Positions 1-64,000 of a stretch of 64,000 nt of DNA are shown piece by piece. Origin of the DNA: Macrostomum hystrix (Eukaryota > Animalia > Platyhelminthes); assembly GCA_950097015.1 (NCBI GenBank), contig CATNEN010000038.1, positions 28,644,001-28,708,000 of the forward strand, written 5' to 3'. A program made the translations under genes and the position numbers. Positions within the stretch are counted from its first letter, which is position 1. Each line of letters starts with the position of its first letter. The notes below the pieces were generated by a model that saw nothing but the letters and a program-made list of their open reading frames with translations, ran no database searches and had not been told where the DNA came from.

Positions 1-590
1 CAACTCACTAGGATCCCAACTCACTAGGATCCCAACTCACTGAGATCCCAACTCACTAGGATCCCAACTCACTAGGATCCCAACTCACTGAGATCCCAAC
101 TCATTGAGATTCCAACTTTCTCAGATCCCAGGGGGGTCGGTGGCAGAGCGGTTATCGCGTTTGCCTCTCGCACCAAGGTCCCTAAGTTCGATTCCACGGC
201 GAGGCCACATTTATTTGGGGCGCAGCCGCGGAGAGAAGGCTTGGGGGCTTGTCGTGCAATTTACACCCTTGTGGGCCAACCTCCAAGGCACAGTGAAATG
301 TACACGGCCTGACGATGAGAAAGTCAGGGGCAGAGGTACACACCTGTGTGAGCGTGTGCCTGCGTACAGTATCCGTGTGCGTGTGTGCTCAGGAGTCAGC
401 GAAATGGGCAGAATTGCCTCCTCGCTGGCTGCGGGTCTGGTGTCACTAAATGATGTGCCACTGCCCGCAGCCCTCCTGCAATTATTATTATTATAATATT
501 ATTACTCAGATCCCAACTCACTGATATACCAGCTCACAAATATACCAACTCATTGAGATCCCAACTCACAGAGATCCCGAACTGAATAAA
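1..590. repeat. 16-bp minisatellite (GATCCCAACTCACTAG), interrupted by a SINE at 131-504
   Basis: Unit repeated directly at 1-130 and resumes, degenerate, at 505-590. Confidence 0.9.
131..504 (+). mobile_element. tRNA-derived SINE family A, full-length copy
   Basis: Pol III A box TGGCAGAGCGG and B box GTTCGATTCC in a tRNA-like head; (ATT)n tail; flanking direct repeat CTCAGATCCCA (120-130 / 505-515), which may partly reflect the host repeat; four more copies in the window. Confidence 0.88.
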
Positions 591-942
591 ATCCCAAAAC
601 TAACATAAATTGATTCACACAAAGCTTTAGCTTTAGCATGAAAAAAATGCAAAAGACAAAACAATATAAAAACAAAAAAATCGAAAGAAATTTATTTACA
701 AAAACGGTACTTTAAAAATACAAGATTTATAAAAGAGGTACTGCATTTTTAGGTAAAAAAAATAAACAATTGTAGCAAAAATATGCTCACAGAAACGAAC
801 CAATTAATGATATTGAAAATGCAAGCGGTATATACACAGGATAAAAGACTGGGAATATTTAAAAGTTACGGCACATGCTAAATATTAAGTTGACACAATA
901 TTGAACATTATATAAAACAGGCAACATTATATTGCATTGTTA

Positions 943-2737
943 CTAAGCAATCAGGTCACAAACACTGACGGTATCAACCAGTTCAACGCCAGACGATAAT
1001 ACAGCATCTAGGGCCTGCTGATCAGCGGACAGACAGTCGGCATCCAGGCCGCATCGCTGGCACTGGCGCGGATTGCCAGACTCCATGTAGAGCGATAAGC
1101 ATGTCGGGCACATCGGCCTACCATTGCAAAGGCGAGACGCGCAGAGAGATTTTACCAGAATTAGGCGGACATTGTCTGGTAGGCGCTCCCGCAGGCGGCA
1201 TGCTGAGTGACGCAGACTGGAAGTCAACGGACCGCCGCCAATGTAGATTGTGTCTAATTGACGCTCGCGAACTAGGCGCCAAAGGTGCTGCATGACAACA
1301 ACCTGGCAACGGTTATAAAAATGAAATTTTCACTGAATAAAATATCTGAAAATATCAACTGAGAGGGCCCATATCCCATGCAATGATAAACCTAAAGAAG
1401 AAATCTCTCAAAATGATGAAGCGAAGGAAGAAATCTCAGATATTGATAAACTAAAAGAAGAAGAAATCTCTCAAAAGGATGAAGCGAAGGAAGAAATCTC
1501 AGATATTGATAAACTGAAAGAAGAAATTTCTTAAAAGGATGAAGCGAAGGAAGAAATCTCAGATATTGATAAACTGAAAGAAGAAATCTCTCAGAAGGAT
1601 GAAGCGAAGGAAGAAATCTCAGATATTGATAAACTGATAGAAGAAATCTCTCAAAATGATGAAGCGAAGGAAGAAATCTCAGATATTGATAAACTAAAAG
1701 AAGAAGAAATCTCTCAAAAGGATGAAGCGAAGGAAGAAATCTCAGATATTGATAAAATAAAGGAAGAAATCTCTCAAAAGGATGAAGCGAAGGAAGAAAT
1801 CTCAGATATTGATAAACCTGAAAGAAGAAGAAATCTCTCAAAATGATGAAGCGAAGGAAGAAATCTCAGATATTGATAAACTGAAAGAAGAAATCTCTCA
1901 AAATGATGAAGCGAAGGAAGAAATCTCAGATATTGATAAACTAAAAGAAGAAGAAATCTCTCAAAAGGATGAAGCGAAGGAAGAAATCTCAGATATTGAT
2001 AAACTGAAAGAAGAAATCTCTCAAAAGGATGAAGCGAAGGAAGAAATCTCAGATATTGATAAACTAAAAGAAGAAATCTCTCAAAAGGATGAAGCGAAGG
2101 AAGAAATCTCAGATATTGATAAACTAAAAGAAGAAGAAATTTCTCAAAAGGATGAAGCGAAGGAAGAAATCTCAGATATTGATAAACTAAAAGAAGAAGA
2201 AATCTCTCAAAAGGATGAAGCTAAGGAAGAAATCTCAGATATTGATAAACTAAAAGAAGAAGAAATCTCTCAAAAGGATGAAGCGAAGGAAGAAATCTCA
2301 GATATTGATAAACTAAAAGAAGAAGAAATCTCACGAAATGATCAAGCGAAAGAACAAAATCTCACGTAATTATAAACCTGCCGGAATAAAACATAGAAAA
2401 TGATATAATAAAGGCAAATATTTCAGGAATTGGCAATCAGAAAGAAGAAACCTACTGAAGTGCACAGATTGGTGCCAGATTTGGGCAGGGCAACGAGCTG
2501 CCGAGAATCGGCCAGTCTAGCCAGACCCGGATACAGATCCAGGGGTCGGCTTGGCCCGTTGCCATGGTGACGCAAGTCAAACAGCGTATAGACCAGCAGT
2601 ACACGATCGGATGGTAATCCGGGATTTTCAATCAGGTGTGCAGCTCTCTCATAGGCAGCCAAGATTGGGGCGGCATCAGCACCTGACCAGTTGGCTAAAA
2701 AAGCCAATTGACAATCGACTAGCAAAAGAAGTTTTGT
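943..2737 (-). CDS. Isochorismatase/cysteine-hydrolase-like protein, divergent; exons 2737-2456 and 1302-943; start codon not found
   Basis: Spliced translation TKLLLLVDCQLAF...LVALPKSGTNLCTS|VVVMQHLWRLVRERQLDTIYIGGGPLTSSLRHSA...VRLILVKSLCAS...QALDAVLSSGVELVDT follows the family pattern (LLVIDxQxxF; Lys; DTxxxxG...CVxxTA; final helix and strand). GT-AG phase-0 intron 2455-1303; acceptor cttcag at 2738. Confidence 0.7.
1390..2370. repeat. 60-63-bp intronic minisatellite (two GAAGAAATCTC sub-units)
   Basis: About 15 direct copies inside the intron of the isochorismatase-like gene. Confidence 0.92.
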
Positions 2738-3841
2738 CTGAAGATTTAGTGTGATATATGGTGTGTAACAGAAACTGTTATTTGTAAAATATTATGGTGG
2801 GCACAGTAAAAAAATATTTGATATATAGAAATTGAGGGGTACATAAGGGGGCCAATGTACAAGTAGATTGTTTCTATAACTAGTAGATCTGCGAATATCT
2901 GCAAACAAATCATCTGATAAACTTTAAATAGCTAGTTGACCTTTTAAGTTTATCAGACTGTTGATATTTGTCAACAACTCCTGCTTGATCACCCAGTGGA
3001 ACTTAAGAAGTTGAGACTGATTAAAGTAAATTTATGCTTTATTCTTGGGTCATTGGCAATTTAGCTTGGTCAACACAAGAGGAACATTGGGTCCATGATC
3101 AGACTACTACACTACTTATTTTAATAATTTAGTGCCACATATCTGGGTACCTGCATTCTAACATATGGTTGGTTTGCCTAAGCTAGATTGGCAAATCATG
3201 TTGGGGTAAACCACCAATTAGCATTTTATGGATCCAAACAATGCCTCTATATCAACACTATTGAGGATGAATTTAAAATGCATATTTAGCAACATGCACA
3301 ATATATCTGATGATAAAATAATTATATCAATAATAACTATTGAAAATTAAATAATTATAAACAAAATACATTTGTGGCCTGAAATGTGGCATATAGATAC
3401 TGAAGCTAGATTTCAGGCCCTAGGTTTATGACTAAATTTGCTTGGCACTCATTTCAACTAGCCTTACATAAAAGTAAAAAAAAATATATATTATATTCAA
3501 TAATTTTCTAGATTAAGTTTTAATAGATTCAAAATTCCCAAAAGCACAATTACTACACAGCTTAGCAAGATAAAAGCATGTTTACATTGGCAATGTAAAG
3601 TTAGAAGTTTAGGCCTATAGCAAAACAATTTTGTTTTCTTAATTTTTGTGCTCGACTTGCTTAGGCCTACCTCATACCATATTTCAAGGTTTCTAGTAGG
3701 CCCCCTAGTAGTAGATTTTAGGCTTAGACAAAAAGCATTTTTTGTCTATATTGAGCTAGGGGCCTATATGTTTAAGTGAATATTAAATTAAATATTAAAT
3801 ATTAGAAGTGGATATTGGTTAATATTCAAGTGAATACTATA

Positions 3842-4309
3842 GGTACCTAGACACTTTGTCATCTTACAACTTTGTCATCCAGATGACGATCTGTCCAATA
3901 TCTCAGAGGGTGGATGACGAAGAGACTTAGACATGTGGACACTTTGTCATCTATAAAACAAAAGTTTTCAAAGTTAGAACAGAACCACCCCTCCCTATCT
4001 CCTCACATCATGTTGGCACCTATCTTTCAACTCTTATAATGCAATCAGTTTTGACACCTCTTTTTGACAATTTAGAGTGTGAAGTGTGTTCACACCTCTG
4101 CCCCACCACCCCACCCTCACTTTATTGATGACAAACTTGATTGCTTGTCATTAGGGGCCTAGTAGATGCCAAACTGACCAAACTTTAAAGCATGCCACTT
4201 GGCTAGATGATGAAGTGTCCTACCTTCCAACTCCAAGTGGATGACAAAGTTGTAAGATGATGAAGTTGTAAGATGACAAAGTTGTAAGATGACAAAGTGT
4301 CTAGGATCC
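3842..4309. mobile_element. Mutator-like MITE with 9-bp TSD
   Basis: TIRs GG(TA/AT)CCTAGACACTTTGTCATCTTACAACTTTGTCATC; TSD AATACTATA at 3833-3841 and 4310-4318; no coding capacity. Confidence 0.88.
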
Positions 4310-5617
4310 AATACTATATAATCAGGTCATAAAAATATTATAAAAAGATAAAATGAGAATTGACAAAAATAAGCAAATTTATTTAAGTGATCTGCAAGCA
4401 ACAATAGCCTACAAAACATGAGGGAGACAAATAAAAAATAATTAGGGGCCTAAACATAGAAAATGATTAGTACATTGGTATAATTACTATTAAACAACAA
4501 AAAATTATTGCAAAAAATAAAAAAGGAAAAGAGGAGGAAGCACAAGAACAGGAAAGCAAAGGAAGGAAAAATGTGGAGAGAGAAAAGGAAATTATGAGGA
4601 AAGGGACACCAGAGGGGAGAGATGGAGCACAGATAAGGTGGCAGCAAGAAGACATAACGACGCGCAGGGCCAAGAGGAGAAAGGATCATAAATGTTTCTC
4701 AAGGTGACTATAAATAAAGTGAGGAAATTCGTCATCATGTTTAGTTTTTTTGAAGAGGCAGAGGTCACGGAAGGTAGGGTTATCTTTGTTGGTGGTAGCA
4801 AGACGGATATGCTTAAAGAATTTGCAAGTACAAACATAATGACAAATGCCTCGTCCCATGCCAGAATTGCAGAAATTACAGATATCATGTTGCATGGCGA
4901 ATGTCCGACATGAACAGAACCCTAAGGACTTTAAAAAATGATTTCTACGAAAAAGTCAAAATATTATGAATATAACAAGTTTCTTTAATTTTTTGTCATG
5001 ATTCTGTTAAGTATTTTCATCTTTTAGAGAAGTGTCTTGCAAATAAAAATTAACTTTCATTGACAACTTATCGTTAATATTGCAATTCTTTTTTTTCTTC
5101 GTACATTACAACGGTTCAACTTTTTTAAACCCAGCGTTTGCTAGCGATCTGAAAAAACTTTAGGCAAGCATTGTGTTGTTCCGGCGTTACGCAAGATTTT
5201 GCGTTAGTCAAGTTGCACGAGATATTTTTCTTCTTCTGGTAATTTTCGTCATCAGCACACATTCTGTTATCAAAAACATGTTAACTCTTTTTTACGGTTG
5301 CACCCTGTATGCATTTTATCTTGGTACTTCGCACCACAAAGTTGCTTCAAAAATGATTTTTTTAAAGGGATTTTGTTGCCTGGTGTTGTACCCTAGATCT
5401 CGAATATTTGCATAAGGTTTGAGGCCTTTGTTTTGGTCACTATGTCATCCACCCTGTCAGACCCTGGACACTTCATCATCCAGATGACAAAAAAGCAGAT
5501 AACAAAGTTTCTAGGAACCATAGAGTCAACTCAAAATCAAATAAATTTGTATGTGTATAAGTGTAAATTTAAATGTTATCTATAATTTATATGCTTATCA
5601 ATTTATATTGAATACAA

Positions 5618-5961
5618 GGTCCCAGGTCATTTCGGTGACAAGACATTTCGGTGACATCATTTCGGTGACAAAATGGGTCAGTTCGGTGACAACTATTCTT
5701 GCACCTGAATATGCTTAGGAAACAGCCTTCCAGTTCCATGTGCGTAGAAAACAGCCTTCCATGTGAACTACGCACACCTATTAAGTATTATTAAATAATG
5801 ATGAATAATAATGATTAGTTCACATGGAAGGCTGTTTTCTAAGCATATTCAGGTGCAAGAATAGTTGTCATTAAACTGACCAATTCTGTCACCGAAACGA
5901 CTTGAGTTGTCACCGAAATGACTGTCACCGAAATGTCTTGTCACCGAAATGACCTGGGACC
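5618..5961. mobile_element. Foldback/Mutator-like MITE, nearly fully palindromic, 8-bp TSD
   Basis: TIR GGTCCCAGGTCATTTCGGTGACAAGACATTTCGGTGACA extending about 150 bp inward; TSD GAATACAA at 5610-5617 and 5962-5969. Confidence 0.88.
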
Positions 5962-7987
5962 GAATACAATCACACTGTTAAAGAGTTCGAATACTTAAAA
6001 AATGGAAAGAAATTAGCAGGTTACTTTTAACTGCCTCAACATTCACCAATTTGTAGGCCAAATTTTACAAGCAATTGCTCACTTATATGCCCAAAACTGA
6101 AAGGTACAGTTCTCAAAGTGGCAGTTCCAGAAAATGCTGGACACTTGAGTGTGGTTTGGCTATTGAGCACTATTAAGCAATGTAGGATAAAATAAAATGG
6201 GGTAAAATAATTATATGAAATGCGGAATAATTTAGGGGCCTAACAAAGTAGGCCTAAACTAGAACTATGCAGTTTTTACTCTTTATTACCACTTGATAGG
6301 CCTAGATGTATTTCTTGGCTTCTATTGATACGTTTGTCAATGCGTTTTGTTTTGGCACTTGCCACTTGTCTCTAGACTAATAGTCTTGTTGATTATTGGT
6401 TGCTTGGCTATGTCTAATGGACATTTGATACACTGCTCAATAGCATGTTCTTGCTATGTATTGCTGCACAGTTGTTCTCTTTTTTTGCCCAGTAGTATGA
6501 GTATATGTCATAATGTCACTCAGGCAATGAATATGACCTATGACCCTTCTTACTTAAGTTAGTGATCCTTATCAGTTGTATATTGTGTTGTGTTGATTAT
6601 AAAAAATTATTAGCAATAGTGGTAATGGTAGTTACTGACTACTGTTAGCAAAGAAAACAAAAGAGCATTAAAATTTGTTACTGTTTGTTGTTAGTTTCCA
6701 TTTTTTAAGTTAGTTATTATTTGTCAGCATCATAGTTGCCACACCTGTGCTATTTTAATGCTATTGCACTATTTTGCTTTAGCTGCACTATTGCGCTACT
6801 TTTTGTAAAATACAGTAAATCCTGTGCTAAATGATTCAAAATTGAATATTTCACATTAGTTCCCTTCCTCAGACTCATCTCATGTAGAATAGCCAGGGAA
6901 GGGAAAGAAATAAATAACTGAAAAAGACAAGTACACATACACTGAAAACATTTCATGTTATTTATTACTACCTGCTTTGTCTATCTGTCCCTCTACCTAA
7001 GATAGCTGCTCCTTAATCAGCTTGCCTCCAACCCTTTCTCCTTTCTAGGCACCTCCCATTGCTTGTGCTCTATGCCTCCACCCCCTCTTGCTATATATCT
7101 CACCCTAGTCATGCCACCCTCCCTGGGCTAGGGTGAGACTAAGCCAAAACCCTCAATGTACATATAGGGTCTGAGGGGTGGGGTTTGGTTCACCCCTGGC
7201 CCAATCGCAGTCCCACCCAAATGGCCCAGCTTAAAGCTCTTTATTTAATCACTTTTAAACAGAGAACTTGTTTTTCAACAACAAGAGACAGAAGAGACTA
7301 TTTAATTGAATATACACTTGCACCAGGCATGAGTTCCAAAGCAAAGCCTAAGCGGAAGCCAAACCAACAAGGCCGAGCCACAAAATGGGACAAAGACTGG
7401 CTAAAAGAGAAAGATAACCCTGGGCTTTGTGGACTTGTGGTTACTGCTTATGAATTTTACTGTTTATTCAAGTTTTAAACAATTTATCTAATTTTTTAGA
7501 TAAATGTTTTTCATTCAGCACTAATATTTCATTGTTTGCCAGTGGCAACTATGGTCAGCATGTTATAAAATATGTGTAGCTTTGTTTATTGGTCATTACT
7601 CAAATTGTCCTAGGGCTAACTTATAAATGCCTTTAGTTATTACTTATGTATTTATGTTTCAAAATTCTAATTAGTAGCATGATAAGTTTTATATAGTTGC
7701 ATTAATAATATGGCTCAAATATATCTCTTCTCTTCTATAATACTTTTACTTTATATCTTATTGTATTAATTCTGTAATCACTCTTTATAAGTCCTTATCC
7801 ATCGTTATCAATGTCCGTCTTTATCACTTTCCATTAATCTTATATCACTCTTCAGTCTATCTTAGGCATTAGGCATTTCTTTGAAGAAAGCTTTGTCGAC
7901 AAGTGTATAATGTATTTAGATTTTAGTTTTGCCGTGCTAGAAGCAAAGTTACTTGCTGCAAGTTACACAAATTTTATTCCTCAGCCA

Positions 7988-8659
7988 ATGGATCCAAGCG
8001 GTGGTAGTGGCGGCGGCGGCAGTTACAACACGCATTGGTCGCCAGGTACACCAAAGTTTTCAACTCCGCGCGGCGGAGGCGGTGGTGGCAGTGGATTCAC
8101 ACCTCGTCAGCCGCGTTATCCCCAGCCTCATTATGTACAGAACGCTGGTTATCATAGCGGTAACAGTCGTCCTAGAGGCGGCGGCGGCGGTGGCAGTTTT
8201 TCAAGTCCCGGCAATTATCGACCACGCGGTGGTTTTAGAGGCGGCGCTAATTATCAGACTAGTTATAATAGTAGTTTATATTTCACTCCGCCAAGCGGCA
8301 CTCATAATAGTAGCGGTGGTGGAGGCGGTGGATTTCGCTATCAGAATCAGAGCAGAGGCAGTTTCAGTGGTCGCAAACGTGATTGGTCGACAGCATCTTC
8401 GTCTGCCGGCGACAGAGTCGGAGCTTCGTCGGCTCTGTCATTAGCCAAATCTAGCATGCTGAGTGATCCTTGGGCTGGCTTGACTCCTGTGCTAGTGCCA
8501 GACAGTATAGGTGGAGCTGGAACAGCAGGTTTAGTGGCCAAGTGTGGCCAGACGCACACATTTTTAACGCCAAAAGCCGCAGCTGAAGCGGCCGGCGAAA
8601 CCGGACAGAGCGGCTCCGCTTCATTCACCTTCGCTTCGTTTAGTAGCCCCACTGGCTAA
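7988..8659 (+). CDS. MPLKIP: M-phase-specific PLK1-interacting protein (TTDN1) homologue, single coding exon
   Basis: Gly/Pro/Arg/Tyr-rich low-complexity protein with SP/TP sites and the family C-terminal motif KSSMLSDPWAGLTPV (compare KPSMLEDPWAGLEPV). ATG 7988 preferred because it follows an acceptor-like ttttattcctcag. Confidence 0.8.
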   Translation: MDPSGGSGGGGSYNTHWSPGTPKFSTPRGGGGGGSGFTPRQPRYPQPHYVQNAGYHSGNSRPRGGGGGGSFSSPGNYRPRGGFRGGANYQTSYNSSLYFTPPSGTHNSSGGGGGGFRYQNQSRGSFSGRKRDWSTASSSAGDRVGASSALSLAKSSMLSDPWAGLTPVLVPDSIGGAGTAGLVAKCGQTHTFLTPKAAAEAAGETGQSGSASFTFASFSSPTG

Positions 8660-8759
8660 GCGAGCTGGTGTCAGCGCAGTCTTGGGCGTTTAGGTTTCAC
8701 GCTGATTAAATTTTTGTCACATTTTGTTTCGTCATTTTAACATCCATTCACTATTTCCA

Positions 8760-9510
8760 CGCATGACCCAGTCCTCTCACATGATCCACCGGTCATGACC
8801 TTCCCTGTCCTCTCACATGATCCACCGGTCATGACCTTCCCTGTCCTCTCACATGATCCACCGGTCATGACCTTCCCTGTCATCTCACATGATCCACCGG
8901 TCATGACCTTCCCTGTCCTCTCACATGATCCACCGGTCATGACCTTCCCTGTCCTCTCACATGATCCACCGGTCATGACCTTTCCTGTTCTCTTTTATAA
9001 TCCACCGGTCATGACCTTCCCTGCACTCTCACATGATCCACCGGTCATGACCTTTCCTGTTCTCTTTCATAATCCACCGGTCATGACCTTCCCTGTCCTC
9101 TCACATGATCCACCGGTCATGACCTTTCCTGTTCTCTTTTATAATCCACCGGTCATGACCTTCCCTGCACTCTCACATGATCCACCAGTCATGACCTTTC
9201 CTGTTCTCTTTCATAATCCACCGGTCATGACCTTTCCTGTCCCTTCATGATCTACCGGTCATGACCTTTCCTGTTTTCTATCATGATCCACCGGTGATGA
9301 CCTTCCCTGTTCTCTATCATGATCCACCGGTGATGACCTTTCCTGTCCCTTTATGATCCACCAGTCATGACCTTTCCTGTTCCTTCATGATCCACTGGTC
9401 ATAAACTTTCCTCTTCACTATTATGATCCACCGTCATGACCTTTCCTTTTCTCTTTCATGATCCACGGTCATGACCTTTCCTGTTCTCTTATGATCCACC
9501 GGTCATTATT
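8760..9510. repeat. 36-bp minisatellite (CATGACCTTCCCTGTCCTCTCACATGATCCACCGGT)
   Basis: About 20 direct copies, decaying toward the 3' end. Confidence 0.92.
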
Positions 9511-10039
9511 TTTTCTTTAGATTCAATGAAGAAATATTCGTATGAACTAATTCTTATTCGCATTGTTTTTCGACTGCATTAATGTTAAATATTTATAGCA
9601 TCAGCCCGCAGTGGACCATAATGTTTTCACACAATGAAATAGTTACACTTTACGCTTTTTAAGTACTAAATTAAGCCATGTTAAGTTATCTCACTTATTT
9701 AATCAATGTGAATCCTGGAAATGTTAAATATAACAGCAATTCAGCATTTTGTAAAAAAAATATGTTATCTCAATTTACTTAAGAACGTGAACTTCGTTGC
9801 ATTAGACTACTTTTAGTAGAGTCATTGCGCGTAAAACTTACCGAATTCAGGTTTACCAAGTGTACATTATTTATCAAAGCTGAATGCTAAAGACTTAAGC
9901 TTGTTATCTTATCTCCGCGGTTCAAATAAGCAAAATATTTATTTGGTTTCAATTTTTAGAAGTGTCCGTTTTCTGTTTTTAATTGCTGAATTTCAGCAGC
10001 TACAAAAGTGAGAGAGATTATAGAATTTAGTATTCAAGC

Positions 10040-13000
10040 ATGGCATCAGTCAGCAATAAGTCTATAGCGATTGTTGGATCTGGTCTGTCGGGTCTTACTG
10101 CTGCCTGTCTGCTGCATAAATTAGGATTCAATGTCACCGTGTTTGAAGCGGCGGGACGTATTGGCGGCCGCACTTTTAGCGTGTGGGATGGTGAGTTGAC
10201 TGTTTGTTTTCAGGGTTTGTCCTGTACCAATAACAATGGTTTATCTAGTACCAATAACAATGGTTATCTAGTACCAATAACAATGGTTTATCTAGTACCA
10301 ATAACAATGGTTATCTAGTACCAATAACAATGGTTTATCTAGTACCAATAACAATGGTTTATCTAGTACCAGTAACAATGGTTTATCTAGTACCAATAAC
10401 AATGGTTTATCTAGTACCAGTAACAATGGTTTATCTAGTACCAATAACAATGGTTTATCTAGTACCAATCAGCAGGGTTAATCCAGTACCAATCAGCAGG
10501 GTTAATTCAGTACCAATCAACAGGGTTAATCCAGTACCAATCAGCAGGGTTAATCCAGTACCAATCAACAGGGTTAATCCAGAACCAATCAGCAGGGTTA
10601 ATCCAGTACCAATCAGCAGGGTTAATTCAGTACCAATCAACAGGGTTAATCCAGTACCAATCAGCAGGGTTAATCCAGTACCAATCAACAGGGTTAATCC
10701 AGAACCAATCAGCAGGGTTAATCCAGTACCAATCAACAGGATTAATCCAGTACCAATCAGCAGGGTTAATTCAGTACCAATCAACAGGGTTAATCCAGTA
10801 CCAATCAGCAGGGTTAATCCAGTACCAATCAACAGGGTTAATCCAGAACCAATCAGCAGGGTTAATCCAGTACCAATCAGCAGGGTTAATCCAGTACCAA
10901 TCAACAGGGTTTATCCGATGCCAATCAGCAGGGTTAATCCAGTACCAATCAGCAGGGTTAATCCAGTACCAATCAGCAGGGTTAATCCAGTACCAATCAG
11001 CAGGCTTAATCCAGTACCAATCAGCAGGGTTTATCCGATGCCAATCAGCAGGGTTAATCCAGTACCAATCAGCAGGGTTTATCCAGTACCAATCAGCAGG
11101 TTTTATCCAGTACCAATCAGCAGGGTTAATTCAGTACCAATCAACAGGGTTAATCCAGTACCAATCAGCAGGGTTAATCCAGTACCAATCAGCAGGGTTA
11201 ATCCAGTACCAATCAGCAGGGTTAATCCAGTACCAATCAGCAGGGTTAATCCAGTACCAATCAGCAGGGTTAATCCAGTACCAATCAGCAGGGTTTTTCC
11301 AGTACCAATCAACAGGGTTATTCCAGTACCAATCAGCAGGGTTAATTCAGTACCAATCAACAGGGTTAATCCAGTACCAATCAGCAGGGTTTATCCAGTA
11401 CCAATCAGCAGGGTTAATCCAGTACCAATCAGCAGGGTTAATCCAGTACCAATCAGCAGGGTTTATCCAGTACCAATCAACAGGGTTATTCCAGTACCAA
11501 TCAGCAGGGTTAATTCAGTACCAATCAACAGGGTTAATCCAGTACCAATCAGCAGGGTTAATCCAGTACCAATCAGCAGGGTTTATCCAGTACCAATCAG
11601 CAGGGTTAATCCAGTACCAATCAGCAGGGTTAATTCAGTACCAATCAACAGGGTTAATCCAGTACCAATCAGCAGGGTTAATCCAGTACCAATCAGCAGG
11701 GTTAATCCAGTACCAATCAGCAGGGTTAATCCAGTACCAATCAGCAGGGTTTATCCGATGCCAATCAGCAGGGTTTATCCAGTTCCAATCAGCAGGGTTT
11801 ATCCAGTACCAATCAGTAGGGTTTATTAAGTAACCCAGCTATTTAGTCTTTATCCCGCAGGCCGCACACAGCTAGCACTGGGTGCTCAGTGGCTGCACAG
11901 CGGTTCCTCAAATCCGCTCTATCCGCTGGTGAAACAGCTCGGCTTGTTAGACAGCGAGTATTGGCAACGCAGACAAGATAATCTGGCGGATCTATGCGAA
12001 CAGGATGTGACCTATCAGTACGATTGGAGCCAGAGTGCGGTGGTTACCGACTTAGGCGAGTCGGTTGACTGTAACTTAGCTCGACGAGCTGAACAGACTG
12101 TAAGACAACATCTGGCTGCTGCTTATGAACTGCCGGATGATCTAGTGCACGGTTGCTATGGTGATAGGATGGGCGCATTTTTAGACGCAAAATTTTCCCT
12201 GGACCTGCAGCAGGTTGGTTTTTTGTCTCCCATCTCCTTTCATCTCCCTTCATCTCCTTTTATCTCCCTTCATCTCCCTTCATCTCCTTCCATCTCCCTT
12301 CATCTCCCTTCATCTCCTTCTATCTCCTTCCATCTCCCTTCTTCTCCCTTCATCTCCCTTCATCCCCTTCCGAATCCCTTCATCTTCTTCCGTCTCCATC
12401 TATCTCCCTTTTTCTCCTCATTCTCTCTGATTTTGTCAGCAAAGTCCCTCGATGATCACATGCGCTGAAAAAGAATTTTGAAGTCATATTAAATAAATGG
12501 TTTTTAGGAGGCCAACACCGATTTATACAGCCTCGCCGTGCGCAATTTTGCTCTTTTCTACGCCAACGTTGAAGGCTTGCACAGCCTCAACGATTTGTCG
12601 ATTGTTGGCGGCTCGGAGTACACCTGCGCCGATGGACAGTGCCTTGTCATTGGCGGCTTGGCTGCTGTGGCCGAAGCCCTTGCTGCCAGACTGCCTAGAG
12701 ACTGTGTTCGGCTGCAGAATAAGGTGAAAGATCTTATCTTTTATCTAACTGCATTCATTTTGTAGTTCTTTATCTTCAAATTAGCAAGCATGAAAAGTCA
12801 GCCCTAAAAAGGGCCGTTTTTTCTAGGCATTAACAGTCATACAAAACATATCACTAGTGTCAAACCAGTACAAAATAGCTGGGTCTATATGATTGATCTA
12901 ATATAGAGATCTCTTTTCGACCGAACCCATTAAGTAGTAATCCTGTAATTTCTTTAATTTATCAAATTTACTATTCATGAAACTATGAAATGCTGCCCTA

Positions 13001-16000
13001 AAAAGGGCCGTTTAGAATGCACGGAATCAAAAACCTAAAAAATAATCTCATTTTTTTACCAAACGCATTACGTAGTCCTCTATCTCAAATTTATCATGGA
13101 ATTGTTCAGGTTTAAAAATAGTGTCCTAAAAGCGCTGTTTCATACGCATCATGCTTTAACAATACAAAAAATCGTTTAGGTTGAACGAATAAGCATTGCT
13201 TCAGACGGTTCGGCATCACTCCTAGTTAATTCTCAATGGCTTAGCTTTGATCACGCCTTAGTGACCGTGTCTCTGGGAGTACTACAGACTGGTCAGCTCA
13301 TTGACCCCAGTTTAGTGTCAGCTGAACGTCAGTCTGCCCTGCAACAGATGCGGCTGGGCCTTGTTGACAAAATCTACGTTAGATTTTCTCTGCCAATCAG
13401 TTTGCCTAACGATTGCAATCATTTGTGGATTCTAAAACGAAAGCTCTATCGTAGCTGGCTCGACGGATTAACATCTGTGTCCGTTGTCAATAAGTCTAGG
13501 GATACTGTAATCCGTGAGTTGCTCGCAGATAGCTTTCCGGCCTCTACCAGATCTTAGGGATAGGTTTCCGCCTCCTACCAGATCTTAGGGATAGGTTTCC
13601 ACCTCCTACCAGATCTTAGAGATAGGTTTCCGCATCCTACCAGATCTTAGGGATAGGTTTCCGGTAACTTCCCGCCCTCTACCAGATCTTAGGGATAGGT
13701 TTCCGGTAACTTCCCGCCCTCTACCAGATCTTAAGGATGGTATCCGCCCCCTACTAGATCTTCAGGATGGATTTCCGCCCCCTACCAGATCTTCAGGATG
13801 GATTTCCGCCCTCTACCAGATCTTCAGGATGGATTTCCGCCCCCTACCAGATCTTCAGGATGGATTTCCGCCCTCTACCAGATCTTCAAGATGAATTTCC
13901 GCCCTCTACCAGATCTTCAAGATGAATTTCCGCCCTCTACCAGATCTTCAAGATGAATTTCCGCCCTCTACCAGATCTTCAAGATGAATTTCCGCCCTCT
14001 ACTAGATATTCCGCATGGATTTCTGTTCTCTACTAGATTCCTATTGATTTCCGCTCCCTACCAGACTATCCGACTGTCCTTCACCTAGTGAATTTGTACT
14101 TTAACCGCCACTGTGCATCGCAATGCATTTCTCTAGTGTGGTTGGCTGGCAGCTTCGCGGCAGAGATGGAGCGGCAAACTGTTGAACAACTAGAAGCCAC
14201 CTTGATGCCATTCCTTCAGAGCGTCTTGGGCCGTCAACTGCCTAGGGTAGCGAAAATTTGGCGGTTAGTAAATTTTCGATTTTCAATAATGCAAAAACAC
14301 GGATTTCTTAACCCCCACTAGGCTAATGTACCTAAGTGTTAAGAGCGTCGGACTCACGACTTGAAGGTCGGGGGTTCGATTCCCAACTCCAGTTGGACAC
14401 TTAAACTCTACATTGCTTCAGTTCACCCAGCTGTTAAATAAGTACTCGTACCAGCATTAGCCCATTGAAGATAAGTGTTCAGTCCGCCAGTCCATGGACT
14501 GAACAGCCGTACGCAGCCTTCAGAATCAGATGCGCCGTGGAATAGCTGCGGCTGTGCTGTCGGCTGTACATTATTCTTAACAGAATTAGAAAATTATATA
14601 ATTCAAACAATGAAATACTAAATTTCAGCACCAGTTTCGGGCAGAACCCAAATTTTCTGGGCTCCTACAGCAGCTATAGACCCGGCTGCAAAACTGGAGC
14701 TACAGGACAGTTGGCTAAGCCTATTGAATTGCCTGCTGCTGACGGAGCTAAGAAAGTAGGTTGTCTGCTGCATTGATTTAAATTAAATAACACGAAATCA
14801 ATCAGTAGCATTGATAATTACAAAGCAAAAGTATACATGACATACTACTTGTCATAGTAGCATTAGCAGTATTCTAAAAACGTTGCACTTGTTACATCAT
14901 TAGTTGTTTTAACAGTTTGTATTTAGTAAGTACAACAATCGGTGGATAGTGTAAAATCAGTAAAAATTGTATTAGTAACACTAGTATATAACAACATCAG
15001 CAGTGGTAACATCAATAGTAGTAACATCAGTAGTAGTAGTATCATCAGCAGTAGTAGCATCATTAGTAGTAGTAGTAACAACAGTAGTAGTTTTATAATC
15101 AGTAGAAGTAGTAGGAGCATCAGTAGTAGTGATATCTGTTGTAGTAGTGTCGTCAGTAGTAGTAGTATCATAAGTAGTTGTAGCAACATTGGTAGTAGTA
15201 GTAACATCAGTAGTAGCTGTATAATCAGTAGGAGTAGTAAGAGCATCAGTACTAGTAGTATTATCTATTGAAGAAGTGTCATAAGTAGCAGTAGTGTTAT
15301 AAGTAGCAGTAGTGTCATAAGTAGCAGTAGTGTCATAAGTAGCAATAGTGTCATAAGTAGCAGTAGTGTCATAAGTAGCAGTAGTGTCATAAGTAGCAGT
15401 AGTGTCATAAGTAGTAGTAGTATCATCAGTAGTAGTAGTAGTTTGATCAGTTGTAGTAGTTTGATCAGTAGTAGTATTGTCATCAGTAGTAGTATCATCA
15501 GCAGTAGTATCATCAGTAATAGTGTCATCAGTAGTAGTATCATCAGTAATAGTGTCATCAGTAGTAGTATCATCAGTAATAGTGTCATCAGTAGTAGTAT
15601 CATCAGTAATAGTGTCATCAGTAGTAGTATCAGCAGTAGTATTGTCATCAGTAGTAGTATCATCAGTAGTAGTATCATCAGTAATAGTGTCATCAGTAGT
15701 AGTATCATCAGTAGTAGTATCATCAGTAATAGTGTCATCAGTAGTAGTATCAGCAGTAGTAGTGTCATCATTACAAGTAATTTGACAACAGTAAAATTAG
15801 TAGCAAGATTAGTAAAATTAGTGACATCAGTAGTAGCAGTGTCGTGAGCAGTATAGATAACTCCTATATTAGCAGTACAGTCTGTAGCACCAGCAGCAGA
15901 ATATTGCAACAAGCCAGAACAATCTCATCCTATCTTCGCAGCCAATCATCTGTTTCGCTGGCGAACACACATCGGAGACTAACTACGCCACAGTTCAGGG

Positions 16001-16094
16001 CGCATTCCTAAGCGGCCTTCGGGAAGCCAGTCGACTGGCTAAGTACTACCAACTGGATAAGGCTGTCGATTCGGATCTTGTTGCTATGCTGTAG
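10040..16094 (+). CDS. Flavin-containing polyamine/spermine oxidase family protein, paralogue 1; exons 10040-10190, 11861-12213, 12508-12723, 13180-13513, 14137-14263, 14629-14755, 15942-16094
   Basis: FAD Rossmann motif IAIVGSGLSGLTAA...VFEAAGRIGGR, LGAQWLH, VTVSLGVL, GLVDKIY, FLGSYS, CFAGEHT...TVQGAFLSGLREA. All six introns are GT-AG with compatible phases. Confidence 0.9.
10222..11826. repeat. 24-bp intronic minisatellite (CTAGTACCAATAACAATGGTTTAT grading into CCAGTACCAATCAGCAGGGTTAAT)
   Basis: Fills intron 1 of oxidase 1 almost from donor to acceptor. Confidence 0.95.
13520..14060. repeat. ~30-31-bp intronic minisatellite (CTCTACCAGATCTTCAGGATGGATTTCCGCC)
   Basis: Direct copies in intron 4 of oxidase 1. 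Confidence 0.9.
14321..14580 (+). mobile_element. tRNA-derived SINE family C with a CORE-like central domain
   Basis: tRNA-like head with B box GGTTCGATTCC (14373-14383), then GACACTTAAACTCTACATTGCTTCAGTTCACCCAGCTGTTAAAT, which resembles the CORE-SINE (MIR) core. Single copy in the window; 3' end approximate. Confidence 0.6.
14990..15780. repeat. AGT/AGC-based microsatellite/minisatellite (CATCAGTAGTAGTAT)
   Basis: Low-complexity array in intron 6 of oxidase 1. Confidence 0.9.
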
Positions 16095-16399
16095 AATTGT
16101 GTTTTGGAGTTTTTTTTACTCTTCAGACAAACTATTATAGTCTGCGATTATGTCAAATTAATTCGACTAATTATTTGAAGCTTAAAGTGATTTTTTCGCG
16201 AAATTGCGAATATTTGCATAGTACACAATACATTTTAGACCATCAAATAATGGTCTGCAGTATTTATTAATCATAAGTTTTCTGCTCTGATTGACTAAAT
16301 ATTAGCACTTGAGTTTTTTTACTTTTTTGAGTTATTGCTCTGATATAATTGAAATCCTACTTGCAGTAGGCTAAATGTCTAAAAACGTGGAATACATCA

Positions 16400-17065
16400 C
16401 ATGTGACAGATAGTATAATTCACAGGTAATAGATGGAATATATCACAGGTAGTATATGGAATATATTACAGGTGACAGATGGAATCTATCACAGGTAGTA
16501 TATGGAATATATTACAGGTGACAGATGGAATCTATCACAGGTAGTATATGGAATATATTACAGGTGACAGATGGAATCTATCACAGGTAGAATATGGAAT
16601 ATATTACAGGTGACAGATGGAATCTATCACAGGTAGTATATGGAATATATTACAGGTGACAGATGGAATCTATCACAGGTAGTATATGGATTATATTACG
16701 GGTGACAGATGGAATCTATCACAGGTAGTATATGGAATATATTACAGGTGACAGATGGAATCTATCACAGGTAGTATATGGAATATATTACAGGTGACAG
16801 ATGGAATCTATCACAGGTAGTATATGGAATATATTACAGGTGACAGATGGAATCTATCACAGGTAGTATATGGAATATATTACAGGTGACAGATGGAGTA
16901 TATCACAGGTAGTATATGGATTATATTACAGGTAACAGATGAAATCTATCACAGGTAGTATATGGATTATATTACAGGTAACAGATGAAATCTATCACAG
17001 GTAACAGATGGAATCTATCACAGGTGACAGATGGAATATATCACAGGCGACAGATGGAATGTAAC
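16400..17065. repeat. 46-bp (2 x 23) intergenic minisatellite (TCACAGGTAGTATATGGAATATA TTACAGGTGACAGATGGAATCTA)
   Basis: Direct copies between the two oxidase genes. Confidence 0.92.
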
Positions 17066-17246
17066 ACGGGCCATAAATCGAAATTTTCAAAGCTAACAGA
17101 TTAAATAAAATTAAAGCCGAGATAGTTTGCAAGCTACGGCTTAAAAAACGTTAGAATGTTCAGGCCAGCCATCGATCTAGCTTTCAGTGCTCACAAAATG
17201 TAATTTATAAATGTTAAGGAAAAAAAAACTCGAATGCACCTGGTAG

Positions 17247-20200
17247 ATGTCTGCTTCAGGCATGGCTTGCTCAGTAAACATTACTGTTAGCCGAGGACCA
17301 ATCAGGGTGGCCGTGATTGGCGCCGGTGTCTCTGGCTTGACAGCGGCTGCTCTGCTTCACCGGGCCGGCGTCCGGGTCACATTGTTCGAAGCCGGAGACA
17401 GGGTTGGCGGTCGGGTGCGCAGCGTTTGGCGCGGTGTGTTACAGATTGCGAAATGTTTTGTCACTCTATCCCCCACTATCTGTCTCTCTATTCCCCCACT
17501 ATCTGTCACTCTATACCCCCAGTTGTCTGTCACTCTATACCCCCAGTTTTCTGTCACTCTATACCCCCAGTTGTCTGTGACTATACCCCCAGTTGTCTGT
17601 CACTCTATCCCGCACTATCTGTCACTCTATACCCCCAGTTGTCTGTCACTCTATCCCCCACTGTTTGTCACTCTTTACCCCCAGTTGTCTGTCACTCTAT
17701 ACCCCCAGTTTTCTGTCACTCTATACCCCCAGTTGTCTGTCACTCTATTCCCCCACTATCTGTCACTCTATACCCCAGTTGTCTGTCACTCTATACCCCC
17801 AGTTGATGTCACTCTATACCCCCAGTTGTCTGTCACTCTATACCCCCAGTTGTCTGTCACTCTATACCCCCAGTTGTCTGTCACTCTATACCCCCAGTTG
17901 TCTGTCACTCAACCCCAGTTGTCTATCACTCTATGTCTCCGCACAGGCGCTACCCGCCTTGCCATGGGTCCTATGTGGCTTCACGGAGCTGGAGACAATC
18001 CGTTGCATGCCGCCCTGACGAATGTCCTCGGAGTGCAGTGGTTCTCCGAATCAACTTCGCTGGACACTCTCGAAGATGTCTTCGTCTGGTCGTCGGTTAC
18101 TGACGCAGCCGCTGATGCCGCCGTCACTGAGGCTGGTTCAACTGTTCCGCTCAGTTTGATGTCTCAGGCGGCTGCCGAGTTGAAATCCGCCCTGAGTTGT
18201 GCAGATTCGGATTCCGAATCCCGATTCGATTCCGAAATCAGCGTCGGTCAGTGGCTCGAGGAAAAGAAGGCGCTTTTCACAAATCGATCAGCTCCATTTG
18301 AAGCCGCACTTCGAGCTGTCTGCCGGCTCTACGCGAAAAGCGAAGGCGTCCACGGCCTCGATGGTCTGGGTCTGCTAGGCCAGTCTGCCTACGGTGATCA
18401 CACGCCTGGTGGCAACCTTTTCGCTGGCGGAGGCTTCGACCAGTTGACGCAGACTCTGGCCGACTATCTGCCTGGCGAGTGCCTCAAGTTGGGAAACAAG
18501 GTGCGAATTGGGGGGGGGGAAGACACAGCGGTCCAACGCGTTTGCCTCTCGCACCAAGGTCCCTTCTGAGCTCGATTCCGCGGCGAGGCCACATTCATTT
18601 GGGGCGCAGCCGCGGAGAGAAGGCTTGGCGGCTTGTCATTCAATTTACGCCCTTGAGGGCCAAACTCCAAGGCACAGTGAAAGTGTACACTGTCTGACAG
18701 TCACGGCAGAAATTTCAAATCTGCGTAAGCGTGTGCCTGCGTAAATTGGTTTTCAACTTCTATTTCAAACTAAGTAACTTTACAATTTCGCCCGCGGGCA
18801 GGGGGATGCTCGTTTGTACCCGATTAGTAACTCCAATTTGTTTCCTTGGCCTAAGATTCAAGCTCTTGACCTGCAATAAGAAGTTCTGAGCTCTCCCCAA
18901 ACCTATATTCTGAAATCCAGGTTAGCCAGGTTGCCATCTCAACGGACGGTTTAGCTTTGCTACTCGTCGGCTCCCAGTGGCAGCAGTTCGATCACGCTCT
19001 GATCACGGTGTCCCTAGGCGTGCTGCAGTCAGGCCAACTGCTTGAACCCAGCTTGGTTTCCTCCGAGCGTCGTCTGGCTATGGACCAGATGCGTCTGGGC
19101 CTTGTTGACAAACTATTTGTCCGCCTGGCCCAGTCAGCTCCGCTGCCAGCCGACTGCAATCACCTTTGGATTGCACGTCAGCACCTGTCCAACACCTGGT
19201 TGGACGGCCTGTTCTCACTGTCGGCTGTCAACAGACCAAAAGATATTATTATGTGTGAGGATATCACTAAAATTATTATTATTATTCATTGCCTACTTTT
19301 CGTTTTGACTTCAGATTTCTATTCAACCACTATTTTAGTTTGGATTGCTGGCGACTATGCCAGAGAAATGGAAGCCAAAACAGATGCCGTGCTCAGCCAC
19401 GATTTGACCGCCTTTCTGGAGCAAGTACTTCGCTCGCCGCTTCCAAAAATTATCGAAGTGATCAGGTATGAATTCGGGTGTGAGGTATATTTTCACTCGT
19501 TAAAGAACTAGATTTAGGAGTAAAATACTAGTATGATTTACATTTAGGGGACTATTGTATATTAGATTAGCAAACTGCCCCCATACAAAATAAAGGAATT
19601 TCTATCTTAATTAAATTTTAAAAAAATCGTCTACTTTAGTAAATTCGACTAGCAAATATGCATTCGGCGCAAAAGGCAAAGAATTTTCGGTAAATTTTGT
19701 TTGCAGAACAAATGTGATATTTTGACTTAGGTCTCTCTTTACGTTGAGATTCCTAAATGAGGTCGGGTGTCCTACTCTTTGTGAGAGATTCCCTTTTCGC
19801 AACTCGAAAATAACGAAGACAAGACGATTCAAATCCCAAGCTAAACAGCTGATATTTAAGTGTTAATCAGTAAATAAGAGAAAGCTATGATCACTGATCA
19901 ATTCCCCTGGCAGCGCTCTTTTCGTCCCCTGCCAGGTACTGTACTTAATTCAATCCAATTCACAATTCGCACTAACAATATCTCGATAACCGCAACACAA
20001 AACACGAACTCTACTCGATAATACGACACGATAAACAACACAAATAAATCCTAGACAAACAGATAGTCCCTATAACAAACAAGACAAATAACGCGAAACC
20101 TAACCAAAATCCCTAACATAAAACCGAGGCGACCAGCAAGCACTTCTGCACTATGGCACAACGATAGTTCTATCGTGCCACACCTAATGTCTGTTCGACG

Positions 20201-23200
20201 GCGTCCCACCGATGATTGTCGGCGATATGGAGAGTGCTTCCGTGCTTGCCAATCCCTATCTAACACTCCGTCAGCAGTTGGCCAGACGTACCGAGCTCAG
20301 CGCAAGCTACTTACTGACGTGGGGTTGAGTGTGGGGGTTTTCTTTGACTAACTAGTTGGACCGGTTTACCTGTCCCGGTATCTATTTACTAGGATGCGTA
20401 ACACGAATGAGAACAATATCAAGATCAAGAGCAAGAGCAAGGTCGAACGCGAGACCAGAATCACATGAGAACAATATTTCAGCGCAATAGTCAGTTTTAT
20501 AGTCAAGCGCCCGCCCCAGCCCTCATCAAAGCCTGGGTGCCGGCCGCGCCGCTTGTTCTTCTGCCAGGTCGACCCTGCCGGTTAACGAACCGGCTGCTGA
20601 TTGGCCCGGCTCGGGGTGTCGCACTTAAGTCGGTTCACTTCAATCGGCTAGCCGTCCTCCCATTGGTTGGGCCCACCAGACCAGGGCTAGTCTGATGCCT
20701 TGGCTGTAGAGCAGGGGTGACCGGCCGGTCGCGTGTTAGGCCTGGCTGGGGTGCGCATGTACAAACAACTAACCTATAAGATACATTAAAATAATTCATA
20801 ATATTGACGTGCGCGAATAAGTTACTACAAGTAGAAATATACGCATTATAAAAACATGCCGACACTACACTCCCCCCTCCTAAAAGAAGTGGAGTGCGAA
20901 CAAAACAGAAAATAAGGGACACAAGACTCGATACCTAAATAAAACTGGAAACCGAGATTTAAACAGAAAACGAAAATTTTCAACTCCTCTGGGGGACACC
21001 TCCTCCCCCCTCCTAAAAGAATAGGAGCTGGTTTAACGCGAAAAAGAAAATTTTACGCTATCTATAATCGTATTAAAGAAACAATACAGAAAGCAAAGGT
21101 TGTCCAAAGCACAATGTTTTGACTAACGCTTGTATTCCTTCGTCGCCGAAAAGGTACAATTTCAAAAAAATTTAGATTAATAATAACAGAACTAAAGCAT
21201 ATTAAGGTTTGCTTAAAGAATTCCATTAGATTTAAATTCAAAATACAAAATTCTGCAACTTGTCATCAAAATTTTACGATTAACTACAAAAGGAACAATA
21301 GAATGATCAGTTTAACAGCAAATTTAACAATTCGACTTCAAAATTCAACACTTGATTACAAAATTTCAATCAATATTCATGCTTTTTCAGCGCAAATTTT
21401 CTGACATTATAATTTAATTTGCAAGAAATATACTACTCTTAAAAGTATATCACACACTTTCGCAAGGAAAATCTGTACGATTCACGGACTCAACAATTTT
21501 CACAAATCCAATCTACTGGGCGGTCGGATACACGCTCTGTTTCTCAATCTCGGAGCCCAGCGCTCCTGAACTGGTAATTCCTCTCTTTGTCCTCGGGGCC
21601 GGCGTCCTCGGCCTTCTCGGTTCACTACGGCTGGCGGCACTGCGCCACCGCGCGCCGTTGGCACAACTAGCGTGGCTCGCGGAATCTCTGTCCGCACTGG
21701 AATTACTGGCACCCTTGGCACTGACGGCATTGCCTGCCTGTTCGGCACCGGTATCTGTGACGGTGCTTGCCGTGGCGCTACTTGGTGTGGTGGCCAATCG
21801 ATTTCAATATCCGGGTATTCTTCCTCCGGTTCCACCTCTGGCGCTCCGGCGCCGACTATCCCACGCCATGCGCATAATTTTTCTTCCGACAGATAACACG
21901 GTTTGACGCGATCTACACTGACTATTTCGTGGATCCGATCTGGCTGTTCAATGCCATGAACCTTGGGTCCGGGTTCGATTCTTAAACACTTGCCACTACC
22001 GGTGACCTCAAGTACGCGGTATGGTCCGACCCACTTCCGGTTCGTATTAAACTGTTTGTGGCCATTCGAAAGCCAAACTAAATCATTCGGTTTATAAAAA
22101 TTTTGAAATACTTTTGCGTCGTAGTTGGTTTTCATTCGAGTTATTGCTACTGATTGTCGTTGCCTAGCAACGCGAAAGGTCTCCATGCACTTCCGGTACA
22201 ATTCATGCACGTGCCGATCCGCAGTTTTTTGTTCTGGCGGAGGCAAACCGATTTCTGCGTCTACTGGCAGTCTCATCTTTCTGGCAAATAGCATTTCAAA
22301 TGGACTGAACTTGTTCGACTCGTTAATCGCACTGCGCTGTACCATCACGACGTGGGGCAAGACTTCATCCCACGCGAGGTCTAGTTCGTCACGCGCTAGC
22401 TTAATTCCATCCTTCACAACTCTGACCATTCGCTCACACTTCCCATTCGCTTGTGGGTGGTAACTAGTAGTGTGGCGCAAATCAATACGGAAATTCTCCG
22501 TTAAGCTCTTCACGATATCTGCGGTGAAAGAAGCTCCTCTATCAGAAATGAATGCTTCCGGTGCGCCATATCGGCAAATCCACTCCGTGTACAGAGTCCA
22601 TGCGGTGCTCTCTGCTGTACAATCGCGGAGGGCCTTCACCTCCATCCATCCGGTGAAATGATCGACCATCAGCAGCAGGTATTTATTCCCTCGCTGCGTT
22701 GTGTCAAAGGGTCCTGCGTAGTCTATGTGGACCTTCTCGCCCATGTAGCTACTAAGCTCGGGCTCCAATGGCGCTCTCAAATTCGGGCCGTATTTCTTTC
22801 TAGTCTGACATTCCGGACAAGTCTTAATATAGCGTTCTAAATTCGCAGAATAATTTGGCCACCAGAACCGTTGTCTAATCAGGTCTCTGGTCTTGGAGAT
22901 TCCTCCGTGGGCCATCTGATTATGATACCGCTCGAACAATTGCTTTTCGAGTTGCTCACTTTCTGGCAGCACGATCTGCTTAAATTCGCGGCCTTCATGA
23001 TCTCTATAACATCTGTAGATAATGTTCGAGTCTACAGTCAACTTGTCATAATCACTGTACAAGGACTTATAACTCCGATGCATTCCGATCCATTCGATCT
23101 TTGGCGGGCACTGCTCTCGCGCTAACAGGCGGGTTTTCAGTTTCAGCAACTCAGGCTGGCCGTCCTGAAGTTCGACCACACCTGCCGGAGAACTTATGTC

Positions 23201-26200
23201 TATGGCCCCGCAATCTATTCCGTCCGGTTTTCTAGCTGTATTGCACGTGGGGCACTCCTCGTGGTACTTTTTCGGGGGTCCGTCACGTGATGGTCGGCGG
23301 CTTAACGCATCTGCATTGCCATGACTCAGACCTTGGCGATATTCTATGGTAAAATCGTACTCTTCCATTCGGCTTATCACTTCGAACTGATCGAACTGTT
23401 CGAGGATCATGTTCCATCTTCCCAACATGCCCTTCGCACCGTGGCACTTCCTCAGCCACTGCAGTGCCGCGTGATCTGTTCTGATCTTAAAATGGCGACC
23501 AATCAGATACGGGCGATAGTGCTCAAGAAAATAAATTAGGGCGTACATCTCCTTCATCGTGGTGCAGTAATTCAACTGGTGCTGATTTAACGGGTGGGAC
23601 GCATAAGCGATCACCTTCTCTTCCCCGTCCTGCTCTTGCAACAAATTCCCTCCGATCGCGCTGTCGCTGGCGTCTACATCCAGGACAAAGGGTCCAGCTT
23701 CCTTATCGAATCTGGGATAGCTGAGGACAGGCGCGTGGGTCAATTTTTCTTTCAGCAGTTCGAAGGCTTTCTGGCACTCCTCATTCCAATGATATTTAAC
23801 ATCCTTTCGAGTCAGATTATTCAGCGGTTCGCTGATTCGGGCAAAGTCTTTAATAAATCGGCGATAGTAGCCTGCTAATCCTAGGAATCCTCTAAGCTCA
23901 GAGATGTTCTCTGGCCTAGGCCATCGTTGTACTTTCTCAATCTTGTCTTTACTGGTGTACACACCATGCTGACACACAGTATGACCGAGGAATTCAACCT
24001 CCTTCCGAAAGAGAAATGTCTTTTCGGGCTTAATTTTCATTCCTGCTTCCTCTAATCTGGCAAAAATAAGATCTAAATTTCTCAGCATCTCTTCGAAATT
24101 CTTGCCCGTGCAAATGACATCATCTAAATACAACAGGGCGAACTTGTAAGCGTAATCTCCTAAGATTCGCTGCATGATCCTTTGGAAACAGGCTGGACCG
24201 TTGGTTACTCCAAACGGCAGCACCTTCCACTGGAATAATCCATCGTGGGTTCGAAACGCCAATTTCTCTCTGTCACTCTCGCGCACTTTGACAGACCAGT
24301 AAGCTCCTACCATGTCCAGTGTGCTAAAGTACTGGTTGCCGGCGAGGGACTCTAATGATTCTTGAATTAATGGCAATGGGAAACTGTCCTTCTTAGTCTT
24401 GTTATTCAACTGTCTAAAATCACAGCAAAAGCGAAATTCACCGTTCTTCTTCCGAGCGAGGACTATAGGACAACTCCACTCGGACTCTGATGGTTCTACA
24501 AGATCGTGATCTAGTAATTGGCGGACATGTTCGCTGACAAACTCACGCTGCTCAGGGCTCTGCTTTCGCAGTGGAATTCGAACTGGAATCTCGTCGGTCG
24601 TCTCAATCTTAAATTCGCCGACGCGGGTCTTTCCAATGTCCCACTGATTCTGCGAAATCATACCTTGATACCGGTGTAGCAACTCAATTACTTTCAGTTG
24701 CTGATTTGCTGTCAGATCAGTCTCATCCAGTCTAAATTGATCCCTTATCTTAGTTGCTTCGCTCAGCGTGGGGATCCTCTTCTGATCTTGCCGCCGCTCG
24801 GCTGGCTCAGCTTTATCTACAAGAAAAATCTCTAACTCTTCGTTCGCTGGCTCATACTCAGCAATAACCTCATTCTCATGAATGGTCTTCTCATGCTCGG
24901 TTGGGTTCATGACCCTAACAAAGGTTTCGCCGAATTCATCTAGCGACGTTAGTCCCTTTGCAACTAGAATCGACTGATCCTCATCCTGACCGCTTTTCCT
25001 GGTAACAAAACCGTACTCAGCTGCATCAGGGGTCTCCCTACATTTGACTTTAATAAATTTCTCACTCAGTGCCGGAATCTTTGCCATGCTGGTTACTTGC
25101 AGTAGCACGCAACGTGCACTTTCATCTGCAGTGGTTAGTCTAATCCGAATGTTATTAAATTCTAGCGTCTTCTCAGCTATATCGAGCTTAATTCGGTGAC
25201 GGGTCAACAAATCGAGACCAATAATCGAAGTGGTTAGCAGGTCTTCTGCGACAAAGAACGGGTGGATCACCTCGCTCTGTCCGATTCTAACTCTTAAGGA
25301 CACCTGGCCCAACAGTCTGGTAGACTGGCTGTTGGCCGATTTCATGTTAATAGCGCACGGTTTTAATGCGGCTTTACAGGAGAAGAGCCGGTCAAATAGA
25401 CTCTTGTCAATCACGCAGTGCGACGCTCCCGTATCAATCAAAATTTCTTCACTAACGCCGTTCAACTGACTGTGCAGAAATAAACCTGAGTTTATGGCCT
25501 GATTGGAAATAATCGGTTGGACAAATCCGGCTACCTGCTTTTTTGCAAGCTTCTCTCCGGCTGCGGCTTCAACCTGCACGGAGTTTTCGAGCCTATTCAT
25601 TTCCTTTCTAAATTCTCTTATTTCTTTCTTCAGTTCCTCAACTTCCTTAGACTTCAGCCTCTCCTCTGGCTTCCTCACAGTCTGTTGCTGTGGAGCTCTA
25701 CTAGTTACAGGCTCTCGCTGCTTTGCAGCTGCTTTTGCAGTCTTCACAGGTGCTTTCATTTGCACTTCTTGGCGCAATTGCCGAATCTCTTCTCGCAGCT
25801 CTGACAGTTCATTTGCTGCCGCTGCATCTACGGACTTTCGCTGCTCAGTCTCACTGACTCTTAATTCAATGCCGTTTAATTTTCGGCGGTTGGCGTCAAA
25901 GGCCTGGCTCTGAGCTCTGCGCTCTGCCTTCTCTGTTTCGATTCCTGCGCAATCGGCGCAACTACAATAGGATTCTACTGACTCCGATATTGAATTAATA
26001 GACTGTTCGCTGTGTCCGCAGCATTCTACCTCTAAGGCGCGCTGCTTGTTACTATGAGTAGTATCACTAGCCCTAATAAAAGAAAAACTAGCTCGCTTCC
26101 TCAAATACAATAATAAATCGTAATTAGTTACTCCGCACGTGTCCCGCAAATGAAAGAAAATCTCCTTGCCTCTCCTATCTCTGAGGAATCCGTAGCCTCT

Positions 26201-29200
26201 GTTATAATTGTACCACACTAATCTTCCGAACTCTACGTTATTAAGCTTAATCTGCCGTGCGTCATTAATCACATCTCTCTGCTCAACCGGCCTTCGGTTA
26301 TTGCTGGGGGTAAATAAATTTAGTGGCGGGGAACGGTCAACCCCCCTCTGCTGCCGTTCCGCTTGCAGTTTAAAGGCTGTAGTCTCTGGGGACAGTCTCG
26401 CGCTACATGACCTGGTTGGTCGCAGATGTAACAGGTTCTGGGTCGTGCAGTAGGCGCATTCGCTCCCGCAGGATTGAAACGGTCATTGGCTGGTTGGCCT
26501 CGCCAACCTGACTGCCTTTCGACACCAGTCTGCTGTCTAGTGGGATTAAACTGCCTAGGTGGAAACATTCTGTTGTAACTGCTCATCTGCGGATTAAAAT
26601 ACGGTTGTGGCTGCGTCTGAGCCGGCGGTCTCATTGGCCGCTGAGTCTGCATCGATGCGAATTGCGGTCGCTGTTCCTGCCGGTAAAAGTACGGCGAACT
26701 CTCAGTGCGAAATTGCGGTGGTGGATAATAATTCGGTTCCTCTATCTGCTCAAACTGCGAGCTCTGCCTAGCGGCTTTGCCACGGAACTGTGCCTGCTTG
26801 ACGGGTTCAACCTGGGAAACCAAAGTCTCAGGCGGTTCCGCTTTTCTTCTACCCTTAGCCCCTTGGCTTGCCAGCTCATCGAGGATCTCCTCGTTCTTGG
26901 CTGCTGCGAGCAAATCCATGGCGGTATAAGCGTCGCCTCTGGACCGTCTGATAGAAATGACAGCCCGCCTAATTTTGTAATTCAAAATTCCGGCTTCAAA
27001 TCGCTCAGAAATTCTTTCTCTGGCCTGATTTTCAAGGCCTGCCTTCCGAACCAATTCAACCAGAGCGTCATAAAAGTGCTCAAGGCTCTCGCCTTCCTGT
27101 TGTTTCCGGTTCATCAACTGAATTTTTGCTTCTTCCTGCTGGGCAACTGGCCTGAATTTCTGCTGCAAACTCTCAACTAATCGTGGGTAAGCGAGGTTCG
27201 GGTCAAGGCCTAGATTAATATAAATCTTGTAAGCTTCTTCATCCAGCAAAGACAATAATTGGCAGGCTCTGGCATCAGCCTCAATGGCGTTACCTTGGCA
27301 ATAGTTAGTAAAAATCTTTAGAAAAACTTCAAAGTCTCCTCCGACAGCATAAGGCTTGGGTTTCGCTACTGAATTATTATTCCTATAAATAAGTCTAGGG
27401 GCAGCTCTCAAATTCTGGATCTGATTCTGCAGATCGGTAATTAAAGCTCTTAGTTGGTTATTGTCAGCTGCTAAGTTCTCTACTACTGCGGCTTGAGCAT
27501 TGACCTGTGGGTCGGCTAAGTTTTGACCTTGGTCTGGCCCGAGAGCAGGGCCTTCATTCTGTTCATTGGCTACGGCCGCAGGGTCTGGGCCAGCACCTCT
27601 AATTTCAACTCCTACACCCGCCATGTACAATTTTTATGAGTCACTGATAAGAAAGTCTGCGCGGGCGCTTATCTATAATAGAATCTAACTAACCGAGGCA
27701 ATAAAATTTCAATCGACCAATTGTACTAACACTGGCCTTTTAAGTTTGTAGCAAAAATAATAATAAGGTGGAATCTTTAATTAGATTGCAGAAGAACTAT
27801 ATCAATATAAGAACCGTGGAGGTATGTACTTCTCCAGGCTATCTCTATAGCAGAACTCTTAAACTTTCTTCTCAACAGGAATTCTCCTTTCTCTCAATAG
27901 AAATCAATCCTCCCTCAATAGAAATCTCTCCTCCCTAGAGGCTCCAAATGTGATATTTTGACTTAGGTCTCTCTTTACGTTGAGATTCCTAAATGAGGTC
28001 GGGTGTCCTACTCTTTGTGAGAGATTCCCTTTTCGCAACTCGAAAATAACGAAGACAAGACGATTCAAATCCCAAGCTAAACAGCTGATATTTAAGTGTT
28101 AATCAGTAAATAAGAGAAAGCTATGATCACTGATCAATTCCCCTGGCAGCGCTCTTTTCGTCCCCTGCCAGGTACTGTACTTAATTCAATCCAATTCACA
28201 ATTCGCACTAACAATATCTCGATAACCGCAACACAAAACACGAACTCTACTCGATAATACGACACGATAAACAACACAAATAAATCCTAGACAAACAGAT
28301 AGTCCCTATAACAAACAAGACAAATAACGCGAAACCTAACCAAAATCCCTAACATAAAACCGAGGCGACCAGCAAGCACTTCTGCACTATGGCACAACGA
28401 TAGTTCTATCGTGCCACACCTAATGTCTGTTCGACGGCGTCCCACCGATGATTGTCGGCGATATGGAGAGTGCTTCCGTGCTTGCCAATCCCTATCTAAC
28501 ACTCCGTCAGCAGTTGGCCAGACGTACCGAGCTCAGCGCAAGCTACTTACTGACGTGGGGTTGAGTGTGGGGGTTTTCTTTGACTAACTAGTTGGACCGG
28601 TTTACCTGTCCCGGTATCTATTTACTAGGATGCGTAACACGAATGAGAACAATATCAAGATCAAGAGCAAGAGCAAGGTCGAACGCGAGACCAGAATCAC
28701 ATGAGAACAATATTTCAGCGCAATAGTCAGTTTTATAGTCAAGCGCCCGCCCCAGCCCTCATCAAAGCCTGGGTGCCGGCCGCGCCGCTTGTTCTTCTGC
28801 CAGGTCGACCCTGCCGGTTAACGAACCGGCTGCTGATTGGCCCGGCTCGGGGTGTCGCACTTAAGTCGGTTCACTTCAATCGGCTAGCCGTCCTCCCATT
28901 GGTTGGGCCCACCAGACCAGGGCTAGTCTGATGCCTTGGCTGTAGAGCAGGGGTGACCGGCCGGTCGCGTGTTAGGCCTGGCTGGGGTGCGCATGTACAA
29001 ACAACTAACCTATAAGATACATTAAAATAATTCATAATATTGACGTGCGCGAATAAGTTACTACAAGTAGAAATATACGCATTATAAAAACATGCCGACA
29101 CTACACAAAAAATTATTCTAGTATAATTTTCTTTGCGGCTATAATGTTTTTAGTACACTTGTATATTAGACTAGCAATTTCTGCCAACCTTTAGAAAAAA

Positions 29201-29727
29201 AATGGAATTCCAATTTTAATTAAACGTAAAAATAAACCGTTAAGTTTAGTACATTGGACTAGCAAACCGCAAAAAAATAATTTTAGTTCATTGTTAATTC
29301 AAAGGTTAAACTACTTTTTTTTCTTTGCGGCAATAGTACATTTTAGTATATTAGACTAGCAATTCAGCACTCCTTCAAAAAAACCTGAGAATTGTAACTA
29401 AGTAACTATGCATACCATTGCAGATCTAATTATGGTTCAGACGAATGTTTCCTTGGCTCCTACAGCCACTTCGCTCCCGGATCTGACCCAAGGCACCATA
29501 AGGCTCTGGCCCAGCCAATTGAACCAGCCGATCAAATTGGAAAGCCTGCAATCTGCTTCGCCGGAGAGCACACGCATTGCTGCTACTTCTCAACTGTGCA
29601 CGGAGCTCTACTCAGCGGAGTTAGGGAGGCCAAAAGATTGCTAGCATTTTCTGGCCTAACCCAGCCGCTTGCCACGGAATCTACAGGTGTCGACGCTTTT
29701 CTGGCTACTGTGGAATCGATAATCTGA
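17247..29727 (+). CDS. Flavin-containing polyamine/spermine oxidase family protein, paralogue 2; exons 17247-17433, 17947-18500, 18921-19254, 19339-19465, 29424-29727
   Basis: VAVIGAGVSGLTAA...FEAGDRVGGR, MGPMWLHG, ITVSLGVL, GLVDKLF, FLGSYS, CFAGEHT...TVHGALLSGVREA; GT-AG junctions in phase; clear paralogue of 10040-16094; last intron hosts the LTR element. Confidence 0.9.
17458..17935. repeat. 24-bp intronic minisatellite (CTGTCACTCTATACCCCCAGTTGT)
   Basis: Fills intron 1 of oxidase 2. Confidence 0.92.
18510..18743 (+). mobile_element. SINE family A, 3'-truncated copy
   Basis: Matches 131-365 of the first copy (CGCGTTTGCCTCTCGCACCAAGGTCCC...GCAGCCGCGGAGAGAAGGCTTGG...CCAAGGCACAGTG). Confidence 0.85.
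19713..20869 (-). repeat. 3' LTR
   Basis: Direct repeat of 27949-29105 at a constant offset of 8236; no difference noticed by eye. Confidence 0.97.
20870..20885 (-). other. Polypurine tract
   Basis: Minus strand TTTTAGGAGGGGGGAG immediately precedes the TGTAGTG start of the 3' LTR. Confidence 0.9.
21500..26374 (-). CDS. pol: Pol polyprotein (cold-shock domain, coiled coil, aspartic protease, RT, RNase H, integrase with GPY/F), entered by -1 frameshift
   Basis: LIDTGAS protease; LPFG...LYLDDV RT; VDASDSAIGG RNase H; H-H-C-C zinc finger, D-D-35-E core (HIDYAG, ISDRG, KCERM) and WVGPYRV. The frame is open from the TTTAAAC heptamer (26374-26368) with no ATG near its start. Confidence 0.95.
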   Translation of the reverse strand, partial: FKLQAERQQRGVDRSPPLNLFTPSNNRRPVEQRDVINDARQIKLNNVEFGRLVWYNYNRGYGFLRDRRGKEIFFHLRDTCGVTNYDLLLYLRKRASFSFIRASDTTHSNKQRALEVECCGHSEQSINSISESVESYCSCADCAGIETEKAERRAQSQAFDANRRKLNGIELRVSETEQRKSVDAAAANELSELREEIRQLRQEVQMKAPVKTAKAAAKQREPVTSRAPQQQTVRKPEERLKSKEVEELKKEIREFRKEMNRLENSVQVEAAAGEKLAKKQVAGFVQPIISNQAINSGLFLHSQLNGVSEEILIDTGASHCVIDKSLFDRLFSCKAALKPCAINMKSANSQSTRLLGQVSLRVRIGQSEVIHPFFVAEDLLTTSIIGLDLLTRHRIKLDIAEKTLEFNNIRIRLTTADESARCVLLQVTSMAKIPALSEKFIKVKCRETPDAAEYGFVTRKSGQDEDQSILVAKGLTSLDEFGETFVRVMNPTEHEKTIHENEVIAEYEPANEELEIFLVDKAEPAERRQDQKRIPTLSEATKIRDQFRLDETDLTANQQLKVIELLHRYQGMISQNQWDIGKTRVGEFKIETTDEIPVRIPLRKQSPEQREFVSEHVRQLLDHDLVEPSESEWSCPIVLARKKNGEFRFCCDFRQLNNKTKKDSFPLPLIQESLESLAGNQYFSTLDMVGAYWSVKVRESDREKLAFRTHDGLFQWKVLPFGVTNGPACFQRIMQRILGDYAYKFALLYLDDVICTGKNFEEMLRNLDLIFARLEEAGMKIKPEKTFLFRKEVEFLGHTVCQHGVYTSKDKIEKVQRWPRPENISELRGFLGLAGYYRRFIKDFARISEPLNNLTRKDVKYHWNEECQKAFELLKEKLTHAPVLSYPRFDKEAGPFVLDVDASDSAIGGNLLQEQDGEEKVIAYASHPLNQHQLNYCTTMKEMYALIYFLEHYRPYLIGRHFKIRTDHAALQWLRKCHGAKGMLGRWNMILEQFDQFEVISRMEEYDFTIEYRQGLSHGNADALSRRPSRDGPPKKYHEECPTCNTARKPDGIDCGAIDISSPAGVVELQDGQPELLKLKTRLLAREQCPPKIEWIGMHRSYKSLYSDYDKLTVDSNIIYRCYRDHEGREFKQIVLPESEQLEKQLFERYHNQMAHGGISKTRDLIRQRFWWPNYSANLERYIKTCPECQTRKKYGPNLRAPLEPELSSYMGEKVHIDYAGPFDTTQRGNKYLLLMVDHFTGWMEVKALRDCTAESTAWTLYTEWICRYGAPEAFISDRGASFTADIVKSLTENFRIDLRHTTSYHPQANGKCERMVRVVKDGIKLARDELDLAWDEVLPHVVMVQRSAINESNKFSPFEMLFARKMRLPVDAEIGLPPPEQKTADRHVHELYRKCMETFRVARQRQSVAITRMKTNYDAKVFQNFYKPNDLVWLSNGHKQFNTNRKWVGPYRVLEVTGSGKCLRIEPGPKVHGIEQPDRIHEIVSVDRVKPCYLSEEKLCAWRGIVGAGAPEVEPEEEYPDIEIDWPPHQVAPRQAPSQIPVPNRQAMPSVPRVPVIPVRTEIPRATLVVPTARGGAVPPAVVNREGRGRRPRGQREELPVQERWAPRLRNRACIRPPSRLDL
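26320..27624 (-). CDS. gag: Gag with coiled coil, capsid-like region and a single CCHC zinc knuckle
   Basis: RKQQEGESLEHFYDAL capsid-like motif; CYICDQPGHVARDC knuckle; ATG at 27624. Confidence 0.95.
   Translation of the reverse strand: MAGVGVEIRGAGPDPAAVANEQNEGPALGPDQGQNLADPQVNAQAAVVENLAADNNQLRALITDLQNQIQNLRAAPRLIYRNNNSVAKPKPYAVGGDFEVFLKIFTNYCQGNAIEADARACQLLSLLDEEAYKIYINLGLDPNLAYPRLVESLQQKFRPVAQQEEAKIQLMNRKQQEGESLEHFYDALVELVRKAGLENQARERISERFEAGILNYKIRRAVISIRRSRGDAYTAMDLLAAAKNEEILDELASQGAKGRRKAEPPETLVSQVEPVKQAQFRGKAARQSSQFEQIEEPNYYPPPQFRTESSPYFYRQEQRPQFASMQTQRPMRPPAQTQPQPYFNPQMSSYNRMFPPRQFNPTRQQTGVERQSGWRGQPANDRFNPAGANAPTARPRTCYICDQPGHVARDCPQRLQPLNCKRNGSRGGLTVPRH
27930..27946 (-). other. Primer-binding site (primer tRNA not identified)
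   Basis: TGGAGCCTCTAGGGAGG begins 2 nt after the 5' LTR end; the leading TGG is complementary to tRNA CCA. Confidence 0.7.
27949..29105 (-). repeat. 5' LTR with CCAAT boxes, GC box and TATA (TATAAAA at about 28732-28738 on the minus strand)
   Basis: Copy of 19713-20869; promoter motifs read on the minus strand. Confidence 0.95.
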
Positions 29728-30299
29728 AGCTTAGGTGACAATCAGATACAAGATTTCCGAGCTGTCTGTCTGCCTGTCGTCTTCATTTTAAAGTCTTCCA
29801 CTTGCGTAAATGTGCTCGTCAGAAATTAACATTAAGTACATGAGTTTATTTGATTTAAATTAAATAAGTTTAGAAGCGAAATCGAGATTTTTGTTAACGA
29901 TATCATACGGCTCGTAAAACAGACAGATGAGAAGCGACTAAAAAACCTTAAATTTGATTTTTCTCATTGAGTTCGTTTAGGCAGAAATCTTTTTTATGCC
30001 AACAAAACAGGTTTGCTATGATTTACACTTTATTTGAACCGTCCAATCGTTCTTAACAAATTTTTTTTTGTATTCTGTGTTAGCATCTTCATTTTACAAT
30101 TTCTAATAAAAGTTCAAAGTTTTAAAGAAGAATTTACATTCGACGTAATTATATTCACGTTTTTGTGACTTCAAATTTGATGATTTCTTTTAAGCTATCA
30201 AAAACGACTTTAACCTAACTCTAATTAATGTTAAAAACTTACTAGCCAGCAGAATCTGTTACACAGAAATCTTAGCAAGAATTAGCAAGAACCACAGGA

Positions 30300-31055
30300 G
30301 AAACGTAGCTATAGAATCGCAGCAGAATATGTAGCTATGGAATCGCAGCAGAATTTGTAGCTATGGAATCGCAGCAGAATATGTAGATATGGAATCGCAG
30401 CAGAATATTTAGCTATGGAATCGCAGCAGAATATGTAGCTATGGAATCGCAGCAGAATATGTAGCTATGGAATCGCAGCAGAATATGTAGCTATGGAATC
30501 GCAGCAGAAACCGTAGAACCCGTAGAACTGTAATCGCAGCAGAATATGTAGCTATGGAATCGCAGCAGAATATGTAGCTATGGAATCGCAGCAGAATATG
30601 TAGCTATGGAATCGCATCAGAAACCGTAGTAATGGAATCACAGCAGAACCCGAAGATTTGGAATCGCAGCAGAATGTGTAGCTATGGAATCGCAGCAGAA
30701 TATGTAGCTATGGAATCGCAGCAGAAAAAGTAGCTATATAATCGCAGCAGAAAAAGTAGCTATATAATCGCAGCAGAAAAAGTAGCTATATAATCGCAGC
30801 AGAAAAAGTAGCTATGGAATCGCAGCAGAAAAAGTAGCTTTGGAATCGCAGCAGAACCCGAAGCTATGGAATCGCAGCAGAAAAAGTAGCTATGGAATCG
30901 CAGCAGAACCCGAAGCTATGGAATCGCAGCAGAATATGTAGCTCGTAGCTATGGAATCGCAGCAGAACCCGAAGCTATGGAATCGCAGCAGAATATGTAG
31001 CTCGTAGCTATGGAATCGCAGCAGAACCCGAAGCTATGGAATCGTAGCAGAATCC
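30300..31055. repeat. 26-bp minisatellite (GCAGAATATGTAGCTATGGAATCGCA)
   Basis: Direct copies, intergenic. Confidence 0.92.
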
Positions 31056-31689
31056 ATAGAAATGAAATCACAGTTTAGAAGGTAAATGTTCATTCGTTTC
31101 ACAGGAATTTTAATTAGATCGACACAGCATTTTCGGTTGTATTGTCGAGTAAATAAAAGTGCACAGTTGTTGTACAGTTGTTTTAGTGCTTTCGCATATT
31201 TTGCTCGGCCAATAGCCAATGTCATTTATCAATGACGCTTTTAGACCAACTTTCTGGCGAAGAAATTGTCTTACAATGCGTTCCACTTAGCGAGCGGACA
31301 ATGCAACAGGATAGTGATGACTATATGGCTACTAAATTGCACTTGGGAACAATTTAGGACAAAAAACATACTTAGGAAGAACTTTTTCAGATCTTTACAT
31401 AGGTGGAGTCAGGGATGAAGAGTCATAGGTTTCTCTTTTATGCAAGTTCTGTTCGTCAATTAGCGAGAGTGCTTCGGTGGCAAACATACTCGAGCGTTGA
31501 AGACTTTTCGTCTATAGCTATGTAGATATAGCTAGCAATTCTTGGTTGTCTATAGGCTTCAAATTGAGCTGAGACAAGACATGCCTACTTCTCCTCCTAC
31601 ATCTCTACATGTCCTCTCTCCTCCCTCTCCCCTTAAGCAAACTGCTTTCTTGTAGCTACTGCCCAGAATATCTACTAACCCTGTCTGCT

Positions 31690-32330
31690 GTCCTCACCCC
31701 TGTCCTGTCCCCCCTCCCGTCCTCTCCCCCTCCTTTCCTCTCCCCCTCCTGTTCTCTCTCCCCCTCCTCTCCCCCTCCTGTCCTCTCCTCCCTCCTGTCC
31801 TCTCCCCCCTCCTGTCCCCTCCTCCCTCCTGTCCTCTCCCCTCCTGTCCTCTCCTCTCCTGTCCTCTCCCCCTCCTGTTCTCTCTCCCCTCCTCTCACCC
31901 TCCTGTCCTCTTTATCTGTCCTCTTTCCTCCTGTCCTCTTTCCTCCTGTCCTCTCCCCCCTCCTGTCCTCTCCCCTCCTGTCCTCTCCGCCTCCGTTCTC
32001 TCCCCCCTCCTATCCTCTCCCCCTTTTGTACTCTCCTTCCTGTCCTCTCCCCCTCCTTTCCTCTCCCCCTCCTGTTCTCTCTCCCCCTCCTCTCCCCCTC
32101 CTGTCCTCTCCTCCCTCCTGTCCTCTCCCCCCTCCTGTCCCCTCCTCCCTCCTGTCCTCTCCCCTCCTGTCCTCTCCCCCTCCTGTCCTCTCCCCTCCTG
32201 TCCTCTTTCCTCCTGTCCTCTCCCCCCTCCTGTCCTCTCCGCCTCCGTTCTCTCCCCCCTCCTATCCTCTCCCCCTTTTGTACTCTCCTTCCTGTCCTCT
32301 CCCCTTCTGTCCTCTCACCTTTTCTCTCCT
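31690..32330. repeat. C/T-rich low-complexity tract
   Basis: CCTCCTGTCCTCTCC-like units. Confidence 0.9.
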
Positions 32331-32554
32331 AGCCTTCATCCTGTTCCGTGCATCTGGGCGCTTCGATGAATTTGAAATTGTGTTTTTATTTCTAAAATCT
32401 AGCTAGTCAAGAATTAGCAATTAAATTGCAGTTTATTTTAAACGTGTCAAAAAGATGTTGAGGTTGACAGTCTCATGTCAAATTAAAACACTGCCTTATC
32501 CCATCCGCGCGTTCGATCTCTGAGACTATTTGTTAGATTGAGCTCGCTGACAAA

Positions 32555-32680
32555 TTCCGCCCCATACTCAGATCTCCTCGTCAGAGGAGCAATAAAATTA
32601 AACTTGCCCGACTCTGAACCGCTCTGCTAAATCCTGACCAATCAGGACTGGGCTATCTAGTTAATATAAATATATAGATA
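32555..32680 (+). promoter_or_regulatory. Putative Pol II promoter: GC box (32557), CCAAT box (32638), TATA (32665)
   Basis: CCGCCC, TGACCAATCAG and TATAAA in canonical order about 140 bp upstream of a GTAAGT donor. Confidence 0.6.
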
Positions 32681-32807
32681 CAGGCCGCCGCAGTCTCATA
32701 CATACGCAAGCTCGGCAGTCTCTCATAGCCGCGATCCCAACCTTCAACAGTCAACTATTCTAGTCCTATCGCGAGGACGCGGCTCAGTTTACCAGCAGTC
32801 TTGTTAA

Positions 32808-35800
32808 ATGTAAGTAAGTTGCATTTCTATCTAGCCGTTGGTTCTAAGTCTCTGCTTGATTATTTGTGCAAGCAGACCAAAGCATGTATATAGATTTAAT
32901 TAATTCTCTTCTAGTCCAACAAACTCTTGGCTCTAGAAAAATCTCTAGAGCTTTTGGTTGCTTTTGCGGAATACATATGGTTAACATTATTTAGAGAATT
33001 ACTAATAGATTGGCTACACAATATATATCGATATTTTAGGACAGTCAAACCGATAGGCAACACAATTAACGCTGGATAAAAGCACAGTTAGTACGAAATC
33101 TACTCGTACTTCTTTAAAGCTGAGCATATTGGTATGGAAAATAAGTGTTTGAATGAATTATCATACAATCTAATCACATGAATCAAGTGTAAACTTAAAT
33201 CCACCAAAATCCCATCCAGCTCACCAGAGTCTACCGAAATCCCATCCAGTTCACCAGAGTCTACCGAAATCCCATCCAGTTCACCAGAGTCTACCGAAAT
33301 CCCATCCAGTTCACCAGAGTCTACCGAAATCCCATCCAGTTCACCAGAGTCTACCGAAATCCCATCCAGTACACAAGAGTCTACCGAAATCCCATCCAGT
33401 TCACCAGAGTCTACTGAAATCCCATCCAGTTCACCAGAGTCTACCGAAATCCCATCCAGTTCACCAGAGTCTCCGAAATCCCATCCAGTTCACCAGAATC
33501 CAACGAAATCCCATCCAGTACACCAGAATCCAACGAAATCCCATCCAGTTCACCAGAGTCTACCGAAATCCCATCCAGTTCACCAGAGTCTCCGAAATCC
33601 CATCCAGTTCACCAGAGTCTACCGAAATCCCATCCAGTTCACCAGAGTCTACCGAAATCCCATCCAGTTCACCAGAATCCAACGAAATCCCATCGAGTAC
33701 ACCAGAATCCAGTAAAATCCCATCCAGTACACCAGAGTCTACCGAAATCCCATCCAGTTCACCAGAGTATACCGAAATCCCATCCAGTACACCAGAATCC
33801 AACGAAATCCCATCCAGTTCGCCAGAATCCAACGAAATCCCATCGAGTACACCAGAGTCTACCGAAATCCCATCCAGTACACCAGAGTCTACCGAAATCC
33901 CATCCAGTACACCAGAGTCTCCGAAATCCCATCCAGTTCACCAGAGTCTACCGAAATCCCATCGAGTACACCAGAATCCAGTAAAATCCCATCCAGTTCA
34001 CCAGAGTCTACCGAAATCCCATCCAGTTCACAAGAATCCAACGAAATCCAATCCAGTACACCAGAATCCAACGAAATCCCATCCAGTACACTAGAGTCTA
34101 CCAAAATCCCATCCAGTTCACTAGAGTCTACCGAAATCCCATCCAGTTCACCAGAATCCACCGAAATCCCATCCAGTTCACCAGAGTCTACCGAAATCCC
34201 ATCCAGTTCGCCAGAGTCTACCGAAATCCCATCCAGTACACCAGAATCCAACGAAATCCCATCGAGTACACCAGAATCCAGTAAAATCCCATCCAGTTCA
34301 CCAGAGTCTACCGAAATCCCATCCAGTTCACAAGAATCCAACGAAATCCAATCCAGTACACCAGAATCCAACGAAATCCCATCCAGTACACTAGAGTCTA
34401 CCGAAATCCCATCCAGTTCACTAGAGTCTACCGAAATCCCATCCAGTTCACCAGAATCCAACGAAATCCCATCCAGTACACCAGAATCCAACGAAATCCC
34501 ATCCAGTTCGCCAGAGTCTACCGAAATCCCATCCAGTACACCAGAATCCAACGAAATCCCATCCAGTACACCAGAGTCTACCGAAATCCCATCCAGTACA
34601 CCAGAATCCAACGAAATCCCATCTACTACACCAGAATCCAGTAAAATCCCATCTACTACACCAGAGTCTACCGAAATCCCATCCAGTTCGCCAGAGTCTA
34701 CCGAAATCCCATCCAGTACACCAGAATCCAACGAAATCCCATCCAGTACACCAGAGTCTACCGAAATCCCATCCAGTACACCAGAATCCAACGAAATCCC
34801 ATCGAGTACACCAGAATCCAGTAAAATCCCATCTACTACACCAGAGTCTACCGAAATCCCATCCAGTCACCAGAGTCCACCGAAATCCCATCCAGTACAC
34901 CAGAATCCAGTAAAATCCCATCCAGTACACCAGAATCCAGTAAAATCCCATCCAGTCACCAGAATCCACCGAAATCCCATCCAGTTCACCAGAGTCTACC
35001 GAAATCCCATCCAGTTCACAAGAATCCAACGAAATCCAATCCAGTACACCAGAATCCAGTAAAATCCCATCCACTACACCAGAGTCTACCGAAATCCCAT
35101 CCAGTCACCAGAGTCCACCGAAATCCCATCCAGTTCACCAGAGTCTACCGAAATCCCATCCAGTTCGCCAGAGTCTACCGAAATCCCATCCAGTACACCA
35201 GAATCCAACGAAATCCCATCCAGTTCACCAGAGTCTACCGAAATCCCATCCAGTTCGCCAGAGTCTACCGAAATCCCATCCAGTACACCAGAATCCAACG
35301 AAATCCCATCCAGTTCGCCAGAGTCTACCGAAATCCCATCCAGTTCGCCAGAGTCTACCGAAATCCCATCCAGTTCGCCAGAGTCTACCGAAATCCCATC
35401 CAGTTCACCAGAATCCAACGAAATCCCATCCAGTACACCAGAATCCAACGAAATCCCATCCAGTTCGCCAGAGTCTACCGAAATCCCATCCAGTACACCA
35501 GAATCCAACGAAATCCCATCCAGTACACCAGAGTCTACCGAAATCCCATCCAGTACACCAGAATCCAACGAAATCCCATCGAGTACACCAGAATCCAGTA
35601 AAATCCCATCTACTACACCAGAGTCTACCGAAATCCCATCCAGTTCGCCAGAGTCTACCGAAATCCCATCCAGTACACCAGAATCCAACGAAATCCCATC
35701 CAGTACACCAGAGTCTACCGAAATCCCATCCAGTACACCAGAATCCAACGAAATCCCATCGAGTACACCAGAATCCAGTAAAATCCCATCTACTACACCA

Positions 35801-38800
35801 GAGTCTACCGAAATCCCATCCAGTCACCAGAGTCCACCGAAATCCCATCCAGTACACCAGAATCCAACGAAATCCCATCCAGTTCACCAGAGTCTACCGA
35901 AATCCCATCCAGTTCGCCAGAGTCTACCGAAATCCCATCCAGTACACCAGAATCCAACGAAATCCCATCGAGTACACCAGAATCCAGTAAAATCCCATCC
36001 AGTTCACCAGAGTCTACCGAAATCCCATCCAGTTCACAAGAATCCAACGAAATCCAATCCAGTACACCAGAATCCAACGAAATCCCATCCAGTACACTAG
36101 AGTCTACCGAAATCCCATCCAGTTCACTAGAGTCTACCGAAATCCCATCCAGTTCACCAGAATCCACCGAAATCCCATCCAGTTCACCAGAATCCAGTAA
36201 AATCCCATCCACTACACCAGAGTCTACCGAAATCCCATCCAGTCACCAGAGTCCACCGAAATCCCATCCAGTTCACTAGAGTCGACCGAAATCCCATCCA
36301 GTTCACCAGAGTCTACCGAAATCCAATCCAGTACACCAGAATCCAGCGAAATCCCATCGAGTACACCAGAATCCAGTAAAATCTCATCCAGTCACCAGAG
36401 TCTACCGAAATCCCATCCAGTTCACAAGAATCCAACGAAATCCAATCCAGTACACCAGAATCCAACGAAATCCCATCCAGTACACTAGAGTCTACCGAAA
36501 TCCCATCCAGTTCACTAGAGTCTACCGAAATCCCATCCAGTTCACTAGAGTCTACCGAAATCCCATCCAGTACACCAGAATCCAGCGAAACCCCTTCCTG
36601 TAAATCTAATTCTACTGAAATCCCCATTCACTTAAATCCCCATGTACACCAGAGCGCTAGAGGAATAGAGCGGCACGGAATGCACAATCAGTGTAGAGAG
36701 AACAAAGAGCCAACCAATCAGCGCACGAGTTGGGGGTTAGATAGTCAACCAAGGGGTAGAAAAAGTGAGCTAACCAATCAGCGCACGAGTTGGTGTTAGA
36801 TTGGTAACCAAGGGGTAGAAAAAGTGAGCTAACCAATCAGCGCACGAGTTGGTGTTAGATAGTCAACCAAGGGGTAGAAAAAGAGAGCTAAACCAATCAG
36901 CGCCGAGTTGGGGTTGAGATTAAACCAGGGGTGGTAAAAATATTGTTAAGATTGAACAGAGTATCCGAAAGCATGTAAGCAGGGAAATAGATAATCCAGC
37001 CTTTTCTGTCAATCAATTTACGCCACAGGAGTCACTGCTGCGAAGGTCTGGCACGGATCTGCCGCTCCTACTGCCGTCACCTCCTGTCCGCAACAGCTGG
37101 CAGATTTTGGCACATTGTCGCCGTTGATGACACAGACGCTGGCAATGCAAGCATTAGCAGCAGCAGCAGCAGCTGTATAAAAATTTGCCGAGGGCGCCAA
37201 ATTGCATGCAGTTGCGTTTGCCATCGCAGAAAAGTACAATCGCGAGTAGGAGACGAACAAGAAAATGATGAAAGTGACAATGAAGAGTGTCGAATGCTGC
37301 CTCAGTCCTGCCAAAGCGAATGTCGCAATTCACACCTGCTGGCATCGGACAGCGCCATAGAGATGACTTCATTGTGCTGCTACGGTCGGATGATGCACTC
37401 TAGTTCCAGACTGAGCGAGGATGGACCAGTGTACAGGTGAGTTTTTACCTAAACCCTTTGACTAGGTTTTCGAGAAAATTATTCTCAAATTAAAAATATA
37501 TAATACAAAAATAGTCCATCAGAAACGAGTCGTTTGTTTCATAGAATCGACATAAATTTCGATTCATAACTTTGAAATCAGAAAATATTTCCTAGAAAGG
37601 CCAGGTTTTTTAGAATTTACATACGTTTCCTAGAAAATTTTCTTTTCCTAAACTGGCCATATATTTTGTTGGCACGCTACGTAAGGTTTGCTAAAATTAA
37701 CATAAGTTTCTTAGAATCGTTATAGGGTTTTTTAGAATCAGCGTGGGTTTCTTTGAATAATAAAATGGGTTTCCTAGAATCCACATTTGTTTCTAGGAAT
37801 CGGTATTTTTTCTTGAAGTACTAGAAGCAACAGTATGAATCAACAGTATGAAGCAGCATAGGTTTCTAAGAATCAGCACGGGTTTGTTCTTTAGAATCGG
37901 AAAGGGTTTCGTAATATCAGAATAGATTTCTTAGAATAAACATTTGTTTCCTAGAAGCCGCATTGGTTTCTTAGAATTGGAATGGGTTTTTCGTAGAATC
38001 AGAATGTCTAGGTTTCTTTGAACCAGAATAGGTTTCTTAGAACCAGGATAGATTTCTTAGAACCAGAATGGGTTTCTTAGAACCAGAATAGGTTTCTTAG
38101 AACCAGAATAGGTTTCTTAGAACCAGAATGGGTTTCTTAGAACTAGTATGGGTTTCTTAGAACTAGAATAGGTTTCTTAGAACTAGAATAGGTTTCTTAG
38201 AACCAGAATAGGTTTCTTAGATCCAGAATAGGTTTCTTAGAACCAGAATAGGTTTCTTAGAACCAGAATAGGTTTCTTAGAACCAGAATAGGTTTCTTAG
38301 AACCAGAATAGGTTTCTTAGAACCAGAATAGGTTTCTTAGAACCAGAATAGATTTCTTAGAACTAGAATATGTTTCTTAGAACTAGAATATGTTTCTTAG
38401 AACCAGAATAGGTTTCTTAGAACCAGAATATGTTTCTTAGAACTAGAATATGTTTCTTAGAACTAGAATAGGTTTCTTAGAACCAGAATAGGTTTCTTAG
38501 AACCAGAATAGGTTTCTTAGAACTAGAATAGGTTTCTTAGAACCAGAAAAGTTCTCTAAAACTAGCTGACAGGAGTTATATGTCAAGAGCTTGTCAACAA
38601 AGTGATATTCGAAATAGGAAAACTAATTTATGACCGAGTTTAGACTTAACGACTGCGGATGAAGGACAATATAGGATCCCAGTGCTTCTGAATGCTGTCC
38701 CTTAGGAATATTTTTCTCTGACCTAATTCGTTGGGAAAAACTAGAAACACAGACTCAATCAAGTAATTTAATCAACTTTTATCGACTTTTAATTAAAAGT

Positions 38801-41800
38801 AGTAGCTCGCCGTTTCATAGGGAAATAGGACTGGCAAGAAAACAGAAGTGATATGAAGAGCATGGAGTGACTTGCAGAGAATATATTTACAATGATAAAA
38901 TACTTTGAAGGCGAGAATGGAATGACAAGAAGAGAATGGAGTGACAGGATGAGAATGGAGGGACAAGGGAAGAATGGAGTGATAAGTAGAGATAAGAGTG
39001 ACAAGGAGAGAATGAAGTGACAGGATGAGAATGGAGTGACAAGGAGAGAATGGAGTGACAGGATCAGAATTGAGTGACAAGATGAAAAGGGAGTGATAAG
39101 GAAGAGAATGGAGTGACAAGATGAAAAGTGAGTGACAAGGAGAGAATGGAGTGACAAGATAAGAATGGAGTGACAAGATGAAAAGGGAGCGACAAGGAAG
39201 AGAATGGAGTGACAAGATGAAAAGGGAGTGACAAGGAGAGAATGGAATGACAAAGAGAGAATTGGGTGACAATAAAAGAATGGAGTGAAAAGATGGGAAT
39301 GGAGTGAAAAGAATAGAATGGGGTGACAACGAGAGAACGTAGTGGCAAGGTCTAGCATAGTAGAAGTATCTATTAAGAATAACAAAAAAGAATAAATCAA
39401 AGGAAGAGAAGGTGAAGTGGGATTAAGCTCGTACATAACAAACTTGACTGCACAAGATAGATAATGGTGAAAGTGGTTAATTAATTTTCCTGCTAAAGCC
39501 ACAGACACACAGTTAGCAGAAGAGAAAAATTAATCGCAGCCTTTTGCAATGCCAAATTGATGTACGACTGCCTTCTTGGCTGAGTTTGCCAAGCCACTTT
39601 GAGCTGTCAGTTTTAAACTGGTTCCCATACTCCTTACTGACTCTAAATTGTGTTTGAGTATAGAAAAAGTCTACGTGAATAACTGGCCATAAAGAATTGA
39701 ATAAAATAGTTGCTAAGGGCCAGTTTTTTTATCCATTGTTGAAGCCAGACAGATAAACTAAGAGTCTACGATAAGAAAGCAAATGTCAGCAGAAAATGTA
39801 TGATCTATTAAATAATATGACAGTGCTATTCTGGGTCGGTTTGTACTTTATTGACACTGAATGCTACCATGCACGATGCTTGCTACTGATTTGTTTCGAT
39901 AAGTAGTATATATACGAGTTATTATATATTATATCCTATCAGTTGAGAAAAAATCTAACTGTTTTTAATTGATTAGTAATTTCGATGATTCCTGTGGTGT
40001 GATTCTACGATCTTCTGTCTAACAGGTTCGATGATCTGTCTAACAGGTTCGATGATCTTCTGTCTAACAGGTTCGATGATCTTCTGTCTAACAGGTTCGA
40101 TGATCTGTCTAACAGGTTCGATGATCTTCTGTCTAACAGGTTCGATGATCTTCTGTCTAACAGGTTCGATGATCATCTGTCTAACAGGTTCGATGATCTT
40201 CTGTCTAACAGGTTCGATGATCTTCTGTCTAACAGGTTCGATGATCTTCTGTCTAACAGGTTCGATGATCTTCTGTCTAACAGGTTCGATGATCTTCTGT
40301 CTAACAGGTTTGACGATCTTCTGTCTAACAGGTTCTATGATCTTCTGTCTAACAGGTTCGATGATCTTCTGTCTAACAGATTGGATGATCTTCTGTCTAA
40401 CAGGTTTGACGATCTTCTGTCTAACAGGTTCGATGATCTTCTGTCTAACAGGTTCGACGATCTTCTGTCTAACAGGTTCGATGATCTTCTGTCTAACAGG
40501 TTTCATAATCTTCTGTCTAACAGGTTTCATAATCTTCTGTCTAACAGGTTCGATGATCTTCTGTCTAACAGGTTCGATGATCTTCTGTCTAACAGGTTCG
40601 ATGATCTTCTGTCTAACAGGTTCGATGATCTTCTGTCTAACAGGTTCGATGATCTTCTGTCTAACAGGTTCGACGATCTTCTGTCTAACAGGTTCGATGA
40701 TCTTCTGTCTAACAGGTTTCATAATCTTCTGTCTAACAGGTTTCATAATCTTCTGTCTAACAGGTTCGATGATCTTCTGTCTAACAGGTTCGATGATCTT
40801 CTGTCTAACAGGTTCGATGATCTTCTGTCTAACAGGTTTGACGATCTTCTGTCTAACAGGTTCTATGATCTTCTGTCTAACAGGTTCGATGATCATCTGT
40901 CTAACAGGTTTGATGATCTTCTGTCTAACATGTTCAATGATCTTCTGTCTAACAGGTTCGATGATCTTCTGTCTAACAGGTTCGATGTTCTTCTGTCTAA
41001 CAGGTTCGACGATCTTCTGTCTAACAGGTTCGATGATCATCTGTCTAACAGGTTTCATAATCTTCTGTCTAACAGGTTTCATAATCTTCTGTCTAACAGG
41101 TTCGATGATCTTCTGTCTAACAGGTTCGATGATCTTCTGTCTAACAGGTTCGATGATCTTCTGTCTAACAGGTTCGATGATCTTCTGTCTAACAGGTTCG
41201 ATGATCTTCTGTCTAACAGGTTCGATGATCTTCTGTCTAACAGGTTTCATAATCTTCTGTCTAACAGGTTTCATAATCTTCTGTCTAACAGGTTCGATGA
41301 TCTTCTGTCTAACAGGTTCGATGATCTTCTGTCTAACAGGTTGGATGATCTTCTGTCTAACAGGTTGGATGATCTTCTGTCTAACAGGTTGGATGATCTT
41401 CTGTCTAACAGGTTCGATGATCTTCTGTCTAACAGGTTCGATGATCTTCTGTCTAACAGGTTGGATGATCTGTCTAACAGGTTGGATGATCTGTCTAACA
41501 GTTTCGATGATCTTCTCTCTAACAGGTTGGATGATCTGTCTAACAGGTTGGATGATCTGTCTAACAGGTTGGATGATCTTCTGTCTAACAGGTTCGATGA
41601 TCTTCTGTCTAACAGGTTCGATGATCTTCTGTCTAGCAGGTTCGATGATCTTCTGTCTAACAGGTTCGATGATCTTCTGTCTAACATGTTCAATGATCTT
41701 CTGTCTAACAGGTTCGATGATCTTCTGTCTAACAGGTTCGATGATCATCTGTCTAACAGGTTCGATGATTATCTGTCAAACAGGTTGGATTATGTTTCCC

Positions 41801-42448
41801 CTGCACTCCAACAGGTACGTAAGCAGCATTTCAATGGAACTTCAGCAGCAACAGCAGCAGCATAAAAATCCTGAAAGGCGATTCAATCACCTTTTGCACA
41901 TCAACAATGAGGAGCCTGGCGAGCTGAACAGCCAGACCATTGGCGCCCAGCTACAGAGTTTGAGGAGAATTTTATTAAACAATGAGTCCAACGAGATACA
42001 ATTCTGGCTGTTGGACACACTTCAGCAGCGAATCGAGGACGGACGTATTGGTGACTCGGTGAGGTGTTGTCGACTGCTTCTGCCATTGCTGATGCTACCA
42101 AACGACCAGCGACTCGGCGCTGCTGAAGAATTCGACAACTCAGTCGGCTGTCTGCCACGCCTGCTGCGTCAGTTGGAAGAACGTCAGAAGCGAATTCGAA
42201 CTCGCGACCTCTCAACAACTCCGCCATCGTCAGCCAGCGTGGACAGCTTACCTGCTGCAGCTGCCGCAGTCGGCCTTGGCGGCTGCGTTGAGCTAGAGCT
42301 CCGGCATCATCAGAAACATCGTCGCTGTTTAAGTCGACGCGTTGATGACGACAGACGAAATAGCGGCGCCGACGACTTTGGCGACTCAGTTGACGACATC
42401 GAGGACTGCTATCTTGATGACTCGGAGACATCGTCGGATGCTGACTGA
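32808..42448 (+). CDS. Uncharacterised ~347-aa protein; exons ...32808-32809 (AT), 37029-37436, 41815-42448; start codon split by intron 1
   Basis: Exon 1 ends AT|gtaagt and exon 2 starts cag|G-AGT-CAC. Exon 2 is open for its full 408 nt in that frame only and ends AG|gtgagt; exon 3 starts cag|G in phase 2 and runs to TGA at 42448. No family recognised; extra exons not excluded. Confidence 0.6.
33195..36640. repeat. 30-bp intronic minisatellite (CCGAAATCCCATCCAGTTCACCAGAGTCTA), about 115 copies
   Basis: Direct copies with interspersed variants. Confidence 0.95.
36700..36935. repeat. Four ~60-bp repeats each containing AACCAATCAGCGC(A)CGAGTTGG
   Basis: Direct copies at about 36712, 36772, 36831 and 36892. 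Confidence 0.85.
37560..38550. repeat. 20-bp minisatellite (GGTTTCTTAGAACCAGAATA), degenerate on the 5' side
   Basis: Homogeneous at 38030-38550, progressively diverged upstream. Confidence 0.9.
38915..39330. repeat. Degenerate ~20-bp repeat (GAATGGAGTGACAAG)
   Basis: Direct degenerate copies. Confidence 0.8.
40005..41795. repeat. 24-bp minisatellite (GTCTAACAGGTTCGATGATCTTCT)
   Basis: About 75 copies ending about 20 nt before the 41815 acceptor; same family as 53950-55020 in the opposite orientation. Confidence 0.95.
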
Positions 42449-42539
42449 TGAACAGTTCTGACTTCTGAAGGTCAGAAGTTCGAATCTGTAATAAATAATT
42501 CTAAACGCAATCGCTTCCAACGTGTCGCTGGTGAAAATT

Positions 42540-43952
42540 GGGTGAGATTTGATAGGGTAAGATTTGATAGGGTGAGATTTGATAGGGTGAGATTTGATAG
42601 GGTGAGATTGGATGGGGAGAGATTTGATAGGGTGAAATTTGATAGGGTGAGATTTGATAGGGTGAGATTTGATAGGGTCAGATATGACAGGGTGAGATTT
42701 GATAGATTAAGATTGGATGGGGAGAGATTTGAGAGGGTGAGATTTGATAGGGTGAGATTTGATGGGGTGAGATATGACAGGGTGAGATTTGATAGATTGA
42801 GATTGGATGGGGAGAGATTTGATAGGGTGAGATTCGATAGGGTGAGATTTGATAGGGGGAGATTCGATAGGGTGAGATTGGATGGGGTGAGATTTGATAG
42901 GGTGAGATTTGATAGGGTGAGATTTGATAGGGTGAGATATGACAGGGTGAGATTTGATAGATTGAGATTGGATGGGGAGAGATTTGATAGGGTGAGATTC
43001 GATAGGGTGAGATTTGATAGGGGGAGATTCGATAGGGTGAGATTGGATGGGGTGAGATTTGATAGGGTGAGATTTGATAGGGTGAGATTTGATAGGGTGA
43101 GATATGACAGGGTGAGATTTGATACATTGAGATTGGATGGGGAGAGATTTGATAAAGTGAGATTTGATAGGGTGAGATTTGATAGGGTGAGATTTGATAG
43201 GGTCAGATATGACAGGGTGAGATTTGATAGATTAAGATTGGATGGGGAGAGATTTGAGAGGGTGAGATTTGATAGGGTGAGATTTGATGGGGTGAGATAT
43301 GACAGGGTGAGATTTGATAGATTGAGATTGGATGGGGAGAGATTTGATAGGGTGAGATTCGATAGGGTGAGATTTGATAGGGGGAGATTCGATAGGGTGA
43401 GATTGGATGGGGTGAGATTTGATAGGGTGAGATTTGATAGGGTGAGATTTGATAGGGTGAGATATGACAGGGTGAGATTTGATAGATTGAGATTGGATGG
43501 GGAGAGATTTGATAGGGTGAGATTCGATAGGGTGAGATTTGATAGGGGGAGATTCGATAGGGTGAGATTGGATGGGGTGAGATTTGATAGGGTGAGATTT
43601 GATAGGGTGAGATTTGATAGGGTGAGATATGACAGGGTGAGATTTGATACATTGAGATTGGATGGGGAGAGATTTGATAAAGTGAGATTTGATAGGGTGA
43701 GATTTGATAGGGTGAGATTTGATAGGGTCAGATTTGAAAAGGTGAGATTTGATAGGGTTAGATTTGATAGGGTGAGATTTGATAGGGTGAGATTGGATGG
43801 GGTTAGTTTGATAGGGTGAGATTAGATGGGGTTAGTTTTATAGGGTGAGATTGGATGGGGAGAGATTTGATAGGGTGAGATTTGATAGGGTGAGATCTGA
43901 TAGGGTGAGATCTGATAGGGTGAGATTTGATAGGGTGAGATCTGATAGGGTG
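42540..43952. repeat. 15-bp satellite (GGGTGAGATTTGATA) with a 525-bp higher-order duplication
   Basis: 42678-43127 repeats at 43203-43652 (identical translations in the ORF track). Confidence 0.93.
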
Positions 43953-44499
43953 TTAAAATTTCGAGGACGACTTCGAGGACAGCTATCTTGACGAGTCTGA
44001 GACATCGTCGGATGCTAACTGATAAACAGTTCTGACTGGAGGTCAGAAGTTCGAATCTGTAAATAATTCTAAACGCAACAGTTTTGAATTCGTCAATGGT
44101 GAAAATTTCGATATAAATCTCTTTAGAAGTCTGCTTTCACAAATAAAAGATTCACTGAGATTCGTTATTTAATGTAAAAAAGACTGCAGTTTACAATTGT
44201 TTAAATACAAATAATACACATTAATTTAATGAATAAAAAGTATTTCTTTAAATGGTTATTTAAAAGATTCAGTTAAACTGTAATTGATTGTAACAAAGTG
44301 TAGCACAGATTTTAATGCACAAAGTCAATTTATACAGTAAAATGCTCGTTTCTTTCTAAAACAAAATTATAATTTACGATGTGCGGACACACGAAGAAGG
44401 CTTATTTTTGATACTTTTTGTTAGACGTGTGATTAAGGAAAATAGCTGCATTGGGTTTATCAGTACAGCATGCCACTTGTACATCGGTTAACGAAATTG

Positions 44500-44980
44500 A
44501 GAGAAAAAGAGAGAGGCGGAGAATGGGAGAGAATGGGGAGGGAAAGGAAAATGATGGGGAGAAATAGGGAGAGAAAATGTAGAGAGATGGGAGAAAGTGG
44601 GGAGAAAGAGGGGAGAGAGAAGGGAGAGAAAAGGGAGAGAGAGGTAGAGAGAAGGGAGAGAAAAGGGAGAGAGAGGGAGAGAGAAGGGAGAGAGAGGGAG
44701 AGAAAAGGGAGAGAGAAGGGAGAGAAAAGGGAGAGAGAGGGAGAGAGAGGGAGAGAAAAGGGAGAGAGAGGGAGAGAGAAGGGAGAGAGAGGGAGAGAAA
44801 AGGGAGAGAGAAGGGAGAGAAAAGGGAGAGAGAGGGAGAGAAAAGGGAGAGAGAAGGGAGAGAAAAGGGAGAGAGAGGGAGAGAGAGGGAGAGAAAAGGG
44901 AGAGAGAAGGGAGAGAAAAGGGAGAGAAAAGGGAGAGAGAAGGGAGAGAGAAGGAAGAGAGAAGGGAGAAGAGAGTGTAG
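44500..44980. repeat. G/A-rich low-complexity tract
   Basis: GGGAGAGA units between the convergent genes. Confidence 0.9.
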
Positions 44981-45073
44981 AGATGGTGTAAAATGTAAAA
45001 AATTGTCCGCGAACATCAATCATACAGATTAGAGCACAGATGGAGACACGATCAAAGCAGTAGTTCAAGCAGA

Positions 45074-48000
45074 TCAAGCATCCCCATCTCCCTCAAATCT
45101 CTGCTCGCATTTGAGCCTAACAAAGTGCATGGCGGCCCTGTCGCCTATTCGCTGGGCGAGGACTCGCAGCACAGCCTGTCCGGTGGCGTCCCGATTGAGC
45201 CGTCGCCCGAGCAGGCACCAGCAGGCGCAGCTGCCTTCGCCGAGGACTTCGCGGAGCTGCAGTACAGTGACGCCTACTAGGCTGTCCCGACCAGCCAGCC
45301 GGTAGTGACGGCAGCTGATCTGCAACTCGAACCACTCCGGATCATTGTCTGGCTGGAGGATGCTGACGATGGGGCGGGATTCTGACTGTGAGACTGGGTG
45401 AGATTTGATAGGGTGAGATTTGATAGGTTGAGATTTGATTGGGTGAGATTAGATGGGTGAAACTCGAAAGGGTGAGATTTGAAAGGGTGAGATTAGATTG
45501 GGTGAGATTTGATAGGGTGAGATTGGATGGGGTGAGATTTAAAAGGGTGAGATTTGAAAGGGTGAGATTTGATAGGGTGAGATTTGATAGGTTGAGATTT
45601 GATAGGGTGAGATTTGATAGGGTGAGATTTGATAGGGTGAGATTTGATAGGGTGAGATTGGATGGGGTGAGATTTGATAGGGTGAGATTTGATAGGGTGA
45701 GATTGGATGGGGTGAGATTTGAAAGGGTGAGATTTGAAAGGGTGAGGTTAGATTGGGTGAGATTAGATTAGGTGAAATTTTGATAGGGTGAGATAGATAA
45801 AGCCAGATTGAAAATGGTGAGATTGGACGGGTCGAGATTGAAAAATGAACAGGACATGGGTAAGCTGGCGATTATACTATTACTTGTGCACTTTAAAGAC
45901 ACTAAAAAACACAACTCACAAGTGAAACAGTTCATTGTACTTAGGCGCCTGGGTGCCCTTCCGGCAGCGGGTCGCGAATCTCTGCCGATTCAGTCCGCGG
46001 ACGGAACCTCCGTCCAGTCCCGGCCCAACCAGGGCCACCTCGATGTAGGGCCGGAACTGGCCAATAGGTTGCCACTTCAGACAACCGGCGGAAACAACGC
46101 GAACAGAGATTTTCACTTCACCTGTGGCTTCGTGCTTGAATAAGTCCACCTGAACTGACACCTCGCCTGTCTTGTCTTCAACGGCTAAGGAATCTGGAGT
46201 TTTATCGGTGACACAGATACCTGTTAAACTCCTGTTAGATACCTGTTAGATAGCTGTTAGATATCTGTCAGATAGCTGTTAGATATCTGTTAGATAACTG
46301 TTAGATACGTGTTAGACAACTGTTAGATATCTGTTAGATAGCTGTTAGATATCTGTCAGATAGCTGTTAGATATCTGTTAGATAACTGTTAGATACGTGT
46401 TAGACAACTGTTAGATATCTGTCAGATAACTGTTAGATAGCTGTTAGATATCTGTTAGATATCTCTTAGATAACTGTTAGATACGTGTTAGACAACTGTT
46501 AGATATTTGTTAGATAACTGTTAGATACGTGTTAGACAACTGTTAGATATTTGTTAGATAACTGTTAGATTTCTGTTAGACAACTTTTAGATATCTGATA
46601 CATACCTGTTAGATAGCTGTTAGATATCTGTTAGATAACTGTTAGATAACTGTTAGATACGTGTTAGACAACTGTTAGATATCTGTTAGATAGCTGTTAG
46701 ATATCTGTTAGATAACTGTTAGATAACTGTTAGATACGTGTTAGACAACTGTTAGATATCTGTGAAATATATGTTAGATAACTGTTAGATTTCGGTTAGA
46801 CAACTGTTAGAAAACTGTTAGATACGTGTTAGACAACTGTTAGATATATTTTAGATAACTGTTAGATACGTGTTAGACAACTGTTAGATATCTTTTAGAT
46901 AACTGTTAGACAACTGTTAGATATCTGTGAAATATCTGTTAGATAACTGTTAGATTTCTGTTAGACAACTGTTAGATATCTGTTAGATAGCTGTTAGACC
47001 ACTTTTAGGTACGTGTTCAATATCTCTTAAGTAACTGTTAGATATACTCTAAATCCATGTTAGACCCAGAGGCCACCTTTAAGAAGGTGACGCAACCTTC
47101 TATGAAATTTTCCTGAATGAAAATGTCTTTAACACCTTCGGAAATATACTTTCTCTTAGTTACCATTCTGCTCTGCTGTTCATTTCGTTAATTAGTCTGT
47201 TCGGTCAAAAGAAAACAAAATATTTTTTCACCGATAAGCACTTTGATTGGTCAAGCGAGACTTTTATAATTATTAAATCATGCAATTTCCACGTCAAATC
47301 TCTTTTTTAACGACTCACCTTGATTTGTCTGGGTGGCAACAAATAATTGAATTAAGGGTTCTGTGCTCTCAGAGTAGAGAGCCAGACAACAGCGCAGAGA
47401 ACGCAATTCTTGACTCTTCTCCAAGTAGGACAGTTTTAATCCGTTGCCATCGGCGTGGAAGTATTGCTTTATGGTTTCTATGACAACTAGAAAAACGTTG
47501 CATTGGTCACGCGTAAGCGGCTTTTGAGATTCCTGGAAATGAAAATGTGTGATTTACCGGTGATGTACAGATGTACAGGTGTGTGTTTGCCTGTTAGACA
47601 GGCAAGTGTACACCTGTTAGACAGGCAAGTGTGCACCTGTTAGACAGGCAAGTGTACACCTGTTAGACAGGCAAGTGTGCACCTGTTAGACAGGCACGTG
47701 TACACCTGTTAGACAGGCAAGTGTACACCTGTTAGACAGGCTAGTGTACACCTGTTAGACAGGCAAGTGTGCATCTGTTAGACAGGCAAGTGTGCACCTG
47801 TTAGACAGGCAAGTGTGCACCTGTTAGACAGGCACGTGTACACCTGTTAGACAGGCAAGTGTGCACCTGTTAGACAGGCAAGTGTACACCTGTTAGACAG
47901 GCAAGTGTACACCTGTTAGACAGGCAAGTGTGCACCTGTTAGACAGGCAAGTGTGCACCTGTTAGACAGGCACGTGTACACCTGTTAGACAGGCAAGTGT

Positions 48001-51000
48001 GCACCTGTTAGACAGGCAAGTGTGCACCTGTTAGACAGGCAAGTGTACACCTGTTAGACAGGCAAGTGTGCACCTGTTAGACAGGCACGTGTACACCTGT
48101 TAGACAGGCAAGTGTACACCTGTTAGACAGGCTAGTGTACACCTGTTAGACAGGCAAGTGTGCACCTGTTAGACAGGCAAGTGTGCACCTGTTAGACAGG
48201 CAAGTGTGCACCTGTTAGACAGGCAAGTGTACACCTGTTAGACAGGCAAGTGTGCACCTGTTAGACAGGCAAGTGTGCACCTGTTAGACAGGCACGTGTA
48301 CACCTGTTAGACAGGCAAGTGTGCACCTGTTAGATAGGCCAGTGTATACCTGTTGGACAGGCTAGTATACATCTATTAGATGGGCCAGTGTACACCTGTT
48401 AGACAGGCAAGTGTGCACCTGTTAGACAGGCAAGTGTGCACCTGTTAGACAGGCAAGTGTACACCTGTTAGACAGGCAAGTGTGCACCTGTTAGACAGGC
48501 TAGTGTACACCTGTTAGACAGGCAAGTGTACACCTGTTAGACAGGCAAGTGTACACCTGTTAGACAGGCAAGTGTACACCTGTTAGACAGGCAAGTGTAC
48601 ACCTGTTAGACAGGCAAGTGTGCACCTGTTAGACAGGCAAGTGTGCACCTGTTAGACAGGCAAGTGTGCACCTGTTAGACAGGCACGTGTACACCTGTTA
48701 GACAGGCAAGTGTACACCTGTTATACAGGCTAGTGTACACCTGTTAGACAGGCAAGTGTGCACCTGTTAGACAGGCAAGTGTGCACCTGTTAGACAGGCA
48801 AGTGTGCACCTGTTAGACAGGCAAGTGTGCACCTGTTAGACAGGCAAGTGTGCACCTGTTAGACAGGCAAGTGTACACCTGTTAGACAGGCAAGTGTGCA
48901 CCTGTTAGACAGGCACGTGTACACCTGTTAGACAGGCAAGTGTACACCTGTTAGACAGGCTAGTGTACACCTGTTAGACAGGCAAGTGTGCACCTGTTAG
49001 ACAGGCAAGTGTGCACCTGTTAGACAGGCAAGTGTGCACCTGTTAGACAGGCACGTGTACACCTGTTAGACAGGCAAGTGTGCACCTGTTAGACAGGCAA
49101 GTGTGCATCTGTTAGATAGGCCAGTGTATACCTGTTGGACAGGCTAGTGTACATCTATTAGATGGGCCAGTGTACACCTGCTAGACAGGCTAGTGTACAT
49201 CTATTAGACAGGCTAGTGTACACCTGTTAGATAGGCAAGTGTACACCTATTAGACAGGCAAGTGTGCACCTGTTAGACAGGCTAGTGTACACCTGTTAGA
49301 TAGGCCAGTGTACACCTGTTAGACAGGCTAGTGTACACCTGTTAGACAGGCTAGTGTACACCTGTTAGATAGGCAAGTGTACACCTGTTAGACAGGCAAG
49401 TGTACATCTATTAGATAGGCCAGTGTACACCTGTTAGACAGGCCAGTGTACACCTGTTAGACAGGCCAGTGTACACCTGTTAGACAGGCCAGTGTACACC
49501 TGTTAGACAGGCAAGTGTACACCTGTTAGACAGGCTAGTGTGCACCTGTTAGACAGGCCAGTGTACACCTGTTAGACAGGCCAGTGTACACCTGTTAGAC
49601 AGGCCAGTGTACACCTGTTAGACAGGCCAGTGAAAGAACGCAGAACAAACTTATTGATACAAACCGATAGCCAGCTGTCAGGAATGAGTTTCACCAGACC
49701 CCAGAACTGCCATCTCCGTGCTGTTTCAACCCGATCGTCGTCAGGCTTGTCCGTATCGCCACTGTTCAACAGCAGCTTCTTGTCAGTCTGCAACTCCTCC
49801 GATACGAACTTACTAGCAAGGCCTGTACTGATCGGCAGCAGAACCAGAAGCTCCAGGCTACGAATGGTCACCCGCCAGAGCCGCTTCAGCAGGCGTCGGA
49901 GTACGGCTCGTTCGCAATCGGCGGCAAGTAGCTCCAATGCGCCGTCGAGAAAGTCAACTAGGGGCCTAAGAACCGCATCAGCGGATTCTTGGACTAGCTG
50001 CTGCTGCTGCGCTGTTTGAGCAACTGTTGGCTGGCTAATTAAACATCGACGAGCAGCCTCGGCGCTGGAGCGAATCGTTGAAGCTTCGGAAGAGACCAAC
50101 TTTTGCGGCGTAGGGAGGAAAGATGGGTGAAATTGAAATCATTTTTTAGAACAACACAGACTCTCACTGGACATTGGAGGTTGTGCCTGAGACTAAGTTG
50201 AGTCCAAGTCTCAATCGATTAGTAAATTTCAGTCTCACCTGAGCAGCCATGGCGTCAAGCGATTCGCCCAGCTCCTCCTGAAGCTCTTGAAGAAGGCGAC
50301 AACTCTCCGCTGGCAGGCGCGCCTCGCCGCCCATGCTCTCGAAGAGCTGATGCAGCTGAACCCGCAGCTGCTGGGCATTGTTCAGCAGCACCCGAGCTGA
50401 AGCCGACGACGAACCGGAAGCCGTCCAGCTAGCAACAAAATCGGCTCTCATCACCCTGGCGTACTCCCGAAGCACCCTGGCAACCGAGGCAGCGAAGCGG
50501 CCCGTCTGCCTCGCGGCCACCTCCGGGTTGGCCGTGCCCAACCGTTGGAGCACCCGGTGGCACTGACCCAGCTGAGCGATGGCGTCAACCACGGAGGTGC
50601 TAAATCGCGAGTGCTCGGAGGATCTCTGAAATCCGTCCTGACGGTCTCTGGCGTAGGCGCTGCGCACGAATTGCAGGGAAGCGACCTCCATTTGGTCCAG
50701 CCAGCGAATAACGAACGGCTCAAACCAGGTTGGGAAGGCCGGCGGAGACTGCTGCTGGGTCACTGAAATAAGTATGTTAAATGAATACGAGCTACATCCT
50801 TATTTGCTAAAATTGCTTCCTTTTGTAACAGCCTACGAACTTTTGTGCCCATTGAGCATACAAGCACAAAGGTGTGTACATCTGCCCTGAATTTCTCTCC
50901 CGTGTCTTATCTCTCCCGTGTCTTATCTCTTCCGTGTCTTATCTCTCCCGTGTCTTATCTCTCCCGTGTCTTATCTCTCCCGTGTCTTATCTCTCTCGTG

Positions 51001-54000
51001 TCTCATCTCTCCCGTCTCTCATCTCTCTCTCGTGTCTCATCTCTCCCGTGTCTTATCTCTCTCGTGTCTCATCTCTCCCGTCTCTCATCTCTCTCTCGTG
51101 TCTTATCTCTCTCGTGTCTTATCTCTCCCGTGTCACATCTCTCCCATGTCTCATCTCTCCCGTGTCTTATCTCTCGCTTGTCTCATCTCTTCCGTGCCTC
51201 ATCTCTCCCGTGTCTCATCTCTCGCTTGTCTCATCTCTTCCGTGTCTCATCTCTCCCGGGGTTTATCTCTCGCTTGTCTCATCTCTCTTGTGTCTCATTT
51301 CTCCCGTGTCTCAACTCTCCCATGTCTTATCTCTCCCGTGTTTTATCTCTCGCTTGTCTCATCTCTCCCGTGTCTCATCTCTTCCGAGTCACACAAGAAT
51401 TGGCTTCTCTAAATAATATGCCAGTGCCAGAATTTCACCAGAGTTTTGACGCTGCTGCAGTCGATTCAGCGGAGAGATGTACTTATCGTAGAGGCACTGC
51501 ACCCTAATCAGCAGGTTCAGATACTCGCATTGGGCCGCTGCAGCGGCGGCCGCAGCCGCAGCCATCGCAGTCGTGTCAACATTTCGACGCGATTCCGCAG
51601 TTTCGTCCACGGTCTTGGATTTCGTGGTTTCGGCCGCGTCAGCCGAGCCGGAGGGGCTCAGCAGCAGCTGCTCTCGGCGTTGTTGCAGAACCATTTGCAG
51701 ATCCTCACCCAACAGATCCCAAAGAACAGCGGCACTCAGTTCTCCCAGACGAAGCTGTTGAGGAAACTGATTTAGCACCGGTGAGTAGACTGCCGTGTCC
51801 TCGTCAATGACCGCGGCAACCAGTTCCGTCATGCGAAACCAGAACTCCAAACTCTCCGGTGTCGGTTCAACAGCTCCTGAACTGGCCATCGAGCAGCCGC
51901 TGAGCTGGACGCAATTGTCGCGAACAAACCGGTAGGTGGTGCGTAAACAGTTCCTGGCGCACTCGCACAGGACCGCGGCTGCGCGCGGCGCGTTAGCCGA
52001 CTGTTGAACCTGACGAATATTTAGGAGACAAGGAGTGAGTTTAAGACGGTGACTCGACGAGAGTGACTCAAAAAGTGTGACTCGAGGAGAATGGCCTAAA
52101 GATATTTTACTTAATTGCAGGAGGCCTGGGGCACCTGACGCACAAGCACAGGAACGGCATGCCCCCAGGCCGGCGAACTAGGCGGGAGTCGCCCATCGCG
52201 CCATCTGGACCCCTGGACAAAGGCACCTCACACACAGCAAGCCAAGCGGGGAAGGGGCGGCAGCCGGACTCCCTCTCACCAGGCCCGCACAAGCACAGAG
52301 CAGACCAAACCAGGTCTTAGATGCCTGAAGGATAGGGAACGAGAGTACACATTGGTGCACGCCCGCCCCATCCCCATACAGCGCCTCACACCCGGCCCAA
52401 CGCACAAACACAAACAAGCAGGCATGCAGAAGGCAGGGGTTAAGCTATTTTAAATTAGCTTTGGTTGCACAGAATAAGGTGCATCTCCGCAAGTCGCCAC
52501 TTCGCAAACCTCCAACTAAGCCCCGAAAAAATGGTGACTTGGAGGGAGGAACGAACCAGCGACCATTGGAAAGTGAGGCAGCGACACTAGCCGCTGAGCC
52601 ACTCACCCGCTGTCCTAAAGATACTTACTCCAAGAGATAGAAAAAAGTTAAGAAATGACTCCAAGAGTGACTCGAGAGGAATCACTAACTCAACGAGAGT
52701 CACTCGAAGAGAGTGTTTCCAAGAGAGTGACTCAAAACTTAAACCAATGAGTGACTTCTGCATAAAAAACGCCTTCTCTGACCTTGAGTCGAAAGAATGC
52801 GATGCTAGTCAGTAAATCGACACAGGCCTTCAAATCCTGCAGCCGGTCTGGTCGCGAGGCTGGAAACGCCGATCGATAGCTGGACAAGCGAATTCGAAGA
52901 CTGTTGTGCAGCTGATCAATTAGCCGAATAAATCGATCTCGACCAAAATTGCTGGTTGTCAGTCTGTTGACACCGCCGCCCCCGGCACCTCCATTCTGAC
53001 TGGGAATTCCACCGTTATCCAAGCTGGCGCACTCCACAATGGTCGGACGGGCTAGCTGGGCGTTGATGTTGGCAAGGAGGCTAGATAGAACGGCCGGCAC
53101 GCCGGGGCAGGACAGTCGGGTTGTCAGGCAGGAGAAATGACTGCGTGGGATTTTGTTAATTGGATGACGTCACGAAACTGGAACACTGAAGGCTTGCAAA
53201 TCACTTTTGCCGAAATTTTGTTTTAGTCTGAAATAACCCCAATTAAAGGCCTCAATGCTACTTGTGCAATAAATTGATTAATAAGATATAAGCTCGTATA
53301 CCATTAATAATAATAATATTAATTGCAGGAGGGCTGTGGGCATTGGTACATAATTTAGTGACACTAGACCCGCAGCTAGCGAGGAGGCAGTTCAGCTCAT
53401 TCCGCTGACTCCTGAGCACACACGCACGCAGATACTGTACACAGGCACAGTGTACACTCTCACTGTGCCTTGGAGGTTGGCCCTCAAGGGCGTAAATTGC
53501 ACGACAAGCCTCCAAGCCTTCTCTTCGCGGCTGCCCCCCTTCGGTCTCTCCACTGTTGGGGGCTCACGTCATGGCCTGAAAGAGTCGATCGACTCCGTAT
53601 CGTCTGGCGAATTCCTCAACAATCTCCTGCGTGTCCGATTCGAAGTAGACCTGCCAGCCGCTCGGGCTGGCGCCGTTGCCATCGTCAGCAACCGTCGGAG
53701 CCACCGTCGGTAAAAGGTTGGACGCCGTCTTGCTTTGATCAGCCGATTCGTCGTTGGTGGCGGAGTTCGATTCGCTGATGTATTGAAACAGCACCTTTGA
53801 GGTGAAATGGAAAGTGTACTTTTAATGCACTGATCTTGTTGACAATGAATAAGGGAATAGATCGATAATTTATTTAAACGATAATAATCTAGTTCTTATT
53901 ATTCGTGTTGAATATCCTGACGTACTACTTCAAGAGTAGTTAAGTCTTTGACAGAAGATCATCGAACCTGTTAGATAGAGGATCATCGAACCTGTTAGAC

Positions 54001-57000
54001 AGCGGATCATCGAACCTGTTAGACAGAGGATTAGCAAACCTGTTAGACAGAGGATCATCGAACCTGTTAGACAGAGGATCATCGAACCTGTTAGACAGAG
54101 GATCGTCGAACCTGTTAGACAGAGGATTAGCAAACCTGTTAGACAGAGGATCATCGAACCTGTTAGACAGCGGATCATCGAACCTGTTAGACAGAGGATT
54201 AGCAAACCTGTTAGACAGAGGATCATCGAACCTGTTAGACAGAGGATCGTCGAACCTGTTAGACAGAGCTTCAAACCTGATAGACAGAGCTTTGAACCTG
54301 TTAGACAGAGATTTGAACCTGTTAGACAGAGGATTAGCAAACCTGTTAGACAGAGGATCATCGAACCTGTTAGACAGCGGATCATCGAACCTGTTAGACA
54401 GAGGATTAGCAAACCTGTTAGACAGAGGATCATCGAACCTGTTAGACAGAGGATCGTCGAACCTGTTAGACAGAGCTTCAAACCTGTTAGACAGAGCTTT
54501 GAACCTGTTAGACAGAGATTTGAACCTGTTAGACAGAGGATTAGCAAACCTGTTAGACAGAGGATCATTGAACCTGTTAGACAGAGGATTAGCAAACCTG
54601 TTAGACAGAGGATTAGCAAACCTGTTAGACAGAGGATTAGCAAACCTGTTAGACAGAGGATTAGCAAACCTGTTAGACAGAGGATTAGCAAACCTGTTAG
54701 ACAGAGGATTAGTGAACCTGTTAGACAGAGGATCATTGAACCTGTTAGACAGAGGATTAGCAAACCTGTTAGACAGAGGATTAGCAAACCTGTTAGACAG
54801 AGGATTAGCAAACCTGTTAGACAGAGGATTAGTGAACCTGTTAGACAGAGGATCATTGAACCTGTTAGACAGAGGATTAGCAAACCTGTTAGACAGAGGA
54901 TTAGCAAACCTGTTAGACAGAGGATTAGCAAACCTGTTAGACAGAGGATTAGTGAACCTGTTAGACAGAGGATCATTGAACCTGTTTGACAGACCAGCAA
55001 ACCTGTTAGACAGACCAGGTGTTCTCACCTCATGTAGGCAGGTGTATTGCATGTGATATGGCGGCGCACTGTCCTCTCCGTTAATCTGCACGCTGATGTG
55101 AAGCCGGATGCTGCCAGAAACAACCGATCTGTCGGTGCGTTTCTCTGCGAAGGTTAGAATTTTTTTTCTGTCATCTTAGAATGAAAATCGACGAAAAAAG
55201 GTCTTGAGAGCAATGGGGGGATTATTCTGGTCGAGAAAGATTTATCGAGCAAGCTCATGAATAACTTATAAAGTTCATACCGCAAGATTATGTTGGCTAA
55301 ATATTTGCACTATAGGCGTTTTTTTAAATAAGCCGCCCAATTTATCGCATTGCAGCGTGAGTTCTTGACTGAGGATCTGCCATTCAACAGTGCTGTGGTC
55401 TGGAAGGTGCGACTCGTGGTGTAAAAGTACATTCCGATTTATTTTTTGTAAACAAAAATTAACAACTTTGTTACTTTAGATTTTGTGTTAGAAATTTTAA
55501 CAGCCTCGCTAGCTTTTGTAACGCCGTTATATTTGTAAAATTAGATGGTTCATAGGTTCGCTAATTCTTCACTCCCGTTACTGCCAAAGTTTCGTTAATA
55601 GTTTTTTTCTTCATGTAATTCTGGTAACTAACTTGTTCTGGCACTTCTGTTAATTTAGCAGAGTCCAAGTAAATTGTCTGCTTTTACAAATTCTGAAGTT
55701 CTCTAATGTTTATTTACCACTAGAAAACTTTCTACGTGCTACGTAGAAACCTGTTTGGCGAATCCGAATTGGCTCATTAATAAAAAATGAATATTCATCA
55801 CTTAAATTTGTCAACAATAACAGCCGACATGGTTACAGAATGAAATCTTTTGTTGGTTTTTGACGAGAATCGTTGAATAACTCGACGATGCGATGTTTTG
55901 TGATTCAGTGGAAAATGTTGGCTCCTGGTGAGGATTTTTATGACGATTGGTTGAATATTTTTTTATATACAGAAAAAGAAAAAAAAAGAAAAAAGAAAAA
56001 AGAAAAAAGGATTTAAAAAACCCTCACCGGACGTTCTACAGTTAATAAATTTAACACATCATGCAGCATGACCAGAGGCTTGTATAATTAACATTCCTTA
56101 TTGCACTGAATTAATGAAAGGCAATGTTTTCTCTAGGGGAAAGTACTGGATTTTTTCCGAGTAATTTAACACGAAATTCGGAATTGAGGGGAAGTTAAAT
56201 AATAAATTTTATAATAAAACATATTAGTAGGATGAGAATTATGTATGGAATTAAACTGTGTTTAACACAAGCTCTTCAATGCCGATATTTGCCAGACAGT
56301 GCAGAGAATTTGGGACATGCACACGCAATGCAGACAGAATTAATAAAGCTTTGGTTAATTTGAATCCCCTTCGAGCCTCCTCAAACAGATTTCTTCGATC
56401 AAAAGAGAAGACTCACTCCCGGCTTTATTGGGCCGTTCCTAGTCAATCCCTCCCGCGCTTTTTTGTTTAAATCTACTGAAGAATTCTCTTTGTCGATTTG
56501 AAAGGCTCTGCATTATTAACGGCGAAAAATCAGATTTTTAATATTATTTATTTCTTCTTTATTTTGCTTTGAAGCTTGGCGCCTCGTTGATTTCTCACGA
56601 TAAAAAATTTTGATAATTTGTAGATTATTTTGCCACTTAAAAATATATATTCTTGTTTGTACTTTTATTCATATAAAAACCATGGTGTGAGTAAATGAAA
56701 TACCGGGTTTCCACAACTGAATTAATAATTACATATTATATAGGGAGGGCATGTACACTTTTCATTAACTTCAATATAGCAATTTCGTGGGCCTCATTGA
56801 CCAATCAATTATTTAAACTCATGAGGCGTCATCCAGTTGCTCGCTTGTTCCGAATCTGTAGCCTTAATTTTCTGTCATCACCAGTCTAGATACGGGATGA
56901 AAATTATAGGCGTGCGCAATCGAAATTAAAGTCAACAGGGAGGCAGGAATATACTATTTTCGTGTTGTTATTTTAGCTTCATCGGCATGATTGGGTAAAA

Positions 57001-60000
57001 AGTGTTAGACAAATTTCCTAAAGCGTTAGACACAATGTTCAATCTGTTAGACACAATTTCCGATCGCTTAGACACAATTTCCAATCTGTTAGACACAATT
57101 ACCGATCGCTTAGACACAATGTCTAATCTGTTAGACACAATGTCCAATCTGTTAGACACAATTTCCAATCTTTTAGACACAATTTCCAATCTGTTAGACA
57201 CAATGTCCAATCTGTTAGACACAATTTCCAATCTGTTAGACACAATTTCCAATCTGTTAGACACAATGTCCAATCTGTTAGACACAATTTCCAATCTGTT
57301 AGACACAATGTCCAATCTGTTAGACACAATGTCCAATCTGTTAGACACAATTTCCAATCTGTTAGACACAATTTCCAATCTGTTAGACACAATGTCCAAT
57401 CTTTTAGCCACAATCACCTGTCACTCACCCAGGTTGTAGCAGCCTTCCATTTCGCCGGACAAAGTTCGAACTTCGATCAACGACTGTCCGAGAAATTCGT
57501 CAGATTCTCGAATGAGTTTCTGCCTGATTCGCGCCTTGAAGTCGTTGTCCTCGTCCCTTGGTTGTTTTGAAACAAAGCAATTATGAATGTATACAAATAA
57601 TTTAGATAGCAGGGATTTCCTCTTGTGGATTAGCTGCTTACCAGACTCTCACTTTAATTCGATCCGAGAAATTGTGCGACTCGCTGAAAATACATTTTTT
57701 AAGAGGTTGAGTGAGTGACGCGTTCCTGAGTTCGATTCCGCGGCGAGACCACATTCATTTGGGGGCACAGCCGCGGAGAGAAGGCTTGGGGGCTTGTCGT
57801 GCAATTTACGCCCTTGAGGGCCAGCCTCCAAGGCACAGTGAGAGTGTACACTGCCTGACGATGAGAAAGTCAGGACAGATGTACACACCTGTGTGAGCGT
57901 GTGCTCTCAGGAGTCAATCGGAATGGGCAGAATTGCCTTCTCACTGGCTTCGGGTCTGGTGTCACCAAAAGATGTGTCCGTGACTACAGCTCTGGGTGAG
58001 CCTTCAGCAAGCAATAGCTCGTATTAACGATGAAGGTAACAAGGACTCCGCACTCACAAGCAGAACTTCTCATTCCAGATTGGATTCAATTCTCGAGGCA
58101 CCGTTTTAGTGCGACGTCGAACCCTGCCAACCTGCACGGTGGCGTACGGATCCGATGTACCATCGCGGTCTTTGCCGACCAGCCCGCTGGCCGACACCAC
58201 AACGATTGTGATGCGGGCGCCCCACGCGCTGGCGCCTTTCAGCGCCGACTCCTGGGCGCGCCGCACCTGCTTCTCGTGGTCAGCTTCGCCGACTTCAAAA
58301 GCTCGCCTGACTAGACGCAGCTGAGGCGCCTTGGCCTTTAAACGCTGGCTCACGCGCTCCATCAGGGCCCAGCGCATTGCTGAGCGACGATCTTCGCCGC
58401 CGCTACCGCCTCCACCGCCGACACCCAAGGAAACGCCGGCTCGCTGCGCGGCCCTCTGCAGGCAGTCGGAATTGAGCAGCTGTTGGCAGCGAATATGAGA
58501 TATCACGCCGCACTGGCTGCAGCGCACGCCCTGACGGGCCAAGCCCCACAGAAGTCCGCCGCACTCTTCACAATGAGCTGGACTTTTGGCAGACCAGGTT
58601 TGGAAGCTGTGCGGCGCCGAGCCGCTGATTGGATGACAAATGGCCTGCAGAGTCTTCTGATAGGTGTGCGATTTCTGCGAAAGAGTGGAATGTTCTGGTT
58701 GACAATGGAATGTTCTGGTTGACAATGGAATGTTCTGGTTGACAATGGAATGTTCTGGTTGACAATGGAATGTTCTGGTTGACAATGGAATGTTCTGGTT
58801 GACAATGGAATGTTCTGGTTGACAATGGAATGTTCTGGTTGACAATGGAATGTTATAGTTAACAATCGAATGTTATAGTTAACAATCGAATGGTCTAGTT
58901 GACAATGGAATGTTCTAGTTAGCAATGGAATGGTCTAGTTGACAATGGAATGGTCTAGTTGACAATGGAATGTTATAGTTAACAATCGAATGGTCTAGTT
59001 GATAATGGAATGTTCTAGTTAACAATGGAATGTTCTGGTTGACAATGGAATGTTCTGGTTGACAATGGAATGTTCTGGTTGACAATGGAATGTTCTGGTT
59101 GACAATGGAATGTTCTGGTTGACAATGGAATGTTCTGGTTGACAATGGAATGTTCTAGTTAACAATCGAATGGTCTAGTTGACAATGGAATGTTCTAGTT
59201 AGCAATGGAATGGTCTAGTTGACAATGGAATGTTATAGTTAACAATCGAATGGTCTAGTTGATAATGGAATGTTCTAGTTAGCAATGGAATGGTCTAGTT
59301 AGCAATGGAATGTTCTAGTTAGCAATGGAATGGTCTAGTTGACAATGTAATGTTATAGTTAACAATCGAATGGTCTAGTTGATAATGGAATGTTCTAGTT
59401 AGCAATGGAATGGTCTAGTTAACAATGGAATGGTCTAGTTGACAATGGAATGGTCTAGTTGACAATGGAATGTTATAGTTAACAATCGAATGGTCTAGTT
59501 GATAATGGAATGTTCTAGTTAACAATGGAATGGTCTAGATGACAATGGAATGTTCTAGTTGACAATGGGAATACTATAGCTTACAATGTAGGTTGCTAAC
59601 ATACTCACCAGATTTTCATCGTGCAATGTCTGCAGGGCGTCCCCAGCCGACGTTAAACCAACCGAAGTCGGCGACGCAGCAGACACAGCGGCACCGATGT
59701 CGATGGAACTGTCGGCTCGATCTCCGCACGAAGCAGATGTGGTCGTTCTAGGCAGTACAGGACATCCGATAACCAGGTTCTGCGTGTGAAATCCCATCTT
59801 TAATTAGTTTGTTGATCAGTAAAACCTGTGAAATATTCGCAAATCGAAGGAAAACACACTGACTTCCAGATCTGCGTCTGGAGCGAAAAATCGACCGCTT
59901 TGGCCGCCTCCGCTGCCGCCTCTGGTGCTGTCGCGACCTCTGCGAATGTGCCCCAGTTTGTTCTCCAAGGTGGTGTCGATGCTGGCGAAATAGGTGAGCT

Positions 60001-60458
60001 TCTTGCACCTGCCAGAGAGAAGCGTTTGCGTTTGTCTGCCTGTCTGTCTTGATCGGCCTGTCTGTCTTGATCGGCCTGTCTGTCTTGATCGGCCTGTCTG
60101 TCTTGATCGGCCTGCCTGTCTGTCTGTCTGTCTGCCTGTCTGTCTGTCTGTCTGTCTGTCTGTCTGCCTGTCTGCCTGTCTGCCTGTCTGCCTGTCTGTC
60201 TGCCTGCCTGTCTGTCTGTCTGTCTGTATGCCTGTCTGTCTGTTTGTCTGTCTGCCTGCCTGTCTGTCTTGATCGGCCTGTCTGTCTTGATCGGCCTGTC
60301 TGTCTTGATCGGCCTGTCTGTCTTGATCGGCCTGTCTGTCTTGATCGGCCTGCCTGTCTGTCTGTCTGTCTGCCTGTCTGCCTGTCTGCCTGTCTGTCTG
60401 CCTGCCTGTCTGTCTGTCTGTCTGTATGCCTGTCTGTCTGTTTGTCTGTCTGCCTGCC

Positions 60459-60503
<45 letters not shown>

Positions 60504-63500
60504 GCCTGCCTGTCTGTCTGCCTGTCTGCCTGTCTGTCTGCCTGCATGTCTGTCTGTCTGTCTGTATGCATGTCTGCCTGTCTGCCTGTCTGTCTGTCTG
60601 CCTGTCTGCCTGCCTGTCTGTCTGCCTGTCTGCCTGTCTGTCTGCCTGCATGTCTGTCTGTCTGTCTGTATGCATGTCTGCCTGTCTGCCTGCCTGTCTG
60701 TCTGCCTGTCTGCCTGTCTGTCTGCCTGCATGTCTGTCTGTCTGTCTGTATGCATGTCTGCCTGTCTGCCTGTCTGTCTGTCTGCCTGTCTGCCTGTCTG
60801 TCTGCCTGCCTGCCTGTCTGTCTGTCTGTATGCCTGTCTGCCTGTCTGCCTGTCTGCCTGTCTGTCTGCCTGTCTGCCTGTCTGTCTGCCTGTCTGCCTG
60901 TCTGTCTGCCTGTCTGTCTGCCTGTCTGCCTGTCTGTCTGCCTGTCTGCCTGTCTGTCTGCCTGCCTGTCTGTCTGTCTGTCTGTCTCTCGGTCTGTCTG
61001 TCCGTTAGTCAGTTAAAAAGTGTGCTTTCAATGCCTCACCCTCTCTCAACGTCTCTTCGAAATCGGTCATTCTAAAAAAAGAAAGGGGTTGACAAAGATC
61101 CGGGCGTTAGTGTATTTTCAAAGGTGTGAAAAATGTTTTCCTGTAAACAACTGCATGCCAACTCATTTAGCTTAATTAATCTTCCGCCAAGCATCAGGCT
61201 GCAGTTGTTCATGCCATCCTTGTAAGACCAGCTTGACTTGCCAATATTCAGTTCGCAAAATGTGAGCCACAGTCAGTTGAAATATGCCCTCCCCTATTAT
61301 TGGGCATTTTATCCTCGTCCCGACTGGAGTGCCATTATTGAAAGGAAGAACGGCCCAACGCCAGTTGAAGAGGCTTAGGTATCTCGCATCAATTTTAATA
61401 AGAAGTCTTCTTTCAGGCTGGCATGCAATTTCTGTTCCAATCTATCTGCTTCTCACTGGCATCGCCCATCTGGGCTGCGAACAACTAAATAAAATGCCGA
61501 GCCATAGGAGATTTTATTTAAAGAAAATCTGAGCATAACAAATTCACTTATGAGTCACATTTGCATCTAATCTCATCACAATATCATTCCATTTAAATAG
61601 GATCTCACAATAGTCTCACTTCATCTAGATCGAATCTCACACCAGTCTCACTCAATCTAGATCGAATCTCAAACCAGTCTCACGCTATCTAGATCGAATC
61701 TCACACCAGTCTCACTTCATCTAGATCGAATCTCACACCAGTCTCACTCAATCTAGATCGAATCTCAAACCAGTCTCACGCTATCTAGATCGAATCTCAC
61801 ATCAGTCTCACTCTATTTAGATCGAATCTCACACCAGTCTCACTCAATCTAGATCGAATCTCAAACCAGTCTCACGCTATCTAGATCGAATCTCACATCA
61901 GTCTCACTCTATTTAGATCGAATCTCACACCAGTCTCACTCTATCCAGATCGAATCTCACACCAGTCTCACTCAATCTAGATCGAATCTCAAACCAGTCT
62001 CACGCTATCTAGATCGAATCTCACATCAGTCTCACTCTATTTAGATCGAATCTCACACCAGTCTCACTCTATCCAGATCGAATCTCACACCAGTCTCACT
62101 CAATCTAGATCGAATCTCAAACCAGTCTCACGCTATCTAGATCGAATCTCACACCAGTCTCACTCTATTTAGATCGAATCTCACACCAGTCTCACTCTAT
62201 TTAGATCGAATCTCACATCAGTCTCACTCTATTTAGATCGAATCTCACACCAGTCTCACTCTATCCAGATCGAATCTCACACCAGTCTCACTCAATCTAG
62301 ATCGAATCTCAAACCAGTCTCACGCTATCTAGATCGAATCTCACACCAGTCTCACTCTATTTAGATCGAATCTCACACCAGTCTCACTCTATTTAGATCG
62401 AATCTCACACCAGTCTCACTCTATTTAGGTCGAATCTCACACCAGTATCACTCTATCCAGATCGAATCTCACACCAGTCTCACTCTATTTAGATCGAATC
62501 TCACACCAGTCTCACGCTATCTAGATCGAATCTCACACCACTCTCACACTGACCATAAAATATTTGCACTTTAAGCATGACTTCATAGACCCATACACAA
62601 TAATCTCAATTCTCAGCCATGAGTTATGATCTGTGAGCTGTTCCTTCATTCGCTTCACATTGTTTAGGCTTAAAATCTAATTCAGATTCAGAAATTGTGA
62701 CTCAAATTCCATTCTACGAGTAGTTCTCAAACCAGCTTGTCCACCTGCATTAAATTTGAGTTCGGCTGTCTATGATAATAAAAAAAGGAATGACAGTTGA
62801 AATAGGAATAACAATAGGAATAGGAATGGGAATCGGAAAAGGAATAAGAATAGGAAAAGGAATAGGAATAGGAATAGTAACATGAATTATAAGGAACAGG
62901 AGGGAGTGAGTGGCAGAGTCGTCTAACGCGGTCGCCTCTCGCACCAAGGTCCCTGAGCTCGATTCCGCGGCGAGGCCTCATTCACTTTGGGCGCAGCCGC
63001 GGAGAGAAGGCTTGGGGGCTTGTCGTGTAAATTAAGCCCTTAAGGGCCAACCTCCAAGGCACAGTGAGAGTGTACACTGCCTGACGATGAGAAAGTCAGG
63101 GCAGATGTACTCACCTGTGTGAGCGAATGCCTGCGTACGGTATCAGTGCGCGTGTGTGCTTAGGAGTCAGCGAATGGGCAGAATTGTGTCACCAAACGAT
63201 GTGCCCTTGCCCGCAGCCCTCCAGCAACTATTATCATTATACAAAAATTGGAATATAGGAATACAATTGGAGATTGACAGCAGAGGGTATCCCACTGACC
63301 TGTGGCTCGGAGTCTGTTGCCGCCTTCTTCAACAACGGCCTGCGCAGCCGGGTCGGCAGATCCGCCAAACCCGCCGGACTACGCGGAGTCGGCGGCGGCG
63401 GTTGCGGCCCGTCCTCGGAGGCGACGGAGACCAGGCGGACGAGGCGCTGATGAACGAAGCTGGCCAAGCGACGCGGAGTCGAGGTCAGGTCGGCTGTGGT

Positions 63501-64000
63501 CGCCTCATCGCCGGAGACAGTTTGTGGCGCTGCTTCTGATTTTTTGAAGTCGGCGAGTGCCGTGAAGGGTGAATGGGTGTGAATGAGCGTGAACAAGCAA
63601 ACATTTTTGTAAATTATAGACTAAGTACATATTTGTGAAGTTTAAAATCATGAAAATCATGAAAATGTTAAAATCTGTTTCAAGAGAATGACTTGTTCAC
63701 AACATAGAGTTATTGAATCTGGTCGGCGAGGAAATCAAACCTTTCTGAGAAGTTTCCGCTGTCTCAGGTGGCCCAGTAATAGCCACCGGTGTCGATTTCG
63801 CTACCTCAGTCGCCTTGGAATCAATTGTCCAGCCGTCAGTTTTGTTATCTGAGTTCAGCCAGAAGTTGCGCTCCGAGTAAGTCGCCGTGGACGAGCCCCA
63901 GCTGCCGTGGCCGTCGTCGCTGACGTCGCTGTCCGTTGTGCCAACAATGGCCGTCTCGGGCGCGTTCCACCACCAGTCCCAGGCGTCAGTGTTTTCAGAC
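45074..64000 (-). CDS. unc-13: Unc-13/Munc13 homologue (C1, C2B, MUN, C2C), 5' end outside the window; exons >64000-63741, 63535-63300, 61071-61040, 60008-59864, 59779-59609, 58674-58058, 57683-57642, 57556-57429, 55144-55029, 53794-53568, 53140-52783, 52009-51439, 50762-50239, 50099-~49700 (donor uncertain), 47486-47319, 46193-45920, 45362-45074
   Basis: C1 [34 protein letters not shown]...H..C...DC; C2[11 protein letters not shown]...VWDEDND...ESDEFLGQ; [19 protein letters not shown]; THFSCL...CPGVPAV; [22 protein letters not shown]; TIKQYFHA; C2C FRPYIEV...PKYNELF...GSCACW. Junctions are GT-AG and in phase except one. Confidence 0.95.
45395..45840. repeat. 15-bp satellite (GGGTGAGATTTGATA), second array, in the last unc-13 intron
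   Basis: Same unit as 42540-43952. Confidence 0.92.
46215..47045. repeat. 11-bp-based minisatellite (CTGTTAGATA-N)
   Basis: unc-13 intron; ends about 20 nt from the acceptor at 46195. Confidence 0.92.
47588..49632. repeat. 23-bp minisatellite (CACCTGTTAGACAGGCAAGTGTA)
   Basis: About 88 copies filling an unc-13 intron; internal inverted CCTGT/ACAGG and GTGTACAC palindrome. Confidence 0.95.
50890..51390. repeat. 20-bp minisatellite (ATCTCTCCCGTGTCTT-type)
   Basis: unc-13 intron. Confidence 0.88.
52107..52612 (-). mobile_element. tRNA-derived SINE family B
   Basis: Minus-strand head GCGGGTGAGTGGCTCAGCGGCTAGTGTCGCTGCCTCAC...GGTTCGTTCC (A and B boxes); 3' end CCTCCTGCAATTA shared with family A; flanking CCTAAAGATA direct repeat (about 52094 / 52614); splits a GAGTGACTC repeat. 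Confidence 0.75.
53303..53540 (-). mobile_element. SINE family A, 5'-truncated copy
   Basis: Reverse complement of the body and (ATT)n tail of 131-504. Confidence 0.87.
53950..55020. repeat. 24-bp minisatellite (AACCTGTTAGACAGAGGATTAGCA / ...GGATCATCG)
   Basis: Begins about 10 nt from the unc-13 donor at 55028; reverse complement of the 40005-41795 family. Confidence 0.95.
57000..57412. repeat. 21-bp minisatellite (AATCTGTTAGACACAATTTCC)
   Basis: Begins about 15 nt from the unc-13 donor at 57428. Confidence 0.92.
57709..57992 (+). mobile_element. SINE family A, internally deleted copy
   Basis: GAGTTCGATTCCGCGGCGAGACCAC...GCCGCGGAGAGAAGGCTTGGGGGCTTGTCGTGC matches the family. Confidence 0.85.
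58683..59570. repeat. 20-bp minisatellite (GACAATGGAATGTTCTGGTT)
   Basis: Fills an unc-13 intron from near the donor to near the acceptor. Confidence 0.94.
60030..61003. repeat. (CTGT/CTGC)n tetranucleotide array with TTGATCGG sub-units
   Basis: Fills an unc-13 intron. Confidence 0.94.
61600..62550. repeat. 32-bp minisatellite (TCTCACACCAGTCTCACTCTATTTAGATCGAA)
   Basis: Direct copies in an unc-13 intron. Confidence 0.93.
62898..63241 (+). mobile_element. SINE family A, near full-length copy
   Basis: Head GAGTGGCAGAGTCG...GCTCGATTCC, body and tail GCCCGCAGCCCTCCAGCAACTATTATCATTAT. Confidence 0.87.

Follow-up and report, generated by a model that had tools for sequence, protein, structure and literature searches.

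A diverged cold-shock domain next to the nucleocapsid zinc knuckle in Gag-Pol of flatworm Ty3/gypsy retrotransposons

The window (the whole stretch of Macrostomum hystrix DNA analysed here, 64,000 nucleotides) harbours a Ty3/gypsy retrotransposon encoding a genuine but diverged cold-shock domain (CSD), with a likeness to known CSDs that goes beyond chance. The domain follows the CCHC zinc knuckle in Gag-Pol and probably serves as a single-stranded-nucleic-acid-binding or chaperone module that aids reverse transcription.

Structure of the element

The element is intact and very young, as the first-pass annotation had stated, with identical 1157-bp LTRs and a TTTG duplication at its flanks (Table 1). 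Characters of Ty3/gypsy elements (Metaviridae) present in it include the TG...CA LTRs, the short duplication and the polypurine tract, as well as the Gag CCHC knuckle and the order protease (PR), reverse transcriptase (RT), RNase H and integrase in pol, as identified with Pfam. The listed pol ORF comprises 1590 aa (21500-26272, reverse strand), with the CSD at its start, upstream of the protease. The first-pass annotation had placed the domain before the protease, and the peptide quoted there corresponds to residues 14-83 of this frame. It was located at 26024-26233, an interval that gives the peptide on the reverse strand, whereas the forward strand translates to nonsense with stops. The linker between CSD and protease may form a coiled coil, judging from its sequence.

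Table 1. Features of the Ty3/gypsy element in the window
Feature	Position	Strand	Evidence or remark
Complete Ty3/gypsy LTR retrotransposon (TG...CA)	19713..29105	(-)	Direct repeats 100% identical, both flanks TTTG
Target-site duplication TTTG, 4 bp	19709-19712 and 29106-29109		Flanks the window element
5' LTR, 1157 bp	27949..29105	(-)	Zero mismatches to the 3' LTR
3' LTR, 1157 bp	19713..20869	(-)	Identical to the 5' LTR
Candidate primer-binding site, 17-mer starting TGG	27930..27946	(-)	2 nt past the 5' LTR; sequence reading only
Polypurine tract AGGAGGGGGGAG, adjoining the 3' LTR	20870..20881	(-)	Sequence reading
gag, first ATG 27624, stop 26320-26322	26320..27624	(-)	Weak capsid-type matches Retrotrans_gag, DUF1759, PNMA; zf-CCHC match
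Nucleocapsid CCHC zinc knuckle, Gag aa 398-415	26386..26439	(-)	PF00098, 32 bits, E 1.1e-7
-1 frameshift slippery heptamer T_TTA_AAC (putative)	26368..26374	(-)	X_XXY_YYZ in gag frame, codons P-L-N
Predicted frameshift-stimulating hairpin	26330..26360	(-)	Begins 7 nt past the heptamer; folding energy, covariation with L016
pol frame, -1 relative to gag, stop 21500-21502	21500..26374	(-)	Open from ~26482; open frame 1660 aa
Cold-shock domain, ORF aa 13-84, ~72 residues	26021..26236	(-)	Pfam, profile searches, AlphaFold2/Foldseek
CSD-protease linker, ~170 aa, charged, heptad-like	25508..26020	(-)	Weak matches to coiled-coil-type families
Aspartic protease, aa 269-358	25199..25468	(-)	PF13975 + PF13650
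Reverse transcriptase	23975..24454	(-)	PF00078, 119 bits
RNase H	23393..23788	(-)	PF17919 + PF17917
Integrase, H2C2 zinc-binding domain and catalytic core	22400..22957	(-)	PF17921 + PF00665

Identity and predicted fold of the cold-shock domain

A Pfam search had been suggested as a check of the domain, and its outcome differs between families. The window copy matches Pfam CSD (PF00313) with 21.1-21.8 bits (E 2.8e-4 for the 100 aa taken alone), below the curated gathering cutoff of 27 bits, and the alignment covers just positions 3-31 of the 66 in the profile. However, the CSDs of five sister families clear the cutoff over positions 2-65 (L016 28.8, L063 34.4, L064 32.9, L069 30.3 and L072 29.9 bits). 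The window copy is the most diverged member of the element CSDs, having diverged in its second half.

The reciprocal search of 1.84 billion proteins with a profile of the window domain and its paralogue returned 144 matches, 140 of which carry Pfam CSD (97%), in agreement with the CSD/OB-fold pattern initially read from the peptide. ESM-Atlas neighbours of the window domain are CSD clusters (0.90-0.91). PDB sequence matches to the profile of the window's subclade are all cold-shock proteins, with bacterial CspB as the best one. With a profile of six element families, the top seven PDB matches are all CSDs of Unr/CSDE1 (1wfq, 7zhh, 2yty, 4qqb, 2ytx, 6y6e and 1x65), led by human UNR 1wfq with an E-value of 2e-7. 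The word-indexed protein search with pol residues 1-260 and the CSD region of L063, a weak test given its length window and word index, detected no match.

The window CSD possesses the RNP1-like motif R-G-Y-G-F-L and the RNP2-like motif I-F-F-H, aligned with KGYGFI and VFVH of Bc-Csp, and keeps the strand 1 Trp, the Y-G-F of RNP1 and the F-x-H of RNP2. The motifs [YF]GF and F-x-H were found in six out of six element families. In CspB and YB-1, the aromatic and His positions of RNP1 and RNP2 contact nucleic acid. The RNP2 position that is aromatic in CspB, which we take to be Phe30, corresponds to Leu in the window CSD.

The domain is predicted to adopt a five-stranded antiparallel beta-barrel (OB fold), the fold that the first-pass annotation had proposed to look for. 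Two AlphaFold2 models, with pLDDT of 88.4 and 88.6, the second built from four element-derived sequences only, gave a barrel of five strands, with a single helix between the third and the fourth. The best 50 Foldseek matches were all CSDs. Fold matches include CspA (1mjc, target-normalised TM-score 0.80-0.81, E 7e-5 to 2e-4), YB-1, Unr, Lin28A (9w4r_B) and AtGRP2 (8tg0). Among the viral structures of BFVD, the best matches were cold-shock proteins of phages and giant viruses.

Putative -1 frameshift

In the pol frame, no ATG occurs until aa ~175 of the listed ORF, hence none is present upstream of the CSD. In the window's family, the CSD is putatively reached by -1 frameshifting at T_TTA_AAC, assisted by the hairpin. 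The heptamer is read CCT-TTA-AAC in gag, lies inside the gag/pol overlap where the -1 pol frame is open across it, and is conserved in the paralogous family L016 at identical codons of gag. The hairpin, with a folding energy of -16.8 kcal/mol, shares ten pairs with L016, three of them preserved by compensatory double changes, and its stability is not exceptional compared with shuffled sequence (z -1.1). A pseudoknot between a G-run in the loop and a downstream C-run, possible according to MFE folding, was set aside, as the C-run is not conserved in L016.

Only in the window's subclade does the frameshift site fall between the CCHC knuckle and the CSD, therefore the CSD looks like the start of Pol. 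If reached by the frameshift only, the CSD would be carried by Gag-Pol alone and not by bulk Gag in the window's family, and with only this minority of molecules carrying it, a bulk RNA-coating role would be unlikely. Among RNA runs, just one contains any part of the stretch, namely a sediment metatranscriptome in which two contigs of 151 nt cover gag and the 5' UTR; coverage of the CSD was nil in this run, which is neutral on CSD expression.

Distribution, origin and selection

The window family comprises five near-identical full-length or near-full-length copies on three contigs, and L016, 53% identical, also bears the CSD. Four further families encode gag, zf-CCHC, CSD, PR and RT in one frame, with the CSD 25-40 aa past the knuckle and a linker of ~25 aa, compared with the long, charged, heptad-like linker of the window's subclade. 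Six or more families in this genome and an element from a marine metagenome have the order knuckle-CSD-protease in common, and the CSD belongs to the nucleocapsid end of Gag-Pol. The earlier description of the domain as the start of Pol is thus correct as a frame position, but does not extend to the four single-frame families. The metagenome protein P0003 has the order CSD-linker-PR, and the same 6.5-kb contig encodes an RT 76% identical to that of the window. One eukaryotic retroelement of this type carries the name of a bacterial MAG in its deposited record.

In the PR-RT tree, all CSD-bearing rows fall in one clade with support of 100/98. The CSD is thus an old, clade-wide acquisition, ancestral to at least six families and the metagenome element. 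The first-pass annotation had suggested capture by this element; the domain is indeed present, but the capture was not made by this copy. Loss or degeneration in sister copies had been raised as a possible objection, and the CSD is neither absent nor degenerate in L016, the four further families and the metagenome element. Searched with the HMM of the element CSDs, 120 public RT relatives gave no CSD; apart from P0148 and P0149, their identity does not exceed 51%, and N-terminal truncation may affect many of the models. Apart from one decayed, exon-like match, the scan of metagenome contigs with the CSD alignment yielded only CSD genes that are cellular or bacterial, and it did not recover the P0003 contig.

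Host CSD genes found in this genome reach just 11-24 bits against the element profile, including 12.8 bits for an Unr-like exon. In the donor comparison, Unr/CSDE1 is best with the six-family profile and bacterial CspB with the window subclade, the domain being too short and diverged for a reliable tree. We consider it a tentative possibility that the clade added an animal Unr-type CSD to its nucleocapsid, and that the frameshift of one subclade made the CSD a polymerase-tethered component rather than a coat component. If true, this would be the first OB-fold/CSD chaperone module in any LTR retroelement or retrovirus. Literature searches found no publication on a CSD in Ty3/gypsy elements, in line with the earlier impression that such a lineage is undescribed.

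The first-pass annotation had derived selection on the domain from the intact and young state of the element. This state is uninformative on selection: among the five copies, differences amount to just 10-15 nt in 3.8 kb (~0.3%), too few to be of use. Nonetheless, comparisons between families show that the CSD is under purifying selection, with pN/pS of 0.33 between the window and L016 (Fisher p 1e-11) and of 0.23-0.64 in four other family pairs, values that are rough, with synonymous sites saturated between families. Constraint on the CSD is similar to that on the protease and tighter than that on the linker or the N-terminal part of Gag. The linker is the least conserved part, with 39% identity to the paralogue.

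Possible function of the domain

The CSD would most likely act together with the nucleocapsid, as a nucleic-acid chaperone or a packaging module. The domain, which may bind nucleic acid, would act beside the knuckle as a second single-stranded-nucleic-acid-binding or chaperone module, help Gag-Pol to bind the genomic RNA of the element, and support primer annealing and strand transfer in reverse transcription. In the window's family, only Gag-Pol molecules would bring the CSD, via the -1 frameshift.

A less probable explanation is that the CSD is real and selected but regulatory, binding the mRNA of the element or host RNAs instead of acting as a reverse-transcription chaperone. It would then affect translation, frameshift efficiency, RNA stability or localisation, or shield RNA from small-RNA silencing, as Unr/CSDE1 and Y-box proteins do in mRNPs. 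Unr/CSDE1 proteins, which provide the seven best solved-structure matches of the six-family profile, regulate translation and mRNA stability, and production of the CSD only with Gag-Pol in the window's family suits a low-dose, cis-acting role. However, its fixed place by the knuckle, in a particle-forming polyprotein and in every family, fits a role within the particle better. Regulatory and chaperone roles are not exclusive, and the present data do not distinguish them.

We regard as doubtful that the barrel is only a structural spacer, or serves to regulate protease activation or the assembly of Gag-Pol, with nucleic-acid binding lost or irrelevant, for example with CSD and heptad-rich linker together delaying protease dimerisation. 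The position directly upstream of the protease, the long linker added in the window's subclade and the diverged second half of the window CSD agree with such a role. Nevertheless, the RNP1/RNP2 aromatic and His positions are kept across families despite saturated synonymous change, and the short linker of the four single-frame families argues against a conserved unit of linker and CSD. We reject as highly improbable that the similarity arose by chance, that the element is an assembly chimera, or that a functionless host exon was captured recently in a single event, readings which the score of the window copy below the Pfam cutoff might suggest. Against them stand the near-identical copies on three contigs, the CSD in the paralogue, four more families and the metagenome element, the reciprocal profile search, the confident fold prediction, the purifying selection and the low scores of host CSD genes.

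Comparison with known systems

The CSD occupies the same place as retroviral and Ty3 nucleocapsids, the C-terminal end of Gag, and as a nucleic-acid chaperone would share their presumed job, namely to bind genomic RNA, anneal the primer and assist strand transfer. To our knowledge, known nucleocapsids depend on zinc knuckles and basic tails. Neither literature searches nor viral structure matches revealed a nucleocapsid with an OB fold or CSD.

Accessory domains define retroelement lineages and reveal the steps that limit replication. Chromoviruses are Ty3/gypsy elements with an integrase chromodomain, and ORF1p of LINE-1 is an RRM-containing chaperone. Both are precedents for a lineage-defining domain acquired from the cell, binding nucleic acid or chromatin and under selection, but the element described here has another domain at another location, and the step of the life cycle presumed for it is also different.

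The nearest public relative is the Macrostomum lignano Ty3/Mdg4 protein BOX15_Mlig028235g4, 91% identical over RT-RNase H, which groups inside the window's subclade in the PR-RT tree. Its public gene model begins at an internal Met, downstream of the expected CSD site. Macrostomum lignano Ty3/Mdg4 elements were described by Ustyantsev et al. 2025 (PMC12801592), whose text contains no 'cold shock', 'cold-shock' or 'CSD'. Two lessons for annotation are that the CSD is missed by gene models placed to start at pol's first Met, and that a eukaryotic element of this type is filed under a bacterial MAG name. Functional tests could draw on several diverged families, on one family that is very young and intact, and on the flatworm relative Macrostomum lignano, which can be made transgenic (PMC5730564).

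The CSDs of Unr/CSDE1 have YGFIQ and LFFH-type motifs in common with the element CSD; however, the element possesses one CSD and not five to nine, and is a retrotransposon. Lin28 and plant CSD proteins (AtGRP2/AtCSP), like the element, combine a CSD and retroviral-type CCHC knuckle(s) in one polypeptide. Both bind single-stranded RNA, and the plant ones are RNA chaperones. In contrast to them, the order in the element is reversed (knuckle, then CSD), with a single knuckle, within Gag-Pol, and in the window's family the pair is split by the frameshift site; identity is ~15-20%. The likeness is therefore best read as a resemblance in possible mode of action, not as family membership. With a CSD joined to their nucleocapsid, these elements would have solved the RNA-chaperone problem of reverse transcription in a new way, and would have re-created the Lin28-type combination of CSD and zinc knuckle independently.

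Identity of the cold-shock domain

The first-pass annotation placed a cold-shock domain (CSD) at 26024-26233 of the window. This position was correct, although the domain is encoded on the minus strand; the plus-strand translation is nonsense interrupted by stops. The peptide quoted in that annotation belongs to an open frame of 1590 aa (21500-26272, minus strand), where it occupies residues 14-83, and the domain precedes the Pfam protease of pol, as had been described.

Several partly independent lines of evidence agree that the domain is a CSD. A reciprocal search, with a profile built solely from the window domain and a paralogue 53% identical to it, returned 144 matches at E <= 1e-3 among 1.84 billion proteins, 140 of which carry Pfam CSD. 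When compared by language-model features, the domain was closest to CSD clusters of the ESM Atlas (0.90-0.91). The solved structures matched by sequence with the window-subclade alignment were cold-shock proteins, with CspB first (E 2e-4); the other matches of this query were weak and only to retroviral-type proteases, because the alignment includes the protease part of the metagenome protein P0003. AlphaFold2 gave a pLDDT of 88.4 with an 18-row alignment including cellular CSDs, and of 88.6 with a 4-row alignment restricted to sequences from the elements, used as control against leakage from cellular CSDs. Both models possess five strands, the third and fourth being separated by a helix, and matched CspA (1mjc) at a target-normalised TM-score of 0.80-0.81. 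The best 50 Foldseek matches in the PDB were all CSDs, including CspA, Bc-Csp, CRHSP-24, YB-1, Unr, Lin28, and AtGRP2. The earlier assignment to the CSD/OB fold is in agreement with the reciprocal search, the predicted models, and the Foldseek matches.

The Pfam CSD match of the window copy (aa 16-43) is sub-threshold, since it reaches 18-21 bits where the cutoff is 27, and covers only profile positions 3-31 of 66, whereas its relatives score 28.8-34.4 bits across the full profile. The window CSD is the most diverged member. Alignment to Bc-Csp showed that the positions contacting nucleic acid are retained, namely Trp in strand 1, Y-G-F in RNP1, and F-x-H in RNP2; at one of the aromatic RNP2 positions the window copy has Leu instead.

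Structure and copies of the window element

The element that carries the domain is a Ty3/gypsy LTR retrotransposon (19713-29105, minus strand). Its direct repeats are 100% identical across 1162 nt, and it is bounded by a TTTG target-site duplication. A polypurine tract adjoins the 3' LTR, and a candidate primer-binding site starting with TGG lies 2 nt past the 5' LTR.

The search of the whole genome (220 Mb, 42 contigs) revealed five near-identical copies of the window family, in addition to fragments. Four out of the five encode the full 1660-aa frame, and one is shortened (759-aa frame). The window copy differs from the three copies alignable end to end by 10-15 nt per 3.8 kb; therefore, the window family is very young. 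The public protein nearest to the window pol is a Macrostomum lignano gene model, with 91% identity in RT-RNase H, which makes a Macrostomum-like flatworm the probable host.

The retrotransposon lies among more than 30 distinct minisatellite arrays, which crowd the window (1-64000); their periods are 10-62 nt, and they reach up to 3.4 kb in length. Two of the arrays coincide with strong blocks of GC skew, at 32-36 kb and 42-46 kb. A tandem array of about 28-34 units of 26 nt starts approximately 1.1 kb outside the 5' LTR. Two 151-nt contigs from a sediment metatranscriptome (run X1) are at least 99% identical to the gag and 5' UTR of the element, a hint that this sediment is inhabited by the host or by a close relative of it.

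Coordinates of features in the window and at locus L016; aa positions refer to the 1590-aa frame, except for gag
Feature	Position	Strand	Details
5' LTR	27949-29105	-	1157 bp, TG...CA ends
3' LTR	19713-20869	-	1157 bp, TG...CA ends
gag	26320-27624	-	single CCHC knuckle near its end, aa 398-415
CSD	26021-26236	-	aa 13-84
Protease	aa 269-358	-	Pfam
RT	aa 607-766	-	Pfam
RNase H	aa 829-960	-	Pfam
Integrase	aa 1106-1291	-	Pfam
Slippery heptamer	26368-26374		T_TTA_AAC
Example minisatellite arrays	10211-11823, 33203-36598, 40009-41790, 42540-43952, 47590-49632
Tandem array	30201-31096		26-nt unit
Metatranscriptome matches	27105-27254 and 27651-27801		gag and 5' UTR
L016	G000:C39:4871000-4880999; CSD 9082-9318	-	pol split into 1031-aa and 528-aa frames

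Proposed expression of the domain by frameshifting

With respect to gag, pol lies in the -1 frame; it is open from about 26482 and overlaps the end of gag. Within this overlap we found the heptamer T_TTA_AAC, read as CCT-TTA-AAC in the gag frame, which fits the canonical slippery arrangement X_XXY_YYZ. A hairpin of -16.8 kcal/mol begins 7 nt after the heptamer, with a stability that taken alone is no better than that of shuffled sequence (z -1.1). In L016, a related family in the same genome, the heptamer is kept at the same gag codons, despite saturated synonymous sites relative to the window. L016 also keeps the hairpin stem, in which double changes (A-U to G-C) preserve three out of ten pairs. 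These signals suggest -1 frameshifting at the heptamer. Upstream of about aa 175, pol lacks an in-frame ATG, and together with the shift signals in the overlap this indicates that the CSD can be made only as part of a Gag-Pol fusion, about 45 residues past the shift site and about 75 past the knuckle.

Distribution and phylogeny

L016 has the same layout as the window family, with a CSD 53% and an RT 90% identical to those of the window. It is apparently single copy in the genome, and of the CSD-bearing families it is the closest to the M. lignano protein. The L016 copy is dead: its CSD frame contains stops, the reading frame changes between shift site and CSD, and pol is broken.

The whole-genome Pfam CSD scan detected a full-length CSD within open frames at at least 21 places, which correspond to four further families. 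These frames range from about 360 aa in broken copies to 2066 aa, the majority being 1900-2066 aa long. Each of the four families encodes in one frame a capsid-like Gag, zf-CCHC, CSD, protease, and RT, with the CSD 25-40 aa past the knuckle and about 25 aa ahead of the protease. The same scan recovered host genes as well, five of them Y-box-like (about 93 bits) and others with split exons. The five Y-box-like paralogues (L054-L058, on C39, C3, C10, and C30) have near-identical CSDs at about 90-93 bits, and in several host CSD genes an intron splits the domain at profile position 30.

Beyond this genome, the 234-aa protein P0003 has the order CSD-linker-protease and shares a 6,521-bp metagenome contig with P0149, which comprises RT, RNase H, and integrase and has 76% identity to the window protein. 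The contig of P0003/P0145 and P0149 (NCBI MEE4247032.1) was deposited as part of a 'Kangiellaceae bacterium' MAG; most likely it is eukaryotic (flatworm-like) and was placed in a bacterial genome during binning. A search of 120 public RT relatives with an HMM of the element CSDs gave no match. Another gypsy family of the same genome (L037-L053) is without CSD, and its pol frame starts just 50-75 aa before the protease. This family is abundant and very young, with 17 loci on C1, C2, C3, C5, C38, and C39; identity among sixteen out of the seventeen copies is 97-100%, and L040 shares 87-94% identity with the others.

A maximum-likelihood tree was computed for the protease-to-RT region (35 rows, 470 columns); the seven rows with a CSD all belong to one clade with support 100/98, divided into two deep subclades. 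The M. lignano model (P0148, BOX15_Mlig028235g4) falls inside this clade. Its annotated N-terminus begins past the CSD position, at an internal Met in the linker, so a CSD further upstream, if made through frameshifting, would be absent from the annotation. The proposal that the window element itself captured the domain is not sustained, since the CSD is a trait of a lineage comprising at least six families and the metagenome element. The simplest reading is a single old acquisition, after which, in the window subclade, a frameshift site would have come to lie between knuckle and CSD and a charged linker would have expanded.

Origin and selection

With the profile of all six families, the best seven solved structures were all Unr/CSDE1, human UNR (1wfq) being first (E 2e-7), followed by Y-box proteins and then bacterial Csps; the window subclade alone had CspB as best match. 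The host CSD exons that were readable scored 11-24 bits against the element profile, and recent capture from a present-day host gene appears unlikely. The best viral predicted-structure matches were phage and giant-virus cold-shock proteins, and no retro-transcribing virus was among the matches listed.

Between families pS is 0.75-0.97, that is, saturated, and CSD replacement sites change far less. Because of this saturation the pN/pS ratios are rough upper bounds; for the window against L016 they are 0.33 in the CSD (Fisher p 1e-11), 0.22 in the protease, 0.09 in RT, and 0.56 in the linker. Pairs of the four single-frame families gave 0.23-0.64 in the CSD, 0.34-0.46 in the protease, and 0.44-0.59 in the N-terminal part of Gag. 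Constraint on the CSD is thus about equal to that on the protease, which upholds the earlier suggestion that the domain is under selection.

Proposed function

Full-text literature searches on CSDs in LTR retrotransposons, Gag, or nucleocapsid, and on LTR retrotransposons of Macrostomum, found no description of a CSD in an LTR retroelement, and the terms 'cold shock', 'cold-shock', and 'CSD' are absent from the text of a 2025 survey of M. lignano LTR retrotransposons. The novelty presumed for a CSD-bearing gypsy lineage is consistent with these searches.

Because the knuckle-CSD-protease neighbourhood is constant and the RNP surface is retained, we prefer the reading that the CSD would extend the nucleic-acid-binding and chaperone function of the nucleocapsid, covering recognition of genomic RNA, primer annealing, and strand transfer. 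A less probable explanation is that the CSD acts as a regulator in mRNPs, affecting translation, frameshifting, RNA protection or silencing evasion, and a structural or protease-timing role is more doubtful still. In the window family, where only Gag-Pol would carry the CSD, a role tied to the precursor of the polymerase would be favoured over a bulk coating of RNA. Lin28 and plant CSD proteins possess the same pair of domains, knuckle and CSD, as the element.
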